Shown piece after piece: positions 1 through 49,208 of a DNA stretch of 49,208 bases; positions within the stretch are counted from its first letter, which is position 1, and each line of letters starts with the position of its first letter. This stretch comes from a virus: UHGV virus genome UHGV-0196072. One strand, written 5' to 3'. A model generated the notes under the pieces. That model was not told the DNA's origin, searched no databases, and saw nothing but the letters and a program-made list of their open reading frames with translations. Position numbers and translations under genes: made by a program.

Positions 1-69
1 ATAACAGTTATCACTACCGTTTGGGTGGTCATTCATCGAGGCCGCTCATTGAACAGCCCCTGTGAATAC

Positions 70-498
70 TCAGCCAGCAGCTGTCGCCACCTGTCCATCA
101 GCCTGCAGAACACTCTCCGGCAGCCGTTCAGTCAACGGCACGCCTTCCAGGACCTTCATGCCGTACTGGCCAATCCAGGTACTGACCGAGTTGATATTGC
201 CTGCAATGAAGTCTGTCACTTCATCAATCAACCCTTTCACCACAGTGTCAGTGCTCTGACGCCAGTGGCTCTCGATCGCCACCAGCAGCGGGTCAGAACC
301 ATTACTGACAGACTGCTCGCCAACGGCGTACGTCTTCTTCTTCGCAGCATCAGTGATGCAGACCAACTGGCTGGTCTGAACAGCGCCAGCTTCTGCCGCG
401 ACGACCTGCATCGTCAACGTAGCCACTTTGTTCCCGTCGGCATCAACGCTGGATGCATAGAACATGGAGAGCGTCAGATCCGTGCGTTGATACATCAT
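70..498 (-). CDS. hypothetical protein (142 aa), last late-strand gene before cos
   Basis: ORF coupled by an ATGA overlap to the upstream ORF 495..779. No recognisable motif. Confidence 0.35.
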   Translation of the reverse strand: MMYQRTDLTLSMFYASSVDADGNKVATLTMQVVAAEAGAVQTSQLVCITDAAKKKTYAVGEQSVSNGSDPLLVAIESHWRQSTDTVVKGLIDEVTDFIAGNINSVSTWIGQYGMKVLEGVPLTERLPESVLQADGQVATAAG

Positions 499-779
499 TG
501 CTTACCTCCACGACGATGGCGGGAACGGCGACCGCCGGGAGGCGGAGATTGTTGATCCTGTACCAGCTCACCCTCTAAAGGTTCCTGAGCCGACTCAGCA
601 GCCGGAGCAGGAGTCGAGGCCGGTGCAATATCATGTGCAATCGTCAGTTTCAGCAGGGGGCGGCCGCCCTGGACATGCTCAAAATGGATGCCATGTACGG
701 CTTCCTGCATCCGTGACTGACCATCCGTCTCCAGAACGGTCAAAGCGCCATCAACGTATTCAATTTTGAAACTCTTCAT
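495..779 (-). CDS. hypothetical protein (94 aa)
   Basis: ORF begins MKSFKIEY. Its first codons lie inside the duplicated module, as does the start of the 1173..1598 gene (shared M-K..K-I-E). Confidence 0.35.
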   Translation of the reverse strand: MKSFKIEYVDGALTVLETDGQSRMQEAVHGIHFEHVQGGRPLLKLTIAHDIAPASTPAPAAESAQEPLEGELVQDQQSPPPGGRRSRHRRGGKQ

Positions 780-796
780 CGGGTTACCTTTTGCGA

Positions 797-955
797 ATAA
801 AAAAGCCCCACAGATGTGAGGCTACTGGTTAAATATCAGGGTATTACTGTGAAACCACAACGTGTAAGGTTACAACTCAGCCCGTTCGTGGTGGAACACG
901 AACGAACAACGAATTAGCGGAGTTATGGCTGATTAACTTTGCTTAAGGGAATAAA
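797..955 (+). repeat. Copy A of an about-160-bp duplicated divergent-promoter / 5'-leader module
   Basis: About 80% identical to 1617..1773. Contains an 8-bp-stem hairpin (883..904) 52 nt upstream of the ATG at 956, and a conserved AAGGGA RBS. Confidence 0.7.
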
Positions 956-1210
956 ATGTCATCAGACGAAAAAATCGCCATTCTTGAAGATCGAATTAAA
1001 AAGATTGAGGGTGTAACCACGCATTTACTCATTCGCTCTGAACTAACCATGTGCATCGTGTCAGCAATGATTGGTGCAGACGTCATAAGCCGCGACGGTG
1101 TGAAGGAGATGATCAATAAAATCGACTTATCTGAATTCCAGGCACCTGCCATCACCGAAGCTGAAAGAAAGATTATCCTTCAACTTGTTGACAGGGTTGA
1201 GGTAGTTTAA
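956..1210 (+). CDS. hypothetical protein (84 aa), AT-rich moron region
   Basis: ORF with an AAGGGA RBS 8 nt upstream. Preceded by leader copy A. Confidence 0.4.
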   Translation: MSSDEKIAILEDRIKKIEGVTTHLLIRSELTMCIVSAMIGADVISRDGVKEMINKIDLSEFQAPAITEAERKIILQLVDRVEVV

Positions 1211-1598
1211 TTTCACCTTTTTTAATAGCGGCAGTCGTTAATAATGGTTTGTCGCTATCCACATCCATAGGCATTTTATTCCGGGCTATCTCACTTCCTG
1301 ACAACTCCACGCAACCAAACACTGGCATGCCCGGTGAACGTTCATCTTCCACGGCCACCAGCTGCGATTCGTTATACCAGCGCTCAGTGGCACATTTATC
1401 TGCAGCCTGATAATGAACGAAGTACTGATTCTCGCCGTTAAGACTCTGCGAACGCGCTTGTACCTCACCAAATTCTTCACTGATACGCAGACTTACCAAC
1501 TGACCCAGACAGAATTTAAAATCTTTTGCCAGTGGCAAAATTGCGCAGCCGTTTTGTTCAATTTTCATGATTGCGCAGCCGTTTTGTTCAATTTTCAT
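1173..1598 (-). CDS. hypothetical protein; N-terminus carries a 10-codon tandem duplication (MKIEQNGCAI x2). The downstream ATG at 1568 is an alternative start
   Basis: ORF overlaps the end of 956..1210 by 38 nt. The start region lies within the 30-bp tandem duplication. Confidence 0.3.
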   Translation of the reverse strand: MKIEQNGCAIMKIEQNGCAILPLAKDFKFCLGQLVSLRISEEFGEVQARSQSLNGENQYFVHYQAADKCATERWYNESQLVAVEDERSPGMPVFGCVELSGSEIARNKMPMDVDSDKPLLTTAAIKKGEIKLPQPCQQVEG

Positions 1599-1599
1599 G
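1540..1599. repeat. Perfect 30-bp tandem duplication (attgcgcagccgttttgttcaattttcatg x2)
   Basis: Identical 30-mers at 1540..1569 and 1570..1599. Duplicates the start codon and first 9 codons of the minus-strand gene. Confidence 0.95.
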
Positions 1600-1616
1600 T
1601 TTGACTCTCTCTATAG

Positions 1617-1773
1617 CAAATAGCCCCACATATGCGACGCTACTGGGTAAATATCAGGGTGTTACTGTAAAACCTCAACGTGTAAGGTTGCGGCTCAGCC
1701 CATCGGTGGTGGGATACTGATGAACACAGCAATGGCGGAGAGATGGCTGATTATTTCCGCTTAGGGATAGAAA
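1617..1773 (+). repeat. Copy B of the duplicated promoter/leader module
   Basis: Aligns with 797..955. Hairpin at 1701..1722 sits at the same 52-nt spacing from the ATG at 1774. Confidence 0.7.
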
Positions 1774-1878
1774 ATGAACTTTAGATTAACCTGCGTTGAT
1801 GGTATCCAAAATGCACATCAGAACCAGAAGCTTCGCGTGAATATTGTGGGGGGTGACAATTCCCTTTATACCGCCTAA
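1774..1878 (+). CDS. small hypothetical ORF (34 aa, MNFRLTCVDG...) downstream of leader copy B
   Basis: ATG at the position equivalent to the 956 start in copy A. Below the 60-aa cutoff of the ORF track. Confidence 0.25.
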   Translation: MNFRLTCVDGIQNAHQNQKLRVNIVGGDNSLYTA

Positions 1879-1963
1879 ATCGATATATCTGGAAAGGATC
1901 TCAGGAATGCTACTTTAGACCAGATTGAGTCATGGGCAATTGCATATGCAAAAGATCAATTTG

Positions 1964-2158
1964 CTAACTGCAGGAAGTAATCCTTGACGATAAGTGAGTC
2001 AAACTTACTTGTTGTGTGGCCACACTGCGTTCAAGCGAAAGAATGCATTCTTTAACTGCATTGACTGAGCAGTTTGTCGATTTAAGAACATCTTCAAGCT
2101 GCTCTTTTAGCTCTCCCACTTCTCGCTCTAATGCTTCAATTCGTTGTTCTGAAGTCAT
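1964..2158 (-). CDS. hypothetical coiled-coil protein (64 aa)
   Basis: ORF with a heptad-like N-terminus (EALEREVGELKEQLEDVL), immediately downstream of Rz. AT-rich. Confidence 0.3.
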   Translation of the reverse strand: MTSEQRIEALEREVGELKEQLEDVLKSTNCSVNAVKECILSLERSVATQQVSLTHLSSRITSCS

Positions 2159-2203
2159 TGTTCACTCCCAGAGTATTATCCCCACATAGGGATATCATGA
2201 ATT

Positions 2204-2716
2204 TTATCCCTTATCGGGGATAGATGTTCTCACCGATTCGTAAATCCACTCGCAGGTCATTCCTGCTGTGTAGCGTTCGTCAGCGATTGCAGCATATCGT
2301 CGAGCTTCTTCTGCAAGGTCTCCAAGCATGTCGGCAAGCATTCCGGCGGTGGCGCCGGTTGTTTTGCTTCTGACGGTAGCGGCAAGACTTGCGGTGTGCT
2401 TTGCGGCGTCCAGGCGGGTGGCAAGGTTTTTTGCCTGCTGGCGCAGCTGGTTAACAGTGCCAGAGAGATTAGCGGCAGCAGCACGCGCTGCAGCGGTTTG
2501 GGCTTGAGCATCTTGTACGGCCTCATCGCGGGCGATCAAGCGCCCCTGTTCAATCATCCGGGCGGCGGTTTGCGCGTTAACTTCCTGAGCCGATTCGGCG
2601 CTATCACGTTCAGCCCACCGCTTTTCCCATGCCCGATCGCTCCAGGCTAAACCAGCAACAAAGGCACCAGCAATAACCATTACGGCGATAGCTGGCTTTA
2701 AGTAGGCTGCACTCAC
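2204..2716 (-). CDS. Rz: Rz-like inner-membrane spanin (i-spanin)
   Basis: 170 aa with an N-terminal TMD ([17 protein letters not shown]) and a periplasmic Ala/Gln-rich coiled coil. Follows the endolysin and embeds the Rz1 frame. Confidence 0.8.
2257..2511 (-). CDS. Rz1: Rz1-like outer-membrane lipoprotein spanin (o-spanin), fully embedded in the +1 frame of Rz
   Basis: Signal peptide and lipobox (LLTSC) followed by a Pro-rich mature region. Embedded architecture as in lambda. Start taken at the internal Met (MLKPKPLQ). Confidence 0.7.
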
Positions 2717-3243
2717 TGGTCAATCCCCCAGCAAGTCAGCGCGCTTTCCTGATCACGGCGAGAGACCTGGCCGTAACAATTGTTGGAACGCACGCGGCAA
2801 TCTTTTCCGCCATCAAAAATCCACCGGCGAATTTCAGCGCAGGCGCCTTTACGGTCACCGGCATTCAGCTTGCGGTAGAAAGTGGAAGGAAAGCACTTAC
2901 CGGGCCCGATGTTATAGGGGCAGAAACTGGCAATTCCGACCTTTTGAGGAGGCGTAAGGTGAACCCGCACATTCTGATCAACCCATGCCAGCGCTTTATT
3001 GCGCTCGACGGCATTCACCTGATCGCATTTGGCCTGGGTTAACTTCATCCCTTGGGTTACAGGCCTTCCATCTACCCGGGTCGCTCCACGACATATCGTC
3101 CAGATACCGGCGCCATCGCGATACGCTGTAAGGCTGTTTCCTTCTTTCTCATCCAGGAACTGATCCATCAGGGTTGGGGCGGATGCACCAGCCGCTATTA
3201 ATCCCAGCATGGCTGCGCTGAGTTTCGTTTTCAGGGATGCCAT
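2713..3243 (-). CDS. R: SAR endolysin (phage 21 R21-type lysozyme, T4L-like E-8-D-5-T catalytic triad)
   Basis: N-terminal Gly/Ala-rich weakly hydrophobic segment ([22 protein letters not shown]). Motif [11 protein letters not shown]. Overall collinear with R21. Confidence 0.85.
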
Positions 3244-3244
3244 T

Positions 3245-3499
3245 TTATTTATCCTGCGGCGGTTGCGTCACATCCCCCCGCCTGAGCGCATCCTCATAGG
3301 CTTTGGTTTGCCGACGTTTGAAATAAAGGTTCGTAAAATAAGTGGCGACGCCGATCACTACACCACTGACAAGCGCAATGAAGTTCCAGTCAAGACTATG
3401 GAACCAGTCATAAACACGCGCCAGGCCAGTACAAATCAGGCCGCCTGACGTGCAGTACGTAGCCGCTGTAAAGATTTTGTCAGGCATGATTTTGTTCAT
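3245..3499 (-). CDS. S: pinholin (S21-like class II holin) with a dual-start motif MNKIM
   Basis: Two TMDs and a C-terminal TNLYFKRRQTKAYEDALRRGD matching S21 (TNLYFKIREDRRKAARGE). Immediately upstream of the SAR endolysin. Confidence 0.8.
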   Translation of the reverse strand: MNKIMPDKIFTAATYCTSGGLICTGLARVYDWFHSLDWNFIALVSGVVIGVATYFTNLYFKRRQTKAYEDALRRGDVTQPPQDK

Positions 3500-3542
3500 C
3501 CGTCACCTCCTGCTGAGGTGTTAACCGTGAGATTAAAAAAAG

Positions 3543-3601
3543 GTGGGTATTATAACCACTAAACTATTGCACGCTTCGATAATGGTGGGTATAATACCCA
3601 C
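3543..3601 (+). promoter_or_regulatory. hicAB promoter with two palindromic operator-like sites
   Basis: First site gtgggtattataaccac at 3543..3559. Second site gtgggtataatacccac at 3585..3601, a perfect 17-bp palindrome containing a TATAAT -10 at 3590..3595. Candidate -35 TTGCAC at 3568..3573 with a 16-bp spacer. GGAGG lies just before the hicA start. Confidence 0.55.
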
Positions 3602-3620
3602 ATGTTAACGAAACGGAGGA

Positions 3621-3812
3621 TTGATGAGCAGTGCAGAGTTAATCAAAAAACTGATAGCTGATGGTTGGGTTAAGCAAAGACAGACAGGAAGCCATGTAAC
3701 GCTAACAAAACAGGGAATAGAGAAAATAATCACCATTCCCCACCCCAGAAAGGATTCTTCAAAGGGGATTGTTAGACAGGCTCAACAGATATCAGGACTT
3801 AAATTGATGTAA
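3621..3812 (+). CDS. hicA: HicA mRNA-interferase toxin (the ATG at 3624 is the likely start)
   Basis: About 62 aa with a GSH...PHPRKD HicA/YcfA signature. Followed by hicB. AT-rich moron. Confidence 0.75.
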   Translation: MMSSAELIKKLIADGWVKQRQTGSHVTLTKQGIEKIITIPHPRKDSSKGIVRQAQQISGLKLM

Positions 3813-3875
3813 AAGGGAGCGGCGAAAGCCGCCCCTCTCTGCAAGGGTTATCAATACGCAATTAGTGAGGTACCT

Positions 3876-4286
3876 ATGATTTATCCGCTCTTTATTTTCA
3901 AAGCCGATGACGGCACTTTTGATGGCTACTTTCCTGACATCGAAGGTTGCATGTTTGCCGGGAACAACCTCGAAAGCGCATTGAGGGACGCGGAGTCAGC
4001 TTTCGGTCAGCATATGGAAGTTTTGACTGAACAAGGCGGTCATGTGCCTGCGCCAAGTGATCCAGCCGATTATCTGGGTGATGAACGTCTCACCATGGAT
4101 AACGGCTTCTTGGCGCTTGTCGAGATTGACCCATCAAAATACGAAACAAAAGCCGTCAAATTTAATCTCACCATGCCTGGTAATCTATTGACTGCAATCG
4201 ACAGTTACATAGAAAAAAATGGACGGTACAAAAACCGCTCCGCTTTTCTATCTGAGATTGCAAGAAAAGAGATAGCCAGAGGCTAA
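3876..4286 (+). CDS. hicB: HicB antitoxin (HicB N-domain plus C-terminal RHH DNA-binding domain)
   Basis: 136 aa. C-terminal ribbon-helix-helix-like (NRSAFLSEIARKEIARG). Positioned immediately after hicA. Confidence 0.75.
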   Translation: MIYPLFIFKADDGTFDGYFPDIEGCMFAGNNLESALRDAESAFGQHMEVLTEQGGHVPAPSDPADYLGDERLTMDNGFLALVEIDPSKYETKAVKFNLTMPGNLLTAIDSYIEKNGRYKNRSAFLSEIARKEIARG

Positions 4287-4293
4287 ATTACAC

Positions 4294-4316
4294 AAGGCAC
4301 CTTCGGGTGCCTTTTC
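4294..4316 (+). terminator. intrinsic terminator after hicB, between hicAB and the convergent methylase
   Basis: aaggcacc-ttcg-ggtgcctt hairpin followed by a T run. Confidence 0.5.
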
Positions 4317-4321
4317 TCATT

Positions 4322-5371
4322 TCAGCCAGCCATTTTGCGGATCTCGTCAACAGTTTGCTCGAACCGTTCGCCTTCCAGCTCAACCCCTATGGCATGCCGG
4401 CCAGACTTAATTGCTTCCTTGATAGTTGACCCGGATCCCATAAAGAAATCAGCAACGAGATCACCAGGCTTACTACTGGCATTGATGATCTGCAGGAGCA
4501 TATCTGCGGGTTTTTCGCATGGATGCTTACCGGGATAGAACTGAACCGGCTTATGCGTCCAAACGTCCGTATAGGGAACAAGCGCCGTAACGGCGAATTG
4601 ACGCCGGAGGGATTTGTATTCCTCCAGCAATTCTGAATATTTGCGGTTCAGAGAATGCCAGGTTGCTACTAACTCATGGTGAGGGTGGGCCAGCTCGTTC
4701 TTCTGGTGCTTCTCTGCGGCGATCTTTGAAAATAGCGCCTGCAGTTTTAAATAGTCGCTTTCGTTTGGCAGCTGCCATTGGCTAATGCCGAACCAGTGCG
4801 ACACCATGTTCTTTTTGCCGGTAGCGTCAGCTATCTGCTTAGCACTAACGCCAAGCGAATCTCGAGCATTACGGAAATAAGATATAAGCGGCGCCATCAA
4901 ATGCTGCTTAAGGTCGTTACTTTTTTCCGCATACCCATCATCTTTTGGTTGATACGGTCCCTGATAATGCTCAGCAAACAATATTCGCTCTGTAGCTGGA
5001 AAATAGGACCGTAAACTCTCTTTATTGCAGCCATTCCACCGTCCTGATGGCTTCGCCCAGATGATGTGATTCAGTACGTTAAACCGACTCCGCACTAAAA
5101 TTTCGATATCTGAGGCAAGCCGATGACCAGAGAACAGGTAAAGGCTACCGTTCGGCTTTAAAACACGCCAGAACTGCGCCAGACACATATCAAGCCAACG
5201 TAAATAGTCCTCATCCCCTTTCCATTGGTTGTCCCAACCGTTCGGCTTAACCTTAAAATACGGCGGATCCGTAACTATCAAGTCAATGGAGTTATCAGGG
5301 AGGGACGGAAGATATTGCAGGCAATCAGCGTTGATTAATTCAGCACTGGATATTTTTACAGTATTTTTCAT
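4322..5371 (-). CDS. DNA methyltransferase, beta-class (N6-adenine or N4-cytosine): DPPY motif IV precedes the FxGxG motif I
   Basis: IVTDPPYF near the N-terminus. ADFFMGSGST near the C-terminus. Confidence 0.75.
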   Translation of the reverse strand: MKNTVKISSAELINADCLQYLPSLPDNSIDLIVTDPPYFKVKPNGWDNQWKGDEDYLRWLDMCLAQFWRVLKPNGSLYLFSGHRLASDIEILVRSRFNVLNHIIWAKPSGRWNGCNKESLRSYFPATERILFAEHYQGPYQPKDDGYAEKSNDLKQHLMAPLISYFRNARDSLGVSAKQIADATGKKNMVSHWFGISQWQLPNESDYLKLQALFSKIAAEKHQKNELAHPHHELVATWHSLNRKYSELLEEYKSLRRQFAVTALVPYTDVWTHKPVQFYPGKHPCEKPADMLLQIINASSKPGDLVADFFMGSGSTIKEAIKSGRHAIGVELEGERFEQTVDEIRKMAG

Positions 5372-5520
5372 AGATCAGTAAGCAGGACTCTGATAGGCTC
5401 ACTATGCTTTTGCGCTAAAGCAGTGGGCCTTGGTTCGCTTGTGACCTTCTACATGAGCGAATGGCTGGTCGGGTGCTCCAACACCCACCAGCCGCCCATT
5501 TTCACAGCAGATAGCCCCCA

Positions 5521-5712
5521 TTAAGGGAGGCGCTTGTAACATCCGAATTGATAGTCAGATAAACCCGCCATTACCAGCTGCGTTAAAATTAACTGACAGC
5601 GCTCACGCGTCAGATGCGTGTTTTGCGAAATCTCCCCAACCGTAGCTGGTTCATCACTTAACTCATTGAAAACCGCGCGCGCCACTTCCGTCATATCATA
5701 TTGATTTAGCAT
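5521..5712 (-). CDS. hypothetical protein (63 aa)
   Basis: ORF only. Sits between the Q-like gene and the methylase. Confidence 0.25.
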   Translation of the reverse strand: MLNQYDMTEVARAVFNELSDEPATVGEISQNTHLTRERCQLILTQLVMAGLSDYQFGCYKRLP

Positions 5713-5905
5713 GTCTTTTTCCTGTTCAAACGGTATGACATACAGATAACTCTGGTTGCTAACGTCATCAAGAAGTAATTGCAGAAGGCATAAAAAAACC
5801 CCGCCTAAGCGAGGTTATTTATAAATATGGAAGAATATCAAATTACCCTAAAATATCGCTCATTTTGTTGCATTTTGCAAGCCAGTTTGACGAAGATAGC
5901 CAACT

Positions 5906-6625
5906 TTAATCACATTTTTCAGTTCTGGCCTCTTCTATCTGTTCATGATGGCTGTAGATGTGTTGCAATGCGTTGCTATCCATCTCAACGAAAGCCTTTT
6001 TAAGCCGATCCCAATGACCGGCATACACTCTTTTCCATGTCGAACGATCAACGGAAACCATACGCGCCAGTGCTGCGCCAGCGTAGGCTTTATAAGTCTC
6101 ATTATTCCGTGTCGCGGCAACCTCCTGGGCAGCCAACCAGACCAGCCCCACCAGCTTTTTGATAACTCTCGATTGGATCGCCCTGCCTACCTGATAGTTC
6201 TGGTATTCAGTCCAGATGTGTTGGCACATTATCGTCTGGTACCGAAAGTTAAGGTCGAAGCCATAACAATAGCGCACCCATGCCTGGTGGTGCTCTTCCA
6301 GCAGGTTCACAGCCCGGCGCCACGGTGAATAACCAAACTCGATATCATTGATGGGTGGCATCGGCCGGCGGCGGCTGCGAGTCTCCATCACATGAACAGG
6401 AGTGGTCAGAGCTTTAACTACAGACGGGCCGCAGCCAATCCCCCCTTCAAGATCGACCATGTGGCTGGCGCGCCGTGGATTTTTATTCTTATCTGCTGGT
6501 GGGTTCTCGCTGAATGCCTCGAGTTGTCCCTTTGTTGCGCCGGATAAATCCAACAACGCTCGACGAACTTCAATACGGGTATATTCCAGATTTTGTAGAT
6601 TCATACTGCTCAGTGCTCCATACAC
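5906..6625 (-). CDS. putative late-gene antiterminator (Q-like; QuuQ/YdfT-type; Phage_antitermQ-like). The ATG at 6604 is the alternative start
   Basis: Length about 235 aa. Located downstream of a DUF968 gene, as ydfU-quuQ are in the Qin prophage, and upstream of the lysis genes. Confidence 0.45.
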   Translation of the reverse strand: MYGALSSMNLQNLEYTRIEVRRALLDLSGATKGQLEAFSENPPADKNKNPRRASHMVDLEGGIGCGPSVVKALTTPVHVMETRSRRRPMPPINDIEFGYSPWRRAVNLLEEHHQAWVRYCYGFDLNFRYQTIMCQHIWTEYQNYQVGRAIQSRVIKKLVGLVWLAAQEVAATRNNETYKAYAGAALARMVSVDRSTWKRVYAGHWDRLKKAFVEMDSNALQHIYSHHEQIEEARTEKCD

Positions 6626-7687
6626 TTATGCTTTTACAATCACACCGATCGCTATGGCCCTATCAAGGAAACGGAACAACAGTTGCAGCTGTGAGCCGTT
6701 TTTCTCTTCAAACGCATTTACGTCGGCATGTAGCTCGTCGTGACACTCTCTGCACAGAGGAAACACGAAGAGATCGTGGGCTTTGGTTGCGGTACCGCCC
6801 ATGCCATGCCCGATGACATGATGCGGATCATCTCCGGGGCGACGACAGCACTCGCATGGCTGCCGCTTCACCCAGTCGGTGTAAGTCTGGTTAACCCAAC
6901 GCCGGCGCTTAGGTTTCAGCATGAAGGATTCTGGTGATTCCGGATCGGCGGCCAGCGCCAGCACCTTCGGCTGTTCCTGCTGCGCCTGCGCTCCTTCGTT
7001 GGGCCTGCATGCTTGCGCTGCACCTGATGAGGGGAGTTTTTCCTGCAGAATGCTGGTGGCCGGTACTGAAGGTCGGATATCGCTTTCTTTATATACCGAC
7101 TGGAACGGCTCCTCGGGAAGACGCAGACCTCGCTGTGCCATCGTCTCGGTGATAGCATCGGCGGCGCCGGAGTACACGGCCCACCAGCACAGCTCCGGCA
7201 GTGACAGCTCCCGCTCTCGTCCCAGTTGCAGGCCTGTGATGGCGGTATCAATAACCCAGTCGATAACGTTCCGGCGCGCCAGCGCGGTAAGCGTGCCAGT
7301 GGTCTGTTCTCGAAGGCGGGTGTCGCAGTACCAGCAGAGCATCATCGCACCAGGAGGATGACGCATGGTGACCAGTTCGTGGTGATGGTAATCGGAGTGC
7401 GGGTACTGGCATTCGCGAATGTTGTGCTGAAGCCAGTATTCAAGCCCTGGCAAGCCCCCGGCGGCTTTGATGACACGCTCACTGGTGAAAAAGTCTTCCA
7501 ATACCTTATCTTCAGCCAGCGGCTGGCGCGCGTCAGGAACGGCACCAGCCTCCAGCCCCGCCATACTTTTTGGCTCAGACTCGATTAGCACCCTCCCGTT
7601 GCGGAAAAGCCTCATCAGTTCTTTACCAGGCTTAAACAGTACCACGCCTAAGCGTGGCACCACTTCCGGAGTTAGCAGGGCTCTCAT
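6626..7687 (-). CDS. DUF968 phage protein (YdfU-like) with a C-terminal Cys/His cluster
   Basis: 353 aa. C-terminal CECCRRPGDDPHHV...CRECHDELH. Confidence 0.5.
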   Translation of the reverse strand: MRALLTPEVVPRLGVVLFKPGKELMRLFRNGRVLIESEPKSMAGLEAGAVPDARQPLAEDKVLEDFFTSERVIKAAGGLPGLEYWLQHNIRECQYPHSDYHHHELVTMRHPPGAMMLCWYCDTRLREQTTGTLTALARRNVIDWVIDTAITGLQLGRERELSLPELCWWAVYSGAADAITETMAQRGLRLPEEPFQSVYKESDIRPSVPATSILQEKLPSSGAAQACRPNEGAQAQQEQPKVLALAADPESPESFMLKPKRRRWVNQTYTDWVKRQPCECCRRPGDDPHHVIGHGMGGTATKAHDLFVFPLCRECHDELHADVNAFEEKNGSQLQLLFRFLDRAIAIGVIVKA

Positions 7688-9411
7688 GCGACCTCCCTTT
7701 GGACGTTACACATTTCGGGGAGATTCGCTCTCACTAATGCCTCGGCGAAAGGAGGAGGAACTGCGTTACCGCAGCGTGCCACCTGCTTGTCTTTTGCGTA
7801 ACGGTTGCCACGATAATCGCGATCGATGATGTAACCAGCCGGGAAACCCTGCGCCCGGTATAGCTCATGCGGCTGCAGCATGCGCATACCGATATCCACA
7901 ATCTGATAATCATCACCATCAACGGTAACCAGGCCAAATCGATCGTTGGTTGTCACCGTCCCCAGCGGCTCCGACAGTGAAACTCCGCCCTTTTCGTTGC
8001 CGTAATATTTCATCAGGAAAGCACGGACTTCTCCGAGATGCAGACCGCCAGCCGTGACCGTCGGTACAGGCTGATCCACTTTGCGGCCGTCTTTGCAGGT
8101 ACCGCGAAGATGAACAAGATGCGAGGTCACGACAGCATGGTGATCCGTTGTTGTCACCGTATGGGCTGGCGCGCCCATCGCAGCCCCTGGTCCGGTGTAG
8201 TTCCCGCCAAAGTGCTTCGCCAGAAACGCGGTGACCAGCTGAGATTTCCCACCACCACCAGCGGTGACGGTGCCGTTTGGTTCGTCGGCGCGGTGCCCGG
8301 TGCTGGCGCCAAACTGACGCGCAATGACGGGAGCAACAACGCAGGATCGGGATTCTTTCAGAATGGTGTGTGCTGGCTTACCCATCGGACGGGGTTTAGC
8401 CTGATATTCACTCCCCCCATTACCAGCCAAAAAAGGAGTAACGACGGCGTAACCGTGGGTTTTGGTGATAGTCTGCAGCGGCACGTCGAGTTCCTGACCC
8501 CTAAAACAATCGTACGAGGTCCGGGTGCTGGTGTGGTTGCACTTGACGATAAATGGCGTCGGGTTATTCAGCACAAAACGCTCGATACCGCGCGCAATGC
8601 GTTTAAGCGTGTTCTCCGCCAACGGCTTAGCACGTTCAAAGATGCTCGGACAGGGCAACGACCAGTCAATGCACTCTGCTGCCGTTCGCCATGGCGCCAG
8701 TCTGCCACTCTGCACTTCCAGTGATTTCGGATCCCCATGGGTGGGGGCTGGCCAGCGTACGCTTTCACCGTCGCAGCGCATGACCATAAAGAAGCGTTTG
8801 CGGATTGTCGGCGCCCCGAAGTCGCAAGCGCGCAACTCGCGGTAATCGATGTTGTATCCCAGCCCCTGAATCAAAGACCGAGCTTGCTCGCTATCGGGCT
8901 GAATGGAAAGAAACGCGCACACCTCCGCCAGCGCCGGATGATTAGCATTAATACCAGTCGACAGCATTCCAACAAATGCAGCAAATGTTTCGCCAGTACG
9001 CGCTGGATCCGGGCGCATCTCATCTTCCAGCAGCGGCCCCCAGGTTTTAAATTCCTCGACGTTCTCAAGCATCATGACGCGCGGACGCTTCGCCAGCGCC
9101 CAGCGAATGACTACCCACGCCAGCCCTCGAATCTCTTTTTTTACCGGCTTAGCGCCCTTGGCTTTGGAGAAGTGCCGGCAATCAGGGCTGAACCATGCGA
9201 GACCAACAGGGTTGCCGCCAGTCGCCGCCACAGGATCGACATCAAATACGGACTCGCAGTAATGCAGCGTATCGGGGTGGTTCGTCTTGTGCATGGCAAT
9301 GGCGTTTTCATCATGGTTGATGGCGATGTCAACACTGCGCCCAATCGCCAGCTCAATCCCTGTTGACGCCCCACCGCCACCAGCAAAGTTATCAACGATA
9401 ATTTCACGCAT
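7684..9411 (-). CDS. DNA (cytosine-5)-methyltransferase (the ORF extends to 9450; the internal Met at 9411 is the preferred start)
   Basis: Motif I FAGGGGAS, PC motif FSPDCRHFS, ENV motif MLENVEEF, and a C-terminal GNAV motif. Confidence 0.8.
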   Translation of the reverse strand: MREIIVDNFAGGGGASTGIELAIGRSVDIAINHDENAIAMHKTNHPDTLHYCESVFDVDPVAATGGNPVGLAWFSPDCRHFSKAKGAKPVKKEIRGLAWVVIRWALAKRPRVMMLENVEEFKTWGPLLEDEMRPDPARTGETFAAFVGMLSTGINANHPALAEVCAFLSIQPDSEQARSLIQGLGYNIDYRELRACDFGAPTIRKRFFMVMRCDGESVRWPAPTHGDPKSLEVQSGRLAPWRTAAECIDWSLPCPSIFERAKPLAENTLKRIARGIERFVLNNPTPFIVKCNHTSTRTSYDCFRGQELDVPLQTITKTHGYAVVTPFLAGNGGSEYQAKPRPMGKPAHTILKESRSCVVAPVIARQFGASTGHRADEPNGTVTAGGGGKSQLVTAFLAKHFGGNYTGPGAAMGAPAHTVTTTDHHAVVTSHLVHLRGTCKDGRKVDQPVPTVTAGGLHLGEVRAFLMKYYGNEKGGVSLSEPLGTVTTNDRFGLVTVDGDDYQIVDIGMRMLQPHELYRAQGFPAGYIIDRDYRGNRYAKDKQVARCGNAVPPPFAEALVRANLPEMCNVQREVA

Positions 9412-10294
9412 GGACCGCCCCCTGCATACTGCTGACCAGTCCACCAGCAATGGTTATGATCTCGCTGATTGATGTGCGCTCCAGCCAGAGCTGGTTGATG
9501 TGGGATTTCAGTTTGTTCTGCTGCGACTCCTCCAAATCGGTGGCACCTTCAAGCTGCCCGAATGCCAGATTGACCTCCAGCGGCCATATGCGAGATTCAA
9601 TAACAGGCTCAGCGGCTGGTTTCGCCGCAGGAGGCGGAGCTACATCCCGCGCCGGAGATACCAGCCCAGCTGCGAACTGCGCCAGCGCCATACTTGCACG
9701 CCCTTTTGCTTCCAGCTCCACGCGATCGATATAGCTAAAGTGCTCGCCGCGCCAGGTCTTATCAAATACCGCAATGGCCCCGGCAAAGAAAGCGCTGGTG
9801 GGCTTCTGCTTTTCGTCGGCAGGCACAAACCACGCAGGAAGATCGAATCCAATGCGACCACGAATAAACATGATGTGATCGGCATCTTCCGGCCACCATG
9901 TTTCACTTGTTGCAGACTTCACGAGGTAAATGTAGCGACCGCCCTTTTCACGCTGCTCGGCGGTATAGTTCATGATGTGCGTCATGCCAGTGATGGCTTG
10001 TTTTTCATGGTACTGTGAGCGGCTGTAAGGCGGGTTAGCAAAGGCCGCGCCGCCGAGTTCCACCAGCCGACCAGACCAGTCCTGTGTCAATGCGTTATCT
10101 TCAGCTGTGTACCATGCTGGGCATTTTGCGTTGCTGTCGTCGGCAAACAGGTCCAGCACCAGCGGACCAAACACAGCGTTAATGCCCCAGAACAGCAGAT
10201 CCGGCGTCCGCCATTGATCGCCAACTTCTTTCAAATAATGGGCCTTCTGGTTACGCAATGCGTCTAAGGCCTGGCAATATTGGTTTTTTGTCAC
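9404..10294 (-). CDS. phage Dam-type DNA N6-adenine methyltransferase (GTG start)
   Basis: FANPPYS motif. About 296 aa. The start overlaps the stop of the upstream replication gene (GTGA). Confidence 0.7.
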   Translation of the reverse strand: MTKNQYCQALDALRNQKAHYLKEVGDQWRTPDLLFWGINAVFGPLVLDLFADDSNAKCPAWYTAEDNALTQDWSGRLVELGGAAFANPPYSRSQYHEKQAITGMTHIMNYTAEQREKGGRYIYLVKSATSETWWPEDADHIMFIRGRIGFDLPAWFVPADEKQKPTSAFFAGAIAVFDKTWRGEHFSYIDRVELEAKGRASMALAQFAAGLVSPARDVAPPPAAKPAAEPVIESRIWPLEVNLAFGQLEGATDLEESQQNKLKSHINQLWLERTSISEIITIAGGLVSSMQGAVHA

Positions 10295-11163
10295 GAGCGG
10301 AACCCCTTCGGTGTGCTGTATTCAACGCTGGAATAGTTGGACTTGAACGCCTGGTCTTCGCCTCCGGCTTTGGTCCATTTCCCATCAACGCATTTCGGGC
10401 GACCGGCGGCATTCCACTTGGTTGCAGACTGGAGATAGCCGGGGAATTTTGACTGCAGAAATAACGTGGTAGGCCGCAGATATTCAGCCATTTTTAAATC
10501 TTTCCCCCACTTCTCAGCGCTGTAATCAACCACCAGCGCCAGTTCTTCAGGTGTAAATCCTTCCCGCAGCCTGCCCCGGATGTGTTCCAGAGAGGTTTTG
10601 CATACCTGAAAACGTGAACCGGTTGTGAGGTTCAGGTGAGAAAGGGCCTGCTTAGCAAGATCGGTGATAACTACTTCCGGGTCGGGTTCCGCAGGAACCG
10701 GACAAGAAGGTTTTTTAACTGATGGATCAGTAGTTGTATTTACTGACGGATCCCCCCCAGATTCTGACGGGTGAAAACCGCCTTTTTCATCGTTTTTTGA
10801 TGCCTCAGATTTTGACGCGTCGGTTTTTGAGGCATCAGATTTTGATGCGTCAGAATCTGACAGGTGAGAAAAGGCAGCAGCCTGTAATTTCGCAACATTG
10901 AGCTGGTAAACGTTCGATGCATTCCGGTTGCCTTTACGGCGCTGCTGGCGGGTTAACCACCCGTCTTTTTCCAGTTGAGATATGGCTGTGCGAACCGTGC
11001 TCTCACCGGCACCAATCTGGCGCGCGATGGTAGCGATGGAAGGCCAGCTAACCCCTTCATCACTGCTGAAGTCTGCCAGACGCGCCATGATGGCAACGCT
11101 GGACAGCTTCATGCCAGAAGCGGCACAAGCGTCCCAAACGTAACCCGTTAATTTAGTGCTCAT
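10291..11163 (-). CDS. replication initiator, lambda-O-like organisation: N-terminal HTH domain, central (S-D-A-S-K)n linker encoded by iterons, and a C-terminal domain
   Basis: N-terminal winged-HTH-like segment (SWPSIATIARQIGAGESTVRTAISQLEKDGWL). Internal 15-bp DNA repeats. Position after cro/cII as in lambda. Confidence 0.55.
   Translation of the reverse strand: MSTKLTGYVWDACAASGMKLSSVAIMARLADFSSDEGVSWPSIATIARQIGAGESTVRTAISQLEKDGWLTRQQRRKGNRNASNVYQLNVAKLQAAAFSHLSDSDASKSDASKTDASKSEASKNDEKGGFHPSESGGDPSVNTTTDPSVKKPSCPVPAEPDPEVVITDLAKQALSHLNLTTGSRFQVCKTSLEHIRGRLREGFTPEELALVVDYSAEKWGKDLKMAEYLRPTTLFLQSKFPGYLQSATKWNAAGRPKCVDGKWTKAGGEDQAFKSNYSSVEYSTPKGFRS
10757..10875. repeat. about six imperfect 15-bp direct repeats (consensus yGCrTCAGATTTTGA) inside the replication gene; candidate ori iterons
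   Basis: Periodic units tgcctcagattttga, cgcgtcggtttttga, ggcatcagattttga, tgcgtcagaatctga. Confidence 0.5.
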
Positions 11164-11504
11164 GGTCGTCCTTTAACTCTGTAAACTTGCGCTTGAATTG
11201 TTCGAGCGGTCTGAAACATTCGTGGTTATAACCATCCCGCAGGTAGATAACTCGTTGAGTCTCTGGCTCCCACCGGATAACTCGAACGGGGATCCCTCTG
11301 TGGTCTTTGAACCTTCGGTTAACTTCGCGCATAAGCGTTTCGCCTTCCTGTAGTAAACCCCCACAATTGCGACCGCCCGACTGTGGTTACATGGCACCCA
11401 GCGGTTTGCTATTCTGCGTTCATACCGAAACAACGGAGCGCCCGGTACCGGGATCATCCTGAGTTGCGGCAAACGGTTAAAAGCCGTTAAACTGGTCATG
11501 CGGA

Positions 11505-12137
11505 TTACTTCTCCATACAAGATTTGTCTGCCACGACGCCCGGAGCTGCACACTCGCGGGCGTCACTCTTTTCCGGCGCACAAAACACACGGAAAAGCAG
11601 CGTCAAATGTTCCTGCCACTTAGCCATCACCTGATAGCTGTTCTCTTCGATCTGGGCGCGTTCCTGAGCATCAATAACGCCGTCAGCGGTAGCTTTACGA
11701 ACGTATTGTGAATGCCTGCCGATCCACTCAACTGACTCCATGAGACGCTGGTTGATATCGCCGTTTTCAATCTCTTCAACATCAGCCAATGGCACAAAAA
11801 CACCGTTCGAGTGACGTGCAATAGCGTTCGCTATGTGGTTTGAACCACCAGCACGTTGAAGCACCATCGCCCAACCGAGCGGGAAGATCTGATCGCCATC
11901 GGTACGCAGCCGGTTAAACAGCGCGTTCTCGGTCACACCCAACCACTCAGCAGCTTCTGAATATCCGCCAGGAAGCTCGGTGATCGTTTTTTTGATTGCG
12001 GCCACCAGCCAGGCTGGCTGCTTATCTACTTTCCATTCAGGTTCTATACCCACGGCTAGGTCCTCCCTTCTGTGGTTATTTCTGATCGTTAGTCGTTGTA
12101 TTCTTGCCATAACGTTCTGGGTTGAATTCCAGTTCAC
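11505..12137 (-). CDS. CII-like regulatory protein (phage 186 CII / CP76-type), tentative
   Basis: HTH-like segment (YSEAAEWLGVTENALFNRL). Position directly downstream of cro. Confidence 0.35.
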   Translation of the reverse strand: MNWNSTQNVMARIQRLTIRNNHRREDLAVGIEPEWKVDKQPAWLVAAIKKTITELPGGYSEAAEWLGVTENALFNRLRTDGDQIFPLGWAMVLQRAGGSNHIANAIARHSNGVFVPLADVEEIENGDINQRLMESVEWIGRHSQYVRKATADGVIDAQERAQIEENSYQVMAKWQEHLTLLFRVFCAPEKSDARECAAPGVVADKSCMEK

Positions 12138-12291
12138 CAGCAGTTCGATACGCAGCTTCAGCAGCTCGTCCTTTAGGGATTAAGCGTCCGGGGCGATTAC
12201 GCCACTGGTAAACGGCCTCACTGGTGATGCCAAAAAATTCGGCAACTTTCTCAGTGCTGCCGAAATGTTGTTCAATCTCGTCGGTTGTCAT
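12076..12291 (-). CDS. cro: Cro-like HTH transcriptional regulator (YdaS/Cro family)
   Basis: 71 aa with an HTH (STEKVAEFFGITSEAVYQWR). Divergent from cI across the operator region. GGAGG RBS. Confidence 0.65.
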   Translation of the reverse strand: MTTDEIEQHFGSTEKVAEFFGITSEAVYQWRNRPGRLIPKGRAAEAAYRTAGELEFNPERYGKNTTTNDQK

Positions 12292-12304
12292 GAAGCCTCC
12301 TTAG

Positions 12305-12367
12305 CTAAGTTTGGTTAGATATTAATAACCAATCTAACTTTGGTCAATAAAAACTAAGATTACTTAG
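12305..12367. promoter_or_regulatory. OR-like immunity region: three 14-bp operators plus the leftward pR
   Basis: Operators at 12305..12318, 12334..12347 and 12354..12367, consensus CTAAGTTnnGTTAG. pR -35 TTGACC (complement of 12342..12347), 17-bp spacer, -10 TAATAT (complement of 12319..12324). The operators overlap the -35 and the transcription start. Confidence 0.6.
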
Positions 12368-12390
12368 TCTTTTTTAAATTTGGTGCTTTC

Positions 12391-13017
12391 ATGGAAACGG
12401 TTGGTCAGCGCATTAAAGCCCTACGCAGGGTTACAAAAACCTCTCAAAAAGAACTTGGTAAGTTCTGCGGGGTTAGTGACGTAGCGGTGGGTTATTGGGA
12501 AAAGGATGTGAATATCCCAAACGGAGAATCGCTGGTTAAGCTGGCTAAATTCTTCAATACATCAATAGATTACATTCTTTACGGCACTGAATTTGAAGGT
12601 ACCCTCATAACTAAAATGAGGCGTGTGCCCGTGATTTCCTGGGTTCAAGCTGGGCAGTTTACGGAATGTAAGGCCGCTGATTTATTCAGTGATGTTGATA
12701 AATGGGTTGAAACATCACTACGCATTGGGGATAGCTCGTTCGCTTTAGAGGTCAAAGGGGATTCAATGACCAATCCAAATGGCCTCCCAACAATCCCTGA
12801 AGGGGCAACCGTTATTGTTGATCCAGATGCCGAACCTCTTCATGGCAAGATTGTTGTTGCGCGTATTGATGGCACTAACGAAGCGACTGTTAAAAAACTG
12901 GTCATTGATGGCCCACAAAAATTTTTAGTCCCACTAAATCCTCGCTACCCCAACATCCCGATCAATGGTAACTGCCTCATTATTGGCGTAGTTAAAGGCG
13001 TTCAGTACGAACTCTAA
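12391..13017 (+). CDS. cI: CI-like repressor (HTH_XRE plus S24 LexA-like autopeptidase domain)
   Basis: N-terminal HTH. Ala-Gly cleavage site (VQAGQ). Catalytic Ser (GDSM) and Lys (TVKKL). Confidence 0.85.
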   Translation: METVGQRIKALRRVTKTSQKELGKFCGVSDVAVGYWEKDVNIPNGESLVKLAKFFNTSIDYILYGTEFEGTLITKMRRVPVISWVQAGQFTECKAADLFSDVDKWVETSLRIGDSSFALEVKGDSMTNPNGLPTIPEGATVIVDPDAEPLHGKIVVARIDGTNEATVKKLVIDGPQKFLVPLNPRYPNIPINGNCLIIGVVKGVQYEL

Positions 13018-13047
13018 TCCCTTCCCGCTCTTCCTCTAAGCATCAAG

Positions 13048-13100
13048 CTAAGTTTAGTTTGATGTTTTCACTTGACCAGTAAACTAAGTTAAGTTAGATT
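13048..13100 (+). promoter_or_regulatory. OL/pL-like region: two operators plus a rightward promoter
   Basis: Operators at 13048..13061 and 13084..13097, same consensus as OR. -35 TTGACC at 13072..13077, 17-bp spacer, -10 TAGATT at 13095..13100. Confidence 0.55.
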
Positions 13101-13175
13101 TTTTTCTGTCGACACCAAACCACCGCGCCTGATGTGGTTAAAAGCAGGCCAAAGCAATAAGACGTGATCCCTGTT

Positions 13176-13217
13176 CTGGCTGCTCACTTTCCCCTTGAGG
13201 GTGACAGCCAGCTTTTT
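13176..13217 (+). terminator. intrinsic terminator about 110 nt downstream of the pL-like start
   Basis: GC-rich bulged hairpin ctggctgctcac...gtgacagccag followed by cttttt. Confidence 0.5.
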
Positions 13218-13486
13218 AAGGGCACAACAGGCGAGAGCATTGCTGATTATCGGACTGCGTGAGACGCGACGCGGTAAAGCAGGTAAACAGTGCTCTCACC
13301 GTTGTGGTAATGCGGCTCTGCGCACGTGACGAGGCCAACAAGTTTTTATTTCAACTTTTGAAATGAATACGTTTCTTGTGGTGTAGCGTCGCCGGTTCTG
13401 GCCGGTCCGGCAGGTGGAGGCACCACCGCCACAACTCGAATTGCTGTGTGTAGTCTTTGCCCAGTCTCTTCGATGGGCCCTTTTTT

Positions 13487-13601
13487 TACACAACAGGGAA
13501 GAGCACCACCGGCACCGGGAACTAACCCTGCCCGGATCCGAGTTCAAAGCGTGGACCCTCTCTCCTTCAGGCTCTGAACTGGTGCTCTTCCCTGTTGTGT
13601 A
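13487..13601. repeat. 22-bp perfect inverted repeat (tacacaacagggaagagcacca / tggtgctcttccctgttgtgta) enclosing a 71-bp spacer
   Basis: Arms at 13487..13508 and 13580..13601 are exact reverse complements. Located in the roughly 500-nt non-coding leader between pL and the first early-left gene. Confidence 0.9.
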
Positions 13602-13648
13602 TGAAGAAATTCCCGGCGGTGGCAGCCGCCTTTCGAGATGGTAAAACT

Positions 13649-14020
13649 ATGAGTAATGATCGCATGACAGTAGTGCCCGATTTCCTGGGCGAACTGGACG
13701 CCGGCGTATTCATGAACAAGATTGCGGCGGCTCTAAATACCACCGCGCTCGGCGTTCTGAACAACGGCAACAAAGGCAAGGTTGTCCTCACCTTTGATTT
13801 TGAGCGTATGGGCAACTCTGTTGAAGAGAAGCGCGTCAAGATTAAGCACAAGCTGAACTACAGCACCCCAACTCCCCGCGGCAAAGCGTCGGAGGAGGAC
13901 ACCACCGAAACACCAATGTGGGTTAACAAAGGTGGCAAGCTAACAATCCTGCAGGAGGATCAGGGGCAACTCTTCGGTATCACCGGTACGGTGGACGGAA
14001 AGCTTAAAGCGGATCAGTGA
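13649..14020 (+). CDS. hypothetical early protein (YfdP-like?). The ORF is open from 13595
   Basis: First gene of the pL operon. Not Arg-rich, so not N-like. Confidence 0.35.
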   Translation: MSNDRMTVVPDFLGELDAGVFMNKIAAALNTTALGVLNNGNKGKVVLTFDFERMGNSVEEKRVKIKHKLNYSTPTPRGKASEEDTTETPMWVNKGGKLTILQEDQGQLFGITGTVDGKLKADQ

Positions 14021-14076
14021 ACCGCACGCACAAATTCACTGATACCACTTCGCTAATCAGTTAATAAGGAATTTTT

Positions 14077-14904
14077 ATGTCTCAGTTAGACAGCGGTACT
14101 TTTCAGCAAGTCAAAGACCTGGTGCTTTCCGGTTATCACCTGAACGATATCCACGGGCTGGCCTGCCCGACCGCCCTGCTACCGCAGAATACCAGCATTG
14201 AAAGCCTGGAGCGTTTTGCATTTGAGCGTTTCCGTTTCCGCGGCGCTATGGACACTACCAGCATTGATGATTTCGTTCGCTATTCTGTCGCTTACGCCCA
14301 AGAAGAAGAAAAAGCCCGCTGCTTTATTGATGCCGATAACATGCTGGCCCGTTCTATCTTCAATATCGGCACGCTGGACAACCCTGGTCATGCCGATAAC
14401 GTCGCCTCAATCAAGCTAAAGAAAACAGCGCCCTTCCGCGCGTTACTGGCGATCAACGGCGATCACCTTAATCAGAAGCAAATCGCTGAGTGGCTCGAAG
14501 ACTGGAGCGATTATCTGCTGGCCTTTGATGCTGGCGGCAACACGATGACGATCGCCCAGGCTGCGCAAGCTGTCCGCCGCGTCACTATCCAACAGGCAAC
14601 TCAAGCCGACCATGAAGATAGTGACTTTAGCGGTAAGAAATCGTTGATGCAAAGTATTGAAGCCAGCAGTAAAGAGGTTATGCCGGTAGCGTTTGAGTTT
14701 AAGTGTGTACCTTATGAGGGCCTGGGCGAACGTCGTTTCAGTCTGCGCAATAGCCTGCTCAAAAGTAGCGATCCGGTATTCGTTCTGCGTATTGTCCAAC
14801 TGGAAGCCCAGGAAGAAGCGATCGCCAATGAGTTCCGCGATCTACTGATTGGCAAGTTCGACGGAAAGCCTGTAGAAACCTTTATCGGCAACTTCAAAGC
14901 CTGA
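14077..14904 (+). CDS. YfdQ-like (DUF2303) phage protein
   Basis: 275 aa. Followed by an HD-domain YfdR-like gene, as in the CPS-53 yfdPQR cluster. Confidence 0.45.
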   Translation: MSQLDSGTFQQVKDLVLSGYHLNDIHGLACPTALLPQNTSIESLERFAFERFRFRGAMDTTSIDDFVRYSVAYAQEEEKARCFIDADNMLARSIFNIGTLDNPGHADNVASIKLKKTAPFRALLAINGDHLNQKQIAEWLEDWSDYLLAFDAGGNTMTIAQAAQAVRRVTIQQATQADHEDSDFSGKKSLMQSIEASSKEVMPVAFEFKCVPYEGLGERRFSLRNSLLKSSDPVFVLRIVQLEAQEEAIANEFRDLLIGKFDGKPVETFIGNFKA

Positions 14905-14917
14905 TTGCTCTCCATTA

Positions 14918-14945
14918 AATCCCCGTAGTTGCGGGGATTTATTAA
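14918..14945 (+). terminator. intrinsic terminator after the yfdQ-like gene
   Basis: aatccccg-tagtt-gcggggatt hairpin followed by a T-rich tract. Confidence 0.5.
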
Positions 14946-15036
14946 AGCGTAATCCTGCAATTAATCGCCACCTGGCGAGGGATTTCTACACCCAAAATTC
15001 AGCGCTGTGCAGAGCGCTATTAAACGGAGAAATACG

Positions 15037-15564
15037 ATGAGCTTTATTCAAACACTGTCTGGCAAGCACTTTAACTATAACGATATTCAAGAGGACGCTA
15101 TCGTCATTGAAGACATTGCAACAGCCCTCTCACACATCTGCCGCTTTGCCGGCCATCTGCCGGAGTTCTACAGCGTCGGGCAGCATAGCGTTCTGGTTAG
15201 CCACCTGGTGCCGCAGGAGTTCGCACTCGAGGCTTTACTGCATGACGCTGCAGAGGCTTATATGCAAGACATCCCTGCGCCGCTTAAGCGATTACTGCCC
15301 GACTACCAGGTTATAGAAACACGTGTTGATGCGGCGATCCGCAAAAAGTTTGGTCTGCCGGCAGAGCAGCACCCTACCGTTAAATATGCCGACTTAGTCA
15401 TGCTGGCCAGCGAACGCCGTGATTTCGAGATCGACGACGGAACTCACTGGCCTATGCTCGACGGAATTATTCCCACTGACCAATTCGTTATTAATCCTGT
15501 CCGCCCTGGGCAGTCTTACGGCATGTTCATGAATCGCTTTAACCAGCTGGTGGAGCGGCGCTAA
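15037..15564 (+). CDS. HD-domain phosphohydrolase (YfdR-like 5'-deoxynucleotidase)
   Basis: H..HD motif (SHICRFAGH ... LLHDAAEAY). GGAGA RBS before the ATG at 15037. Confidence 0.6.
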   Translation: MSFIQTLSGKHFNYNDIQEDAIVIEDIATALSHICRFAGHLPEFYSVGQHSVLVSHLVPQEFALEALLHDAAEAYMQDIPAPLKRLLPDYQVIETRVDAAIRKKFGLPAEQHPTVKYADLVMLASERRDFEIDDGTHWPMLDGIIPTDQFVINPVRPGQSYGMFMNRFNQLVERR

Positions 15565-15761
15565 TGGCACACGTAAAAGTAAAAGACCTCGTTGCGGCTG
15601 CACATGCCGCATCACAAGATTTGCCACCAGCATCAGCGAAGTTAATGCGCGATACCGCTACTCGTCTGGACGTTACCTACGCCGCACTAACTGAAGCAAT
15701 GGATCAAAACACAGCGCTGGCGGCTATGTTAGCTGCAGCGCAGAAAAAGGAGAAAAATTAG
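15564..15761 (+). CDS. hypothetical protein (65 aa)
   Basis: ORF coupled to the HD gene (ATG overlaps its stop). Confidence 0.3.
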   Translation: MAHVKVKDLVAAAHAASQDLPPASAKLMRDTATRLDVTYAALTEAMDQNTALAAMLAAAQKKEKN

Positions 15762-15762
15762 C

Positions 15763-16335
15763 GTGAACCATTTAATGATCGACCTCGAATCAATGGGGAA
15801 AAAGCCAAACGCGCCGATCGTCTCAATTGGTGCCGTCTTTTTTAACCCTCAAACAGGTGAACTTGGCCAAGAATTTTACACGGCTGTCTCGCTTGAAAGC
15901 GCAATGGCTCAAGGCGCGGTACCGGATGGAGATACAATTCTTTGGTGGCTAAAACAAAGCCCGGAAGCGCGCTCAGCTATTTGTGTTGATGATGCGATGC
16001 CTATCACTGATGCACTGTCGGAACTTAGCAATTTCATTCACCGGCATGCATATAATCTCAAATACATGAAGGTCTGGGGTAACGGGGCCACCTTTGACAA
16101 TGTGATTCTGCGCGGAGCTTACGAACGCGCCGGACGCATTTGCCCGTGGGAATTTTGGAACGATCATGATGTACGCACGATTGTTACCCTCGGTCGCAGT
16201 GTTGGTTTCGATCCGAAGCGTGACATGCCTTTCATTGGCGATGTTCACAACGCCCTGGCTGATGCGCGCCATCAGGCAAAATATGTGTCAGCAATTTGGC
16301 AGAAACTTATCCCTGCCACCAGCACCAACGAGTAA
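15763..16335 (+). CDS. DEDD-family 3'-5' exonuclease (DnaQ / RNase T-like)
   Basis: Exo I motif MIDLES and Exo III motif HNALADA. Confidence 0.65.
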   Translation: MNHLMIDLESMGKKPNAPIVSIGAVFFNPQTGELGQEFYTAVSLESAMAQGAVPDGDTILWWLKQSPEARSAICVDDAMPITDALSELSNFIHRHAYNLKYMKVWGNGATFDNVILRGAYERAGRICPWEFWNDHDVRTIVTLGRSVGFDPKRDMPFIGDVHNALADARHQAKYVSAIWQKLIPATSTNE

Positions 16336-16379
16336 ACCACTCAGCCCGGGTGCAGCCGGGCTTTATGGAGAAGGAAACC

Positions 16380-16589
16380 ATGGCAAAGCTAATGAAAGCG
16401 AGTCTCTGGAGTAAGCGCGAATTTACCAAAGACTCCATTCCTGACAACCGTACAATTAAACGTTGGGTCGAAAACGGATTACTCATGGGAAGGATTGTAG
16501 ATGGTTCAGTTTTTGTCTATGAAACCGAAAAGTGGGGAGTTGACTCAATTGTTAATCAGGCGGTACGTCAGTTAATAATTGAGGGTTGA
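16380..16589 (+). CDS. xis: excisionase (Xis-like)
   Basis: About 70 aa. Resembles lambda Xis (WSKREFTKDSIPDNRTIKRWVENGLL). GGAGAAGG RBS. Immediately upstream of int. The ORF is open from 16296. Confidence 0.6.
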   Translation: MAKLMKASLWSKREFTKDSIPDNRTIKRWVENGLLMGRIVDGSVFVYETEKWGVDSIVNQAVRQLIIEG

Positions 16590-16591
16590 CC

Positions 16592-17779
16592 ATGGCAGCA
16601 AGGCCACGAAAAAAAGAATACCGCCACCTTCCTGATTATCTTTTTTTTGATAAAGATCGTGGCGTGTATAAGTTCACGCTTATAACTGGGAAAAAGAAAA
16701 CTCTCGGTTCGGATCGAGTAATGGCTATCGCCATCGCCCGAGAATATAACCTGAGGATGCGCCCAGAAAATACACCATCGATAGATTCATTAATTCGGGA
16801 ATCGGGAGGGCTGAATGGTGAAGCCCACCCGTTTTCTGAACATGTTGATCGCATTATGGAGAGAGCGATCAAAGATGAGCAGCCGTCTAAAAGCACACTT
16901 GACGATTGGAATAATGATGCCATCAGGGTTAAAGAATTTTTTAATAACATACCCGCATGCGATATTGAGCTTGAGCACGTAAATGCCTACATACGAAATT
17001 ACCATTCTGAATCGTCGGCCAATGTTCAGAACCGAAAAGTTAGCTTCCTGAAAAAGTTATTTTCTTATGCTGTTGATGAATCGCTAATGATGGATAACCC
17101 TGCAACACGGAAAAAAATGCGGCGTGTCGATAAAAAGGTCCGCCGGCGACTTACTTTGGAACAGTTCCTGGCCATACATGCAGCTGCTGAACCTTGGCTG
17201 AAGACTGCAATGGACCTTGCCATACAAACTACGCAAGCGCGCCTGGAAGTTTCCCGGATCCGGTACTCGATCAAGGAACCTCAAGAAGGGGTTTGCGGCT
17301 GTGTATGGTTCGATCAGGAGGAGGCTGGCATATTCGGAACGCTTTACATTCACCGGCAAAAAGTGCAGCACAAAGAGGCTTCACACGTCGCTATTCCGAT
17401 CGGCAGGGCCCTGAAAGAGATCATCGACAACAGCAGAGACAATGTGGCCAGTCCTTATGTTGTTCACCGGCTTCTGGAAAAGAGAAGCAATCCGATAAGC
17501 AAGGAAGTTAACCACCCAACACAGGTGGCCCCTGATTATTTGAGCAGGGCATTTTCAGAGCTGCGGGACCGGATAGGTGTAGCGGCAGAATTACCTATCA
17601 AAGAAAGGCCAACTTTCCACGAGATTAGAGCGCTGGCGGCTCATATTTTCGAAAGACAAGGTATCGATCCGCAGGCAAGGATGGCCCATAGTGATGCAAA
17701 ATCGACAAAAATTTATACCCAGAACCATGTGGAATGGGTAGAAGTTCCTCATGCTGAAATTGTCTTTAAAGCCGGGTGA
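16592..17779 (+). CDS. int: tyrosine integrase (lambda Int family)
   Basis: N-terminal arm-binding domain (RPRKKEYRHLPDYLFFDKDRGVY). C-terminal catalytic HEIR...H..Y region. GAGGG RBS. Adjacent to attP. Confidence 0.9.
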   Translation: MAARPRKKEYRHLPDYLFFDKDRGVYKFTLITGKKKTLGSDRVMAIAIAREYNLRMRPENTPSIDSLIRESGGLNGEAHPFSEHVDRIMERAIKDEQPSKSTLDDWNNDAIRVKEFFNNIPACDIELEHVNAYIRNYHSESSANVQNRKVSFLKKLFSYAVDESLMMDNPATRKKMRRVDKKVRRRLTLEQFLAIHAAAEPWLKTAMDLAIQTTQARLEVSRIRYSIKEPQEGVCGCVWFDQEEAGIFGTLYIHRQKVQHKEASHVAIPIGRALKEIIDNSRDNVASPYVVHRLLEKRSNPISKEVNHPTQVAPDYLSRAFSELRDRIGVAAELPIKERPTFHEIRALAAHIFERQGIDPQARMAHSDAKSTKIYTQNHVEWVEVPHAEIVFKAG

Positions 17780-17915
17780 TGTATGGGGAAAAACCTACCC
17801 GTAACTCATTGATGTATATAGTGCGGATTTTGCAAAAAATGCACTGTTTGCATATACAGTCAAACATGCCGTAGCACCAGTATTTTCAAGGGTTGCAGCG
17901 GCTTTAACGCAGTGA

Positions 17916-17961
17916 CATGGGGTGTCGGGGGTCGGAGGTTCAAATCCTCTCGTGCCGACCA
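17916..17961 (+). tRNA. Not a gene: 46-nt 3'-terminal fragment of tRNA-Pro(GGG), proL-like (anticodon-stem 3' side through CCA). This is the phage attP core
   Basis: catggggtgtcgggggtcggaggttcaaatcctctcgtgccgacca matches the 3' part of enterobacterial proL. The upstream sequence is not tRNA. Lies between int and the tail-fibre gene. Confidence 0.7.
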
Positions 17962-17976
17962 AAAACCTTAGAAAAA

Positions 17977-18001
17977 CCAGCCTCTTATGGCTGGTTTTTT
18001 T
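17977..18001 (+). terminator. intrinsic terminator downstream of the tRNA-fragment core
   Basis: ccagcc-tcttat-ggctgg hairpin followed by T7. Confidence 0.55.
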
Positions 18002-18061
18002 GTGCCTGTTTTTCATACGGGGAGTTATTGGGGTGAAACTGGGGTGAAAACCCGTCAAAAA

Positions 18062-19591
18062 CTAGGTGACAGGGCAACCTTCTGAAGTTACTGAATGTAC
18101 GTCTGTAGTTTGAACCAGCTTGTTCAAATCACGCACTTGTTTTGTTAACTCCTGCACTGACGAAACAAGATCAGCAATGATGGCTACATAGTCCACGTTC
18201 ATTACCTGAAACTTTTCCCCATCGATCTCCTGCTCGATGCCGAGGAAAGTATACAGATCGTCAGCTTTCTCAGCCTGCTGGGCGATAAAGCCACGCCTGC
18301 GGCGTGTTTCCCCCTTCATGTTAAACTCGCATACCCCTAGCGCATTAATGCGCCTGGAGGCCCCTTCCTGGGGTTCTGTAAATCCGTCTTTCAGACGAAC
18401 GTCAGAACCGGTAGTCATGACGTCGCCTTTAGGGGTGGAGATTGTCCCACCGGTGTAAAAGAGCCAGGCATCTTTTCTGTCAAAACCGTCCATATACAGT
18501 ACCACCCGGTGGTTGTACCCAACGTATTCTTCAAGGTAGAAACCACCCCACGCTCCGGAGGGGTCACCGTTACCGCCGCGTCCCAGCATTCTGGATCGAA
18601 TACGTCCGCCTGAAACCAACGAACCATCAGCAGGGGAACCAAAGTCTGTTCTGTTGGCCGAAAGGTCGACTCCGCATTGCGCCCACCCTCCAATATCTGC
18701 CATACCACCAACACGAAGATCCCTGTCAACTCGCCAATGACTACCTTGTACACTAATTTGATCGGCGGCAGTGGCCATAATCCGCCCGGTGAAGTCGTCG
18801 GTGCTGTAGTTAAAATGAAAGTCGATGTATGGCGTGCTAAATGACAGCTCAATCGCCTGGGTATACAGCAACCCCTTCGTCGTGTTGTCGATGTCGCCGC
18901 CGGCAGTCAGCGCGCCAGGTAGTGTCGTTCGGTTGTTGGCATCAATAACGAGGATGTCATCAAAGGTGTCTGCCGGTGATACAGTGGTCGCTCTTGAACG
19001 CTGAACCCTAAACGGTGTTCCCGAGCCAACGGCAATTGTCCCGCCTTGCCCCTGTTTTTTGAGCAGAGCCAGATCTGAGTTCTTACCGAGTATAAAACCG
19101 GCATTATCGCTGGTTATAACCTGCGAGCCGTCGAGTTTGTTTCCTCCGGTGAGTTTTGCCAGCGCGTTAAGATCCGAGGCCTTCGCCATCCCGGCTATCG
19201 CCGGCACGGTCACCTGCTTTCCTGTGATCGGGTCAGTCAGGGTGATATTGCCGCTGCCGGTCAGGGCCATCGACCAGCCCTCCACTACACTACGCCAGAA
19301 TGCAAACGCGCTGGCCAGCTGGTTAGCAAACGACGAGGTGCTGGCGGTTTCAGCGGTAATAATGCCGTAACTAGCACCGGAAAATGCGGTGGTGATATTC
19401 CTGGTCAGCGTCAGTTGCGTGTCGCTGTCCACGGATTTGATCGCATACAGGTCAGCACTACCGCTGCGGTAGACCACTAGAATCGACCCGGGCAGTATCC
19501 CCAGCGCCTCCTGTGACCATTTTGTTGTCGCACCTGTCACCCGTGCTTGCGACGCGGCACCCATGACGGTACCGACTTCATACATCGCCAT
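18062..19591 (-). CDS. side tail fibre protein with a C-terminal Peptidase_S74 intramolecular-chaperone autoprocessing domain
   Basis: 509 aa. Conserved S-D-x-R-x-K (SDVRLKDGF) and a C-terminal helical chaperone segment. No separate tfa gene follows. Confidence 0.65.
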   Translation of the reverse strand: MAMYEVGTVMGAASQARVTGATTKWSQEALGILPGSILVVYRSGSADLYAIKSVDSDTQLTLTRNITTAFSGASYGIITAETASTSSFANQLASAFAFWRSVVEGWSMALTGSGNITLTDPITGKQVTVPAIAGMAKASDLNALAKLTGGNKLDGSQVITSDNAGFILGKNSDLALLKKQGQGGTIAVGSGTPFRVQRSRATTVSPADTFDDILVIDANNRTTLPGALTAGGDIDNTTKGLLYTQAIELSFSTPYIDFHFNYSTDDFTGRIMATAADQISVQGSHWRVDRDLRVGGMADIGGWAQCGVDLSANRTDFGSPADGSLVSGGRIRSRMLGRGGNGDPSGAWGGFYLEEYVGYNHRVVLYMDGFDRKDAWLFYTGGTISTPKGDVMTTGSDVRLKDGFTEPQEGASRRINALGVCEFNMKGETRRRRGFIAQQAEKADDLYTFLGIEQEIDGEKFQVMNVDYVAIIADLVSSVQELTKQVRDLNKLVQTTDVHSVTSEGCPVT

Positions 19592-19748
19592 AATAAAGTT
19601 GCTCCTGGATGATTATCCCTGGAAAAGAAAAGGCCCCTTACGGGACCCGAATAGAAATTGTTGCTGGTTCCCGGTATCCACTTCGTAACGCGCAAACGCA
19701 GTATGGATATCCGCAGCTAATTGATCTGAAATATTTGCCATATTAAAT

Positions 19749-19764
19749 AGGCCCCGAAGGGCCT
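19749..19764 (-). terminator. hairpin immediately after the J stop (aggccc-cgaa-gggcct)
   Basis: Perfect 6-bp stem with a tetraloop 5 nt past the J stop. The downstream tract is only moderately U-rich. Confidence 0.4.
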
Positions 19765-19768
19765 CTCC

Positions 19769-22700
19769 TTATTGTCCAAAGGAACCGTTATTGCTTCTGA
19801 ATGCTGTCACAACAATATTACCTACTGTAACTTCACTCTGCTGCGGTCCGTAGCTTGCACCAGTTAACGAGATGCCGATGCGGTTGTTACTTGCTGGGAT
19901 GTTAACAGTGAATGATTGTGGAATATCCACAAGGCCACCAGCTTTATCCCGCATATCAACAACGACACGTCTTTTACTCTGCACCCCATTAATATTGAAT
20001 GTCAGAACTACGTAAAAGTCGCTGCGCTGGTCTGTTACACCGCCACTATAGGAGTTGCATCGTACGGTACAGTTCAGCGTGATTGTCATCGGGTATCCAC
20101 TGTTCTGATACCATGCGTTCATAGTTCCAGAACCTTCACCGCCCTTAACCGTAAATCCGTTGAACGATGCAGAAGTTGCAATATCGCCTATAAAAGATTC
20201 AGCTTGCACCGTTCCCTTGAAAACACCGCTATTCGCCTCAACCCTGCCACGGACGATCACGTTATTGAACTGCGAAGAGCCATCCTTGGCGATACGCCAG
20301 CCTTGCGAGCCATCAACAAAGTTATTCGAGCGGATCTCGTTACCGATCTTCGCGTTCGTAATGGAACCGTCCGCGATTTTGGCAGAGGTCAGGGAACTGT
20401 TTTTGATACGTGCCGTATCGATATACAGCTCATTGCCTTCGGCAACCATCACCGGAACAGCCGTCGCATTATTACGGTTAAACAGCGAGAAGCGGTCAGC
20501 GTAGAGGATCATATCGCTTGTTTCACCATTGCTGCCCAGCGTAATCCCCGCGCCAACATTCTTCCCGTTAACCGTCTCAACCTTCATCGACCACAGCGAA
20601 CTCACCGTACCATTCACATCCGCCACGGTTTTGGCGGTGTTCTGAACGGAAGCGCTGAGATCCCCGACACTGGATGTCAGGGTCGTCTGCTGCGTTGCCA
20701 GCGCCTCCAGTGCCGTTGCATGCGTCTGCTGGGTACTGGTGATACTGGCCACCGATTTAATCGTGTTGTCCAGCGTCGTCTGGTTTTTGATGTTGGCGGC
20801 CGCCTGCGCGTCAATCTGCGACTGAAGCGAGGTATTCAGGCTGGCCTGTGTGCTCTGGCTGTCGCTTAGCGTCTTCGCCATGTTATCGACGCGGGAGTTG
20901 GCATTATCCACTTTCGTGGCCAGTGCCGTCTGCTGCTGCGCCTGGGCGGTGATTTTCCCTTCGGCATCCGTTACGCGAGCCGTCAGACCGCTCACGGCAC
21001 TCGCCGTCGCGTCAGAGGCATCCTGTGCAGCTTTCGCATCGGTAACATCCGTGATGACCAGATCGTCGAGATACAGTGAATAGCCAGGGGTACCGTTGCC
21101 GGTGGCGCCACGGGTGGAGATCCAGACCACCGCGCGTGTTCTGCCCGCCCCGTTGTTACTGGCGATACCCGTAAATTTCACCCATTTATCGCGCGCGCCC
21201 AGAGAGGCTTCGCTGACAGTGACCGCCGCCTGCCAGGCATTTTGCCCGGCAGCATTCTGCGACTGGATACCGACCAGCGTCGTCCACCCGGAGGAGGGCG
21301 CCTGATCCGCCGGCATCATGGCCCAGAACTCAAACCGGAACTTCGCGTCCTCACGGACTGACTGCCAGGTGCCAAGCTGTTTATCGCTGTTGCCGCCGTT
21401 GTTCTCATCCCGTCTCAACTTCAGGCTCTTATCGCCGGTGAATTTCTGAGACGCTACCACAACGGCGGTACCGCTCCCGCCCAGCACCTGGCCATCGCTG
21501 TAGCTTTCAAATGTACCGTCAACCCACGGATTAGCTCCCTGAGTGCGGATGGTATTGATGGTGCTGGTCAGCGACGTGATGCTCTGCGACTGGCTGGTGA
21601 TGGTGTTTTCCACCTGGCTGACGCGACCGGTCAGTGAACTCACCGCGGACGTGTCAGCCTTTTTCCCCAGCTCCGTATTCATCGTGGTCAGGCTGTTCTG
21701 CAGACTGGTGAGCTGCTGCGACTGCGAATCCAGTTTACCCTCAGCAGACGTCATCCGGGTGGTCAACCCGGTGACAGCGCTTTGCTCAGCCTTCTTACTG
21801 ACCGCCGCATTCGTGACGGCCAGATCGCCGCTGAGTTTCGTCAGCTGCTGCGCCTGGGTGGTGATAGCCCCTTCCGCAGCGGTGACGCGGGTATTCATCT
21901 GAGAGATGGCCCCGGCGTTAGCCGCGATATCCTTTTCATCCGTAACATCGAGAACATGGAAATCATCGAAATACATGGCCCCCGCGCTGAGGAAGGTCGT
22001 CAGCTGGAAACTGGCCGTCGTGGTCTTCGTGGCTTTCCAGTCAAACGTTACCAGTTGCCAGCCAGAACTAAACGGTCCGTAGTTTGAGCCGACCAGCGGG
22101 CCAGTGCTGTCAGCCACACGAAACTTCGTGTTACCCGCATCTTTAATCGTGGTCCCCGGGTCCTGCTTCGCCCATACCCCCATGCGGTAGGTACGGCCCT
22201 GCGTGATACTGATTTCCTGTCCGACCAGGTTCGACTGGCCGGCGGACATTTTCAGCGCCTTGTTACCCGAGTGCGGAACCTGTAAATCGGCCACCGTCGC
22301 GGTACTGCTCCAGCCGGTAAAGCCCGCCGCACCGCGCTCAAAACTGCCGTTGACAATGAGGTTGCCCGGCATTTTCCCGCTGGCGTCAATATCCGCTGCC
22401 GTCTGGCTCAGGCTGTTACTCAGTTGCGTCAGAGAATCCCCCTGCGCACTGAGTGTTTTGCCCTGCTCAGTGACCTGGTTCTGCAGGGTGTTCATCGCGC
22501 TTGCGTCCGCTTTTTTGTTCACATTCGCATTCGTCGTGGCCAGATCGCTGCTGAGTTTTGTCAGCGCGCTGTTGGCTGCCGCGATGTCATTCCCCTGCTG
22601 CGTCACCGTGCCCTGCAGCTGCGTCACCGCTGTCGTGTCAGCCTTTTTACTCACCGTATCGTTTGTCGACCGGAGGCTGTTCTCCAGCGAGGTGGTCCGC

Positions 22701-25700
22701 GTGCCGATGCTGCTGAGCGTATCGCCCTGCTGGCTAACCGTGGTGGTCAGTGAATCCACCGCTTTTGCGGTCGCATCTGCGGTTTTCTGCGCACTGTTCG
22801 CCGCCGTCACGTTACGCATATGCCAGTCGGCAGCGTACCAGACAGTGCCGAACGGGCTGCTCTGATTAACCTGCAGGAACGGTCGCAGGAAGTTCGTGTC
22901 TGCCGGCACAGTAAAGCGCCAGGTGGCTCGTTTCCACGCGGTGGTGGTCTTGGTGTTTCCCCCGGACGCTCTCGCCCCAATACCACCAGTAGCAGTGGTG
23001 GCACTACCGATGTAGAAATTAAAGTCAGCGCTGCCGGTACCACACGCTACCAGAGCAGACATTTCGTAAACGTCGCCCGGCGTCACGGCGATGTTGTTGA
23101 TTTTTGGCACATGGTCTCGCCAGGCCAGCCGGACGGCATACCTGAACGGGCAGTCAGCCGGCACACCATCGGCGGTGGTCTCCACCACGTCATAACCCAT
23201 GCGGTCATACGCCGGATCAAATGACGGGTTTGGAATGTAATCATCCCCGGCAGCATTCCCGGCATTCACCGCCGCCGTCAGGCTGACGATGTTGCTGTTG
23301 GCTGCCGTGAGGCCTGCCTCGGTTTTCTCAACCCGGCCAGTCAGCGCGTTAAGCGCCGTCTGATCCGCTTTGGTGTTGACCTTATCGGTGGTGCTGCTCA
23401 AATCGCCCTGCAGCTTCGTGATAGCCTGCCCCTGGGAGGTGATTTTGCCTTCCGCACTGGTGACCCGGCTGGTGAGATCACTCACCGACTGCGCGCTGGC
23501 CTTTTGTGCCACGTTGTTGTTGGTGGTGTTCAGGCTGTTCTGCAGATTCGTGATGCTCTGAGACTGCGCGGTCAGCTGCCCCTCGGCATTCGTCACCCGA
23601 CTGGTGAGGCTGTTAATGGCCGAGGTGTTCGCGGTAATACCGCTGGCTGCATCATCCGGACTCGGTGACCAGTCGGTCATCACGGTCCCGGTTTCCAGCT
23701 GAGGGCGGCAGAGCCAGACTTCTTTGTCGGCAGACGTCGCGCTTTCCAGACGCGCGGCAATCAGCCGTTTGGTGCCACTGGTGGCAGGAATAACCCATTT
23801 CACCCAGTAACGCGCCCATGCGGTGGTCAGTTTCGTGACCGCCTTGCCGTCACCGGCCCCGCCTTTAACGCCCTGGCTGGTTTCCGTGGTGGTGGTGTTC
23901 GACGGGTTATAGAAATAACTCGCCATCTCCTGCCCGTCATAAGCCCCTTTCGCATAGAAGCTGAATACAAATTCCGTACGCCCGGTAACATCCAGCATCT
24001 GTTCATCCAGCTGGATATAACCGGATGCACCTTTCGCCAGCCGGGTGTAGGCCACGCGGTCGCCCAGATACGTCTCTGTGGCGTGGCGGCTGCTCCATCC
24101 CTCCAGTGTGTCCGCATTGCGGATAAGGTTGGTCCCGCCAACGGCCAGGGAGGAAAAGTTGTTTTCCAGGTTCGTCAGCGCGCTGCTTTGCGCGGTCAGA
24201 TCCCTGCCATGCTGTTCAACGGTGTTCTGCAGGCTCTGCAGCGCCGTTGCATCAGCCTTCTTCGCCACATTGCTGTTAGTCGTGTTCAGGCTGTTCTGCA
24301 GGCTGGTCAGGCTGTCTCCCTGCGATTTCAGGCTGCCTTCGGTAGCCGTCACGCGGGTCGTCAGATTCGTCAGCGCGCTGGCATCGGCCTTGCCGCTGAT
24401 ATCCTTACCAAGTTGCGTCACATCCGACTGCAGCTTCGTGATCGCGCTGCCCTGAGACGTAATATTCTTCCCGTTCTGCGTGACTGACGCGGACAGACTG
24501 GAAAGCGCCTGCGCATTCGCATCGGCGGCATCGAGCGCCGCTTTCGCATCGGTCACGTCAGTGATGATCAGATCATCAATCAGGAAGGCGTCACCCAGGC
24601 GAACTTTTGGTGTATTCGGGATGGAGATCCTCACCATTGCCTGTTTCAGTGCGGTTCGGTTGTTGGTCAGATAGCCACTGACTTTTGTCCAGTTGTCCAC
24701 CGACAACTCGGAGACTTTCACGTTCAGGCCAGGCCACGACCAGCCATTGGCTGAATCCTGGAAGGAAAATCCGAGTACCATATAAACGGTCGGATCGGCG
24801 GTCGAGCCAGCCGGCAACTTAACCCACGCCTCCACGTAATAGACCGCGTTATCGCGAACCTGCATGCCTGAAAAGATATGGGTATCGTTATTATCCGTCG
24901 CGTTCGGGTTGTACTCCGTACTGCGCGTAACACGCAGGCTTTTGGTCCCGCTGTGAGCAGCTTCACTGGTGATAACGGCGCGGGCATTACTGAGAACATC
25001 GCCGACGGCATAGGATTCAAAACTGCCGTCCGGCAGTACGTTGGCTCCCCGTGTCGCCTGCTGCTTCAGCGATGTATTCAGGCTGGTCAGGCTGTCGGCC
25101 TGGCTACGGATATCCTTTTCAGTCTGGGTAACCCGGTTGGTCAGTGAACTGACCGCCGACGCATCAGCCTTCTTCGCCACATCGCCTTTGACCCCTTCCA
25201 GCGCGTTATTCAGCGCCGTGATGGATTGCCCCTGTGATGTCAGGGTGTTCCCCTGGTTCGTCACCGTCCCGGTCAGAGACGAAACAGCATCGCTGGTCGC
25301 CTTGATGTTGGTTTCATCGGTGATATCAAAAACCCGGACGGAATCGAGCCAGATTTCACCGTTTGTCGGATGAGAATAAAGTTTGAAGTTCTGCCCGTCC
25401 GCGCCGGCAGCCGTCAATCCGGTTTCCCAGGTGATGGTTTGCCAGTCAGTGGTCAGCGTGACCGTTTTATCCTCATACGTGCTATCCGTCTGGCCAATTT
25501 TGTTCTGGCGACGGATCAGCAGACTCATCGCTCCGGAAACACCTTTGGCCTTCACCACCACCCGGTACTTGCGCTGGCCATTCAGCGGCACCGGCTTGTT
25601 GTTGTTGGAGAAAATTCCTGGGCTGATAGTGGTCGTCCGGTTCAGCCGGACCCCCGCTTTCCCGTCCCCGAAATCGCCAAAGGTCACACCGGCTGGATAC

Positions 25701-28700
25701 TGAATATCCCAGGCAGTGCTGCCCTGCAGAAAATCAAAGTTCGGGATCAGGTTGTCGCCGGCGTTGCGGGTGGCCGTCAGCACATTCGCCAGATTTGTCA
25801 GCTGCTGGCTCTGTGTGGTCAGTTTCCCTTCCGCCTCTGTCACCCGGTTATCGACCGAAGTCAGTGCCGTGGCATCGGCCTTCTTCGACACATTGCTGTT
25901 GGTCGTGTTCAGGCTGTTCTGCAGGTTCGTCAGCTGCTGGCTTTGTGAGGTGATGGCCCCTTCCGCTGTGCTGACCCGGCTCGTCAGTCCGGTAACGGCG
26001 CCGGCGGTGGCATCGATGTCCACCCGGTCGGTAACGTCAGTGACGTAAAAATCATCGAAGTAGCGGCTGCCGCTAATCAGATAGTTGCTCAGCGTCACCG
26101 GCAGGCTGGCTGTCTCCGTCGCTTTCCAGCGACCGGAAACCAGGGTCCAGTTTGTCCCCACCGTGCCGCTGTTGTACGGACGCTCAAAGACCGGCTGGCC
26201 GGCAGAGTTACCGATCCGCAACTTGTTGTTCCCCGCGCCATTATCCGTCGTCGCTCCGGGTTCCTTGACCCACACCCCGATTTCATAGGTTCGCCCCTGA
26301 ACAAACGGGATGTATTGCCCCGGAGACACGCTCCCCGGATCAACCTTCAGCGCCCGCGTCCCGCTGTGAGGAGCGGAAACCTCCACCACACTGGTCGCGG
26401 TTGACCGCCCGGTATAACCATCCAGCCCGCGTTCAAATGAGGGATTCACGACCAGGTTACCCGGTATCTGACCGCTGGCATCGATATCTGCCGCAACTTG
26501 CGAGAGACTGTTCGACAGATTCGTCAGCGAATTGCTCTGGCTCTCCAGCGTTTTACCCTGCTGCGTCACTTTCGTGTCGAGCGTGGCCAGCGCAGTCGCA
26601 TCGGCTTTCTGCGCCAGCGCTTTATCGGTATTCGCCAGATTTCCGGTCAGTTTCGTGATGGCGCTGTTCGCAGCAGTCAGATCGTTGCCCAGCTGTGTGA
26701 CGGTATTGGTCAAATCCTGCACCGCTGTCGCATCAGCCTTTTTGGCCACTGCGGCATTGGTGGTGGCCAGCCCGTTTTCCAGCTGGGTTGTCCGGTTGCC
26801 GGTCGAGGTCAGCAGATTACCCTGTTGCGTCACGGTGGTGGTCAGCGAGTCAACCGCCGCCGCCGTGGCATCCGCAGTATCCTGAACCTTTTGCGCCGCT
26901 GTCACATTTCGCATATGCCAGTCCGTAACGAACCATACGGTGCCATACGGGCTGTTCTGCGAGATCTGCAGGAACGGGCGGATATAACCCCTGTCTACCA
27001 TCGCCTGCGTGACCTTGAAGCGCCAGGTGGTTCTCTGCCAGGTCGCAGAAGGTGATTTTCCGCCCCCCGCCATGAGTGGCGCACCGGTGCTCGTATCTGG
27101 CCGAACGGCGGTGCCAACATACAGATTAAAATTCGCCGTGCCAGCGCCGCAGGCAACCAGTGCGCTGATCTCAATCACATCGTTAAGCGTGGCCGGGAAC
27201 GCGGCAAAGTTAGGATGGTGATCCCGACTGGCAATTCTGGCCGCATAACCATACGGGCAGCCAGGAGGGACCTCCTCAGCCGTCGTGGATACGACGCTAA
27301 ACCCCATCTGGTCGTAAGCCGGGTCAAATGTCGGGTTGGGAATTAAATCTCCGCCTGATGCGTTTCCGGCCCGTACAGCGGATTTCAGCGAGGTAATGTT
27401 GGCGTTAGCAGCCGTCAGCCCGGATTCCGTCTTCTCCACTCGTCCGGTTAGCGAGTTCATCGCCGTCTGATCCGCTTTGCTGGCCACGTTCGCGTCTGTC
27501 TGCGTCAGCGCATTCCGGAGTTGGGTGATGCTCTGCGAATTGCTGACCACATCATTGCCAATCTGGCTGACATTCGAGCTGAGTACGCCGGCTGCGTTTG
27601 CCAGCGCGGAAACCCCGAGACCGGAGTACATCTCAGCAACCTTGTCTGACAGCTTCAGGCCCAGGTTGATATACGCCTGGCCGGTCCACTGATTCACCAG
27701 AAACTCAACGGTGTTCCAGCCGACTTTCAGTTCAAAACTGACGGTATTCCTGCTGGCGTTACCCCAGGCGACCTGAACCCCATTCACAAATATGGCGCCG
27801 GTATCATCAAAAACCCTGGCGCCGGGCGCCAGTGTGATGGTGGTATCTGCGGCCACTTTCACCTGGCAGGAATACAGCGCGATCAGATAGCTGCCGGCGG
27901 ACGTAAAGTCCAGTTTGGCCGCGTCGGCCACCTCATCCACTACCGTTGGTGCCACAGCGCGAACATCGCTGAATGACGGGACTGTCCCGGCGTTAGCCAG
28001 CTGCACCGGATAGATCCGACGGGACCAGCGATTCGGCTGGCCATTGACCAGTTGATTCGACAGGCTGGTGATGCTGTCAGTATTGCTGCGAATATCCCGC
28101 CCGTTTTGCTCTACCTGCTGCGTTAAGGCAGTGACCGCAGCCGCTTCAGCTTTCTTCGCCAGCGCGGAATTTGTCGTGCCCAAATCGCTCGTCAGTTTCG
28201 TGATGGACTGACCCTGGCTGGTTATCCTGTCGCCCTGCTGGGTAACAACAGACTGCAGCCCGCTCAGTGCCTCATTCGTACCAGCCAGGCCCGTTTCCGT
28301 CTGGCCAACCCGGTTAGTGAGCGATGTTAACGCGGCGCCCTGCGATGTCAGCGTGGCGCCCTGTTGCTCAACTTTCTGCGTCAGGGACGTCAGCGCGGCT
28401 GCATCGGCTTTTTTCCCGAGGCTGGTTTCCAGGCCACCGATACGGCTCGCCTGCGCGCTCTGCTCTGTCGTCAGAGAACTCAGTTCACCAGAAACAGCAG
28501 CTTTGTTGTCGTTAAACTGCGTCTGCAGGGACTCTCTGGCCTTAACTTCCGCCGAGATGGCGGTAACGCGCGCGGTTTTTTCCTGGTACAGCAGCCCGGA
28601 GGTGACTTTCTCCAGATCGTTCCCATCATAGGAGCCACGCATCTGCGCCGCCAGCGTGCTGCGTGCCTGCGCTTCGGCGGTCAGCGCGTTACTCAGCGTG

Positions 28701-31700
28701 CTGCGCACATCCTGCAGAGCCGCCGTACTGGCGCCGGGTGCTGGCCGGCCAACGGCGATCCAGTCGAATTCGATAAAGTTGCTGGCATCCTGCTGGTTCG
28801 TCAGGTCCAGGCGAATACGATCAATGTTCCCTGTCCACGGAATATCACGCACCGTCAGGGTTGCCACCCCATCGGCATACTCCGGCTCAGCAACAATGTA
28901 TCGCTTCGTGTTAGTGAAGTTTTCGCCGGCAGACACCCAGCGGATCTCACCCGCCCAGACTGGTTTGCCGGTTTTACGAAAGCGCAGCATGATGAAACGG
29001 TACGCCGCACCATCGACAGCCAGCCCGCCAGGAGAGGTAATGTACGGATCGGTGGCGCTGTCCGCCGGGCGTAACCAGCCATCCTGTGACACACCCGGTA
29101 CGCCGGCGCTGCCGGTCCAGCCCTCGGTCGTCTGATTGTTGAAATGCCAGATAACCTGCGAATCGAACTGGATATTAGCGCCGGCAGCGAGGCTGGACAT
29201 TTCCCGCGCCAGATTTTCATCGGCGGTCTTCATCACCTGAGTCAGGCTCTCGATACTCGCCTCAATCCCCTGCGTTGCCGCCAGCAGTTCATCAGCGGCC
29301 TGTGACGCCTTCGCGTTAACATCGGCAATACGATCCGCGGTCTCCTGCTTCACCGCATTGGTCAGCGTGGTGTTGACCTGAGACAGCGACTGCTTCAGGC
29401 CATTTTCAGCAGTCTTTATCTGCGCATTCAATGCGGCATCGCCGTCGGCCAGCGTTTTGCTGACCCTGGCAATCTCCAGGTCGATGGTGGCGTTGATTTC
29501 CGCAGCCGTATCGGTGACTGACTGTCTTACCTGGGTGATGCTGTCGGTCAGCGACTTGTTCACAGTTGCGATCTGCTTGTTCGCATCTGCGACGGCGGAT
29601 TTTGCCTCCTGAACGCCTTTGTTTGCCTGAGCCAGACCAGAATCGAGAGCCTCATTGACCGAGGTGATCTCATCCGTGATGGTTTTATTCACGGCGGAGA
29701 TCTTCCCGTCAACATCAGCCGTGATGCTTTTCGCCGATGCATCAATATCCTGGCTGACCTGCTTCGCCTGGTCTTCGGCTTCCTTACGCAGAGCTTCAGC
29801 GGTCTGCTCCAGTTCCTGCTGCGTATTGCGGATACCTTCCTGTGTTTCGCTAATGGTGCGCTGCGTTTCCTCCCAGGCAGCCGTATCCTTGATCGCGTCG
29901 GTCAGGTTTTCGTAGTAGTCATCAAAGTTATCGCTGGCCATCCCCTGGACCCAGCCGGTCCACGGGCTTTCATTGCCAAGACGATCCACAAGGCGCGCCC
30001 GGTACCAGAATTCGGCGCCCATACTGAGGCCCATCTGCTGATAGCTTTTCCCCGGATAGGCTACGTCTGATAACGGCATTGGCGCACTGCCGTCCTGGTT
30101 TTTGCTGTACTGCAGTTCCGTGCGCAGCGTATCCCCGGAGCCGGTCGGGAACTCCCAGCTAACCTGGACCCCATGAACCAGCGAACGGGTTGCCAGCGCC
30201 AGCGGTGCCAGCGGCTCGCCGACCTTGCCGGTCAGGGTTTTCTCTTCGGAATACGCCCAGCCGCTCGAGATCTCCGCCGCATTGATCGCACGGACGCGAA
30301 CCAGGTAACGACCGGCATAAATGCCGCTGACCTCAAACGAGGTGGTCGAGCTGCGCGGAACATTAATCCAGTTCCCGTCGTTACGGCGCCACTGCGCCTC
30401 GTAGGCAATAGCGCCGCTGACCGCTGACCAGTTAACCTGCATCGTTTCGACGCTGATCCCCTGATTCACGACCGAGCGGGATGTGATGACAATATCGTCA
30501 GGAGGTGACTGGTTGCCCGCCGGCAATACGCTAACCGGGCGCTGATCGATAATCGCGCCGGTATCGATGCGGGCGAATTTATCCGGGTCATGTGACACGC
30601 CGGTGATCGTGAGGGTGGCATCGCCGTTCTCTTTTACCCCTGTGACCCGGTACTGCTGCAGAAAGAGGTCATTAGATTCTACGGCCCAGACGCATTCCCG
30701 TTCTGGCGTCTCACTGTACGCCGTTGTGACCGTAATCTGCCGGCGTCCGTTAACGGCCTGGATGGTCCGGCTCTGTGAGATCCCGGATGGCAGGTTTAGC
30801 TGGAGGCGGTCGCCAGGTTTGGCATCCACATCACGATCCAGCGTAATCACCCGGCCATTCACCGCGCTGATCCGCCCGCCGTTGACCCGTCCGGCCAGCA
30901 ACTCATCCGCCAGGGCAATGATATAACCGGGTTGAGGAATGCGACCGTCCAGCCCCACATCAAACTCAACGACCCGGTCTTTGTTGTTGGTCAGTATGCC
31001 CCACAGCCCCTTACGGTGGGCTTCGCTCTGGCGCGTACAGCCAATCGCGGTCAGTTCGAGCTGGTTAAAACTGTAGCGGGAAACCAGTTCCGGGATAAAC
31101 GCCGGCTCCATCGCATCAGCATAAGCATTATCCGGATCAGACCAGGAAACCAGGGCGTTGGTGTACCGAACCTGGCTGCTGCTGCTCGAATAACGGGGTT
31201 TGCCGACAATATTGGCGCGCGTATAGGTAAAATCGACATCACGCGGCATATCAGCCTGCACAACAATCTGCTCACCGTTCCAGCAGGTCATGCCCCGGAA
31301 AATGGCGGCAAAGTCTCGCAGCACAGTGTAAGCATCGTTGCGTTCCTGGACATAGACGTTACAGGTATAGCGAGGCTCCATGCCATCACCACCGCGCCCG
31401 TCAGGAACCAGCTGATCGCAATACTGTGCAATCTGGTACAACGTCCATTTGGAGATATTCGCGCTGGTCAGACGATCGCCAAGACCGAAACGATCAGAGA
31501 CAACAATGTCGTAATAAATCCATGCCGGGTTATCAGTCCATGCCCATTTGAAGCCCCCTGTCCATGTGCCGGTATATTCGCGCGTTTCCGGGTTGTAGTT
31601 ATCCGGGACACGGATAACACGCCCACGCGGCTCGCAGGAGATTTGCGGGATGGAACCATTGAACTGGCTGGAGTCGAATTCGATGTACAGCAGCGCGGTG

Positions 31701-32368
31701 TGTGGGTAACGCAGCTTCGCGTCAATAACCTCGGTGTAGCTCTGCAGCGTCATTACGTCGCCGATTTTCACGCTGTTCGCGTCCGGCGATACCTTGCGAA
31801 GACGCAGCGTCCAGGTGCTGCCTGCCTGCGGTAAATCGATGCGGTGGCTACGTTCATACCCGGAAGTAGTTTTGCCGGAGACGGCGGTCTCGAGTACGGT
31901 CTGCCAGGCTCCGCCATCCGTCTGTAAATCGATGGCGTATTTAACGGTATTCCCCACCACATCGCCGTCATCTTCCTGCTTCATCAGGGAGGGCCATTTC
32001 AGGCGGACGCGAACGGCAGAAAGTTGGGTATTCGTAAACGTGTGGGTCCAGGCGGTCTGGCTGGAAACTTCCGTCCCTACCGAAATTTCATTTTCAGTAC
32101 CTGGAATACCCTGAATATAACTTTGTGCCTGCGTCCCAGGTCGGAATTCCCAGGCCACACCACTGAAGTTTTGCGAACCATCGGCATTCTCAAGAGGGGT
32201 ACCGTCGAGATAAATATCTTTCCCGGTTAAACCACCAGCAAACTCCCCCTCACCCAATGCGATAAGAATTTTGGCTTTTGCTACAGACTGTAAATCGTCC
32301 GGCTGTTCCGTGGGCGTACGCTGTTTAGAGCTGCCACCCTTACGCCCTTTAATGATGTTATTTGCCAT
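19769..32368 (-). CDS. J: Giant central tail-fibre / host-specificity protein J (4199 aa). Architecture: lambda-J N-terminal region, about 3000 aa of inserted beta-sandwich (CBM-like) modules separated by fibrous repeats, then a lambda-J-like C-terminal receptor-binding region
   Basis: Single uninterrupted ORF. Residues 1-830 are collinear with lambda J (e.g. KTTSGYERSH, YTGTWTGGFK). Residues 3921-4199 parallel the lambda J C-terminus. Sits between gpI and the side tail fibre. Confidence 0.9.
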   Translation of the reverse strand: MANNIIKGRKGGSSKQRTPTEQPDDLQSVAKAKILIALGEGEFAGGLTGKDIYLDGTPLENADGSQNFSGVAWEFRPGTQAQSYIQGIPGTENEISVGTEVSSQTAWTHTFTNTQLSAVRVRLKWPSLMKQEDDGDVVGNTVKYAIDLQTDGGAWQTVLETAVSGKTTSGYERSHRIDLPQAGSTWTLRLRKVSPDANSVKIGDVMTLQSYTEVIDAKLRYPHTALLYIEFDSSQFNGSIPQISCEPRGRVIRVPDNYNPETREYTGTWTGGFKWAWTDNPAWIYYDIVVSDRFGLGDRLTSANISKWTLYQIAQYCDQLVPDGRGGDGMEPRYTCNVYVQERNDAYTVLRDFAAIFRGMTCWNGEQIVVQADMPRDVDFTYTRANIVGKPRYSSSSSQVRYTNALVSWSDPDNAYADAMEPAFIPELVSRYSFNQLELTAIGCTRQSEAHRKGLWGILTNNKDRVVEFDVGLDGRIPQPGYIIALADELLAGRVNGGRISAVNGRVITLDRDVDAKPGDRLQLNLPSGISQSRTIQAVNGRRQITVTTAYSETPERECVWAVESNDLFLQQYRVTGVKENGDATLTITGVSHDPDKFARIDTGAIIDQRPVSVLPAGNQSPPDDIVITSRSVVNQGISVETMQVNWSAVSGAIAYEAQWRRNDGNWINVPRSSTTSFEVSGIYAGRYLVRVRAINAAEISSGWAYSEEKTLTGKVGEPLAPLALATRSLVHGVQVSWEFPTGSGDTLRTELQYSKNQDGSAPMPLSDVAYPGKSYQQMGLSMGAEFWYRARLVDRLGNESPWTGWVQGMASDNFDDYYENLTDAIKDTAAWEETQRTISETQEGIRNTQQELEQTAEALRKEAEDQAKQVSQDIDASAKSITADVDGKISAVNKTITDEITSVNEALDSGLAQANKGVQEAKSAVADANKQIATVNKSLTDSITQVRQSVTDTAAEINATIDLEIARVSKTLADGDAALNAQIKTAENGLKQSLSQVNTTLTNAVKQETADRIADVNAKASQAADELLAATQGIEASIESLTQVMKTADENLAREMSSLAAGANIQFDSQVIWHFNNQTTEGWTGSAGVPGVSQDGWLRPADSATDPYITSPGGLAVDGAAYRFIMLRFRKTGKPVWAGEIRWVSAGENFTNTKRYIVAEPEYADGVATLTVRDIPWTGNIDRIRLDLTNQQDASNFIEFDWIAVGRPAPGASTAALQDVRSTLSNALTAEAQARSTLAAQMRGSYDGNDLEKVTSGLLYQEKTARVTAISAEVKARESLQTQFNDNKAAVSGELSSLTTEQSAQASRIGGLETSLGKKADAAALTSLTQKVEQQGATLTSQGAALTSLTNRVGQTETGLAGTNEALSGLQSVVTQQGDRITSQGQSITKLTSDLGTTNSALAKKAEAAAVTALTQQVEQNGRDIRSNTDSITSLSNQLVNGQPNRWSRRIYPVQLANAGTVPSFSDVRAVAPTVVDEVADAAKLDFTSAGSYLIALYSCQVKVAADTTITLAPGARVFDDTGAIFVNGVQVAWGNASRNTVSFELKVGWNTVEFLVNQWTGQAYINLGLKLSDKVAEMYSGLGVSALANAAGVLSSNVSQIGNDVVSNSQSITQLRNALTQTDANVASKADQTAMNSLTGRVEKTESGLTAANANITSLKSAVRAGNASGGDLIPNPTFDPAYDQMGFSVVSTTAEEVPPGCPYGYAARIASRDHHPNFAAFPATLNDVIEISALVACGAGTANFNLYVGTAVRPDTSTGAPLMAGGGKSPSATWQRTTWRFKVTQAMVDRGYIRPFLQISQNSPYGTVWFVTDWHMRNVTAAQKVQDTADATAAAVDSLTTTVTQQGNLLTSTGNRTTQLENGLATTNAAVAKKADATAVQDLTNTVTQLGNDLTAANSAITKLTGNLANTDKALAQKADATALATLDTKVTQQGKTLESQSNSLTNLSNSLSQVAADIDASGQIPGNLVVNPSFERGLDGYTGRSTATSVVEVSAPHSGTRALKVDPGSVSPGQYIPFVQGRTYEIGVWVKEPGATTDNGAGNNKLRIGNSAGQPVFERPYNSGTVGTNWTLVSGRWKATETASLPVTLSNYLISGSRYFDDFYVTDVTDRVDIDATAGAVTGLTSRVSTAEGAITSQSQQLTNLQNSLNTTNSNVSKKADATALTSVDNRVTEAEGKLTTQSQQLTNLANVLTATRNAGDNLIPNFDFLQGSTAWDIQYPAGVTFGDFGDGKAGVRLNRTTTISPGIFSNNNKPVPLNGQRKYRVVVKAKGVSGAMSLLIRRQNKIGQTDSTYEDKTVTLTTDWQTITWETGLTAAGADGQNFKLYSHPTNGEIWLDSVRVFDITDETNIKATSDAVSSLTGTVTNQGNTLTSQGQSITALNNALEGVKGDVAKKADASAVSSLTNRVTQTEKDIRSQADSLTSLNTSLKQQATRGANVLPDGSFESYAVGDVLSNARAVITSEAAHSGTKSLRVTRSTEYNPNATDNNDTHIFSGMQVRDNAVYYVEAWVKLPAGSTADPTVYMVLGFSFQDSANGWSWPGLNVKVSELSVDNWTKVSGYLTNNRTALKQAMVRISIPNTPKVRLGDAFLIDDLIITDVTDAKAALDAADANAQALSSLSASVTQNGKNITSQGSAITKLQSDVTQLGKDISGKADASALTNLTTRVTATEGSLKSQGDSLTSLQNSLNTTNSNVAKKADATALQSLQNTVEQHGRDLTAQSSALTNLENNFSSLAVGGTNLIRNADTLEGWSSRHATETYLGDRVAYTRLAKGASGYIQLDEQMLDVTGRTEFVFSFYAKGAYDGQEMASYFYNPSNTTTTETSQGVKGGAGDGKAVTKLTTAWARYWVKWVIPATSGTKRLIAARLESATSADKEVWLCRPQLETGTVMTDWSPSPDDAASGITANTSAINSLTSRVTNAEGQLTAQSQSITNLQNSLNTTNNNVAQKASAQSVSDLTSRVTSAEGKITSQGQAITKLQGDLSSTTDKVNTKADQTALNALTGRVEKTEAGLTAANSNIVSLTAAVNAGNAAGDDYIPNPSFDPAYDRMGYDVVETTADGVPADCPFRYAVRLAWRDHVPKINNIAVTPGDVYEMSALVACGTGSADFNFYIGSATTATGGIGARASGGNTKTTTAWKRATWRFTVPADTNFLRPFLQVNQSSPFGTVWYAADWHMRNVTAANSAQKTADATAKAVDSLTTTVSQQGDTLSSIGTRTTSLENSLRSTNDTVSKKADTTAVTQLQGTVTQQGNDIAAANSALTKLSSDLATTNANVNKKADASAMNTLQNQVTEQGKTLSAQGDSLTQLSNSLSQTAADIDASGKMPGNLIVNGSFERGAAGFTGWSSTATVADLQVPHSGNKALKMSAGQSNLVGQEISITQGRTYRMGVWAKQDPGTTIKDAGNTKFRVADSTGPLVGSNYGPFSSGWQLVTFDWKATKTTTASFQLTTFLSAGAMYFDDFHVLDVTDEKDIAANAGAISQMNTRVTAAEGAITTQAQQLTKLSGDLAVTNAAVSKKAEQSAVTGLTTRMTSAEGKLDSQSQQLTSLQNSLTTMNTELGKKADTSAVSSLTGRVSQVENTITSQSQSITSLTSTINTIRTQGANPWVDGTFESYSDGQVLGGSGTAVVVASQKFTGDKSLKLRRDENNGGNSDKQLGTWQSVREDAKFRFEFWAMMPADQAPSSGWTTLVGIQSQNAAGQNAWQAAVTVSEASLGARDKWVKFTGIASNNGAGRTRAVVWISTRGATGNGTPGYSLYLDDLVITDVTDAKAAQDASDATASAVSGLTARVTDAEGKITAQAQQQTALATKVDNANSRVDNMAKTLSDSQSTQASLNTSLQSQIDAQAAANIKNQTTLDNTIKSVASITSTQQTHATALEALATQQTTLTSSVGDLSASVQNTAKTVADVNGTVSSLWSMKVETVNGKNVGAGITLGSNGETSDMILYADRFSLFNRNNATAVPVMVAEGNELYIDTARIKNSSLTSAKIADGSITNAKIGNEIRSNNFVDGSQGWRIAKDGSSQFNNVIVRGRVEANSGVFKGTVQAESFIGDIATSASFNGFTVKGGEGSGTMNAWYQNSGYPMTITLNCTVRCNSYSGGVTDQRSDFYVVLTFNINGVQSKRRVVVDMRDKAGGLVDIPQSFTVNIPASNNRIGISLTGASYGPQQSEVTVGNIVVTAFRSNNGSFGQ
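21938..23248 (-). repeat. J internal module pair A'-linker-B' (aa 3041-3477), diverged duplicate of the A-B unit at an exact 4101-nt offset
   Basis: Module A' begins DDYIPNPSFDPAYDRMGY. Module B' begins GNLIVNGSFERGAAGFTG. Collinear, at about half identity by eye, through the domains and the intervening fibrous linker. Confidence 0.8.
26024..27349 (-). repeat. J internal module pair A-linker-B (aa 1674-2115), first copy
   Basis: Module A begins GDLIPNPTFDPAYDQMGF. Module B begins GNLVVNPSFERGLDGYTG. Confidence 0.8.
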
Positions 32369-32433
32369 ATTACGCCCATAAAAAAGGCCACCGCAAGGTG
32401 GCCTGAATGGATGGTATTACTTATTAAAAATAT

Positions 32434-33024
32434 TTATTGCTGGTCTTCGACATAAATACCGGCGGAAATAATCGCGCCGCCAATTCGTCGTTTGCCGTAA
32501 AGAAGGCCAACCGGGTAGCCCTGCGAGGCGGTATTGGTTACGCCGCCAAAGGCATAGCTGGCTTTATTGTCGGAGGATTCTTTACGGGCAAGGCCACCGG
32601 GCTGAGGAGAGAGCATCTGGATCACGCCTCCAAGCATCATTGATGCGCCCATACTATAAAGATATGGTGCGGCCGCAGCAGCGGGAGTGAATGTGGAAAT
32701 GAACCCCGCGACCACAAGCACTGCCCCGAGAATTGTTTGTAAGATGCCAGCCTTTTTACTACCAATGACTACAGGGACGATGCGGATAACCTCTCCACTT
32801 ACAGGGAATCCTAAATCATCCTCACTAATATTTTTCTTCCCTTTGAATACAGCAAAGGTTAATCCTTTTTCTTTGCTGTTATTCATGAATTTTTCAAATC
32901 CCGGAATTGTTGCGGATAATGCTGCTCCAGCCTCATGAACAGTCGAAATCAATCGATGATGAACATTCCCAAAGGTTTTACCAAGGACTCCAGAAAGTTC
33001 GATTTTTGTCATTATTTCCTGCAT
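32434..33024 (-). CDS. I: tail assembly protein I
   Basis: 196 aa. C-terminal Gly/Ala-rich hydrophobic segment as in lambda gpI. GGAG RBS. Confidence 0.8.
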   Translation of the reverse strand: MQEIMTKIELSGVLGKTFGNVHHRLISTVHEAGAALSATIPGFEKFMNNSKEKGLTFAVFKGKKNISEDDLGFPVSGEVIRIVPVVIGSKKAGILQTILGAVLVVAGFISTFTPAAAAAPYLYSMGASMMLGGVIQMLSPQPGGLARKESSDNKASYAFGGVTNTASQGYPVGLLYGKRRIGGAIISAGIYVEDQQ

Positions 33025-33050
33025 AACAACTCCAGTTAGTGAAAAAAAGT

Positions 33051-33473
33051 TTAATTAATGGTTGTCGGCCTTATATCCACATTTGCATTAGAATCCGTAA
33101 ATATTCTTACTACTTTCCTCTCCCCAGCTTTCACAATGAATATTCGCTCTTGCCGCTCAGGGCTCAAACTACATAATCCTTTCCCTGTCAGATTAGCACC
33201 AACAGCCCACTCCCCTTCAGATATATAAAAAGTAGCCTTTTCTTTAGGGTTCAGTTTTGCCACTTGCTCCCCATTTAAATAAACCGCTGCATAGCATCCG
33301 GACCCAACTATTCCCGCATCGCGAATGATAGTCAGAGCTGTATTATTACCAGCATTTATTTGATATTTAAAAACCCTTTCCTTTGGGGCAGAAATCGCTT
33401 TACTTGGAGGTACTACAGTACTTGCACACCCAGTTATAGATAAAATCATTAATGCCAACGCTATTTTTTTCAT
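33051..33473 (-). CDS. moron lipoprotein (140 aa; signal peptide plus lipobox LSITGC) inserted between tail genes K and I
   Basis: MKKIALALMILSITGC start. AAGGGA RBS. Visibly lower GC than the flanking tail genes. Absent at this junction in lambda. The ORF is open to 33521. Confidence 0.6.
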   Translation of the reverse strand: MKKIALALMILSITGCASTVVPPSKAISAPKERVFKYQINAGNNTALTIIRDAGIVGSGCYAAVYLNGEQVAKLNPKEKATFYISEGEWAVGANLTGKGLCSLSPERQERIFIVKAGERKVVRIFTDSNANVDIRPTTIN

Positions 33474-33514
33474 CTCGGTGTCCCTTCTGTCTTTAGTTAA
33501 AATTCCATAAAAGA

Positions 33515-34225
33515 TTAACACAGAGAATGATATCGGACGATTTTCATCGTCCTGTCTAACCAGTATCCACCATACGGCACGCGCTGACTGAGATGACCAT
33601 AAAGGTGGTGTAGCAACATGTTACCTTCCAGCAGGATCCCGGCATGATTCCACTTGTCCGACTGCACCTGCATGATCACCATATCACCCGGTTGCGGTGG
33701 ACCATCAAATTCACGAAACCCGCATTCATACCAGCAATCGTGGTAGAAGTTTTCGGGATAGTCGTTTTCCCACCAGGGGTAATCAACGCGGTAATCGTGC
33801 AGCTCGATGCCGTGAGTCTGCCGGAAATAGCTCATTACCAGCCCCCAGCAATCATAATGGCCAAGTACGAACGGGCGCTCAAGGAGAGGCAGTTCACCGC
33901 GGGGATGGATAGTCCGAAAATCCCCCTCCGGCCAGCTGATAATATGCCACGGGAGCAGCGTTGCATCGCACTGTGCCTTATCCAGTTCGCTGGGTTGCGT
34001 GGTCGCATCAGGATGGCTGTGAACAATGCCGATGATCGTTCCCCAGTCCTCTACCGCGGCGTAATCCTCCGGTGCCAGTACGAAATTATCATTCGACTCG
34101 CTGGCCATATTTCTGCAGGGGAAATAGCGCTCCACTCGCCCCTTTTGAGCAATCAAGCCGCAAGCCTCACGCGGGTATTCAGCTGCAGCATGAACCTGTA
34201 TCGCCTCAATCGTTTTCTGGCGCAT
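33515..34225 (-). CDS. K: tail tip protein K (MPN/JAB plus NlpC/P60 domains)
   Basis: HSHP JAB motif. Cys/His NlpC-like residues. Collinear with lambda gpK. Confidence 0.85.
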   Translation of the reverse strand: MRQKTIEAIQVHAAAEYPREACGLIAQKGRVERYFPCRNMASESNDNFVLAPEDYAAVEDWGTIIGIVHSHPDATTQPSELDKAQCDATLLPWHIISWPEGDFRTIHPRGELPLLERPFVLGHYDCWGLVMSYFRQTHGIELHDYRVDYPWWENDYPENFYHDCWYECGFREFDGPPQPGDMVIMQVQSDKWNHAGILLEGNMLLHHLYGHLSQRVPYGGYWLDRTMKIVRYHSLC

Positions 34226-34226
34226 A

Positions 34227-34982
34227 TCAGCTCCTTATCAGCGACGTGCCAGGGAACCCGCCAAACGGCAGCTCGTTATGCTCGCCAAAACGCAGTTTGC
34301 AGGCAGTGAGCGTTCCGTTGCAGACGTCCTTCGATGGATCATCAACCGGCTTGTTATTCTTGTCGAAATACTTTGTCCCGACATAATCGCAACCATCGCC
34401 ACTACGGTATTTATTGCGAATACACCAGGTACAAACCGAATGATACTGACGAGTAGGGATCAGTTTCCCCTGCAACCCCATCGGGCTATCAAGCGCGAAC
34501 TCCACCGTTTCATCGGTTTCAAGACTTTTGGTGTCGATAAAATAGAGGTGCCGTTTCTCCTGCGTTGGATCCGCGGTGGCATTACCCGCAGGGAAATTTC
34601 GCGCATCCAGATACTGCTTTTGAGTCTCATGGATGATGACCCGGGCCATCGCCAAATCGTCATAATGCAAACACAACGCGGAAATCGAACCATCAATGTT
34701 GCCCACCCTCAGTGTCGGCTGCGCGTCGCTTCCTGAAGTCGAGGATTCGATCCCCTCTAATTCACACGGCCACGCTTTATATTCGGTGCCCTGCCACCAG
34801 ATACTTTTAGCGGACAATTTTGATTCATCGCCACCAGCGGCTAAAATTTCCGCTTCAGTATGGGGAATGTTATATCCGTGGAAATATAAAATATCCCCCA
34901 TATTAAAAGCACTTCCGTCAATTTCGAAAAGCCGGATTTCATCTCCCGGCTCCAGTTTTTGATAATCAGCGTGAAGACTCAT
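34227..34982 (-). CDS. L: minor tail protein L
   Basis: C-terminal Cys cluster (CTWCIRNKYRSGDGCDY...CNGTLTACKLRFG) as in lambda gpL. Confidence 0.8.
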   Translation of the reverse strand: MSLHADYQKLEPGDEIRLFEIDGSAFNMGDILYFHGYNIPHTEAEILAAGGDESKLSAKSIWWQGTEYKAWPCELEGIESSTSGSDAQPTLRVGNIDGSISALCLHYDDLAMARVIIHETQKQYLDARNFPAGNATADPTQEKRHLYFIDTKSLETDETVEFALDSPMGLQGKLIPTRQYHSVCTWCIRNKYRSGDGCDYVGTKYFDKNNKPVDDPSKDVCNGTLTACKLRFGEHNELPFGGFPGTSLIRS

Positions 34983-35326
34983 GGTACGAATGCCTGTTCA
35001 AATGTTGCGGTGACTGTCATGACTTTGCTATTCAGAATGGCTTTTTGCAGGCTGTCAGCCTGAACCCGCCATAGCGCTAACTCGTCATACGGTGGTTTAA
35101 AGGCAAAGGATTTAGTTTTATGCCGTCGCAGGAATTTATAAATATCCAGGCCGGTTTGCAGATCTCCGGTAAATGAAAATGCATAATTTAAGGTTTCCGG
35201 GTTTATTCCCTCCCCTGAAACCTGCGCATATCCATCGCCAAATTGCGCCTTGCGAATATTATCCTTACTCGTTGTCGCTGGCTGACTGGCGGCCTGAATT
35301 CGCCAGGAAAATGTTTCAATAGTCAT
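34979..35326 (-). CDS. M: minor tail protein M
   Basis: 115 aa, in the lambda gpM position. Confidence 0.8.
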   Translation of the reverse strand: MTIETFSWRIQAASQPATTSKDNIRKAQFGDGYAQVSGEGINPETLNYAFSFTGDLQTGLDIYKFLRRHKTKSFAFKPPYDELALWRVQADSLQKAILNSKVMTVTATFEQAFVP

Positions 35327-35376
35327 AAATAGCCTTTATCTCCGCCAGTAAAAAAGCCGCAAAGCGGCTTCTGGTA

Positions 35377-38300
35377 TTAACGCCCTTCTTTTATTGCCTT
35401 CCAGAGTGGCGTGCCGGGCCGTTGGGCCTGTTCACTGACGACACTAATGATGGCGGGTTTCAGCTGCTTGAGGATCCCGTTACTGTCAATTGCTGACCGC
35501 TGCGTAGACTGCTGTTCGTTGCTGCTACTGATATAGACGCCGCCCATGTTGACCATCACACCGCCAGGAGACACACTCGCCGGACTGGCAGCGTTGCCGA
35601 CATACCCGCCGGAGGCATAACCGCGCATCATCCGGTAAAGGTTGCTCACGCCGATGCGGCTGGTTGCCTCTTTGGTGAATACGAACTCGCCGCGGTGGAC
35701 AACGCCTGCGGGCTCATACTTACCACCATGCCCGGTAAAACCGCCGACATCATAATTGGGTGGGCGATACGACGGAACCGCAAACGACTGACCAGACTTT
35801 GAGGCGCTGGAATCGCCGCTGATCCACCCCATGGCCGCCTGAAGGGTATAGGCCACGATCAGCTGATTGATGACCTGAACAATCATCTTCAGTATGGATG
35901 ACGTGAACTCCTTAAAGCTCGCTTTGCCGGTGGTGGTCAGTTGGGTGAGCTGATCGGCCAGCCCGCTGAATGTTGACTGTGAAACCTGTTTCATGGCGTC
36001 ATAAACGTTCGTCGCCGAGTCCTGATATTCAGCCCACCCCTTTTCCACGCCACTCAGCCAGTTACCACGAAGCTGATCCTCCGCTTCGTAATAATTATTC
36101 GCAGCCTGAAGTTGCTGCCGGTATCCGGCATCATCAAGAGAGCCGCCGCCATTTTTCCAGCCGGCAGCGAGCTGGGCTTTTGCCAGTTGCCTCTGGGCCA
36201 TACGGTCACTGAGGGTGGCTCCACCCACCAGAGCCTGCTGCTTTTCTGCCATCTGAGTGACGTATTTTTGCGCCGTATCCATGCGCTTATTCAGCTGTTC
36301 CTGTGCAACAATCTGATCGCCCAGCAGCGCCTTTTGCCGTGCCAGTTGCAGAACCTGCGCCTTACCCGACAGCAGGGATTTTTCCTGCTTCGTCAGGGAC
36401 CGGGTCCGGGCGGCTTCTTCCAGAACCTGAAATTTTGCTTCCGTGGTCCAGAGGTCTTTTCGCTGCTGACTGATGGTGTCGTTCAGTCCTTTATGAAGCT
36501 GTAGTGTGCGTAACTGCGCCTGCAACACCAGCAGTTCTTCCCGTGCTGAGTCAACAGCACTGACGCCTGCAGACGTACGCGTCTGGCCTTTCTTTCGACG
36601 GTTTTTCTCAATCTCATCGGCCGCTTTCGACACCGCATCCTGCTGGCCCGGCCCGGCGGCCACCCTGGCATCCCGTGCACGGGTTACGTATCCCATTTCC
36701 CCCTGACGGATCCGGGCGTCACGTTCAGCAATGGATTTCAGTAATTCCGCATTCTGTTTCTTGTTGGCTTCAATATATTCCTGGTTCTGCTTAATCGCAT
36801 CCTTACCAACATCCCCCATCCCCGGTATTTTTTGTGCGGCCTTTTGTGCACTGAGCACAAATTCGCGAATGGCTGTATCGCCACTGTTAAGTAGATACCT
36901 GACCTGCTCAACCGTACCGGCAACCACGTCAGTAATCAGGTTCAGTGCACCAATGGTATGGTCACCCACCCACCGCCACGCATCCGCCGTCCATTTTTTG
37001 ATGTTGTCCCACATCTGCTCCAGAGGTGTGCTGGCATTATCAATCTGCTGCATGCGTTCACCCATGGTGTCCGCAAACAGTTTCATCCCCTCAGTAACGG
37101 CGGCCTGTTTACCCTTTGTACGCTCTAATTCGTCAATATGGCGTAACTGGGCAACACTGAGGAAATTGTACTCTTTGTTCAGTTCAGCCAGCGCTTTGAC
37201 CGGACTTTTGGCGATTGAGCCAAACGCAGCTTCAATTCTGGCGGCATCATCCTCCATGACCTGCGACCATTGCTGCGAGGTTTTAGCCACGATGCGCAAC
37301 TGCTCTGTGCTGTATTTCCCCGTCCCGGCGATCCGGGCAAGGACCTCCGCCACTGATGCTGTGCTGGCGTTGGTGCTGTCCCCTATTTCATCCGCCATTT
37401 TCCACAGCTGAGCCGTGGTGGTTGCCGACGTTCCACCGGTTATCGTGATGGCGCGGTACAGCGATCGGTTTGCCTGCTCTGCCTGCCAGGCGGCAACCGA
37501 TACCGCGGTCAGTGCCGTGGCAAAACCGCCAACGATGATCCGGCCAGGCGTAAGAAAGCGCAGTAACCCTTTGGCATGCTCCGCATTCTCAGAAAGGGCA
37601 TTGGCATTTTCCGACAGCGACGCTTCGGACTCATCAGCAGAAGTTTTGACGCCCAGTAGTTCCTCTTTGAGGATCTCGAAGATATTGCCGATCCCCCCAA
37701 ACGAATCGCTGATTTGGCCTCCCTGCTGCATGAGGACCATCCACAGCGGCATTCCGCCGGCAATTGAGGTGGCGATATCCGTAAACTGGGCAGGTAACAT
37801 CCGGAGTGCCTGGCGATACTGTCCGGCGCTGAGCGTCCCTTTTTTCCATTCGCTATCCTGTTCTTTTAACCGGGCAATCAGTGGCGCGGCTTGTTCAGTC
37901 ACACCGAGTTGTGCCGCTTTCAGGTTCAGTAATTCGGTGCGGGATAGTCCCTGCTCTTCAACCTGCGATTTAAGCTGTTCCAGGAAGCGGGCCCGCGACT
38001 GACTGGCTTTTTCTTCAGCCCGCTGTAATTCCTTCTGCCGGGCCGTGGTCTGGGATATCAGCGCCAGATAATCCTGCTGCGTGATGTTCCCCTGCACGCG
38101 CGCCTTCCTGAACTGCTCCTGAACCGCCGTTAAGGAATCCGTGGCCCCACTCAGTGAACGAACGCCGTCAATCTGACGAAAGAACGACTCCGCCAGTGCA
38201 TCCTGCTGCCGGGCCAGTACGGCAGCCCGGGCAGCATTATCCCGAAGTTGCTGGCTGAACCCCGCCACGCGCTGCTGCGTTTCTTCTACGGATTCACTGA

Positions 38301-38547
38301 CCCGCTGCATTTCCGAACTAAGCCCTGCCGCTGCCGCTGACTGGCGGGACTGCATATCAGACATCGCGGCAGCGCGATTCGCCGCCGCCGTGGCCAGCGC
38401 AGCCTCTGCTCGTTGCTGGCGAGTCTGAACTTTTTCCGCTTCATCGCCCAGCCCTGACAGCTGATTCTTAATCCGCGCGACCTGCTCCGTAAACGTGGCG
38501 CTGTCAACATCGAGGTTAATAACAAGGTCGCTAATCTGCTGGGCCAT
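35377..38547 (-). CDS. H: tail tape-measure protein H (1056 aa)
   Basis: Long alpha-helical, Ala/Gln-rich protein downstream of G/GT. Confidence 0.85.
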   Translation of the reverse strand: MAQQISDLVINLDVDSATFTEQVARIKNQLSGLGDEAEKVQTRQQRAEAALATAAANRAAAMSDMQSRQSAAAAGLSSEMQRVSESVEETQQRVAGFSQQLRDNAARAAVLARQQDALAESFFRQIDGVRSLSGATDSLTAVQEQFRKARVQGNITQQDYLALISQTTARQKELQRAEEKASQSRARFLEQLKSQVEEQGLSRTELLNLKAAQLGVTEQAAPLIARLKEQDSEWKKGTLSAGQYRQALRMLPAQFTDIATSIAGGMPLWMVLMQQGGQISDSFGGIGNIFEILKEELLGVKTSADESEASLSENANALSENAEHAKGLLRFLTPGRIIVGGFATALTAVSVAAWQAEQANRSLYRAITITGGTSATTTAQLWKMADEIGDSTNASTASVAEVLARIAGTGKYSTEQLRIVAKTSQQWSQVMEDDAARIEAAFGSIAKSPVKALAELNKEYNFLSVAQLRHIDELERTKGKQAAVTEGMKLFADTMGERMQQIDNASTPLEQMWDNIKKWTADAWRWVGDHTIGALNLITDVVAGTVEQVRYLLNSGDTAIREFVLSAQKAAQKIPGMGDVGKDAIKQNQEYIEANKKQNAELLKSIAERDARIRQGEMGYVTRARDARVAAGPGQQDAVSKAADEIEKNRRKKGQTRTSAGVSAVDSAREELLVLQAQLRTLQLHKGLNDTISQQRKDLWTTEAKFQVLEEAARTRSLTKQEKSLLSGKAQVLQLARQKALLGDQIVAQEQLNKRMDTAQKYVTQMAEKQQALVGGATLSDRMAQRQLAKAQLAAGWKNGGGSLDDAGYRQQLQAANNYYEAEDQLRGNWLSGVEKGWAEYQDSATNVYDAMKQVSQSTFSGLADQLTQLTTTGKASFKEFTSSILKMIVQVINQLIVAYTLQAAMGWISGDSSASKSGQSFAVPSYRPPNYDVGGFTGHGGKYEPAGVVHRGEFVFTKEATSRIGVSNLYRMMRGYASGGYVGNAASPASVSPGGVMVNMGGVYISSSNEQQSTQRSAIDSNGILKQLKPAIISVVSEQAQRPGTPLWKAIKEGR

Positions 38548-39288
38548 AGCGGGTGCCTCCTGTTATTCCTTCTGCGGCCAGCATCATGGCGTCATCATCC
38601 TGTACATTCTCTGCCGCAGACTCCGTTGAGGGGGACAACAGGCTGAAGTGTGCAGGGGAGATATCCGGATCCGGGCAGAAGAAGGTGGAAATGGTATAAA
38701 GCAGACTGGAAAAATGCGCATCGAGTTGCGCGTCCTGAAAATAACGCTCCCGGTAAAAGTGATGCCAGTCGCCCAGCTCAGAGGACGTCATGCCAGCAAG
38801 CATGGCGCGCCAGTCGGGTCGCCCGAACTCACGCGCCAGTTTCAGGACAAAATCAAGCTCACTGGCTAGGGCTTTTCCGCCGTAACCGGTTCATCACCCA
38901 GCGCGGTGGCATCAACATCTTCATCCGTGGATGGCGCTTCTTCGGCAACCGGTGCCAGCATTCCCGACAGCGTTTTAACGGCGATTTCTGCCTTCCCGAT
39001 AGCCTCAGCAGGCCACGTACTCAAAACCTGATGGAACAGTTCATCCTCGGAGGGCCCCTCCGGATCATTGTGCCAGAGCGAATACGAAATCAGTCGGGCG
39101 CTGTTGCGAATACTCATGCCAATCAGGCGGGTCGTCATGGCCTGTTCACTCAGCTCTTCGTCGGAAGATGCCAGCGCTTTTTCTTCCCCGGCCAGATAGT
39201 CCAGGTAATGAATGCGCTGCAGTGCCGACAGTTCGGTGAGTGTGGTGGACTGACCATTAAACTCAAAGGGCTCTTTTTTCAAAAACAT
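38531..39288 (-). CDS. GT: tail assembly chaperone GT fusion, produced by a programmed -1 frameshift near the end of G
   Basis: The T-frame ORF (38531..38803 and upstream) is in the -1 frame relative to G. Slippery-like GGAAAAG at 38872..38878, 3 codons before the G stop. Confidence 0.65.
38866..39288 (-). CDS. G: tail assembly chaperone G
   Basis: 140 aa with an acidic C-terminus. In the lambda gpG position. Confidence 0.8.
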   Translation of the reverse strand: MFLKKEPFEFNGQSTTLTELSALQRIHYLDYLAGEEKALASSDEELSEQAMTTRLIGMSIRNSARLISYSLWHNDPEGPSEDELFHQVLSTWPAEAIGKAEIAVKTLSGMLAPVAEEAPSTDEDVDATALGDEPVTAEKP

Positions 39289-39298
39289 ACTGTTATCC

Positions 39299-40042
39299 TC
39301 AGGAAGCCGTCACGGTGATTTTACAGGTCGCCACAAAATTACCGTCATTGCTCATGACAATAGCGTCGGCGGTACCAGCCGCCACGCCGGTGACAATCAG
39401 AGATTTGCCACTCACGGCCACGGTCGCTTTCGCGCTGTCCGAGGTCGCCGCCCGGAAAGACTGTTCCGATGCGCTGGCAGGCAGGAAGGTGACATTTAGC
39501 GTAGTGGTTGCGCCAACGACCACGCTGGCCGTTGCCTTGTCGAGTTTGATGCCGGTCACTGCAATCGGCTGGTTGCCGCTTTCTTCCGCCAGTTCCGGTT
39601 TCCCGGTATTGGTGATTTTGGCGGTACGGGTGATCACTTCCTTTGCGGGGATGGCTTTACCCAGGCTACTGCACCAGCCTTTGAACACATCCACGGTGCC
39701 ATTCGGGTACTTAATTTTGTACGCCCGTACAGAGCCATCAACGAACCAGGCCACCAGCGACTTTTGCCCTTCTTCACCGGGTTTCCAGGCCAGCGTTAAT
39801 GATGTATCACCTGCCGATTTTGCCCCCTGCGCGGTAGCAGTCCAGTCTGCATCTTCATCATCAAGGTAGGTATCATCGTAGGACTCTGCTGTCATTTCGC
39901 CCGGCGTCAGTTCCTTAATTTTTGCCAGGCGCTGCCAGTCAGCATCGGTAAGTGGATTAGCATAGGGATTACCTGTGCCGGTATACAGCCAGAGTGTGGT
40001 ACCCGCCCCTTTTACCGGAGCAAGTGGATTAGGTGTTGGCAT
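39299..40042 (-). CDS. V: major tail protein V (with a C-terminal Big_2 domain)
   Basis: 247 aa, collinear with lambda gpV. Confidence 0.9.
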
Positions 40043-40048
40043 AAATCC

Positions 40049-40447
40049 TCACATGTCATAAGTAATTGAATATTTCATATCTGCGGAACTCCAGAGCCCG
40101 AGGCTGTCATCCCTCTGGTATTCATACCCCTGTTGCACCATCACGGTAATCAGCCCATTCAGCGCGGAGATGCCTGAGATTGCCGGGTAAACACGGTTTT
40201 CCATCCACTCATCAAGTTGGGAATCAGGTACCTGAGCAGGAAGGAAAACTTCGATATGTAAAGTGGCCTGCCAGGTATCCGCATCCAGATCCTCCCCGGT
40301 GTATTCGGCATCCGTCAGATAAACCGCCACAGCAGGGAAATCTTCTTCCTCAATGACAGCCGGACGACCATCAAAAAAAATGGCGCTGTTCCCTATCACG
40401 CTTTCCAGACCCTCAATCACGGCCTGGCGTATTTCGGTATGTTTCAT
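40049..40447 (-). CDS. U: tail terminator protein U
   Basis: Very close to lambda gpU (MKHTE..FFDGRPAV..FPAVAVYLT..LHIEVFLPAQVPDS). Confidence 0.9.
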   Translation of the reverse strand: MKHTEIRQAVIEGLESVIGNSAIFFDGRPAVIEEEDFPAVAVYLTDAEYTGEDLDADTWQATLHIEVFLPAQVPDSQLDEWMENRVYPAISGISALNGLITVMVQQGYEYQRDDSLGLWSSADMKYSITYDM

Positions 40448-41028
40448 CGTTTCAGGTGTAACCTCAGTTGTTGCCTGAGCGCAGCGGCCAGTTGCTTTGG
40501 CATCTCCACATCAAGCATGCGTTTCTTCTCCGCTTCGAAAGCAGTGGTAAGCGGTGCAGACAGTGGGATTTTCACAACATCAATGGGGTAGCGATTTTTC
40601 CCGGCAATACGCCTCATGACATGCCAGCGACCGTTGGCTAATTGCTGAATGAAAGCGTCCCTGAAAAGATATTTCCCGATTTTCAGGACACTGCCTCTCC
40701 GCAGAAGCGCCCCTTTCTTTCTGGTTAAGCGGACTTGCGCGGCGCCAAGCTTGATTGCCGGTAAGTTCCCCCGGTTGACCTTTATCCTGGCGTTCATCCG
40801 GCCAGTAGAGGATGCTTTACTGACTCTGACCCGCTGTTTAACCAGCCTGACCGGGAGACCTTTCACGTGGTTATCACCCGCTACCGTTTCGTTAGCCACT
40901 TTTCGGGTCGCGGCGGTAACGGCCGTTCTGGCGACGCGGTTGATTGCCCAGGCGCTGGCCTTAGGCACCATGTTGCGATCAAGGCTGTTCAGGTTTGCAA
41001 TAACTTGCTCCAGCCCCTTAATACCCAT
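40444..41028 (-). CDS. Z: tail completion protein Z (start at the internal Met MGIKGLEQ)
   Basis: Matches lambda gpZ (KGLEQ...RWHVM.R.AGKNRYPIDVVKIP). Confidence 0.85.
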   Translation of the reverse strand: MGIKGLEQVIANLNSLDRNMVPKASAWAINRVARTAVTAATRKVANETVAGDNHVKGLPVRLVKQRVRVSKASSTGRMNARIKVNRGNLPAIKLGAAQVRLTRKKGALLRRGSVLKIGKYLFRDAFIQQLANGRWHVMRRIAGKNRYPIDVVKIPLSAPLTTAFEAEKKRMLDVEMPKQLAAALRQQLRLHLKR

Positions 41029-41036
41029 AAAACCTC

Positions 41037-41411
41037 CTATCGGCGGCGGTTTCCGGCGGGGGGATGTCCGGTGCCCAGCCAGAGATAACAGGATCCGCAA
41101 TCGTCCGGGCCGACTCTGTCAACCCAGTAGTCCGTTCCGTTAATGGAAAGCGTATCCGGACGCCGCAACAGGCTGACCAGTGAGGTCTGGACAAATACCG
41201 ACGGGCTGGTGCCTTCCACCCGGATACCGGCACCGGGATAACCAACTTCGGAAGGATCATCAAAGACACCAGTGAATTCCGCACCTGAAAGCGCCCCGGA
41301 AGTGACTTTCACGGTGACTCCCATCACGGTTCGGATGGTTTTGTCAGCCCGGGAAATGGCCGCATCGAAGAGATTGTCGAAACCGGACATCGCGCGCTCC
41401 TCAGTATTCAT
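41037..41411 (-). CDS. FII: head-tail joining protein FII
   Basis: Matches lambda FII (FDNLFDAAI..GVFDDP..WVDRV.PDD.GSC.LWLG.G.PPA.NRRR). Confidence 0.85.
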   Translation of the reverse strand: MNTEERAMSGFDNLFDAAISRADKTIRTVMGVTVKVTSGALSGAEFTGVFDDPSEVGYPGAGIRVEGTSPSVFVQTSLVSLLRRPDTLSINGTDYWVDRVGPDDCGSCYLWLGTGHPPAGNRRR

Positions 41412-41775
41412 CCACCAACCCGGCCGCGATCAGTCGTGCCAGGACTGCCTCAGGCACACGGACCACTTCATCCGGGAGAATAAGTTCCTTACGGCGATCG
41501 CTGTCGGCTTCCCGGGCGTGGGTGTGAAATGTCTGCCGCGCCTTAACCCGTCGCCATCCGGAAGCCACCGGTTTCTCTTCTGTACGGGTGATAAGTTCGC
41601 CATCGATGGTGTTGTCATCACTGCCGTCGCCTTCATCTCCGGAGAGTGCCAGCGCTTCCTCCTCCCATTCCGCCACGCGCTGTCGGATATCGGCGGCGCT
41701 ACCAGACAGGTCAGGTGTACGTCCGAGCGCAGTTGCCAGCTCCTGAAGACGCTTCAGATCGGTTTCTTTTGACAT
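41401..41775 (-). CDS. FI: DNA packaging protein FI
   Basis: 124 aa, in the lambda FI position. Similar N-terminus. Confidence 0.7.
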   Translation of the reverse strand: MSKETDLKRLQELATALGRTPDLSGSAADIRQRVAEWEEEALALSGDEGDGSDDNTIDGELITRTEEKPVASGWRRVKARQTFHTHAREADSDRRKELILPDEVVRVPEAVLARLIAAGLVDEY

Positions 41776-41825
41776 GGTTTTACCCTCAGAAATGCAGAAA
41801 GAAGGGCCTCGCGGCCCCTGTCTGG

Positions 41826-42854
41826 TTACTTGATCGTGACCACCACGAATTCATCCGGGGAAGGAAGCACCATCAGCGGGGCGGACTGGATCATCGTGAA
41901 CTCTCGCGCAGGATCTCCCACAGTCATCCAGTGCTTCGGGTAACGCGATGCGGACACAATACCTTCAGCAAGCGCCTGTGCATCCTGAATCGCACCATAA
42001 CAACGGATCCCCTCAGAAGCGGTGTTCCCCAGCACCAGCGTGCCCTCCGGAAGATAGCGTTTTTCGGTACCGTCTTTGTCCACATACGCCGTTTTCGCCG
42101 CCACGATGGCCAGATCGCCGTAGTAGCCTTTGAAAGACACCAGAGACCCCAAATCCTTGAGCGCGGTTTCCAGCTGGGAGGTGGAGCCGCGGCGGGTATC
42201 CAGTTTTTCGCGGAACATCTTGAAGCCGTTCAGGAGACGCCACACCGAGCCGTCCATGACAGCAATATTGATAAGACCGGAAGACTGATCGCAGTACATA
42301 TCAATATCGTGGGTAGGGTCGAAGGTCTCACGATCCTGCTCTGACCAGGTCGCCCCGGGGGCCTGGATAATGTTGTTGGAAGCCGAGCGACCAAAGTCCA
42401 CTTCGATTTTCTCGAACTGCTCCCCTTCCATCACATATTTGCCATAGAGAACCGCATTCACCGCCTGCATTTCCTCCACCTGCACAATGGCGTGCTCTTC
42501 CTGTTTGAGGTTGTCAGTCAGGATACGCAGGCGGCGATACAGCGGGTCATTCAGTTGAGCGGGATCTTCACCCGGGAGACGTTCAATCGCCTGCTGGTAA
42601 TTAAACTCATGTTTCGGCTTGACGTAGCCGGGACGCAGTACACGTGTTTCACCGCCACGCTGGCGTAGCACTTTCCCTTCAACAACCGGGGACACATAGG
42701 CGGCAATAGGTGTTTTACCCGTGATTTTGTCCAGCATGACCTCTTCAGTGTGGAAGTTCACGGTACGGCGGAAAAACAGGGTCAGAAAAAGCGGGTTAAA
42801 CTTAACTTTCTGCTCGGTGTAACCCAGCAGCTGGCGGGTGGTAAACAATCCCAT
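41826..42854 (-). CDS. E: major capsid protein E (HK97 fold)
   Basis: 342 aa, collinear and highly similar to lambda gpE (YVSPV..GYVKPKHE..TMIQSAPLM). Confidence 0.95.
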   Translation of the reverse strand: MGLFTTRQLLGYTEQKVKFNPLFLTLFFRRTVNFHTEEVMLDKITGKTPIAAYVSPVVEGKVLRQRGGETRVLRPGYVKPKHEFNYQQAIERLPGEDPAQLNDPLYRRLRILTDNLKQEEHAIVQVEEMQAVNAVLYGKYVMEGEQFEKIEVDFGRSASNNIIQAPGATWSEQDRETFDPTHDIDMYCDQSSGLINIAVMDGSVWRLLNGFKMFREKLDTRRGSTSQLETALKDLGSLVSFKGYYGDLAIVAAKTAYVDKDGTEKRYLPEGTLVLGNTASEGIRCYGAIQDAQALAEGIVSASRYPKHWMTVGDPAREFTMIQSAPLMVLPSPDEFVVVTIK

Positions 42855-42930
42855 AAAAATATCCTTTATTCATCAGGTACAAAAAAGCCGCGTCTGAGCG
42901 CGGCCTGTCGTGTTCGTGTTGGTGCCAGAA

Positions 42931-43269
42931 TTACGCGTGGCTAATCGCACTACCCGCGAAAGCATTCACCTTTTTAATGGGATCCACTGTTTCCGGCCAC
43001 TCAAGGGCTTCCGTGGCAAAGGTGCCACTCTTCCAGTACGTCAGGGTGGTTTCGCCGCCTTCAAGTGGCAACGCCAGCACGCCGACCGCAGTGCCGGCGT
43101 TTTCTCCGTCCCAGGCAACCAGGCTCCCGGTGGTGCCATCCAGCATCAGCGGGGTCAGCACTGGCGTTGCTGTTGTGATAGCGCAAGCCCCAGTCGCGGT
43201 ATGCGCCGGGTCGTTTCCGGCAAAAATCCGTGGATCGATTCGCTGCTCTGTGGTGGTTTTGAATGACAT
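42931..43269 (-). CDS. D: head decoration protein D
   Basis: 112 aa, near-identical motifs to lambda gpD (DPAHTAT..TPLMLD..LVAWDG..YKSGTF..FAG.AIS). Confidence 0.9.
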   Translation of the reverse strand: MSFKTTTEQRIDPRIFAGNDPAHTATGACAITTATPVLTPLMLDGTTGSLVAWDGENAGTAVGVLALPLEGGETTLTYWKSGTFATEALEWPETVDPIKKVNAFAGSAISHA

Positions 43270-43283
43270 CAGACAATCCTCGC

Positions 43284-44777
43284 TTAGTTACCGGGCATCA
43301 TGTTGAGCATCTGGCTTTCTGTGGTGGTACTGCTGTCTGCACCCGCCTGAACCGGCGCAGGAGAATGTTGCTGCATAAACTGCTCAAAGGAACCTGCCGC
43401 AACGCCGCTATTTCCGGCGGCAGGAAGAGGCGCAGCCGACAGTAAACTTTTGGCCTGCTCGAGCGTCATACCGGGCACCGATGACAACTGTTGTGCCAGT
43501 TCCTCACGTCCGGAGGCCTCTTCCAGCGCCATGACACTGTCGGACAATGACGCAGCTTTTGGGGAGAGCGCCAGCAAGGATTTCGCCTGCTCCAGTGTCA
43601 TGCCCGGCGTCGCCGCCAGAGCCTGTGCCAGCGGTTCCCGACCGACAGCTTCATCAAGGGACATAATGCGCTCTGGCACACTTACCGCCGCTTCAGTAGT
43701 TTGCTGTGGCGCTGAGGATAAAATAGCCTGCGCCTGAACGAGACTCATCCCCGGCTGGCTGGCCAGCATCTGTGCCATCGCCTCGCGCCCTTTTGCCTCA
43801 GGGCAGGTCAGGATCCCCATAACACGCTGGTTTTCCTGGGTAACAGCTTCCGCTGCAGATAATTGAGACATATTTCCTCCGGTTTTTTCGGGATTTCTGA
43901 TAGCGGATGCCATCACATTCACGGCATCTGCCGCATTAACCATTTCATCGGCCAGTCCGACACTGATAGCCGAAGCGCCGTCATACACCGCCGCCTCGGT
44001 TGCCAGCACGTCATCTAAAGACAGTTGCGTGTATTGCGCGACCTTTTCAGCAAACATCGTTCTGGCGTCATCCATTCGTTTCTGGCAGTCAGCCCGCACG
44101 TCTTCTGGTAGTGACTGATAGGGGTTTAAATCCACCTTATGGCCGCCGGAAAAAATCAACGTGATTTCCACGCCGTCCTGCTCCAGTTGCCCGGCGTAGC
44201 TGGTATGGGCCATGACCACACCAATCGACCCCAGTCGTGATGTCTGCGTCACCAGACGTCGATCGCAGGCCGCCGCTAACAACATCGCCGCCGAACAGGC
44301 CATATCATTGGCCAGCGCCCAGATGGGCTTTTCCCCCCTCAGTCGGTGGATCATGTCAGCGCAATCAAATGCGCCGGCCGCCTGTCCACCCGGGCTGTCG
44401 ATGTCCAGCAAAATTCCGGTCACGTCAGGGTCGGCGATGGCCTGCTGAAGCCGACCCAGCACACCGTCATAACCCGTCATGCCGGAGAACGGGCGCATAC
44501 CACCGAGTTTATGAACCAGACTGCCGGTGACGGGCAGTACCGCTATACCGTCAACCACCTGATAGAAACGCGCCTGCCGCTTGCCGTCAGACATAAAGGC
44601 CGTGGTGACCTGCGTCATATCCGTGGTATCAAGACTTTCCTCACTCTGGGGGATCCGCAGGTTATTAACGCCCCCTTCCCTACCCAGAGCGCAAAAGAAA
44701 ACCCGCGCGTAGGCGGGTTCAAGTAACAGTGGGGCGTTCGTGGCCTGGCTGTATATGTGCGGGAGATTACGTTGCAC
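43284..44777 (-). CDS. C: prohead protease / minor capsid protein C (S49 peptidase) with a nested in-frame Nu3-like scaffold region at the C-terminus
   Basis: Collinear with lambda gpC (NLPHI..LLEPAYARVFFCAL). S49 core. C-terminal repeats. Confidence 0.85.
   Translation of the reverse strand: MQRNLPHIYSQATNAPLLLEPAYARVFFCALGREGGVNNLRIPQSEESLDTTDMTQVTTAFMSDGKRQARFYQVVDGIAVLPVTGSLVHKLGGMRPFSGMTGYDGVLGRLQQAIADPDVTGILLDIDSPGGQAAGAFDCADMIHRLRGEKPIWALANDMACSAAMLLAAACDRRLVTQTSRLGSIGVVMAHTSYAGQLEQDGVEITLIFSGGHKVDLNPYQSLPEDVRADCQKRMDDARTMFAEKVAQYTQLSLDDVLATEAAVYDGASAISVGLADEMVNAADAVNVMASAIRNPEKTGGNMSQLSAAEAVTQENQRVMGILTCPEAKGREAMAQMLASQPGMSLVQAQAILSSAPQQTTEAAVSVPERIMSLDEAVGREPLAQALAATPGMTLEQAKSLLALSPKAASLSDSVMALEEASGREELAQQLSSVPGMTLEQAKSLLSAAPLPAAGNSGVAAGSFEQFMQQHSPAPVQAGADSSTTTESQMLNMMPGN
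43428..43799 (-). repeat. three tandem about-45-aa coding repeats (REx.AQxLAxxPGMTLEQAKSLLxxAP) in the scaffold region of gpC
   Basis: aa 327-357, 376-406 and 418-450 of gpC. Lambda C carries this motif once. Confidence 0.7.
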
Positions 44778-46347
44778 GTTTATCCTCCTCTGTCTTGCGA
44801 CTGTCCTGAATTTGTTGTTGATACGTGGACGCTATCCAGACCGGACTCGACAACCCGGCCAGCCTGCGCTCTTCGGACTCTCTGACCTGCTGGCGGAAAA
44901 TCTCCTGGTAATCTTCCCCCATGATGGCCAGTTCTTTTTCATACGTGCTCAGGCCTGCTTCAATACGCATGACCGACTCCTGCACCTCTTTCAGTCCGTC
45001 AATGGCCATACGCCCGGCACCAATCCATTCCGCACGGCACCAGCTTGAGCGCGCCTCCCAGAAAGAAAAACGTGTACGCGGTGCGCGAATGATGCCCCGC
45101 GCCAGCGCCTCTTCCAGCCAGCAGGCAAACATCTGTGTGGCCATCCGCCCGGCAATGAATTTACGGCGCCCAAGAAAATACCGCCACGACTCGTTGGCAG
45201 ATGCGCGGGCGCTGGAATAGCTGACCTGCGAATAATCTCGCGACAGCTGTTCGTAGGACACGCCCAGCCCTGCGGCGATATAGCGAAGCAGCGCCTGCTC
45301 CAGCGCGGAAAATCCGTTATCAGAATCCTGCGCGGTCTGCAGGTTAAGCTCATCGCCCGGGTACAGATGAGGAATTTTCACACCACCCAGTTTGATATTA
45401 TTTGCCTGATAGTAACGGGAATACTGAGACAGCATCTTCATCAGCGGGCCGTTGTCCCCATCCGCCGCGGCGATGTATTCAAACGCCTTTTCCGAATCCA
45501 GTTCACTCTCAATGGTGGCCGCGTACATCGCTTTAACGATGGCAGACTGCAGCTGTGTCGCCTGCAGAGTGTCCAGCATTTTTAGCCTTTCCATCACGCT
45601 GAAGAACTGGTTGGCCCCACGGGTCTGTCCGTCCTCCACCGGTTCAAACACGTGGATCATGGCCGGCCTGCCCGAGGGAAGAGTTTTAGGTACCCGCGTC
45701 CAGCGCCCGGTGCCGGAAAAAGGCCATGTATCTTCACTGACGTGATAGGCCAGCGCTTTCCCGTTTTTATCGATTTCCACGCCGGCCCTGAGCTGGCGGT
45801 TACCCTGAGCGTGACCTGGTGTGTCAATGCGTTTCGGGCTGATGGCTTTAAAACGGGTACGGAACAATTGCGTGGTTTCAGCATCCCAGACAGGCTGGAC
45901 GAACACTTCACCGTTGAAAGCATGAACACCCACCCCTTCCCGGATAAACTCAGTAAAAGTGCGCTTTCCTTCAATGTCTATTTCACCAAAAACCGAATCA
46001 CAGTATTCGGTCCAGGCACATTCCACTTCATCCACAAAGCTTTTTGCCGCGGCTTCCCGCATCCCGAGATACCGCCAGTTCGGGCGGTAACTGATGAGGA
46101 AAAGGTGACCGACGATATGATCCTTGTGCAGGGCAACGGCATTCGCCGCAATACCATTGTTACGAACCAGATCGTCGGCACGCGCGTTACCCAGTCTCAG
46201 TGACGGAAGTAACGCCGCATCCACGCTTTCAGCGGGGGGGACCCAGTCCGCCATTTGCCCGCCAAACCCGACACCCCCTCCGCTGTAACTCAGGCTTTCC
46301 CGTAGAGGAGCGCCGTGCACATCAACCAGCACAGGTGATCGCTTCAC
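44767..46347 (-). CDS. B: portal protein B
   Basis: 526 aa, highly similar to lambda gpB along its length. Confidence 0.95.
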
Positions 46348-46550
46348 AATCTCACCCCCGCCGGCGGTCGACGTTTTGAGCTCACCAGTAACGACGATTC
46401 CAGCTCCGCAATGTACCGCTTCAGGTCACCCACCGACGTGGCAGTGAACTCCACACGGCGCCCATCTTTTTGCACCGTGGCAACTCGCTTGCCCGTCATC
46501 AGGTCATGCAGCGCCGAGCGGGCTTCCAGTAATTCAGTGGTCGTTGCCAT
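46344..46550 (-). CDS. W: head-tail connector protein W (start at the internal Met [10 protein letters not shown]; the ORF is open to 46727)
   Basis: Nearly identical to lambda gpW ([37 protein letters not shown]). Confidence 0.85.
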
Positions 46551-48444
46551 TAATACCTCCGGACAGCGTTGCCGCCAGTTGTTCAAGAGAAAGAGTGCTC
46601 TGCCCTTCGTTTTTCCTCGATGCTGCCAGAACATCCAGATCCAGTTGCCAGCGCTGAACGGAAACCCGGAATGCCGCATAGGCATACACCAGGCAATCCA
46701 GCGCTTCGTTCCTGCGCCCTTTTGCATCCCACAGCAGTCTGATTTTTCCGTTCACCAGCTTTTCCACCAGCTCTTCGGCCACCAGCTGTTTCGCCTCCAC
46801 TTCAGAAAAAATTTCCGGATCGTCAGGGAAGTGAAAAGCGTAGGGGGTTGCGGTATCTGGCGGAGCGGTGTCTGCCCCCATTCTGGAGTAAAGCATCTCT
46901 TTGGTCGTATCCGTACCGATCTCACACAGATAGGCCCCACTCTGATTGCGCTTTTTAGGCATGGTAATAATCGGTTTGCCGTATACCGATGCCCCTTTAA
47001 TGGGCAGAACGCGGAAGATGCCGTGTTTTTTTGAACGCCGGTATACGATTTCCTGATCAATGCCGCCGGTATCCCAGCAGATGCGGGATATGGTCATCTC
47101 CGTGCCGTCAACGTGGCGGTATTTTCGGTTTATCGCATCATCCACGCGCAGAAGGGTAGCCTCGTCATCATGACGCCCCATGATAATTTGCTTATCCACA
47201 AGAAACGCTTCTTCGCCCGGCGCCCACCCCCAGACGTACATCTCGTAACGGTTACGCTGTGAGTCAATACCTGCGGTCAGGTACACCACCCGCTCAGGGA
47301 CAGACGCGGCATAATGCATGACCTTGTCCATCAGCAGTTCGTGGTTCAGTTTTTCCGCCACTGCCTCTTCGAACGTCTCACCAAGCGTCGTATTAACAAA
47401 GGTTTTCACACCGTTTGGATCTTTCAGCGCATCCAGCCAGTCATAGACAATCTGCACCCAGGTGGTAAACGGGCTGTAGGCTGTCCAGATGTGAAAGGTG
47501 ATCGTACGGGGCGAGGCGACTTCATTGCCGTCCGGACTAAAAAAAGTCAGACCGTCGCGGGTCCACAATCCCGTGTTATCACAAATCCAGCGCCCGGCAG
47601 TCTGGTCAAGTTCAGACTGCCGGATCACACATCCGTTATGCTCACACAGGTAATACGCCGTTTCCGGCTGGTCTTTTTCCCATTTGAGACCAAACGACGT
47701 CGAGTTGTCGCCAAATTTAAGATACTGCTCTTCACCACAGTGCGGGCAAGGAACATAGAACCGCATGAAGTGCGCCGACTCATTCGCTGCCTTTTCTATC
47801 TGGCAGGAACCTTTAATTTTGGGTGTTGAGCCGCGAATGGATTTGGGCCAGACAGAGCCTTCAATACGCTTGTCGCCCAGCAGCGTGGGTGAGCCTTCCT
47901 TTTCCACATCCGGTTCAAACGAGGAGAGTTCGTCATAACAGACCACATCGACAGATTTTTCACGATAGTTTTTGGCAGCTGCGCCACCAAGACACCAGAA
48001 GCCCACGCCTGAAGAGAATCGCTTCAGGGTGAGCGTGTTATCCCTGTGTTTACGCCCCAGCCAGGGGGAAAGCGCTTTCAGACAGGCAACATCCCGGAGA
48101 GTGGGCTCCACGTGAGATTTCATAAAATCTTCGGCAGCGGAATCCGTTGGCTGAAACAGCAGGCTGTTTCGGGATTTGTGCTCAATAAAATACCCTTCCA
48201 CCCCTAGCAACATTTTGGTGTAGCCAACGCGGGCGGACTTTATCAGGTTGATAGTGCGGATCAAATCGCTTCCCATCGCATTCATGATACCGACCTGGAA
48301 TGGCAGGGTGACCCAGTCTCCGGCGCCGTAAGATGACTCTTTCGGCAAAAAATAGTACTTGTCAGCCCACTCCACCGCCGTCATCGGCAGCGGTCGGATA
48401 AGCGGTCTCAGCCCCTCCCGGACTGCCCGCATCATATTATTCAT
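46534..48444 (-). CDS. A: terminase large subunit (gpA-like)
   Basis: Collinear with lambda gpA ([23 protein letters not shown]-terminal ALDC.VYA). Start at the Met aligned to lambda MNISNSQVNRL. The ORF is open to 48492. Confidence 0.95.
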
Positions 48445-48943
48445 CTGTACTTCGGATAAAATCATCCATCCACCCCGGTAATTTCTCATCAACGCGGGCG
48501 CAGGCGTTTGCCCCCTTCGCCACCAGTGTTTTCAGGTGATCGATCTGACGTGGGGACAGCTCCGGAAATTGCCGCTGCATGGCCAGTGGTATGCCATCAA
48601 GCGTACTGGATAGCTCCATCGCTACCCGGCTTAGCGCAAAGGTACAAAATGCCGCATCGATCAACTTACCCTCAGTAACCCGGTTCTTTAGCCGCTGTGC
48701 GATGGCCTGTTCTTCCGTCAGGTCAACCCGGGCCTGAAGTAACTTTTCCTCAAGATCGTCTTCACCCTCTGAAGATTTCTGGTTTTGTTGTCGTCTCTCG
48801 CGATCTATCTCCAGAACGGTTTTAACGTCATAAAAAACCTCTCTCCCCCGGCGCTCAACAGGAGGGACACCCCATTTATCAAATGCCTGAACTGAGATAC
48901 CTATGGAGGAGGCCATATCACTTTTATTCAACAAAAAGGCCAT
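48437..48943 (-). CDS. Nu1: terminase small subunit (Nu1-like)
   Basis: Matches lambda Nu1 (AFCTF.LSR.A.E..S.LDG.PL..QR.FPEL). ATG at 48943 with a GGAGGGG RBS. The ORF is open to a GTG at 48961. Confidence 0.85.
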   Translation of the reverse strand: MAFLLNKSDMASSIGISVQAFDKWGVPPVERRGREVFYDVKTVLEIDRERRQQNQKSSEGEDDLEEKLLQARVDLTEEQAIAQRLKNRVTEGKLIDAAFCTFALSRVAMELSSTLDGIPLAMQRQFPELSPRQIDHLKTLVAKGANACARVDEKLPGWMDDFIRSTDE

Positions 48944-49160
48944 CACCCCTCCATAAGCCACCGGCGAAAAAGCAATACAACAACCGCCTGTTTTTGCTAA
49001 ACCCGATGATTTTACTAACCTTTCTCACAGGGAAAGCATCAAAAAACATCATCAGGTTGTTGTATTTATTTCTCTTTTTTCTTACTTATCAATGATGTAG
49101 GGCAAACTATAAAACAACAACCACCCCCTTAAAAAAACTCATAAGTAGCGAAATCCTGCG
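48944..49160 (-). promoter_or_regulatory. cosB-like terminase-binding region between cosN and Nu1
   Basis: AT-rich. Immediately 3' of cosN the minus strand reads CGCAGGATTTCGCTACTTATGA, against lambda CGCGGGTTTTCGCTATTTATGA. Confidence 0.55.
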
Positions 49161-49172
49161 AGGTCGCCGCCC
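49161..49172 (-). other. cosN cohesive-end sequence GGGCGGCGACCT (minus strand), identical to lambda
   Basis: Plus strand aggtcgccgccc. The minus-strand flanks match lambda on both sides: (ACG|GGGCGGCGACCTCGC) and cosQ-like TCGGGTCCTTTCCGG. Confidence 0.8.
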
Positions 49173-49208
49173 CGTAATCACTCGAACTCCCGGAAAGGAC
49201 CCGAAACG
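49173..49208 (-). other. cosQ-like right-end sequence (last about 36 bp of the mature chromosome)
   Basis: Minus strand cgtttcgggtcctttccgggagttcgagtgattacg, against the lambda right end ACGGGTCCTTTCCGGTGATCCGACAGGTTACG. Confidence 0.6.

Follow-up and report, generated by a model that had tools for sequence, protein, structure and literature searches.

The window analysed here is a stretch of 49,208 nt from a virus (UHGV virus genome UHGV-0196072). It holds two copies, A and B, of a module of about 160 bp, each directly upstream of a small plus-strand gene (the cargo) that is antisense to the late genes. The late genes next to the module lie on the minus strand, referred to below as the late strand. 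The features of the locus are as follows:

495..779, minus strand: late-strand gene, 94 aa, phrog_4567, directly downstream of the copy A terminator
796..823, minus strand: copy A intrinsic terminator (terminator scan), stem-loop 823..804 (AGCCUCACAUCUGUGGGGCU), then UUUUUAUU
825..846, plus strand: copy A upstream block (by conservation), with a CTG-N9-CAG dyad at 825-839 and an IHF core match, TATCAGGGTATTA, at 834-846
865..870, plus strand: copy A -10-like TAAGGT, with a poor -35 region, TATTAC, at 842-847 and a predicted start at about 875-879
877..955, plus strand: copy A leader, covariance model match at 874-950 (71.8 bits); P1 candidate UCAGCC at 877-882 with GGCUGA at 927-932 (inside the P3 loop); P2 at 883-890/897-904 with loop GUGGAA; P3 at 917-923/936-942; SD AAGGGA at 945-950
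956..1210, plus strand: cargo A (ORF list), 84 aa, in antisense orientation to the late genes
1173..1598, minus strand: late-strand gene, 141 aa, phrog_1935, between both modules and convergent with cargo A
1612..1641, minus strand: copy B degenerate terminator (fold), hairpin 1641..1622, broken U-tract CUAUUUGCU
1643..1688, plus strand: copy B dyad at 1643-1657, IHF core match TATCAGGGTGTTA at 1652-1664, -10 TAAGGT at 1683-1688
1695..1773, plus strand: copy B leader, covariance model match at 1692-1768 (70.4 bits); P1 candidate at 1695-1700/1745-1750; P2 at 1701-1708/1715-1722 with loop GUGGGA; P3 at 1735-1741/1754-1760; SD AGGGA at 1763-1767
1774..1980, plus strand: cargo B, a 68-codon frame that an in-frame TAA (1876-1878) interrupts; called ORF, 34 aa

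A repeat search of the window returned the two copies as an ungapped direct repeat of 159 nt (800-958 and 1618-1776) with 79% identity, which bears out the figure of about 80% from an earlier reading of the letters alone (the sequence-only reading). The limits given in that reading also hold. Copy A runs from 18 nt off the ATG at 779 of the minus-strand ORF 495..779 to the ATG at 956, and copy B from about 19 nt off the ATG at 1598 of the minus-strand ORF 1173..1598 to the ATG at 1774. A profile built from four copies recovered both window copies at E ~1e-47. Together with about 150 full-length copies elsewhere, this means that the repeat is not due to chance. The pair had been regarded as a duplication, but copies A and B are 77% identical to each other and either is 76-80% identical to copies in other phages. 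Thus, they are members of a dispersed family and not the outcome of a recent local duplication. The first codons that the two minus-strand genes seemed to share (M-K..K-I-E) are a chance likeness: the alignment left of the module is noise, and the two proteins match different PHROG families.

The module is found at more than 200 viral contig sites (151, later 210, nhmmer matches at IMG/VR loci). In every instance, a small gene antisense to the late genes follows directly downstream of it. Twenty-six phage records carry it, among them HK97, HK022, ES18, HK633 and mEp213, as do 225 of 5426 complete E. coli genomes; the host range is based on these phage records and E. coli genomes. Many E. coli and Salmonella prophages also use the module, and Klebsiella prophages probably do so. 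A loose pattern, TCAGCNNNNNNGTGGTGGN{22,40}GGCTGA, run over genome contigs gave 120 loci, all of them chance occurrences in GC-rich genomes and none confirmed by nhmmer.

The module end that faces the minus-strand gene had been interpreted as one half of a divergent promoter. The terminator scan and the folds instead identify it as an intrinsic terminator on that strand. The copy A stem has eight pairs, five of them G-C, and the tail is UUUUUAUU. A hairpin followed by U6-7 marks this edge of the module on the late strand in the majority of 68 distinct copies, and the stem has at least three different sequences. In the copy A subfamily, a U.G pair of the minus-strand stem becomes C.A if read on the plus strand. 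The site is labelled "terminator" in the HK97 and ES18 records. The degenerate hairpin of copy B folds at -8.4 kcal/mol on the minus strand vs. -0.9 kcal/mol on the plus strand, and the terminator scan called no terminator there. A GC-rich stem-loop leading straight into a U-run, as in copy A and most of the family, is not present in copy B. A Qin/DLP12-like branch of the family has kept the leader and has no terminator. A transcript of 1173..1598 would pass antisense through cargo A and leader A and reach terminator A.

On the opposite strand, a conserved block of upstream DNA spans -43 to -29 (column conservation: G-38 and T-33 at 100%, G-37 at 98%). The perfect IHF core WATCARNNNNTTR lies at the same position in 67 of 83 distinct copies. 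Both window copies match WATCARNNNNTTR perfectly, as a predicted IHF site; IHF core matches in the window number eight vs. 2.4 expected, and two of the eight are the module copies. Further downstream, TAnnnT occupies -12 to -7 in all 83 distinct copies (A-11 at 100%), at a fixed distance from the invariant TCAGCC. We infer that TAnnnT is the -10 of a promoter and that transcription would start at UCAGCC. The ~16 nt that separate the upstream block and the -10 are the least conserved stretch of the module. The promoter hexamers are weak compared with the consensus (3/6 and ~3/6), and a consensus-based promoter scan of the window did not call the module promoter. Transcription may depend on an activator or may begin at another place.

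Several known binding sites were compared with the upstream block. A LexA box requires CTG-N10-CAG and the module has N9 in all copies (TACTG to TCAGG, 13 nt start-to-start). By eye, the patterns of CRP, FNR, PhoB, PmrA, RcsB, ArcA and sigma-54/E/32/28 did not fit. A hairpin in the spacer between the -35 and -10 (TTAACC/GGTTAA) was rejected as an RNA element, because other subfamilies do not conserve it; it is a DNA-level feature only.

The leader contains the hairpin that was the centre of the sequence-only reading. This 8-bp stem with its GUGGRA loop (P2) is present in both copies, its last stem base 52 nt before the ATG. The differences between the copies are those that had been described: two compensatory changes from A to B (G-C to A-T, T-A to C-G) and two further positions that are G.T in copy B. 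Pairing in P2 amounts to 97.5% among 90 distinct copies, and 5/8 pairs show double changes. The second helix, P3, is 79% paired and has compensatory changes in 5/7 pairs. None of 500 shuffles reached the observed values, and slid controls were 29-45% paired. In the 69-sequence alignment, P2 has 60 G.U cells and 4 A.C cells, and P3 has 44 and 10, respectively. The bias in P2, together with its pairing, upholds the claim of a hairpin in plus-sense RNA of the 5′ leader. Two related prophages carry a single nucleotide change (1715 T>C) that converts the top pair of copy B P2 from G.U to G-C. The P2 and P3 loops are near-invariant in sequence on stems that covary.

The complementarity of UCAGCC and GGCUGA makes a pseudoknot (P1) possible. 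P1 did not covary: each of the nine kinds of variant changes one side alone, and several of them disrupt a pair. The MFE of the copy A leader is -24.4 kcal/mol (z = -3.7), the only such value, single-sequence folding of most copies being unremarkable (z = -0.9 to -1.8). The MFE folds switch between P1+P2 and P2+P3. All copies have an SD, which sits in A-rich sequence that is unpaired and lacks a conserved complement, and the distance from P3 to the start codon is 11-16 nt in 71/75 copies. The opening energy of the RBS is 0.4 kcal/mol lower with the natural leaders in 66% of cases, a difference too small, and from sequences too non-independent, to carry any weight for RBS insulation. A search of Rfam 15 gave no match to the leader; the only matches, below threshold (≤21 bits), were to generic terminators on the late strand. 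A candidate leader peptide, MADYL (AUGGCUGAUUACCUCUGA), has an SD-like GGAGG directly adjoining its AUG. It was rejected since the AUG is AUA, ACG, CUG or GUG in several copies and the stop is not conserved.

The cargo genes form ~25 unrelated clusters that include a 154-aa Asp-protease-like protein and a DUF1883 protein. PADLOC found no known defence family among ten cargo representatives. The left flanks form 15-21 clusters and are combined with the cargo clusters in many ways. A single left flank carries 11 cargo clusters, i.e., as with morons, the cargo is replaced at the same position in relatives. Seven left flanks have one cargo cluster in common, and up to 8 cargo clusters are found next to the same downstream DNA. 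Thus, both cargo and position have been shuffled. The flanking genes are on the strand opposite to the cargo on the left (106/107) and on the right (101/104). Left neighbours include glucosyltransferase, L-like, distal-tail, J-like and tape-measure proteins, holin and lysozyme. Within the late operon, the module lies before J in HK97 and HK022, before L in ES18, and between the lysis genes and terminase in HK633 and the window; in E. coli prophages it precedes the lysis cassette or is located within it. Downstream of the cargo, 23/83 copies have a plus-strand terminator vs. 4/83 shuffles. The sequence-only reading had also suggested a mobile promoter cassette that delivers morons and had proposed looking for the module next to other morons. 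It does occur upstream of such genes in HK97, HK022 and ES18, and the range of cargo clusters, left flanks and late-operon positions agrees with a mobile cassette.

The analysis shows that the copies form a family, how the module is built, on which strand each RNA helix forms and how diverse cargo and position are. We consider it fairly probable, judging from sequence, that this is a dispersed control module of ~160 bp that serves reverse morons in lambdoid (HK97/HK022/ES18-like) prophages. On the late strand, the terminator would halt transcription that is not antiterminated just ahead of the next late gene. On the opposite strand, the module would provide the upstream block, which resembles a protein-binding site, and a weak sigma-70-type -10. 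A leader of ~75 nt beginning UCAGCC would fold into P2 and P3 and leave the SD exposed. Any gene behind the module would gain signals for transcription and translation, and cargo could be swapped by recombination that involves the conserved module and the conserved DNA further downstream. Morons are the chief path by which temperate phages bring new traits to their hosts, and the expression of a new gene in a silent late operon is usually handled case by case. The module would be a ready-made, recombination-portable unit of insulating terminator, promoter, structured leader and RBS. At least 25 cargo families are served by it, nearly all without an assigned function, and the module offers a simple sequence tag with which to find such accessory genes.

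What the leader does within such a control module is a more tentative matter. It may protect the mRNA, with the 5′ end held in the P3 loop by the P1 pseudoknot, and present the RBS independently of the cargo, a suggestion from sequence that we regard as possible but doubtful. The ompA 5′ UTR is an example of a 5′-terminal stem-loop that stabilises mRNA. As in such stabilisers, the structure begins a few nt from the predicted 5′ end, where P1, if formed, would leave no more than 2 nt unpaired. Unlike in these stabilisers, the loops and P1 have a much more conserved sequence than a generic stabiliser would need. The leader is a candidate new structured RNA motif, absent from Rfam. That it represents a new class of cis-regulatory RNA and, with the upstream block, a universal adaptor that places dozens of unrelated accessory genes of Enterobacteriaceae prophages under one host signal or factor is a speculative idea, and rather unlikely. 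Candidate factors for such an adaptor are IHF, acting on the DNA, and CsrA or another RNA-binding protein, acting on the RNA. The predicted IHF-like site and the GGA loops are inputs that could control many lysogenic-conversion genes together.

A related alternative, which we consider unlikely, is that the leader is a platform for a host post-transcriptional regulator, e.g., CsrA, that would repress or tune translation of the cargo. GGA occurs in the P2 loop (GUGGGA), at the junction of the P3 arm and loop (AGAGGGAUGG) and in the SD (AAGGA). The SELEX consensus of CsrA is ACARGGAUG, to which AGAGGGAUGG is close. A hairpin loop thus holds one GGA, and another overlaps the SD at a constant 11-16 nt from P3; near-invariant loops on covarying stems point to sequence-specific recognition. 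However, the middle GGA is absent from copy A (GAGUUAUGG) and shifted in copy B, and three GGA in 75 purine-rich nt are little above chance.

Alternatively, the module could be mainly a DNA-level site of recombination or insertion, acted on by IHF and a recombinase, with the RNA helices secondary. The perfect IHF core adjoining the CTG-N9-CAG dyad would suit such a site, as would the many genome positions and the shuffled cargo. However, no recombinase gene accompanies the module. Different cargo within constant left and downstream flanks is in line with ordinary homologous exchange, and selection has acted on the plus-sense RNA, as the G.U bias and the compensatory changes show. We therefore regard this explanation as very unlikely.

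The main proposal of the sequence-only reading was an attenuator, here taken with the ligand-sensing riboswitch as a control of the downstream gene. A covarying structure, highly conserved unpaired bases, a possible pseudoknot and MFE folds that alternate between P1+P2 and P2+P3 are features that a riboswitch would share. An expression platform is absent, however: neither P2 nor P3 leads into a U-tract, and no conserved partner could sequester the SD, which argues against the attenuator. The unrelated cargo also differs from the coherent gene sets of riboswitches, and no Rfam family was matched. We give this proposal little credence. Nothing in the data points to the processing site that the sequence-only reading also named. 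Another alternative is a small RNA of the late strand that ends at the terminator and regulates the cargo leader as an antisense RNA, as OOP RNA and type I antitoxins do. The canonical terminator with its U-tail and weak sub-threshold Rfam matches to sRNA terminators (NsiR1, isrD) speak for it. It is very unlikely, however: there is no conserved -10 (the TAnnnT positions read AnnnTA on the late strand), P2 and P3 would have A.C mismatches, and the Qin/DLP12-like branch has the leader without the terminator.

The reverse-moron module can be compared with several known systems. The morons of HK97 and HK022 were reportedly treated by Juhala and colleagues in 2000. In the phage records, HK97 gene 23 is labelled "reverse moron product", HK022 gp23 "moron" and ES18 gp25 "possible moron", and these instances are actual copies of the module. 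The HK97 and HK022 morons (PMC3594210), including the "reverse moron" gene 23, share with the cargo described here the position of an extra gene in the late operon, a promoter of its own, which is putative in the module, a flanking intrinsic terminator and presumed prophage expression. The literature covered treats morons singly, whereas here one 160-bp unit is common to ~25 cargo clusters. In that literature, we found no account of the shared module or its covarying leader. The kind of element is already known, and the shared module and RNA fold appear to be undescribed. STMMW_20121 is an independently transcribed antisense moron (PMC7067206). No copy of the module was found in ST64B.

Lambda bor (and iss) is likewise a reverse lysogenic-conversion gene, located between Rz and cos and antisense as in the window. 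The covariance model had no match in lambda 44000-48502 or near iss in NRG857C, and bor is an analogue rather than a member of the family. Integrons (Pc/attI) and P2/P4-like hotspots also combine a constant expression signal with exchangeable, unrelated cargo. Unlike the integron, the module has no nearby integrase, attC-like site or recombinase, and its exchange looks homologous. The put RNAs of HK022, cis-acting antiterminators encoded directly after a promoter, form two hairpins at the extreme 5′ end of a phage transcript, and HK022 itself carries the module. A put-like antiterminator was rejected: with the covariance model run on the whole HK022 genome with filters off, the gp23 leader was the only match, with none at putL or putR, and the putL sequence is unrelated. 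In contrast to the put RNAs, the module precedes a single short gene, often with its own terminator. AsxR and AgvB are Hfq-bound anti-sRNAs of 51-60 nt, in convergent pairs adjoining PR′ (Tree et al., 2014; PMC4104026). They and the module are both non-coding RNA features that lie at conserved moron sites in lambdoid prophages, but the module is an mRNA leader of different sequence and location.

Cargo A had no match in Pfam, PHROG or PADLOC. The read-through product of cargo B matches phrog_32074 (E = 3e-11) and resembles intact cargos of 65-67 aa elsewhere; cargo B is probably an inactivated cargo gene. With its degenerate terminator and interrupted cargo, copy B may be decaying. The cargo A protein and its context (lysis genes, module, Nu1/GpA terminase) are identical in many 5.2-Mb genomes.

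The window is a lambdoid prophage whose host is probably Klebsiella; by BLASTN, the closest phage records for its flank are Klebsiella phages. Its holin, endolysin and Rz genes are on the minus (late) strand (3499..2204), and the Nu1/GpA terminase lies immediately past its left end. Repeat search and alignment recovered an ungapped 159-nt direct repeat with 79% identity, which upholds the duplicated module of about 160 bp proposed in a sequence-only reading. Each copy precedes a small plus-strand gene, its cargo, and carries a hairpin that ends 52 nt before the cargo ATG.

Features of the two module copies in the window
800-958: copy A, between the ATG at 779 of minus-strand ORF 495..779 and the ATG at 956 of plus-strand ORF 956-1210 (cargo A)
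823..804 and tail, late (minus) strand: copy A terminator, from the terminator scan
883-890/897-904: copy A hairpin, 8 bp, loop GTGGAA
1618-1776: copy B, between the ATG at 1598 of minus-strand ORF 1173..1598 and the ATG at 1774 (cargo B)
1701-1708/1715-1722: copy B hairpin, 8 bp, loop GTGGGA

As had been claimed, the hairpin stems of the copies differ by two compensatory double changes and by two changes to G.T. No significance attaches to the first codons said to be common to the minus-strand genes: to the left of the module the two copies align only as noise, and the encoded proteins fall in separate PHROG families. Copies A and B are 77% identical, and each is 76-80% identical to same-subfamily copies in other contigs, which argues that they are two members of a large family and not a private or recent duplication.

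In a BLASTN search of phage records, HK633 and SaltyDalty proved to carry the module. The HK633-type copy, which is the commoner, matched 26 phage records when used as query, including HK97, HK022, ES18, mEp213, mEp043, vB_SosS_Oslo and SPN3UB, the last at two places. It also matched 225 of 5426 complete E. coli genomes, never over an annotated feature. After two exact-pattern scans of IMG/VR, nhmmer gave 151 matches, nearly all full length, and a third scan brought the total to 210 (120 distinct sequences). Two copies 2-4 kb apart are also found in phage contigs L004, L045, L095 and L155 and in SPN3UB, and thus several reverse-moron units in one phage would not be unusual.

In HK97 the module is located between the I-like gene/moron 22 and J, ahead of gene 23 ('reverse moron product'), and its left hairpin is annotated 'terminator'. 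It likewise precedes HK022 gp23 ('srb protein; moron') and ES18 gp25 ('possible moron'), the latter beside an L-like gene and again with a 'terminator' annotation. These three textbook 'reverse morons' are members of the module family, and the unit is a moron as Juhala et al. use the term. In HK633 and the window the lysis cassette lies to one side of the module and the terminase region to the other, and in E. coli prophages it also occurs ahead of J and ahead of the holin gene. A diverged branch in E. coli Qin/DLP12/Stx-like prophages (L370:2420-2595, L371:2430-2615, L381, L382) is found within the lysis cassette, flanked by the lysozyme gene and a DUF1327 (ydfR-like) gene; TATCAGG, the -10 and the leader are retained in it, and the late-strand terminator is absent. 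Neighboring genes are on the opposite strand for 106/107 left and 101/104 right flanks.

Module positions are counted from the T of the invariant TCAGCC (position 0). The late strand has, at -80 to -55, a GC-rich hairpin with a U6-7 run after it. Most of 68 distinct copies have both hairpin and U-run, their stems showing three or more different sequences, and in the window's subfamily the stem has a U.G, which on the opposite strand would read C.A. The U-tract is broken in copy B. The end of the module beside the minus-strand gene is an intrinsic terminator on that strand, and the divergent promoter proposed there is not borne out. Judged from its sequence, the terminator would stop RNA polymerase without Q modification just short of the late gene that follows; by established lambdoid biology, polymerase carrying the Q modification should pass it. 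The stopped transcripts would include the convergent 'forward' gene on the right (1173..1598 for copy A), antisense across cargo and leader.

A block at -54 to -29 is very conserved by column, with G-38 and T-33 invariant. It contains a CTG-N9-CAG dyad and TATCAGGGTGTTA, which fits the IHF core consensus WATCARNNNNTTR perfectly, at the same position, in 67 of 83 distinct copies. A LexA box was rejected for the dyad, given the N9 spacing vs. the N10 required. The stretch of about 16 nt between the block and the -10 is the least conserved part of the module. A -10-like hexamer, TAnnnT, occupies -12 to -7 in 83/83 copies, with A-11 invariant, and a purine is at -2 in 81/83. The -35 region is poor (TGTTAC), and the candidate promoter, weak by consensus, was not called by a promoter scan. 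TAnnnT is the candidate -10 based on its conservation and the absence of another candidate within the module, and a -10 so placed would predict a start within about 2 nt of TCAGCC. We infer a weak sigma-70-type promoter that would start the mRNA at UCAGCC, and that a protein on the -54 to -29 block would probably aid or control. A Dcm site (CCTGG) lies in the promoter spacer (-18 to -14) of most copies, probably by coincidence.

The leader of the cargo mRNA is 74-79 nt long in most copies. Across 90 distinct sequences, the 8-bp hairpin (P2) is 97.5% paired, with both-side changes in 5/8 pairs, and a 7-bp helix (P3), strong in its 5-bp core, is 79% paired, with both-side changes in 5/7. None of 500 shuffles reached these figures, and slid partners pair at 29-45%. 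Pair counts were also made on an independent MAFFT alignment. In a MAFFT alignment of 69 sequences, G.U cells exceed A.C cells in P2 (60 vs. 4) and in P3 (44 vs. 10), which argues that both helices are selected in the plus-sense RNA; together with the covariation, this supports the earlier proposal of an RNA structure in the leader. Both loops, GUGGGA in P2 and the 12-nt GAUGGCUGAUUA in P3, are almost invariant. GGCUGA, at the center of the P3 loop, is complementary to the invariant 5′ UCAGCC. This helix, P1, is only a candidate: no covariation was found, both strands being too conserved, and the few variants are one-sided, some breaking a pair. Every copy (75/75) has an AAGGA-like Shine-Dalgarno (SD) sequence, and the cargo start codon is 11-16 nt past P3 in 71/75. 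In related prophages (L373, L377) a T>C SNP at 1715 changes the closing pair of copy B P2 from G.U to G-C. The P2 5′ arm and loop read (C)AGTGGTGG family-wide (888-895 and 1706-1713 in the window), 6/8 identical to Chi (GCTGGTGG), probably a coincidence.

For the role of the leader we favor a tentative guess, that P1/P2 would sequester the mRNA 5′ end for stability and that an open RBS would be presented at a fixed distance from P3, a layout that would make expression cargo-independent. In a direct test, natural leaders lower the RBS opening energy only slightly, 6.09 vs. 6.49 kcal/mol, with a lower value in 66% of cases. The nearly invariant loops would fit recognition by a protein, via CsrA-like GGA motifs, about equally well. 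The attenuator of the sequence-only reading fails, as does an SD-sequestering switch, since the family alignment and folds have no U-tract after P2 or P3 and no conserved partner for the SD.

The 77 distinct complete cargo proteins, most of 65-95 aa, fall into about 25 blastp clusters. Two families have Pfam assignments, one of 154 aa (Asp_protease_2) and one of 87 aa (DUF1883); among the others no Pfam domain was found, and their PHROG matches are all 'unknown function'. PADLOC matched none of ten cargo representatives. Cross-tabulation of flanks and cargos at 129 loci gave 45 different combinations, with 11 cargo clusters behind one left flank, 7 different left flanks for one cargo cluster, and one downstream DNA cluster following 8 cargo clusters. 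Recombination in the module and in the downstream DNA, both conserved, would be expected to yield such mixing. A recognizable plus-strand terminator comes after about a quarter of the cargos (23/83 vs. 4/83 shuffles). The mobile cassette delivering morons thus stands as a portable unit, and with it the plus-sense leader structure; the attenuator and divergent promoter are the parts of that interpretation that do not. In the literature searched we found no account of such genes having in common one conserved, portable unit of promoter, leader and terminator whose RNA fold covaries. Rfam 15 gave no match, and a leader covariance model found nothing else in HK022 (including putL and putR), the lambda bor region or ST64B.

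Cargo A encodes an 84-aa protein with no family match. The 68-codon frame of cargo B is broken by an in-frame stop (TAA, 1876-1878) that six near-identical prophages share, and intact 65-67-aa cargos of other copies are homologs of its product. Cargo B is most likely a pseudogene, stop-codon read-through being the alternative, and copy B looks like a decaying unit, given the broken cargo frame and degenerate terminator.

The late-strand gene 1173-1598 and cargo A (956-1210) are convergent with a 38-bp overlap (1173-1210), and genes 22 and 23 of both HK97 and HK022 share this kind of overlap, which suggests antisense interplay of 'forward' and 'reverse' morons. A perfect 30-bp tandem duplication at 1540-1599, also in six related prophages, repeats the first 10 codons (MKIEQNGCAI) of minus-strand ORF 1598..1173; as the PHROG match begins only at residue 11, translation probably starts at the second ATG (1568). 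A plus-strand HicA/HicB toxin-antitoxin pair (3621-4286), flanked by the Q region and the holin gene and preceded by a 22-nt inverted repeat at 3538-3606, is another insert antisense to the late genes, directly upstream of the lysis cassette.

Follow-up and report, generated by a model that had tools for sequence, protein, structure and literature searches.

Why would a temperate phage with a genome of only 49 kb carry three different solitary DNA methyltransferases (MTases)? The question is raised by UHGV virus genome UHGV-0196072, of which we analysed a stretch of 49,208 nucleotides (the window). Its source is a lambda-like temperate phage of the Klebsiella type, as is the structural half of the genome. 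An earlier note on this DNA had read the three MTases as a multi-specificity arsenal against restriction that is unusually rich for such a phage.

As that note had claimed, the window contains genes for a Dam-family N6-adenine MTase (9404..10294), a C5-cytosine MTase (7684..9411), and a beta-class MTase (4322..5371). All three lie on the minus strand, and a search for degenerate catalytic motifs, which the note had named as a point that would speak against it, found every motif complete in all three. The Dam-family and C5 genes are part of a chain of overlapping genes on this strand, the first member of which is an O-like replication initiator (10291..11163; Phg_2220_C and HTH_36 domains, PHROG replication initiation families). 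The initiator gene overlaps the Dam-family gene by 4 nt (GTGA), the Dam-family gene overlaps the C5 gene by 8 nt (ATGCGTGA), and the C5 gene overlaps a DUF968 gene (6626..7687; PF06147, E 8.5e-71) by another 4 nt (ATGA), so that the overlapping ends and the position right behind the replication gene had been described correctly. Still on the minus strand, these genes are followed by the Q antiterminator gene (5906..6625; PF06323, E 2e-37), a terminator-like hairpin with a U-run (5797..5816), a 63-aa winged-helix ORF (5521..5712), a structured 5' leader (5388..5500), and the beta-class MTase gene, behind which come a hicAB insertion and then the holin, lysozyme, and Rz genes (2204-3499); the placement of the third MTase between Q and the lysis genes hence stands. 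Compared to Citrobacter phage phiNP, the C5 and Dam-family genes have dN/dS values of 0.04 and 0.07, respectively, and the beta-class gene shows a dN of 0.13 with saturated dS, indicating that all three MTase genes are under purifying selection.

The set itself is not unusual but recurs across genera. An identical gene order (replication gene, Dam-family, C5, DUF968, Q, small ORF, beta-class MTase, lysis genes) has already been deposited for phiNP (OR565852) and for prophages of E. coli CX21, and the same three MTases are found in the same order and positions in Escherichia phages Flotzy, Eeyore, and Phi06_2987 as well as in E. coli CX-series prophages. The trio arrangement is present at 25 of 67 related IMG/VR loci and in seven out of 70 species-representative genomes, as prophages of seven bacterial species. 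Some phiNP-type relatives carry an antirepressor gene between C5 and DUF968, and the hicAB insertion of the window is missing from nearly all of them. The window also differs from them in the Klebsiella type of its structural half.

The Dam-family enzyme (296 aa) had been called "Dam-type", which is right insofar as it is a phage N6-adenine MTase but wrong for the family of E. coli Dam. It passes both curated models of the phage "Dam" family, PF05869 (E 1.2e-43; 149.1 bits against a cut-off of 28.1) and the NCBIfam equivalog TIGR01712 (194.8 bits against 97.05), and shares its W-x-T-P, LDLFAD, and NPPY motifs. An assignment to E. coli Dam, an alpha-class enzyme of an unrelated fold class (PF02086, MethyltransfD12), was rejected because PF05869 is the only Pfam match at E<=0.01. 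The catalytic domain (ca. aa 1-205, with LDLFAD and FANPPYS) is 70% identical over aa 1-203 to the products of Dam-family genes of SfV, mEp460, cdtI, and Stx2 phages, while searching by sequence found no relative in the PDB. GATC specificity has been reported for the Dam enzyme of phage T1, and those of HP1 and VT2-Sa reportedly share it, but with 30% identity to T1 Dam in an alignment of 104 aa, the window enzyme is too distant for this target sequence to be transferred. The C-terminal extension of the protein (aa 211-296; 9407..9664, minus strand; phrog_16025 match) is composed of a Pro/Ala-rich linker and a domain of ca. 60 aa; some relatives encode a longer Dam-family protein of ca. 444 aa. 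Among the fetched loci, 81 have both this extension and the C5 gene, 18 have neither, and 16 are discordant, though the mutual relatedness of these loci makes the co-occurrence a matter of linkage and not a proof of interaction.

The second enzyme is a solitary C5-cytosine MTase of 575 aa (the earlier count of 576 had included the stop codon). It matches PF00145 (E 8e-21; 75.2 bits against a cut-off of 22) and carries the expected motifs in order, i.e., I (FAGGGG), IV (SPDCRHFS), VI (ENV, in LENVEEF), VIII (TIRKRFF), IX (RMLQPHELYRAQGFP), and X (GNAVPP). A TTG-started ORF would reach position 9450, and the ATG at 9411 agrees with homologues. The protein is 90.6% identical to a "putative methylase" of phiNP and has at least 8000 scored relatives in a large protein database, those among the matches listed belonging to Enterobacterales; the family also occurs in phages of Pseudomonas, Vibrio, Aeromonas, Roseburia, Bacillus, and Rhodobacter. 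Its previous description as "Dcm-type" is accurate for the C5 chemistry and not for any closer likeness to Dcm, given that the NCBIfam dcm superfamily model TIGR00675 scores 56.8 bits against a required 100.65, with the N-terminal 118 aa alone aligning, and that the variable region has an unusual tandem-module build.

This variable region consists of six tandem modules of 22 to 37 aa each (aa 311-503; 7903..8481, minus strand), which were delimited by motif positions and a profile HMM. Each module starts with P-x-x-T-[IV]-[TL] (at residues 311, 346, 378, 415, 448, and 482) and continues with a hydrophobic strand. The profile HMM, built from units across close homologues including the window, scores the six window units at 17 to 30 bits each and peaks at 1.7 bits on a control set of 100 shuffled Bacillus MTases. 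Where homologues with 82-99% identity at aligned positions differ by indels, these comprise whole modules, and modules are gained, lost, duplicated, and swapped to the extent that 215 close homologues show 48 arrangements of ca. 20 module types, with four to nine motif copies per protein. We consider the modules candidate target-recognition units and the C5 enzyme as possibly multispecific. If true, cassettes would be reshuffled between near-identical enzymes, providing each phage lineage with its own set of protected sites.

Similar designs are known from the MTases of Bacillus phages SPR, phi3T, rho11s, and H2, which are likewise solitary, combine one catalytic core with an enlarged region between motifs VIII and IX, and line up consecutive short units with a T-[LIV]-[TS] core and a following hydrophobic strand, the content of which varies among close relatives. 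These four enzymes have roughly as many T-[LIV]-[TSN] cores as targets, the latter reportedly mapped in papers of the Trautner group. That tandem domains of Bacillus phage MTases recognize several targets is an established mechanism (PMC8936443). However, the catalytic cores form separate subfamilies (with no SPR-type enzyme among the listed relatives of the window enzyme at E<=1e-20), the host range of the enzyme studied here is Gram-negative, and its units are more numerous (six, and four to nine motif copies in relatives). The likeness of the modules to the Bacillus target-recognition domains appears to be one of resemblance, with no detectable homology, as the module HMM scores the T-L-T cores of SPR, phi3T, rho11s, and H2 at no more than 1.7 bits, i.e., at the level of shuffled sequences. 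In two structure predictions, the module region was left unmodelled (pLDDT < 50).

The third enzyme is indeed an intact beta-class MTase, matching PF01555 (N6_N4_Mtase; E 1.5e-40) from end to end with VTDPPYF (aa 33-39) ahead of FFMGSGST (aa 309-316) and thus motif IV before motif I, but the expectation of a site-specific enzyme with a motif that REBASE could assign did not hold up. Aligned to a reference sequence of M.EcoGII that was machine-read from a PDF (PMC11551740 Table S1), so that identities may be off by ca. 1%, it shows 77% full-length identity (268 of 348 positions, two gaps) at an equal length of 349 aa, which makes it a full-length M.EcoGII orthologue. Within the helical recognition region (residues 160-237), 58 of 78 residues are identical (74%), meaning that 20 of the ca. 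80 substitutions fall inside this 78-aa region. Its identities to Anc291, Anc289, and SUPREM (84, 82, and 72%, respectively; Anc291 and SUPREM are reconstructed ancestors) parallel those of M.EcoGII itself (83, 81, and 70%). M.EcoGII and M.EcoGI, from prophages of E. coli O104:H4 C227-11, share with the window enzyme the length of 349 aa and the succession of DPPY, helical recognition region, and FxGxG, and phage homologues (1720a-02, SfV, mEp460, cdtI, phiP27, and Stx2 phages) are 78-84% identical to it, including the MTase of 1720a-02 (78%) that Murray and colleagues named as a close relative of M.EcoGII (PMC5778455). M.EcoGII methylates DNA adenines in any context (PMC5778455), and its activity on RNA, like that of Anc291 and SUPREM, is largely non-sequence-specific (PMC11551740), suggesting that the window enzyme would also methylate adenine in any context without a motif. 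Anti-restriction is the role that the literature assigns to such phage MTases (PMC5778455, PMC12707154), and this part of the earlier reading we retain, yet such expected context-free activity changes the logic of a "multi-specificity arsenal". The non-specificity is borrowed from an enzyme of 77% identity, and a small number of exchanges within the recognition region could make it specific again.

M.EcoGII is harmful when expressed and silent in the lysogen, and a switch-on at induction has been proposed (PMC5778455, PMC12707154). The surroundings of the window gene may be seen in this light. The hairpin at 5797..5816, found by a consensus scan and by reading the sequence, is a candidate tR' by pattern match, with a function assumed from lambda biology, and as such would make the MTase part of the late transcript that depends on Q; a location behind both Q and hairpin fits late-only expression. 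The winged-helix ORF (phrog_331, E 1.9e-30; weak matches to DprA_WH and TrmB) lies 150 to 199 nt upstream of the MTase at 105 of 131 loci and occurs at just one of 50 loci without MTase. Similarly, the structured leader of ca. 115 nt (nhmmer E 8.5e-35 in the window), which ends ca. 16 nt upstream of the start codon, is present once at 155 of 184 MTase loci, with its end almost always 0 to 20 nt before the start codon, and at two of 50 loci without MTase. In this leader, 96.4% of cells are paired compared to 26-48% in slid controls, pair 86:110 varies between CG (13), AU (6), UA (3), and UG (3) with zero broken pairs, the MFE z-score is -2.26, and a comparison to Rfam gave no match. Post-Q location, small winged-helix ORF, and leader are common to M.EcoGII-type loci, including phage 1720a-02, where the cassette sits between Q and stx2, whereas hicAB and the lysis genes follow in the window. 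Only tentatively do we propose two possibly new features together, i.e., that the C5 enzyme is the first multispecific cytosine MTase recognized in phages of Gram-negative hosts and that a small winged-helix protein and a new structured RNA leader outside the Rfam families jointly restrain the non-specific M.EcoGII-type enzyme.

The best-supported function of the three MTases is in our view the pre-emptive protection of progeny DNA, and we think it probable that they form two temporal classes which jointly pre-protect the DNA that is packaged. Based on the run of four genes with overlapping ends, the early pair of Dam-family and C5 enzymes would be expressed along with the replication gene, at the time of phage DNA replication. 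Judging from gene position, the M.EcoGII-like gene would be silent in the lysogen and expressed only late in lytic growth. Packaged DNA would then leave the cell with three marks already in place, namely context-independent m6A on most adenines, m6A at the site recognized by the Dam-family enzyme, and m5C at a site or sites that the six-module array would determine, and might thereby be pre-protected from methylation-sensitive restriction in the next host. Palindromic restriction sites are not strongly avoided in the genome (6-mer z-scores go no lower than -2.1), which lends slight weight to an anti-restriction role. Conversely, a late enzyme acting on nearly every adenine would seem to make the Dam-family enzyme superfluous, and heavy m6A and m5C would expose the DNA to Mrr, McrBC, and winged-helix m6A-dependent enzymes (PMC11037411). 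Since such modification-dependent nucleases target heavily methylated DNA, the net benefit would depend on the host.

Would the C5 enzyme have to be multispecific? With somewhat less than an even chance, it is an ordinary one-site MTase whose six modules are structural repeats of a single large recognition domain, the target being affected barely or not at all when their number changes. In favour of this, all distant homologues examined, even those with only three modules, retain E and F at the end of the array, so that some of it serves as a constant scaffold; the mapped target-recognition domains of the Bacillus enzymes are not significantly similar to the module profile, and there is no relative of the C5 enzyme with an established target. 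Then again, 48 arrangements are hard to square with a single rigid domain, and both the multi-target precedent and the core counts of the Bacillus enzymes argue for separate recognition units. A different and in our opinion unlikely proposal is that the MTases act chiefly in regulation or in the handling of the phage's own DNA and less in escape from restriction, e.g., in the full methylation of fast-replicating DNA for packaging, the avoidance of mismatch repair, or promoter control. The pac sites of phage P1, for instance, are subject to Dam methylation. Such uses would fit the coupling of the Dam-family and C5 genes to the replication gene, the undermethylation of lambda and P22 virion DNA by host Dam and Dcm as replication outruns modification (PMC8022706), and the precedent of orphan phage MTases with regulatory roles (PMC12707154). 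Nevertheless, a context-free adenine MTase could not convey site-specific regulatory information, the fast turnover of C5 modules looks more like an arms race than housekeeping, and in many close relatives one or two genes of the set are missing, showing that none is essential to this type of phage.

We find it very improbable that any of the three MTase genes has become a relic without activity. It is true that M.EcoGI and M.EcoGII show no detectable methylation in their lysogen, but the silence of M.EcoGII is regulatory because the cloned enzyme is highly active (PMC5778455); in the window, the intact catalytic motifs and the dN/dS of 0.04 to 0.07, obtained against a relative of 21-27% divergence, also speak against decay. 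As previously stated for this DNA, no cognate restriction endonuclease is linked to the MTases: their neighbours (replication gene, DUF968, Q, winged-helix ORF, and hicAB) include no type II restriction-modification partner, and when ten more ORFs away from the MTase region (70-1598 and 13595-19591) were scanned against PHROG, no restriction-endonuclease family emerged. The one candidate is the DUF968 protein, which bears a His-Me (HNH) nuclease motif (PMC5714182) and whose gene overlaps that of the C5 enzyme, but that the two would form a restriction-modification-like or self-protection pair is hardly credible. DUF968 is encoded at 62 of the 67 loci anchored on the M.EcoGII-like gene and 34 of these 62 have no C5 gene, in E. 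coli CX21 the antirepressor gene separates the two, and PADLOC gave no match for DUF968, so we rejected it as the nuclease partner. Instead, DUF968 is a nin-region recombination-type nuclease; according to the literature, it joins HNH to an Orf-like recombination domain and is found beside RusA and Q (PMC4118853, PMC5714182). The earlier note had overlooked this HNH-type gene at the end of the C5 gene.

From 11163 down to 2204, the minus strand of the window has the layout of a lambda-type early-right and late-left region, in a genome whose structural genes are 89–95% identical to those of Klebsiella lambda-like phages. An O-like replication initiator (10291-11163) is followed on this strand by a "phage Dam" methyltransferase (MTase; 9404-10294, PF05869), a C5-cytosine MTase (7684-9411, PF00145), a DUF968/HNH protein (6626-7687), the antiterminator Q (5906-6625), a winged-helix ORF of 63 aa (5521-5712; phrog_331, with weak DprA_WH/TrmB matches), a beta-class MTase (4322-5371, PF01555) and, beyond a hicA/hicB toxin-antitoxin pair on the opposite, plus strand (3621-4286), the holin, lysozyme and Rz genes (3499-2204). 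Re-reading of the ORFs and motifs bore out the earlier note's coordinates and quoted motifs for the three MTases, its placement of the beta-class gene between Q and the lysis genes and its overlap of the Dam-family and C5 genes behind the replication gene; the length of 576 aa given for the C5 protein has to be corrected to 575 aa. The gene ends overlap by GTGA between the replication and Dam-family genes, ATGCGTGA between the Dam-family and C5 genes and ATGA between the C5 and DUF968 genes. The hicA/hicB pair is inserted between the late beta-class MTase and the holin gene, convergent with the former, and a hairpin at 4294-4313 is shared. Because only one or two of 67 related loci have this pair, it appears to be a recently inserted moron that the late transcript must read through.

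M.EcoGII, a beta-class enzyme of 349 aa encoded by a prophage of E. coli O104:H4, is silent in the lysogen and methylates adenine regardless of the surrounding DNA sequence (Murray et al., PMC5778455). Compared with its sequence as machine-read from Table S1 of the SUPREM paper (PMC11551740), the beta-class MTase of the window, also of 349 aa, is identical at 268 of 348 positions with two gaps (77%), and it shares 84% identity with the reconstructed ancestor Anc291 and 72% with SUPREM; M.EcoGII, Anc291 and SUPREM are largely non-sequence-specific on RNA (PMC11551740). Since its identity falls towards deeper ancestors in parallel with that of M.EcoGII itself, both enzymes appear to belong to the same clade, a judgment based on identities rather than on a tree. 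Residues 160-237, the recognition region, share 74% identity with M.EcoGII, within the range of 68–85% for the other regions. In the PDB, the enzyme matches generic beta-class MTases. From the overall identity of 77%, it is a sensible prediction that the enzyme would produce context-free m6A and not a methylated motif. Phage 1720a-02, named by Murray et al. as carrier of a very similar enzyme (PMC5778455), encodes a protein that is 78% identical to that of the window and matches the machine-read M.EcoGII sequence at 326 of 349 positions. Identical copies (100%) of the window enzyme are found in a fragment of Klebsiella phage KpnBHU6 and in one IMG/VR contig, and the family is present in 94 phage records detected by tblastn (including SfV, mEp460, cdtI, phiP27 and many Stx2 phages) and, as a prophage gene, in dozens of Enterobacterales species. 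In the GenBank record of Citrobacter phage phiNP, the M.EcoGII-like gene is labeled "dam", which looks wrong.

About 90 nt downstream of the end of Q at 5906, we found a hairpin with a U-run (5816-5797) preceded by a plausible −35/−10 pair read from the sequence, and these elements resemble pR'/tR' of phage lambda. Their position upstream of the beta-class MTase places this gene in the expected Q-dependent late transcript, though we infer its late timing from gene position only. Such a position fits the previous observations that M.EcoGII is silent in lysogens and harmful to the cell when expressed (PMC5778455, PMC12707154). Phage 1720a-02 has the same local layout with Q, a small winged-helix ORF, a 150-nt spacer and the MTase, there followed by stx2.

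The winged-helix ORF and the beta-class MTase are separated by a spacer of 149 nt that is more conserved than both flanking genes and contains a conserved, structured leader of ca. 115 nt (5388-5500, minus strand) directly upstream of the M.EcoGII-like gene. With nhmmer, a profile of its core detected the leader once per locus in 155 of 184 loci that have the MTase and in only 2 of 50 that lack it, and with few exceptions its end lies 0–20 nt before the MTase start codon; it is also present in phage 1720a-02 and in 43 loci without a detected winged-helix ORF. This ORF accompanies the M.EcoGII-like gene on its upstream side almost constantly (131 of 181 loci with the MTase versus 1 of 50 without it), and many of its homologues show a small covarying hairpin with a U-run straddling the stop codon. 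The proposed structure of the leader comprises three helices with 96.4% pairing, compared to 26–48% for slid controls. Because the sequence is so conserved, the RNAalifold consensus shows almost no covariation, but one pair (86:110) in helix P2, which we spotted by eye and then checked by pair counting, covaries cleanly (CG 13, AU 6, UA 3, UG 3, none broken), and the inclusion of G-U pairs points to a sense-strand RNA. No match to the leader was found in Rfam and no tRNA was found in or near it. The leader is a candidate regulatory element of a gene whose product harms the cell, a reading that remains a lead because covariation amounts to about one pair among closely related sequences. In phage 1720a-02 (positions 2120-4449 of the fetched locus), the winged-helix ORF, leader and M.EcoGII-like gene are located directly upstream of stx2A, so that MTase and toxin share the same Q-dependent late position.

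The C5 enzyme, previously described as Dcm-type, matches PF00145 and has all catalytic motifs, but its score is below the cut-off of the NCBIfam dcm superfamily. Its matches in the PDB are weak (best 3g7u, E 1.8e-6) and cover only short conserved parts of the catalytic core. The protein carries, between motifs VIII and IX, six consecutive units of 22–37 aa that each start with P-x-x-T-[IV]-[TL] followed by a hydrophobic strand (in order, PLQTITKTHGYAVVTPFL, PAHTILKESRSCVVAPVI, PNGTVTAGGGGKSQLVTAFL, PAHTVTTTDHHAVVTSHL, PVPTVTAGGLHLGEVRAFL and PLGTVTTNDRFGLVTV), and every large indel in an alignment with seven homologues (82–99% identical over aligned positions) corresponds to one whole unit. 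When the variable region of each of 215 close homologues was split at the motif and the resulting pieces were clustered, 22 clusters emerged, which we take as about 20 unit types because several clusters merge adjacent units where the motif was missed. Across these homologues, the units occur in 48 arrangements (natural examples are CDEF, ABGCDEF and RMBCDEF, with letters denoting unit types), including duplications (CDDEF) and alternative C-terminal units, with 4 to 9 motif copies per protein. In distant relatives from Vibrio, Roseburia, Rhodobacter, Pseudomonas and Bacillus phages, the last two units are retained while the rest varies.

Multispecific MTases of Bacillus phages recognize several targets through tandem recognition domains (PMC8936443, PMC12707154). 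We counted 3, 2, 4 and 4 T-[LIV]-[TSN] cores in the variable regions of M.SPRI, M.Phi3TI, M.Rho11sI and M.H2I, respectively. Their known targets number 3, 2, 2 and 3 in the same order, and inactive pseudo-domains have been described for enzymes of this type. An HMM built from 44 non-redundant units located the right spots in these four proteins with scores no better than those of shuffled controls, and homology between the C5 units and the Bacillus recognition domains is therefore not supported. Two AlphaFold2 runs, one with 41 close homologues and one with 35 sequences including a ca. 55%-identical clade from a profile search, left the array unmodelled (aa 248-511 below pLDDT 50), though the second modelled the catalytic core well. 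Given these results, the likeness to the Bacillus enzymes is architectural only. The array would confer several specificities about as probably as the variable region would form one large recognition domain with a single specificity. If the array does set several targets, it would represent a natural, fast-evolving toolkit of 5mC specificities. The modular recognition array and the leader might both be new features. In the literature that we searched, with older papers covered partly, we found nothing directly relevant on multispecific C5 enzymes outside Bacillus.

The third enzyme, previously called Dam-type N6A, indeed scores above the curated NCBIfam equivalog cut-off for phage N6-adenine MTases but falls outside the E. 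coli Dam family, as no match to PF02086 was found. Over residues 1–203, it shares 70% identity with its counterparts in SfV, mEp460, cdtI and Stx2 phages, which also carry an M.EcoGII-like gene, so the pair of Dam-family and beta-class enzymes is standard in this group. Members of the phage Dam family from T1, HP1 and VT2 are reported to methylate GATC, but identity to T1 Dam is only 30%, which does not allow this target to be transferred to the window enzyme. No relative was found in the PDB. An 86-aa C-terminal extension (9407-9664, minus strand) and the C5 gene are both present in 81 loci, both absent from 18 and discordant in 16, which indicates linkage only since the loci are related to one another. 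Among relatives, Dam-family proteins fall into three size classes of ca. 200, 290 and 440 aa (e.g., 8891-10225 in the related locus L002). PHROG and GenBank call some of them "phosphoadenosine phosphosulfate reductase", a label that apparently derives from fusion members of the family and does not describe the window protein.

The only nuclease-like neighbor of these MTases is DUF968. It has been described as a fusion of HNH with an Orf-like recombination domain, and its nin-region gene neighbors RusA and Q (PMC4118853, PMC5714182). Of 67 related loci, 62 carry DUF968, 34 of them without the C5 gene, and in E. coli CX21 the two genes are separated by an antirepressor gene. A search against PADLOC gave no match. 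Based on this co-occurrence and the literature (PMC4118853, PMC5714182), we rejected the idea that DUF968/HNH is a hidden restriction partner. In PHROG scans, ten further ORFs located outside the MTase region matched recombination, nucleotide-metabolism, integrase and tail-fiber families and families of unknown function, none of them a restriction endonuclease family. The term "orphan" is thus justified, and the earlier note's view that no cognate restriction endonuclease is evident holds for the ORFs scanned. The phiNP GenBank record annotates the DUF968/HNH gene (L001 5204-6271) as a second "antitermination protein Q", which looks like an error.

All three MTases are annotated in the same order in phage phiNP and E. 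coli CX-series prophages and also occur in Escherichia phages Flotzy, Eeyore and Phi06_2987. We sampled the 80 IMG/VR loci closest to the beta-class gene, of which 67 had enough upstream sequence to show the other genes: 25 carry the trio, 19 the beta-class and Dam-family genes, 4 the beta-class and C5 genes and 19 the beta-class gene only (15 of these 19 still with DUF968). With one genome per species, the 70 usable loci comprised 7, 9, 2 and 52 of these configurations, respectively, and the trio was found in records labeled Enterobacter (two), Klebsiella, Mixta, Kluyvera and Buttiauxella and in one metagenome bin labeled Geobacteraceae; both samples are biased to close relatives and not phylogenetically independent. 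When loci were anchored on the C5 gene, 45 of 48 had the Dam-family gene. The trio thus recurs as a minority arrangement of a common module and is not peculiar to this phage, contrary to the suggestion that it is unusually rich for a lambdoid.

All three MTase genes are under strong purifying selection. The best-supported role of the trio is pre-emptive methylation of progeny DNA as proposed for such phage enzymes (PMC5778455, PMC12707154). The earlier note was correct in its observation and partly right in its interpretation. The genome has 22,811 adenines, nearly all of which the beta-class MTase would be expected to methylate, which would make the Dam-family enzyme look redundant. The early pair of Dam-family and C5 enzymes might also have a part in replication or packaging. 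Palindrome avoidance in the window genome gave no target clue beyond the usual CTAG depletion (GATC observed/expected 0.78; lowest 6-mer z-score −2.1). In the literature searched, with partial coverage of older papers, we found nothing directly relevant on the phage Dam family, on phiNP or on how M.EcoGII homologues act in the phage life cycle. Toxin and resistance genes are carried between hosts by temperate phages of Klebsiella, E. coli and their relatives, whose spread is partly limited by restriction systems. A phage with nearly all adenines methylated and 5mC at one or more sites should pass many restriction barriers at once but would be exposed to modification-dependent nucleases. Assigning roles to each MTase helps to predict host range and to choose or engineer therapeutic phages, and natural M.EcoGII variants with their native regulation are of practical interest because M.EcoGII is a widely used laboratory tool.

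Elsewhere in the window, a single ORF spans 4199 aa (19769-32368, minus strand). A GpJ FNIII-A domain occupies aa 91-217 and a tail-tip fiber domain aa 3908-4049, with some 3700 aa between them lacking domain assignment. The protein appears to be the tip-attachment protein J at about four times the usual length.

Follow-up and report, generated by a model that had tools for sequence, protein, structure and literature searches.

The early-left leader of a phage genome is a chain of conserved structured RNA modules with an STnc100-related core and an RprA-like tail

Layout of the leader and its flanking genes

In UHGV-0196072, a virus genome analysed here over a stretch of 49,208 nucleotides (the window), a leader of 630 bases separates the gene of the phage repressor from the first gene of the early-left operon and is a chain of conserved structured RNA modules (Table 1). 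When this leader is aligned with its counterparts in phages LLS, Eeyore and Flotzy and in E. coli prophages, the modules are present, absent or added as units, with the CACAAC hairpins as joints. The initial annotation of this DNA had described the leader as highly structured, which our analysis supports, and had passed over a second terminator (13459..13487), the RprA-like module to which it belongs, an STnc100-related domain, the first of two CACAAC hairpins and the kinship of the second, which it had listed as an inverted repeat, with an element of phage lambda.

Table 1. Features of the early-left leader and the first gene, in window coordinates.
Feature	Position	Strand	Description
OL-like operator repeats	13045-13068 and 13081-13104	+	Flank or overlap the pL-like promoter; repeat family D1
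pL-like promoter	13072..13100	+	TTGACC 13072-13077, TAGATT 13095-13100; promoter scan
M1	13107..13217	+	Hairpin motif also in the lambda pL operon, then a terminator with a covarying stem
M1a hairpin	13119..13150	+	ACCAC..GUGGU; portable motif
M1b, first intrinsic terminator after pL and after the cI stop codon	13176..13217	+	Fold and compensatory stem change
Hairpin A	13223..13306	+	Stem of ~20 bp with CACAAC..GUUGUG base, one bulged A, 45-nt interior
STnc100-related core	13301..13435	+	135 nt; five helices, P1-P5, round a junction, plus a pseudoknot
RprA-like tail	13437..13488	+	Single-stranded AUUGCUGUGUGUAGUCUUU 13440-13458, terminator stem 13459-13478, CC, U7 13481-13487
Hairpin B (the inverted repeat)	13487..13601	+	22-bp closing stem, 71-nt interior with two smaller hairpins
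Small hairpin GGCGGUGGCAGCCGCC	13615..13630	+	Immediately 5' of the first gene's ribosome-binding region; predicted in fold
First early-left gene, YfdP family, 123 aa	13649..14020	+	Start from annotated homologues; phrog_204

The pL-like promoter and its operator repeats, also listed in the initial annotation, are present. Its hexamers, separated by 17 nt, match 9 of 12 consensus positions in the promoter scan, and the number of such matches in the region is not above chance, so that the assignment depends on the surroundings: towards the cro-like gene points a mirror-image promoter (12347..12319), and a 24-nt operator-like repeat occurs in four copies (12302, 12351, 13045 and 13081), two of which sit at the divergent pR/pRM region. 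Transcription from pL is predicted to start near 13107, and the same scan gave no further plus-strand promoter-like site between pL and the first gene.

The first module, M1, combines two elements. The M1a hairpin is unchanged across the aligned relatives, recurs in phage lambda as a 94% match located between sieB and orf28/ral, and is found as well in HK620, VT1-Sakai and P22-like phages; its loop, GCCUG, could possibly pair with a downstream CAGGC as a small pseudoknot. The M1b terminator, which consists of a bulged, G+C-rich stem (13176..13211) followed by CUUUUU (13212-13217), folds at -23 kcal/mol (z = -3.05), and in a Nissle-type relative its stem has changed in a compensatory manner from CUGGCUG/CAGCCAG to CUGGCGG/CCGCCAG. 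The terminator that had been proposed here is real, and the pL-derived RNA of about 110 nt that was suggested along with it is plausible as a prediction from the pL start and M1b. A simple terminator scan listed neither M1b nor the second terminator of the leader because of their bulges and loop size. Among 5426 E. coli genomes, 175 carry M1, 44 of them at nearly full length.

At the other end of the leader, the first gene belongs to phrog_204 (E = 3.6e-41) and has no Pfam match. Scans of all early-left and leader ORFs against Pfam and PHROGs returned no N-like protein, in agreement with the initial annotation, and the Q-like late antiterminator reported there is encoded at 5906..6625 on the minus strand (phrog_304, E = 3.9e-72). 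The right arm of the inverted repeat does overlap an ATG at 13601, as had been noted. That this ATG is the first start codon of the operon, as had also been proposed, is improbable because the annotated homologues begin at the position equivalent to 13649 and indels of lengths not divisible by three occur between the two ATGs, with the upstream ATG out of frame in phage LLS. The small hairpin GGCGGUGGCAGCCGCC is invariant in alignment A1 and is present even in relatives that have neither the tail nor hairpin B.

A pseudoknotted core related to STnc100 and PasD

The core is a real structured RNA. Across 77 distinct homologues 99.2% of cells are paired and 21 of 27 pairs show a compensatory change, a count reached by none of 500 shuffles, and covariation is strong in all five helices. 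The pseudoknot, in which the P4 loop UGGCC pairs with GGCCA just 3' of the 5' strand of P3, covaries as well, and the G-U pairs fit the plus strand only. A covariance model built from this core family only, R1, scores the core at 124 bits. An exact 21-mer of the core occurs in more than 118 IMG/VR contigs of several phage types. Within the window the core is present once, with no copy near the Q-like gene by either a pattern search allowing up to three mismatches or the covariance model. The fold is well supported, and with its pseudoknot it is unusually complex for a base-pairing small RNA.

The core belongs with a widespread phage fold that is related to STnc100 (RF02076) and PasD, to which it is linked through intermediates. 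The Rfam STnc100 model gave no match to this copy up to E = 10 in 12900-13800, and its gathering threshold of 47 bits is not reached, but the model matches one of the paralogues on P1-like plasmids at 42.4 bits with the same helices and architecture (model positions 31-147). In the reverse direction, R1 matches a bona fide STnc100, which scores 79.4 bits in Rfam, at 44.6 bits (E = 5.5e-9), and all helices covary in the joint alignment. Common to both sides are the five helices, the invariant GGAGGCACC hairpin of P5, a P2 hairpin with a bulged A, the pseudoknot partner, the order of a body followed by a variable tail with a terminator, and carriage by phages or prophages. In contrast, the sequences of P1 and P2 differ, and the core described here is preceded by a CACAAC hairpin and followed by an RprA-like tail. 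STnc100 and PasD are prophage small RNAs, the latter found by Hfq RIL-seq (bioRxiv 10.64898/2026.05.13.724894; PMC8550237). Their locations also set them apart, as PasD lies within 10 kb of Q in more than 98% of hits and STnc100 lies near Q or downstream of stx2 (bioRxiv 10.64898/2026.05.13.724894; PMC12370729), whereas this copy of the core is in a pL leader. STnc100 and PasD can be placed in a much larger set of phage RNAs that spans several families and includes copies in Aeromonads and three paralogues on P1-like plasmids, which adjoin tRNA genes. Some more distant matches were set aside: one in Roseovarius (19.9 bits), inside an apparent coding sequence, was judged spurious, and those in Chryseobacterium and Geobacteraceae probably reflect contamination or misbinning, since they are identical or nearly so to copies from enterobacteria.

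The RprA-like tail and the CACAAC hairpins

RprA is a core enterobacterial Hfq-dependent small RNA, and across 54 nt the tail of the leader has 87% identity with the rprA gene annotated in essentially all E. coli genomes. What the two share is the last ~57 nt of RprA (ACAAC..AAUUGCUGUGUGUAGUCUUUGCCCA..UGGGC and the U tract, 87% identity), which takes in the most conserved block of the Rfam consensus together with the terminator. The Rfam scan that the initial annotation had suggested gave nothing at gathering threshold across the whole window; the only valuable sub-threshold match was to RprA (RF00034), at 46.9 bits (E = 1.5e-4) against a gathering score of 70. The 5' half of RprA shows no significant similarity, and a match of this half to the core was rejected since 36% of shuffles score as high in local alignment. 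The tail further differs from RprA, which sits at the chromosomal ydiK-ydiL locus, in being driven by an early promoter of the phage and in having two C residues between stem and U tract. Within the tail, the GCUGUGUGUAG stretch, hereafter the seed, is matched exactly by 53 of 82 distinct relatives, among which two unrelated terminator stems occur; conservation of the seed across both stems counts in favour of the RprA-like module. The main characterised RprA seed, nt 31-50 (PMC5861431), falls outside the shared part, and a common target specificity is therefore uncertain. No target of the tail seed was found inside the phage genome within three mismatches. The RprA-like module is absent from the Aeromonad, P1-like and Lastavirus copies. 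Among the papers searched, none on RprA-like RNAs describes the most conserved part of RprA in a phage, and the tail is apparently the first phage copy of the RprA 3' module, offering a testable case of mimicry of a core host regulator and a lead on the origin of the RprA 3' domain.

Two long hairpins with a CACAAC..GUUGUG base frame the core and tail. Hairpin A folds at -38.5 kcal/mol (z = -5.54), and its arms covary between relatives (GAGAGCA/UGCUCUC versus AAGCGCAC/GUGCGCUU); it occurs together with the core in T1-like, Lastavirus, P1-like and Aeromonas copies. One GUUGUG serves both the 3' arm of hairpin A and helix P1 of the core, so that the two cannot both form fully, and in the lowest-energy fold of the whole leader hairpin A prevails and the core is misfolded. 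Hairpin B is the perfect inverted repeat of the initial annotation, which is confirmed and forms the closing stem of one module: its arms (13487-13508 and 13580-13601) are complementary at 22 of 22 positions and 71 nt apart. As RNA it folds at -66 kcal/mol (z = -8.95), with none of 200 shuffles folding as well, and the alignment of its family shows 17 outer pairs, five with a compensatory change, and a conserved inner hairpin. Both stems have the size of RNase III hairpins, that is, ~20 bp or more of near-continuous double-stranded RNA, the median of outer pairs in the two hairpin families being 18-19, and on stem length both are candidate RNase III substrates. A resemblance of the 3' arms to boxA (UGCUCUU..) was considered and dropped, as it breaks down in many variants (GUGCGCUUCC) and a stable stem occludes this sequence.

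Hairpins of this kind directly follow terminator U tracts twice in this leader and once more in phage lambda, where a CACAAC..GUUGUG hairpin (44787-44862) comes after tR' at a distance of no more than 7 nt; in a Nissle prophage one follows M1. A literature search with the hairpin sequences, including that of lambda, and with the core found no paper.

A probable array of small-RNA cassettes and the alternatives

We consider it somewhat better than an even chance (about 0.55) that the head of this early-left operon is an array of small-RNA cassettes. The modularity of the alignments, with gain and loss of units and joints at the CACAAC hairpins, counts for this reading, as do the covarying core with its kinship to STnc100, the RprA-like module, the position of the hairpins directly after terminator U tracts with their interiors in one orientation, and the want of any other plus-strand promoter-like site between pL and the first gene. 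The small RNAs themselves are predicted from the sequences of the phage and its close relatives, and from the structures, conservation, covariation and homologies we infer a course of transcription, termination efficiency, read-through, processing, Hfq binding and targets as follows. Once CI repression is lifted, pL transcripts would first stop at 13217, yielding the ~110-nt RNA of M1. Polymerases reading through would transcribe hairpin A and the pseudoknotted STnc100-type domain and would stop at the RprA-like terminator (13487), giving an RNA in which the AUUGCUGUGUGUAGUCUUU block of the 3' half of host RprA is single-stranded between scaffold and terminator. The 3' end of this RNA resembles an Hfq-binding module, and the tail RNA is predicted to be a discrete, Hfq-bound species that, whole or cleaved beside the scaffold, would probably base-pair with host mRNAs through the specificity of the RprA 3' domain. 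The two long hairpins would act as spacers at the RNA level, the inverted repeat being one of them; with a double-stranded stretch of ~20 bp, they are likely to serve in RNase III processing or as insulators, parting each terminator-ended RNA from the sequence downstream. Only polymerases that pass both terminators would reach the YfdP operon. One or two non-U bases separate stem and U tract in both terminators, which we therefore take to be leaky. Against the cassette array stand the lowest-energy fold of the leader, which disfavours the core, and the placing of two serial terminators with no known antiterminator, which leaves expression of the operon unexplained; the mismatch counts in the hairpin arms given below, the position of the characterised RprA seed outside the shared part and the sub-threshold results of the Rfam models for RprA and STnc100 also weigh against it.

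Lambda offers a precedent: PreS is an Hfq-dependent small RNA from the early-left operon that ends at terminator tL2a (bioRxiv 10.1101/2024.10.31.621285). PreS (LPR1) and the 6S/tR' late leader share with the present case the production of small RNAs by intrinsic terminators in lambdoid early or late operons, with binding to Hfq (bioRxiv 10.1101/2024.10.31.621285), and the tail has the sequence features of a PreS-type RNA, namely a G+C-rich hairpin, a long U tail, a preceding conserved single-stranded stretch and a place in an early operon. On the other hand, comparison by eye showed no sequence similarity of M1, or of a second module (M2), to PreS, and lambda has N. Lambdoid early-left leaders without N may be small-RNA cassette arrays comparable to the lambda PreS region. 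A wider proposal, which we advance tentatively, is that phages carry a portable system of scaffold plus seed, in which a tRNA-like, pseudoknotted STnc100-type scaffold acquired, or donated, the RprA 3' module and on induction would send RprA-like signals to host mRNAs. The invariant CACAAC/GUUGUG hairpins would then be joints for the processing of cassettes and for their shuffling between unrelated phage families (lambdoid, T1-like, Lastavirus and P1-like), and the scaffold, judging by its complex and conserved fold, would have a role of its own in addition to base pairing.

The absence of an N-like protein ahead of an operon preceded by two terminators invites the reading that M1a or the structured domain works in cis as a processive antiterminator RNA, which would carry polymerase past the leader terminators in the manner of HK022 put; the initial annotation had already raised a put-like element. 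Such a complex and highly conserved fold, heading the early operons of several phage types, would suit this role, and in one relative (L137) it directly follows a pL-like promoter. HK022 resembles the present phage as a lambdoid phage that lacks an N antiterminator and has a structured RNA immediately after pL. Yet put consists of two adjacent stem-loops of ~70 nt and occurs in two copies, after pL and after pR, whereas the leader fold is much larger and unlike it, with no covariance-model match above noise in HK022 and only chance 10-15-mers by blastn-short of the whole leader against it, is present once with no copy downstream of pR (pattern search and covariance model), and has the first terminator upstream of it. 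M1a occurs also in lambda, which uses N, the P1-like paralogues beside tRNA genes are not in a leader context, and the related STnc100 and PasD act as free small RNAs bound by Hfq (bioRxiv 10.64898/2026.05.13.724894), all of which makes a put-like element quite unlikely. The core might instead be a tRNA-like processing handle or decoy, with P1 and P5 mimicking the acceptor and T arm, so that RNase P or a tRNA enzyme cuts at P1 or a host factor is titrated. In topology it is a cloverleaf that has a long extra arm and in which the 8-bp P1 abuts the 5-bp P5; the next unit in phage SopranoGao has the same acceptor-like stem and scores 29.7 bits with the Rfam tRNA model; T-arm-like hairpins occur in some interiors of hairpin A; the P1-like paralogues lie among tRNA genes; and the c4 RNA of phage P1, matured by RNase P, offers a precedent. 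This likeness is one of topology only, however, as neither ARAGORN, run on the whole window, nor the Rfam tRNA model recognises a tRNA, the P5 loop has 5 nt (AGGCA) and is not a T loop, and there is no CCA or discriminator context, and we regard the proposal as highly doubtful.

The remaining alternatives place the function of the hairpins, if any, in the DNA. Under one, the CACAAC..GTTGTG repeats are junction or recombination sites, acting as cruciforms or single-strand hairpins in the exchange of cassettes between phages, and pairing is kept for that purpose rather than for RNA processing. Cassettes are indeed gained and lost exactly at the hairpins, as in an extra cassette of an E. coli from mussel, a deletion of the L054 type and the joining of M1 to hairpin B in Nissle; the arms covary except for their base hexamers, which are invariant; and the lambda-type hairpin is 90-97% identical across unrelated phage families. 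The level of constraint was probed by the fold energies of the plus and minus strands and by the kinds of mismatch in the arms, where G-U against A-C stands at 43 to 38 in hairpin A and 48 to 22 in hairpin B, nearly strand-symmetric and without a clear separation of the RNA from the DNA level. But no recombinase is associated with the hairpins, the motif read from the sequence does not fit integron attC cores (RYYYAAC / GTTRRRY), the hairpins always lie on the transcribed strand just after a terminator with their interiors in a fixed orientation, and ordinary homologous recombination would itself be expected to leave mosaic joints at conserved sequence, so that a role at the DNA level appears unlikely. 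An invertible DNA switch, considered on account of a flipped interior in one relative (L078), was rejected as this sole case is an assembly fold-back at a contig end. The suggestion that the inverted repeat is a MITE-like insertion, or else a chance palindrome without function, draws on its perfect 22-bp stem, unusual for an RNA element, and on the two mismatches that most relatives have in this stem. It is largely refuted by its occurrence as a single copy (E. coli genomes with any match have it at a median of one place, and phage records at one place each), the presence of only two such hairpins in the window, with differing interiors, the covarying arms with their five compensated outer pairs, the conserved interior in one orientation, the conserved position after a terminator and the z-score given above.

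The cassette array can be tested directly, as phage LLS grows on E. coli K-12. Apart from this leader, the conserved hairpin just after lambda tR' deserves to be pointed out as an uncharacterised element of that phage.

A modular leader downstream of pL

The leader feature flagged in the initial annotation is real and is a variant of a known phage small RNA type. It fills the 630-base interval from the repressor stop codon to the first early-left gene, within an immunity region of lambdoid type, and the tail genes beyond the integrase make the window look like a whole phage genome. Aligned with the leaders of phages LLS, Eeyore and Flotzy and of E. coli prophages, it resolves into near-invariant blocks alternating with fast-evolving stretches that are always self-complementary, and these blocks are gained or lost as whole units among relatives. 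In a Nissle 1917 prophage, an element of the hairpin-B type comes directly after M1 (the M1a hairpin and M1b terminator) and precedes rdgC; in some relatives the structured core joins the YfdP start region directly. The 33-nt M1a motif is also present in the pL operon of phage lambda (94% identity, between sieB and orf28/ral; L146 1201-1233) and in those of HK620, VT1-Sakai and P22-like phages.

Features of the window and of the leader
Feature	Coordinates	Strand	Remarks
Q-like protein	5906..6625	minus	PHROGs
Cro-like gene	12076..12291	minus	
CII-like gene		minus	
CI-like repressor	12391..13017	plus	phrog_4
M1a	13119..13150		hairpin; loop GCCUG could pair with downstream CAGGC (possible pseudoknot)
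M1b	13176..13217		first terminator
Hairpin A	13223..13306		
Core	13301..13435		135 nt
Tail	13437..13488		second terminator at its end, overlooked in the initial annotation
Hairpin B	13487..13601		flagged inverted repeat
Small invariant hairpin GGCGGUGGCAGCCGCC	13615..13630		just 5' of the YfdP ribosome-binding region
YfdP-, YfdQ-, HD-hydrolase-family and exonuclease genes			downstream of leader
Integrase	16586..17779		

The first terminator was borne out as a G+C-rich hairpin with a bulge, leading into CUUUUU (-23 kcal/mol, z = -3.05), with stem pairing kept by compensatory change in a diverged relative, and the inverted repeat likewise, with 22/22 matching arms and a 71-nt spacer (-66 kcal/mol, z = -8.95). 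The proposed pL-like promoter (TTGACC-17-TAGATT, 13072..13100) is favored by its context, but its sequence is a consensus match of a kind no commoner than chance. Two copies of a 24-nt repeat flank it and two more lie at the divergent promoter facing cro; a promoter scan found no other plus-strand promoter-like site from pL to the first early-left gene. Pfam and PHROGs searches agree with the earlier reading that the early-left ORFs encode no N-like protein and that a Q-like antiterminator is present. The right arm of the repeat does cover an ATG (13601), but this is not the conserved start: annotated homologues begin at the site equivalent to 13649, and indels between the two ATGs are not multiples of three in the alignment of relatives.

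Several minor observations concern the surroundings. The small hairpin is retained even in relatives without the tail and hairpin B. An E. coli prophage of a mussel isolate carries an extra cassette of ~330 nt between two CACAAC hairpins, one of them additional (L003 about 3250-3600); nothing in Rfam matches this cassette, a possible further non-coding RNA. Three DNA methyltransferase-like ORFs (4322-5371, 7684-9450 and 9404-10294, the first two recognized from translations only) lie within 4322-10294, and a large HNH endonuclease gene (6626-7687, phrog_96) adjoins the Q-like gene.

A covarying RNA core related to STnc100

The core is a true structured RNA of some complexity, folded by RNAalifold into a junction with five helices (P1-P5). 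More than 118 IMG/VR contigs contain its 3' 21-mer, as 84 distinct variants, and the core is also found in Klebsiella Lastavirus and T1-like phages, P1-like E. coli plasmids and genomes of Kluyvera, Enterobacter, Klebsiella, Raoultella, Buttiauxella, Silvania and Pseudescherichia, with a diverged form in Aeromonadaceae. A covariance model, R1, built from 19 non-redundant members with no STnc100 sequence among them, recovered 84 copies from 73 loci, among them three diverged paralogues per P1-like plasmid. Paired cells make up 99.2% across 77 distinct rows and 21 of the 27 pairs show compensatory change, values reached by none of 500 shuffles and to be read with the caveat that the alignment had been fitted to the model; with the 3' partners shifted by 1-3 columns, pairing falls to 27-56%.

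Covariation is evident in P1 (GUUGUGG/CCACAAC, GUUGCGG/CCGCAAC and GUGUGGUG/CACCACAC) and in P5, where GGUGG, GGGGG, CCUGG or CCGGG flank an invariant AGGCA loop. It extends to a pseudoknot between the P4 loop and bases that immediately follow the P3 5' strand (UGGCC:GGCCA, UGGCU:AGCCA, UGGUC:GACCA, UGCC:GGCA, UACC:GGUA and UUAACUG:CAGUUAA), whose longest helix averages 4.8 bp as against 3.0 with shuffled loops. G-U pairs in P1, P2 and P3 are compatible with the plus strand only. Invariant in the main family are the upstream CACAAC, the GUUGUG common to hairpin A and P1, and the P1 3' strand; given the shared GUUGUG, complete formation of both hairpin A and P1 is impossible, and the minimum-energy fold of the whole leader contains hairpin A and a misfolded core.

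The Rfam STnc100 model (RF02076) does not match the window copy of the core. Applied to a P1-like paralogue, it scores 42.4 bits (gathering score 47) and aligns the same helices, while a second copy in L113, a bona fide STnc100 (79.4 bits), is found by R1 at 44.6 bits (E = 5.5e-9). The prophage small RNAs STnc100 and PasD have a supposed common ancestor; PasD was discovered through Hfq RIL-seq and is located near Q (bioRxiv 10.64898/2026.05.13.724894; PMC8550237); a copy of STnc100 is known downstream of stx2 (PMC12370729). These model matches and known locations make the window core a diverged branch of the STnc100/PasD superfamily in a new location, the pL leader. Two points are new relative to the literature searched: that the STnc100-type fold is so widespread and so complex, and the RprA-like module described below.

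The plasmid paralogues (L010 23-147 and 1203-1318; L043 1912-2011, 3833-3957 and 4651-4766) lie amid tRNA genes, beside a TerB-family gene and a Tad2 anti-defence gene. Enterobacterial-type cores also turn up in two assemblies from unrelated phyla, of Chryseobacterium (L135) and a Geobacteraceae MAG (L139, with a score identical to that of the window copy), and are probably contamination or misbinning there.

An RprA-like tail

By blastn, 13437..13490 matches the annotated rprA gene of essentially all E. coli genomes (87% over 54 nt), spanning the terminator and the most conserved block of the Rfam consensus; the Rfam RprA model, with a gathering score of 70, gives the tail 46.9 bits (E = 1.5e-4). 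For the 5' half of RprA, where the characterized seed lies (nt 31-50; PMC5861431), similarity is not significant, 36% of shuffles scoring equally high. Among 82 distinct tails of related loci, 53 contain GCUGUGUGUAG exactly, with RprA-type terminator stems in 34 and an unrelated GGCGG..CCGCC stem in 17. Retention of this single-stranded block across unrelated stems argues that selection acts on the block itself. It is absent from the Aeromonad, P1-like and Lastavirus copies. No complementary site was found in the phage genome, making host targets more likely; in Salmonella, the 3' part of RprA reportedly activates ricI (Papenfort and colleagues, 2015).

The CACAAC hairpins and the proposed working of the leader

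Hairpins A and B both open with CACAAC, 1-6 nt from the U tract of a terminator, and close with GUUGUG. Members of the hairpin-B family retain 17 outer pairs, five of them through compensatory change, and conserve the inner hairpin CCGGG..GGG..CCC..CCCGG; the interior keeps to a single orientation relative to transcription, and most members have two mismatches in the stem that is perfect in the window. A seemingly flipped interior in L078 (9400-9661) is a contig-end assembly fold-back, which pivots on the inverted repeat and mimics inversion.

The kept pairs, conserved interior and fixed orientation indicate that the repeat is neither the MITE-like insertion suggested earlier nor a chance palindrome. 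Counts of strand asymmetry fit selection for pairing on RNA as well as on DNA. The initial annotation had also raised an HK022 put-like antiterminator RNA, which would carry transcription through the leader; sequence, structure and copy number give it no support, though a function of this kind retains a low probability. Two further proposals, that the CACAAC hairpins are DNA-level cassette joints and that the core is a tRNA-like handle, are minority readings. On the small RNA reading, the most likely one, pL transcripts would end at 13217 as an RNA of ~110 nt, and, since this terminator is also the first downstream of cI, the repressor mRNA of lysogens may carry M1 at its 3' end. Read-through would yield a scaffold-plus-RprA-like RNA with its 3' end at 13487, and an additional fraction would continue into the YfdP operon. 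Hairpins A and B, each with ~20 bp of double-stranded RNA, would separate the units and be natural RNase III substrates.

A hairpin of this family also lies in lambda (44787..44862; L147 11788-11863), 7 nt past tR', where the late-leader 6S RNA terminates. Its sequence, not found in the literature searched, is 90-97% identical across lambdoid, T1-like and Klebsiella phages, always one per genome; in lambda it underlies the predicted orf-64. Elsewhere, hairpin-A interiors in L025, L031 and L083 contain tRNA T-arm-like hairpins (CTGGTTCGATTCCAG, GTCCGTTCGATTCGGAC). In Klebsiella phage SopranoGao, the core and a CACAAC hairpin are followed by a tRNA-like unit (L008 1424-1507), which the Rfam tRNA model scores at 29.7 bits. 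Its anticodon loop is enlarged by 17 bases, it has the same GUUGUGG/CACAAC acceptor-like stem, and a third long hairpin comes after it.

Follow-up and report, generated by a model that had tools for sequence, protein, structure and literature searches.

Positions 19769–32368 on the minus strand of a viral genome, UHGV-0196072, are occupied by a single large ORF, referred to below as the giant J gene. It takes up 12,600 of the 49,208 nt of the window (the whole stretch of DNA analysed), i.e. 25.6%, and runs from an ATG start through 4,199 codons with zero internal stops, as the original prediction of one unbroken ORF covering a quarter of the genome had stated. The phrog_2589 profile, which has a length of 3,686, matched the protein with 5,180 bits. 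The gene follows the tape measure and the M, L, K and I genes (ORFs 32434–38547, assigned by PHROG and Pfam), the local order being M-L-K-lipoprotein-I-J-fibre. The upstream genes matched phrog_32 and phrog_890, and on a contig of identical sequence Pfam recognized Phage_min_tail, Phage_tail_L and Prok-JAB/NLPC_P60. The features of the locus, all on the minus strand, are as follows:

32434–35326, minus strand: upstream lambda-type tail-tip assembly genes, comprising M (34979–35326), L (34227–34982), K (33515–34225), a lipoprotein moron (33051–33521) and I (32434–33024)
19769–32368, minus strand: whole giant J (TipJ-family) gene, 4,199 aa, 446.6 kDa (ORF list and translation; phrog_2589 'tail protein')
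29873–32368, minus strand: J N-terminal core (tail-tip cone and FNIII domains), aa 1–832, from Pfam and PDB sequence matches
29168–29872, minus strand: first helical rod, aa 833–1067, devoid of W, F, Y, P, C and H
28514–29167, minus strand: module b1, aa 1068–1285, a beta sandwich (1068–1209) followed by a helix; AF2 pLDDT mostly 82–93 in the beta part
20723–28513, minus strand: span in which ten T/A/S/L/Q/N-rich linker rods are interleaved with modules (segmentation, repeats, periodicity); linkers 1–5 at aa 1286–1444, 1582–1676, 1819–1968, 2109–2208 and 2348–2445, linkers 6–10 at aa 2596–2719, 2905–3043, 3184–3333, 3472–3613 and 3767–3882
27626–28036, minus strand: module b2, all-beta, aa 1445–1581; AF2 strands at 1447–1582, pLDDT mostly 55–82
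26915–27340, minus strand: module A, paralogue of A', aa 1677–1818; hhalign probability 78% between the A and B families, E = 1.8e-5
26045–26464, minus strand: module B (CBM_4_9), aa 1969–2108; PF02018 37.8 bits, PDB sequence matches 2zew/2zex/2zey
25328–25744, minus strand: module C (CBM_4_9, borderline), aa 2209–2347; PF02018 27.0 bits
24584–25033, minus strand: module D (CBM_4_9, borderline), aa 2446–2595; PF02018 26.0 bits, hhalign of B against D 75%
23657–24211, minus strand: module E (GTA head-spike-fibre-type domain), aa 2720–2904; NF048003 43.7 bits (cut-off 36)
22820–23239, minus strand: module A', aa 3044–3183, ~55% identical to A; weak PF02018 match of 16.1 bits
21956–22369, minus strand: module B' (CBM_4_9), aa 3334–3471; PF02018 40.9 bits, PDB sequence match 2zez
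21071–21529, minus strand: module D', paralogue of D, aa 3614–3766
20165–20722, minus strand: tail-tip fibre (central straight fibre) domain, aa 3883–4068; Pfam Phage_Tail_Tip 123.9 bits
19772–20164, minus strand: distal tip, presumed receptor-binding domain and exchangeable cassette, aa 4069–4199
18062–19591, minus strand: separate 509-aa tail fibre directly downstream of the giant J gene (phrog_1980, tail fiber protein)

The first ~830 residues had been described as collinear with lambda gpJ, and this proved correct: residues 12–845 aligned to residues 4–841 of lambda J (PDB 8iyk_J, E = 1e-122), and Pfam identified the FNIII-A_GpJ (91–217, 163 bits), Phage-tail_3 (342–503, 47.9 bits) and fn3 (638–698, 26.1 bits) domains within the core. 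PDB sequence matches of the core comprised the F2-pyocin fibre 25vf (E = 3e-281), 9l9p, 23gd (1e-212) and lambda J (8iyk). Near the C-terminus, the domain that scored with Phage_Tail_Tip/DUF1983 is PF09327, and residues 3905–4068 aligned to lambda J 842–1002 (8iyk/8xcj). The claim that the last ~280 residues parallel the lambda J receptor-binding region was therefore correct only in part, since the counterpart of residues 3905–4068 is the central straight fibre and not the LamB-binding domain, and no similarity between the final ~130 residues and the lambda J C-terminus was detectable by alignment.

Between the equivalents of lambda J residues 841 and 842 sits an insert of 3,059 residues, in which 10 beta modules alternate with 11 segments that lack aromatic residues and proline and show helical periodicity (44-residue units, 1,508 aa altogether). 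As judged by alignment, the giant J is lambda J with this insert placed at one point and with a non-lambda distal tip. Lambda gpJ itself (1,132 aa; PDB 8iyk, 8xcj) shares the N-terminal 841 residues, the 842–1002 region and the flanking M-L-K-I genes, but lacks the insert, and its LamB-binding domain is unrelated to the distal ~130 residues seen here. Because of the insert and the unrelated tip, the giant J is a member of the J family rather than a lambda J equivalog; the NCBIfam model for the latter (NF049904, lambda_TipJ) gave 47.8 bits against the C-terminal 317 aa alone, its whole-protein cut-off being 1,950. The F2-pyocin tail fibre (25vf) and the J-like gp24 (23gd), which among solved structures match the core best, are J homologues of normal size (~1,150–1,200 aa). 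In both, the alignment starts ahead of the tail-tip domain and continues through it, and the part ahead of the domain pairs with the last linker of the giant J; relative to these proteins, the connection between core and tail-tip domain is expanded ~20-fold in the giant J and interrupted by ten beta modules.

The helical parts of the insert fall into two kinds. The 235-aa helical segment of the original prediction corresponds to the first rod (833–1067), which differs from the later linkers in being charged (E/K/Q/D-rich) and gave only weak matches to helical Pfam families. The fibrous repeat linkers said to separate the modules were likewise found, with lengths of 95–150 aa and a unit of 44 aa (132 nt between repeats in the DNA), the consensus being KADATAxxxLTxRVTQxExxLTSQxxxLTSLxNxL with hydrophobic positions spaced 3-4-7. 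A periodicity of 3.3–3.7 residues was significant in 11 of 11 linkers, the first rod included (z = 21 for this rod and 3.5–11.4 for the other ten, with at most 4 of 500 shuffles reaching the observed value), and in none of the ten modules. Sequence matches of the linkers included the tail needle gp26 (4lin) and reovirus sigma-1, together with a sub-threshold Pfam match to SlyX. AF2 placed helices at 1215–1440, and in the monomer these helices break every 30–70 residues. We infer that the linkers form a trimeric alpha-helical coiled coil.

Ten beta modules interrupt the rods. The two beta-rich domains that had been proposed were recovered by AF2 (strands at 1068–1209 and 1447–1582), and segmentation together with internal paralogy confirmed the eight further modules of ~150 aa (A, B, C, D, E, A', B' and D'). 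When the modules were scanned individually with Pfam, the CBM_4_9 (PF02018) gathering cut-off of 25.9 bits was passed by B, C, D and B', with C and D exceeding it by just 0.1–1.1 bits; A, A', D', E, b1 and b2 did not reach it, and module A by itself gave no Pfam match. B and B' also matched solved structures of a 'family 16 carbohydrate binding module' (2zez/2zew). The A-B and A'-B' tracts are 50–63% identical by chunk over ~610 aa and D is 36% identical to D', so that D' is tied to the CBM_4_9 modules by its paralogy with D, and A and A' are tied to them by profile comparison. The same comparison (hhalign) linked none of E, b1, b2 and C to other modules. For b2, a Cadherin-like match in Pfam was sub-threshold (21.8 bits; cut-off 24.2). 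A Foldseek search with a joint AF2 model of b1 and b2 (pLDDT 71), in which the contributions of the two modules are not separable, returned CBM22, CBM86, CBM6, CBM35, CBM16 and PA14 adhesins (E ~1e-4, target TM-score 0.45–0.63); viral 'trimeric coiled-coil fiber' and minor tail proteins were matched as well (BFVD).

The signatures that had been assigned to the modules required correction. An N-P-[ST]-F-[DE]-type start motif was present in six of the eight (A, B, D, A', B' and D') and absent from C and E. The proposal of CBM_4_9-type modules is supported for B, C, D and B'. A conserved hinge had been reported at the end of every module. The corresponding sequence, DDxxxTDVTD, ends B, D, B' and D', occurs in a degenerate form in C, and was not found in A, A' or E in a motif scan of the eight modules. 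CBM4/9-type domains finish in a similar 'DD' strand. The motif sits at the C-terminal border of the modules, where the CBM_4_9 match ends no more than 17 (D) and 5 (B') profile positions before the end of the model; rather than a hinge, it probably represents the last strand of the CBM fold. With these changes and that to the C-terminus, the proposed architecture, a central tail fibre of the J type into which a large modular segment is inserted, essentially holds.

Modules B, C, D and B' share their family, an N-terminal 'NPSFE' and a C-terminal 'DD' with CBM_4_9 domains such as 2zez/2zew of an S-layer-associated multidomain endoglucanase; in the enzyme these domains are appended to a glycoside hydrolase, whereas in the giant J they are embedded between the helical rods of a viral fibre. 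The alternation of rods and beta sandwiches is also seen in bead-on-a-string trimeric fibres, among which are the trimeric autotransporter adhesins. Proteins of actinophages that form the minor tail or central fibre, such as mycobacteriophage Douge gp20 (8zdp), are of this type and gave the top PDB and BFVD structural matches, but no sequence relationship to the giant J is detectable and their module number and length are far smaller. Module E covers positions 6–170 of the 182 in the GTA_spike_fiber profile (NF048003), above its cut-off, and this domain has 613 cluster representatives, many of them in proteins of 1–4.8 thousand aa. The fold of E, which the original prediction had asked to be checked, came out as all-beta in a weak AF2 model (pLDDT 59), with weak Foldseek matches to CBM4-2, CBM22 and CBM16 (E ≥1.2e-3). 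The head spike fibre of the Rhodobacter capsulatus GTA, to which NF048003 belongs, binds capsular polysaccharide (PMC10218006); it is located on the GTA head while the giant J is a central tail fibre, and the similarity is confined to one domain of ~160 aa.

Contrary to the original prediction, which knew of no described lambdoid J of such size or architecture, relatives are plentiful. The search it proposed for homologues in Klebsiella prophages was productive: uninterrupted orthologues of 3,433–4,333 aa were found in at least seven other records, a relative of 4,797 aa exists, and 164 plasmid records from Klebsiella contain the central region. One of the relatives is phiKO2 gp21 (3,433 aa, annotated 'similar to lambda J'), and homologues of it of ~4,200 aa have already been noted in K. 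pneumoniae prophages (PMC7784688). Among public genomes of Klebsiella phages and phage-plasmids, well over a hundred have a near-identical gene. We identify the giant J as the tail-tip protein (gpJ/TipJ) of a temperate, lambda-like siphophage of Klebsiella that encodes an integrase, and we assign it to the 'giant J' lineage of phiKO2 gp21; it represents under-studied biology and not a new discovery.

The relatives (PHROG 2589) share the gene position, the J core, the alternation of linkers and modules, and the tail-tip domain. Their genomic settings differ, in that the phage studied here has an integrase-bearing lambda/Gifsy-like backbone inserting into tRNA-Pro and not that of a protelomerase phage-plasmid. 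The J proteins of 020009 and ST846-OXA48phi9.1 (4,234 aa each), the ATCC 13883 prophage (4,234 aa) and NAR688 (4,294 aa) carry these ten modules in unchanged order, with segment identities of mostly 96–100%. D' was the most variable module among these close relatives (89% in three), with a dS of 0.33 against 0.03 in the linkers. More distant variation was seen in KpLi5 (3,792 aa), which lacks counterparts of modules C and D, and in phiKO2, which has seven modules in another order at 40–69% identity; the ~88 extra residues of NAR688 amount to two 44-aa units. By EM, NAR688 virions show a 'central tail spike and multiple long tail fibers' (PMC12042878), a description that does not obviously denote one central fibre of ≥200 nm. 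Across phages from K. pneumoniae, K. quasipneumoniae, K. variicola and K. michiganensis the modules are 94–100% identical (D' 89–99%), and this near-invariance argues against the modules as determinants of capsule serotype; probably their ligand is conserved or they are structural.

The distal tip behaves differently. By segment comparison it had no match in the J proteins of ST846phi9.1, 020009, ATCC 13883 and KpLi5 and was 37% identical to that of NAR688, whereas the last 160 aa were 86–94% identical to the J tips of Klebsiella phages of ~46–50 kb (among them vB_KpnS_Haden_MM8, vB_Kp3 and Sin4). The relatives thus end in a different cassette of ~150 aa, and the type found here is that of the ~46–50-kb phages (e.g., vB_Kp3, Sin4). 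In sequence, only these last ~150 residues are distinctive of this particular giant J. Directly downstream, the 509-aa fibre carries a Pfam Peptidase_S74 domain (C-terminal intramolecular chaperone) at 396–443 and is kept at the same place in ST846phi9.1, KpLi5 and 48ST307. Because this separate fibre gene adjoins it, the giant J does not replace the side fibres, contrary to what had been suggested.

The reading we favour, with a probability of roughly 60%, is that the giant J is a long, trimeric, non-enzymatic polysaccharide-binding fibre of the phiKO2-gp21 lineage. By homology to the solved assemblies of lambda and the F2 pyocin, three copies per virion would make up the tip cone and the central fibre, and fold and family membership suggest that the modules bind glycans. 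The proposed course of events is as follows: (i) the lambda-J core would build the trimeric tail-tip cone; (ii) the three chains would wind into a single long coiled-coil stalk, reaching at most ~220 nm at full extension, which opens at ten nodes into three lectin-like domains each, or roughly 30 per virion; (iii) these domains would reversibly bind surface polysaccharide (capsule, O-antigen or matrix) without cleaving it, capturing the cell and leading the distal tip across the thick capsule of Klebsiella; (iv) the exchangeable last ~130–150 residues would engage the final receptor, and the signal would pass to the J core as in lambda; and (v) recombination between similar linkers would gain, lose or swap modules and 44-residue units. 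The breaks in the AF2 helices count against this reading, as the rods could fold back and leave a far shorter fibre.

Induced Klebsiella prophages require the capsule and have no recognizable depolymerases, and two of the 11 examined in detail carry a gp21 homologue of ~4,200 aa (PMC7784688). The giant J might be the non-enzymatic answer to capsule dependence in depolymerase-less temperate Klebsiella phages, a ~200-nm trimer whose ~30 lectin domains bind capsule or O-polysaccharide multivalently and thread or ratchet the virion to its outer-membrane receptor by way of the exchangeable tip. We put this forward tentatively, as a possibility with the odds against it; if it is true, gain and loss of modules through recombination at the 44-residue linkers would tune reach and avidity.

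One alternative, which we regard as unlikely, is that the insert serves solely as a structural spacer, lengthening the fibre so that the tip reaches the outer membrane through a thick capsule, with the modules as inert knobs or stabilizing nodes. Modules and linkers that are almost invariant among phages of several Klebsiella species while the distal tip is swapped, linker lengths that change by whole 44-aa units, and a CBM family cut-off reached in only four of ten modules would all fit such a spacer. On the other hand, the modules are under purifying selection (dN/dS ~0.1) with several distinct families kept, natural variants differ in module content as well as in length, and a spacer would have no need for CBM_4_9 and GTA spike-fibre domains, families tied elsewhere to polysaccharide binding.

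CBM_4_9-type domains bind diverse glycans, and the modules could instead recognize non-host glycans such as gut mucin or biofilm matrix, holding virions near Klebsiella in the manner of the Hoc/Ig-like 'adherence to mucus'. The high conservation of the modules whatever the host species and the origin of this exact protein in a metagenome assembly are in keeping with that idea. We nevertheless consider it improbable, as the modules belong to the central fibre, on which infection depends, and sit between tip cone and receptor-binding tip rather than on the capsid; the closest functional analogue of E, the RcGTA spike fibre, binds the capsule of its own host; and the induced prophages studied alongside need the host capsule (PMC7784688).

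Still less credible is a hidden depolymerase activity in one or more modules, which would make the giant J a tail fibre of an unusual, enzymatic kind. In Pfam, module D matches Polysacc_lyase-like (Cip1-like core) below threshold (17.6 bits, cut-off 27), and some of the weak fold matches of E are in tailspike and arabinanase chains. Against this, whole-protein and per-module Pfam/NCBIfam scans placed all catalytic families below threshold and revealed no depolymerase-type catalytic domain (pectate-lyase-like beta-helix, hydrolase, lyase or SGNH), no beta-helix was seen, and plaques of induced Klebsiella prophages, carriers of gp21 homologues included, lack depolymerase halos (PMC7784688).

The possibility that misassembly or pseudogene decay accounts for the ORF is already effectively refuted: short-read Klebsiella assemblies do often fragment the gene (hundreds of 'partial' proteins, contigs of 1–3 kb) and two published relatives, 48ST307 and Kpn74, have frameshifted versions, but the identical 4,199-aa protein is found on two public contigs assembled independently, complete genomes and plasmids carry collinear intact orthologues, self-comparison showed the DNA repeats within the gene to be only 60–75% identical with no long exact repeats, and dN/dS was 0.03–0.17. 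These dN/dS values extend across all segment classes of the giant J, all of which are under purifying selection, and the 4,199-residue ORF is a real tail-tip fibre gene.

The giant J, the J-type central tail fibre of this phage, is encoded by a single unbroken ORF at 19769-32368 (-) with an ATG start; its translation gives a protein of 4,199 aa (446.6 kDa), and the gene occupies 25.6% of the 49,208-nt window. The ORF list, together with PHROG and Pfam assignments, placed it next to the following features:

35377-38547, tape measure gene, upstream of the giant J
between the tape measure and the giant J, in this order, the lambda-type tail genes M, L, K, a lipoprotein moron and I
33051-33521 (-), lipoprotein ORF of 156 aa (phrog_890), between tail genes K and I
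18062-19591 (-), tail-fibre gene of 509 aa with a Peptidase_S74 chaperone domain, directly after the giant J
16586-17779, integrase gene

The lipoprotein ORF has the same position as gp19 of phage phiKO2, a 'putative moron', and could be a superinfection-exclusion or surface-modifying moron. Since a separate tail-fibre gene is present, the idea that the giant J replaces side fibres, put forward in the original prediction, did not hold. The window represents a lambda/Gifsy-like temperate phage with an integrase and not a protelomerase phage. Between 35368 and 17916 the window matches an ENA scaffold with 100% identity, and past 17916 the scaffold passes into host DNA. The phage/host junction (L019 17408-17484) falls inside a tRNA-Pro(GGG) gene, beyond which lies a sulfatase-family gene; at this junction the window and a Logan contig instead run on into the integrase. 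Because the scaffold enters host DNA where the window has the integrase, the window seems to be a prophage in its excised or circular form; the integration site would be tRNA-Pro, and the att core would lie near 17916-17961.

An assembly artefact of collapsed repeats had been named as what might undo the prediction, and this was not upheld. The DNA repeats inside the gene are just 60-75% identical, the 4,199-aa protein recurs without a change on an ENA metagenome scaffold and a Logan contig, relatives are collinear and dN/dS is low; an artefact or a pseudogene was rejected on these grounds. Against three collinear relatives, dN/dS was 0.03-0.17 and was alike for the core, linkers, modules and tail-tip domain, which indicates purifying selection; judged from the sequence comparisons, the gene is intact and under selection. 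Tandem Repeats Finder detected no real tandem array in the giant J DNA. Short-read Klebsiella assemblies usually break the gene up over contigs of 1-3 kb, which gives 'partial' proteins in clusters of hundreds of members; the gene is split by frameshifts in the published 48ST307 and Kpn74 genomes, and some plasmid records label it 'Chromosome partition protein Smc'.

Treating stretches of at least 45 residues free of W, F, Y, P, C and H as fibrous divided the giant J into five kinds of region:

aa 1-832, N-terminal core
eleven fibrous segments, 1,508 aa together
ten globular modules, designated b1, b2, A, B, C, D, E, A', B' and D'
aa 3883-4068, tail-tip domain
the final ~130 aa, distal tip

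The predicted modular layout of a 4,199-aa J-type ORF was thus borne out with small corrections from the ORF list, the segmentation and the lambda J alignments, as were the fibrous linkers between modules. The building unit of the latter is 44 residues (132 nt), and a hydrophobic periodicity of 3.3-3.7 residues was significant in all 11 fibrous segments (z = 3.5-21) and, by the same test, in none of the ten modules. The alternation of helical and beta regions was also seen in AF2 models, with helices at residues 1215-1440 and all-beta structure at 1068-1209 and 1447-1582. By sequence, the linker at 2904-3037 matched the tail needle gp26 and residues 3540-3609 matched reovirus sigma-1, both of which are trimeric coiled coils. 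Chunked self-BLAST revealed an internal duplication of A-B as A'-B' (residues 1588-2198 versus 2957-3561, 50-63% identity by chunk), and a D/D' pair (residues 2401-2630 versus 3571-3800) with 36% identity.

Alignment to lambda J (8iyk) established membership of the J family: residues 12-845 correspond to 4-841 of lambda J and residues 3905-4068 to 842-1002. Because these two blocks abut in lambda J, the giant J amounts to lambda J interrupted once, by an insert of 3,059 residues. Of the last ~280 aa, proposed to parallel the C-terminal receptor-binding region of lambda J, the part up to residue 4068 belongs to the block paired with lambda J 842-1002, and the final ~130 aa are unrelated to the LamB-binding domain of lambda J. 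Among solved structures, an F2-pyocin fibre (25vf, E = 3e-281) and the J-like gp24 (23gd) matched the core best. The alignment of each also takes in its tail-tip domain and a stretch upstream of that domain, and this stretch pairs with the last linker of the giant J. The insert looks as if such a stretch had been expanded.

Family membership could be established for five modules. In line with the prediction of CBM_4_9-type modules, Pfam CBM_4_9 passed its gathering threshold (25.9 bits) in four of them: B scored 37.8, C 27.0, D 26.0 and B' 40.9 bits; A' reached only 16.1 bits. Modules B and B' also matched the solved chains 2zez/2zew, which are family 16 CBMs. Profile-profile comparison with hhalign linked A to B at 78% and B to D at 75%, and found no link from C, E, b1 or b2 to other module families. 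Module E matched NCBIfam NF048003 'GTA_spike_fiber' (43.7 bits, cut-off 36), while NCBIfam gave no match for most of the modules; the RcGTA head spike fibre binds capsular polysaccharide (PMC10218006). The b1+b2 model (pLDDT 71) matched CBM22, CBM86, CBM6, CBM35, CBM16 and PA14 adhesin domains and, in a viral structure library, tail proteins that mix coiled coil with beta sandwiches. The model of E was poor (pLDDT 59), so that its weak matches to CBM-type folds are only suggestive. The N-terminal start motif noted in the original prediction was found in six of eight modules and was absent from the other two. A conserved hinge was said to end every module; DDxxxTDVTD closes only four of the eight (B, D, B' and D'), or five if a variant form in C is counted. 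The motif is found at the module's C-terminal edge, and in D and B' the CBM_4_9 match there stops just short of the model's end; it is therefore probably the last strand of the CBM fold and not a hinge.

The original prediction knew of no lambdoid J of such size and architecture, and this proved incorrect. According to GenBank annotation and PMC7784688, on which the phiKO2 evidence rests, gp21 of that phage is a lambda-J-like protein of 3,433 aa, with homologues of ~4,200 aa in two K. pneumoniae prophages. The homologues sought in public genomes were found in Klebsiella phages and plasmids and in one 'E. coli' plasmid, whose 12.7-kb gene carries the RefSeq name 'gpJ: TipJ family phage tail tip protein'. 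The Klebsiella versions have 4,234 aa in ST846-OXA48phi9.1, 020009 and K. pneumoniae ATCC 13883, 3,792 aa in KpLi5 and 4,294 aa in NAR688. Most segments of the window protein share 96-100% identity with these five (D' 89% in three); KpLi5 lacks modules C and D, and the distal tip is the only segment with no counterpart in them. The central 3.9 kb of the gene is present in 164 Klebsiella plasmid records, mostly non-mobilizable replicons of ~51-57 kb, with at least 95% identity in 158. PHROG 2589 is a family of giant-J-type proteins, and NCBI names for fragments include 'carbohydrate binding domain-containing protein' and 'phage tail tip fiber protein'. Protein homologue searches gave only matches of ~1,070 aa or less, mostly contig-end fragments, and so yield no size distribution. 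E-type domains occur in 613 cluster representatives; among the best 150, ten are at least 3,000 aa, and the largest (4,797 aa) has FNIII-A_GpJ, ILEI, CBM_4_9 and Phage_Tail_Tip domains. Pseudomonas genomes encode relatives of 2,430-2,516 aa, and a single-protein scan for related loci returned, apart from close relatives, just a few J-like genes of Pseudomonas or Stenotrophomonas. A search for literature on gpJ, DUF1983 or the central fibre with Klebsiella found no paper dissecting the architecture or testing function, and a recent structural survey of Klebsiella receptor-binding proteins left out central fibres, which could not be modelled. This kind of protein is hence already known and widespread yet functionally uncharacterised, and the window holds a distal-tip and backbone variant.

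What the window adds to its relatives is little except for cassette movement and a shared tip. Identity of the I-J-fibre block (33024-20208, and again from 19647) to telomere phages is about 96%, and the cassette reaches 94-96% with the phage-plasmids 020009 and ST846-OXA48phi9.1 (within window 18062-35000); the adjoining K/L/M genes stand at about 79%, and elsewhere the genome is like that of integrative lambda/Gifsy-like phages. This difference (~96% against ~79%), with dS varying ten-fold along the giant J, argues that the cassette moved between telomere phage-plasmids and integrative lambda-like phages. Over its last 160 aa (19772-20251), the giant J shares 86-94% identity with the J tips of Klebsiella phages of ~46-50 kb, including vB_KpnS_Haden_MM8, vB_Kp3 and Sin4, which are virulent weberviruses. 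Because the tip matches these phages and has no counterpart in otherwise near-identical giant J proteins, a swap between phage groups is indicated. The downstream 509-aa fibre is 94-96% identical to those of 020009 and ST846-OXA48phi9.1 over its N-terminal two-thirds and only 80-83% in its C-terminal part, which points to a second variable specificity element beside J.

Reading the protein as a multivalent, CBM-bearing J is reasonable but unproven. Three chains would form one coiled-coil stalk, up to about 224 nm when fully extended (1,508 aa x 0.1485 nm), displaying ~30 lectin-like domains; these would bind surface polysaccharide without cleaving it, and such binding would help the distal tip through the capsule to its receptor. 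This reading fits the long fibres seen on NAR688 virions. It also fits the capsule dependence and missing depolymerases of induced Klebsiella prophages: temperate Klebsiella phages require the capsule for infection and lack recognisable depolymerases, and how this works was left as an open question (PMC7784688). Rival readings are that the insert is a purely structural spacer and that the modules bind mucus or matrix glycans. The modules were rejected as a capsule-serotype determinant, being nearly invariant across host species; variation lies instead in the distal tip and at the C-terminal end of the downstream fibre. A hidden enzyme is unlikely, and a hidden depolymerase was rejected, as whole-protein and per-module Pfam and NCBIfam scans found no catalytic family anywhere in the giant J. 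Widespread and conserved, and with CBM-type and GTA-spike-type domains on a very long stalk, the giant J is a concrete candidate, open to testing, for a protein that engages the capsule without cleaving it; it is also a natural scaffold with a swappable distal tip, relevant to host-range engineering.

Elsewhere in the window, a dense block of DNA-modification genes at 4322-10294 (-) adjoins the replication initiator and comprises three DNA methyltransferase-like ORFs, an HNH endonuclease and a PAPS-reductase-like/methyltransferase ORF. A 52-kb contig in an assembly labelled Limoniibacter endophyticus encodes a J of 4,333 aa with 99% identity to the window gene, and contigs labelled Microbacterium barkeri (698 nt) and Paraburkholderia phenoliruptrix (384 nt) are also 99% identical to it; all three matches probably reflect contamination of those assemblies. 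Linkers also differ in length between relatives: ahead of module E (window 24212-24583) the Limoniibacter-labelled contig and NAR688 are longer by ~88 residues, or two 44-aa units, and in the first rod (window 29168-29872) by 11 residues.

Follow-up and report, generated by a model that had tools for sequence, protein, structure and literature searches.

Lambda, N15, phage 21, Gifsy-1 and the Monarch group described by the Feiss laboratory are the cos systems with which the locus reported here is most readily compared. The 7-bp cosQ element is highly conserved (PMC4669245), the I2 stretch is located at about bp 18-50 (PMC4856287) and the spacing between cosN and R3 is critical for correct nicking (PMC9026076). 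In N15, R3 reads GAGGTTGTTGTT (GAGGTT-GTTGTT) and occupies bp 48-59, with bp 54-59 being the most important (PMC4669245). The Monarch group carries the N15 R sequence and recognition helix within a complex cosB of the lambda style (PMC4669245). Cross-packaging has been described in one direction; lambda DNA can be packaged by an N15-specific terminase, whereas N15-specific DNA is not packaged by the lambda or phage 21 terminases (PMC4669245). The phage 21 record (M81255.1) carries annotated binding sites that translate into virion coordinates 50-65 for R3, 72-86 for I1, 107-122 for R2 and 150-165 for R1, and the label 'R4' stands at the cosQ spot in its annotation.

Here we analyse a stretch of 49,208 nucleotides, referred to as the window, one end of which falls within a cos region. 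It is highly probable that this end represents a complete cos of the lambda type, and that the 49,208 bases constitute the whole genome of a temperate, lambda-like siphovirus infecting Klebsiella-type enterobacteria, equipped with a three-box cosB of the N15/Monarch kind. Virion positions are related to the window such that virion position x equals window base 49173-x. The elements of the cos region and the two terminase genes beside it are as follows.

46534..48465, minus strand: large terminase gene (TerL, 643 aa; Pfam GpA_ATPase 183.5 bits, GpA_nuclease 227 bits)
48437..48943, minus strand: small terminase gene (TerS, 168 aa; Pfam Phage_Nu1 80.3 bits against a cut-off of 30; PHROG 57)
48974..48985, minus strand: R1 box GGTTGTTGTATT, virion bp 188-199 (R-box match)
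49055..49066, plus strand: R2 box GGTTGTTGTATT, virion bp 107-118, inverted relative to R3 and R1 (R-box match; phage 21 R2 at bp 107-122)
49087..49099, plus strand: IHF-like site I1 TATCAATGATGTA, virion bp 74-86, between R3 and R2 (one mismatch to WATCAANNNNTTR)
49111..49122, minus strand: R3 box GGTTGTTGTTTT, virion bp 51-62, predicted critical TerS binding site (matches N15 R3; position as for phage 21 R3)
49123..49155, minus strand: I2-like spacer, virion bp 18-50, with a T7 tract at bp 36-42 (lambda match; kept in 19 Monarch-type cos regions)
49159..49174: cosN including the flanking CG dinucleotides
49161..49172, minus strand: cosN cohesive end GGGCGGCGACCT, virion bp 1-12 (identical to lambda)
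49196..49202, minus strand: cosQ heptamer GGGTCCT, the packaging-termination signal, virion -30..-24 (assigned on sequence and on its 23-nt spacing to the nick)
49208..49173, minus strand: right-end sequence, 36 bases, ahead of GGGCGGCGACCT
1..69, minus strand: rest of the cos intergenic stretch, 69 nt, continuing from 49208 on the late strand (exact in seven contigs)

The cohesive end, cosQ and the terminase genes

At the window end the minus strand reads cgtttcGGGTCCTttccgggagttcgagtgattacg followed by GGGCGGCGACCTcgcaggatttcgctacttatga. An earlier note on this DNA had described the cohesive end as identical to that of lambda, and alignment to the lambda cos region bears this out; the bases that it quoted are present, and the 12-mer GGGCGGCGACCT on the minus strand at 49172..49161 agrees with the ends of NC_001416 at 12 of 12 bases. 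The flanks of cosN, TTACG on one side and CGC on the other, are likewise the same as in lambda, and the identity including the flanks runs over 20 bp. On the right-hand side of the nick 31 of 34 bases match lambda through I2, including 22 of the first 24, and on the left-hand side the agreement amounts to 27 of 36. By homology with lambda, the nicks are predicted between 49173 and 49172 on the minus strand and between 49160 and 49161 on the plus strand, which would generate physical 5' overhangs of 12 nt at cosN. Phage 21 shares both cosN and cosQ. The cohesive end of N15, in contrast, departs from that of lambda at bp 9 and 12, and that of Gifsy-1 (GGGCGGCAGCGT) departs at bp 8, 9 and 11.

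The cosQ heptamer GGGTCCT and its 23-nt spacing to the nick are unchanged in lambda, N15, Gifsy-1 and phage 21. The composite GGGTCCT-N23-GGGCGGCGACCT yields a single match in the window even when three mismatches are allowed, and since shuffled sequences lead to an expectation of 0.01, chance is excluded as an explanation. The 12-mer on its own has a second exact copy on the minus strand at 39442..39453, which together with two further nucleotides reads GGGCGGCGACCTCG (39440..39453, minus strand) and is located within a V-like tail-tube gene. We do not regard this copy as a second cut site, because it resides inside a coding sequence and has neither cosQ nor R boxes nearby; it is most likely a chance or coding coincidence.

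Adjacent to cos the window encodes a Nu1-type TerS and a gpA-type TerL, both of which pass the Pfam cut-offs, and searches of the two sequences against solved structures returned no matches. The start codon of TerS is taken to be the ATG at 48943, which is used by the gene callers and aligns with N15 gp1. The proposal of the earlier note that cos sits about 210 bp upstream of Nu1 holds with respect to the adjacency and needs correcting with respect to the distance, as this ATG corresponds to virion base 230. The alternative start in a mechanical list of open reading frames, a GTG at 48961, corresponds to virion base 212, and Nu1 of lambda starts at base 191. TerL is 83.5% identical to gpA of the Salmonella phage Gifsy-1 and 64.6% identical to gpA of lambda, and Gifsy-1 also provides the best match in the phage collection over the terminase region (79.6% at the nucleotide level). 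Gifsy-1 shares the cos architecture with the phage described here; it differs in its R boxes and in its TerS, which is 34.5% identical.

The exact cos of lambda was also encountered in assemblies of unrelated taxa, including Oceanobacillus, Neobacillus, Shewanella, Leeuwenhoekiella, Raphidiopsis and Alicyclobacillus (loci L020, L021, L025, L039, L040, L045, L050, L051 and L053). The Shewanella locus is a contig of 48,542 nt with about 1x coverage, and some of the loci in this group are joined, after the start of Nu1, to what we take to be loxP or vector sequence. The occurrence of lambda cos in these taxa looks like spike-in or cosmid/fosmid-vector contamination.

The cosB region and packaging specificity

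The R-box repeat GGTTGTTGTWTT, with at most one mismatch allowed, matches the whole 49-kb window three times, and all three matches are confined to 150 bp between cosN and TerS, where R3, R2 and R1 follow one another in direct, inverted and direct orientation. Shuffling leads to an expectation of 0.43 matches, and none of 100 shuffles reached three. No further R box with at most one mismatch, including an rR2 inside the TerS gene, was found anywhere in the window. The putative IHF site I1 is the sole match to WATCAANNNNTTR with at most one mismatch in virion bp 1-240, and the I1 region of lambda scores likewise at bp 79-91 on the same strand. The positions of R3, I1 and R2 agree within 1-2 bp with the annotated sites of phage 21 and R1 alone is displaced, lying 38 bp farther from cosN than the R1 of either lambda or phage 21. 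In contrast to this positional agreement, the R boxes of phage 21 are of the GTGTCGGTAC type and its packaging specificity is a different one.

We aligned the cos regions of 19 distinct relatives with the same box type, drawn from E. albertii, Escherichia and Klebsiella-type chromosomes and from IMG/VR. The I2 block, the R boxes and the TTGATAA.TAA core of I1, which is invariant in all 19, remain constant while the spacers between them vary. As these loci were chosen on cosQ, cosN and the R boxes, the conservation of the motifs themselves is partly forced, and the independent evidence consists of their positions and of the blocks on which no selection was made. Searched against a phage collection of 50,697 records, the stretch from R3 to R1 found no match, and the matches of the region were restricted to the cosQ-cosN-I2 piece and the 5' end of TerS. 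In this analysis the cosB type was otherwise encountered only in prophages and IMG/VR contigs, and exact and near searches for the cos of this phage returned none from IMG/VR, the phage collection, PLSDB plasmids or E. coli genomes. A scan of the cos intergenic stretch for promoter-like and terminator-like sites found none, and the arrangement is compatible with late transcription that would read across cos, as in lambda.

The earlier note had announced cosQ and cosB flanks beside a lambda cosN. This stands for cosQ, in both sequence and spacing; for cosB it stands for the architecture and fails for the sequence, which is not that of lambda. What the phage shares with lambda is the cohesive end with its CG flanks, cosQ with its spacing, the order of R3, putative IHF site, inverted R2 and R1, a terminase of the Nu1/gpA type and the layout of the genome. 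What it shares with N15 is cosQ, the R3 sequence GGTTGTTGTT (bp 50-59 in N15 and 51-60 here) and the N-terminus of TerS. Across its N-terminal 45 residues TerS is 80% identical to N15 gp1 and 36% identical to lambda Nu1, and its recognition helix (residues 15-26, GISVQAFDKWGV) is exactly that of N15 and differs from the helix of lambda Nu1, RTIQNWQE. N15 itself differs in having a simple cosB, composed of one R3 and a remote rR2 inside gene 1, compared to three boxes and no rR2 in the present phage. The combination corresponds to that of the Monarch group, to which it can be likened by description (PMC4669245); the shared traits are a complex cosB with the order R3, putative I1, R2 and R1 and a TerS gene lacking rR2, and the distinguishing traits of our phage are its Klebsiella-type hosts and a TerL that is closest to Gifsy-1. 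We infer that the packaging specificity is that of the N15/Monarch group, operating through a complex three-box cosB of the Monarch type, and not that of lambda. Because the N15/Monarch type extends to both the R sequences and the recognition helix of TerS, packaging at this cos would probably not be started by the lambda terminase.

The extent of the likeness to lambda invites the alternative that cosB, too, is lambda's and confers lambda packaging specificity, so that the lambda terminase and the present phage would package each other's DNA. [quoted passage not shown] We nevertheless consider this alternative very unlikely. The lambda R box, CGTTTCC or GGAAACG, is absent from virion bp 1-260, where the three boxes read GGTTGTTGT as opposed to the CGTTTCC type of lambda (CGTTTCCNTTCT); the DNA-binding end of TerS sides with N15 gp1 and not with lambda Nu1; and the terminases of lambda and phage 21 fail on N15-specific DNA (PMC4669245). 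N15/Monarch specificity remains the preferred reading of this cosB.

A different arrangement was noticed in eight IMG/VR viral contigs (L071, L099, L101, L135, L155, L164, L167 and L177), which carry two convergent lambda-type cos sites that are 550-940 bp apart. In L071 (4162..4757) a cosB of the Monarch/N15 type with three copies of GGTTGTTGT faces one of the ATGTCCGG type, and the two cosB types are hence different; in L177 the cosB that belongs to the minus-strand cos is of the GTCGG type. The neighbours of the pair in L071 encode a primase, an SSB, a major head protein, a decoration protein and pieces of portal and protease, and include no terminase. Known Rpp-type PICIs have been described with a single, simple cosB. 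A contig with two cos sites could represent a satellite that is packageable by helpers of two specificities.

Genome ends, integration and host

The window is a complete, circularly permuted and non-integrated phage genome; it is given in reverse-complement form, and its point of opening lies 36 bp to the right of cosN. Both the circular permutation and the point of opening had been put forward in the earlier note, and both are upheld: the ends are contiguous in chromosomal prophages, alignments cross the join and attP is intact, and the 36 right-end bases are found at 49208..49173. Joining base 49208 to base 1 rebuilds an intergenic stretch of 334 nt, composed of 69 nt before base 1 and 265 nt after 49208, and the joined 334 nt are present, exact and contiguous, in seven distinct chromosomal prophage contigs. 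A protein look-up in public assemblies revealed that a 142-aa open reading frame (70..498) and the TerS gene are neighbours 334 nt apart in many chromosomes of 5.2-5.6 Mb. Single alignments of 12.4-12.5 kb with 98.4-99.8% identity run across the join, with no base lost or duplicated. The window has no terminal repeat; over lengths of 8-400 nt, none of its prefixes is the same as the corresponding suffix. The likeness to both lambda and N15 also crosses the join, which reads GATAACTGTTAT followed by CGTTTCGGGTCC here compared to ATAACTATTATCGTTTACGGGTCC in N15.

The lambda-like gene set is complete and includes portal, protease, capsid E, tape measure, J, integrase, S24 repressor, Q, holin, lysozyme and Rz, and the window length of 49,208 bp is near the 48,502 bp of lambda. 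A boundary as close as 36 bp to cosN would be expected for about 0.15% of random openings, which makes it probable that the offset has to do with the real ends. That such an opening is unlikely to be arbitrary, and that the break falls inside a conserved palindrome, speaks for an alternative in which the window ends are themselves the physical ends and the cut is made at the junction of 49208 with 1, which is six bases upstream of cosQ. We judge this to be highly improbable, in view of a TerL with 64.6% identity to lambda gpA and a cosN that is identical to lambda with its flanks over 20 bp; in addition, the spacing from cosN to R3, which is critical for nicking (PMC9026076), is kept within 1 bp, and many relatives that lack the palindrome keep cosQ and cosN. 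The physical ends are predicted to lie at cosN, the window boundary being an opening of the permuted genome.

The palindrome itself, GATAACTGTTATC, spans 13 bp and lies 5 nt upstream of cosQ on the minus strand, made up of window bases 1..12 and 49208 and cut by the boundary into GATAACTGTTAT and a C. Compared with the Fur-box consensus GATAATGATAATCATTATC, it agrees at 14 of 19 positions, and the lambda sequence in the same place, GATAATCATTATC (locus L002, about 1955..1967), which stands 7 nt ahead of cosQ there, agrees at 16 of 19. The palindrome was present in 54 of 79 distinct upstream segments of lambda-type cos sites, and a Fur-box score of at least 14 of 19 was reached by one in 2000 random 45-mers of the window. 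Among the papers searched, none names both 'Fur box' and cosQ. That Fur or some other dimeric factor of the host binds the palindrome, which would thereby be a hitherto undescribed element next to cos, is a speculative and rather unlikely proposition. If it were true, the element would link late read-through transcription, or events at the right chromosome end, to the state of the host.

Mapping of the chromosomal junctions located the attachment site in the window.

17916..17966, plus strand: attP core, 51 bp, comprising the 3' 46 nt of tRNA-Pro(GGG) and 5 further nt

On the side of the integrase gene (16592..17779) the chromosomal copies are identical to the window until 17966 and then continue into host genes for an AI-2E transporter, ecotin and mqo. 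On the side of the tail-fibre gene (18062..19591) the identity extends down to 17916 and is followed by the 5' part of tRNA-Pro(GGG) and by yejM/yejL/yejK-like genes. The integration site is accordingly located between yejM-like and ecotin/mqo-like host genes, and the tRNA is rebuilt at the tail-fibre end. ARAGORN identifies tRNA-Pro(ggg) at the chromosomal junction and finds no tRNA in the window, as the tRNA gene is represented in attP by its 3' part alone. The 51-bp core is whole in the window and split into two junctions in the chromosomes, which shows that the genome is not in its integrated form. One of the chromosomes that bear the prophage, CP021955.1, belongs to Klebsiella pneumoniae AR_0107, and Klebsiella phage records match the tail and J region at 92-96% identity.

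Chromosomes of 5.2-5.6 Mb commonly carry near-identical prophages, and the window could on this account be taken for a piece of bacterial chromosome that holds an integrated or defective prophage, the cos-like end being a remnant beside host DNA. This is scarcely credible, however, because cos lies in the middle of the chromosomal prophages and their ends are att junctions at tRNA-Pro(GGG), whereas attP at 17916..17966 is intact here, the window ends abut exactly and the window contains no host genes. A linear plasmid prophage in the manner of N15, suggested by the N15-type TerS and cosB and specifically by the identity of the recognition helix and R-box sequence, is next to impossible for a phage with a tyrosine integrase, an attP overlapping tRNA-Pro, integrated chromosomal copies, no match to a protelomerase or partition gene among the open reading frames scanned, and a tripartite cosB without rR2 in the TerS gene, which is the Monarch arrangement and not the simple cosB of N15. 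A headful (pac) phage was likewise rejected on this body of evidence.

Several other features of the gene content deserve mention. The position of lambda J is occupied by an open reading frame of 4199 aa (19769..32368, minus strand) with FNIII-A_GpJ at residues 91-217 and Phage_Tail_Tip at residues 3908-4049, and the approximately 3,700 residues between these two domains have no Pfam match. J of lambda has 1132 aa. The chromosomal prophages encode a 4199-aa product of equal length with the same two Pfam domains. A HicA/HicB toxin-antitoxin pair is located on the opposite strand between a late-region methyltransferase and the holin, and the genome contains three DNA methyltransferase genes, of the N6_N4, C-5 cytosine and Dam types. 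The coordinates of the HicA/HicB and methyltransferase region are 3621..4286 (plus strand), 4322..5371 (minus strand), 7684..9450 (minus strand) and 9404..10294 (minus strand).

A packaging model and its implications

The homology with lambda, phage 21 and N15 allows a packaging mechanism to be proposed. [quoted passage not shown] This arrangement would anchor the gpA-type TerL on cosN, where the enzyme would introduce the two predicted nicks 12 bp apart and thereby produce the 5' overhangs GGGCGGCGACCT and AGGTCGCCGCCC. Packaging would then start at 49172 and run in descending coordinates, in the direction in which the terminase and head genes lie, continue through base 1 and 49208, and stop at the next cos, with cosQ GGGTCCT being needed for the second (bottom-strand) nick.

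Judged from its sequence, the phage is a mosaic in which a cosN identical to that of lambda is combined with an N15-type TerS head and a TerL nearest to that of Gifsy-1. The cos site belongs to a well-described kind, and the result is in this respect an ordinary one. The orientation and the predicted ends of the genome can be assigned, with virion base 1 corresponding to window base 49172 on the minus strand, and the record is complete. The phage adds an example from Klebsiella-type hosts to the complex cosB of the Monarch type, and its cos is otherwise a textbook case of the lambda kind. Its predicted specificity class in turn predicts which helper phages, cosmids and satellites would be open to DNA exchange with it.
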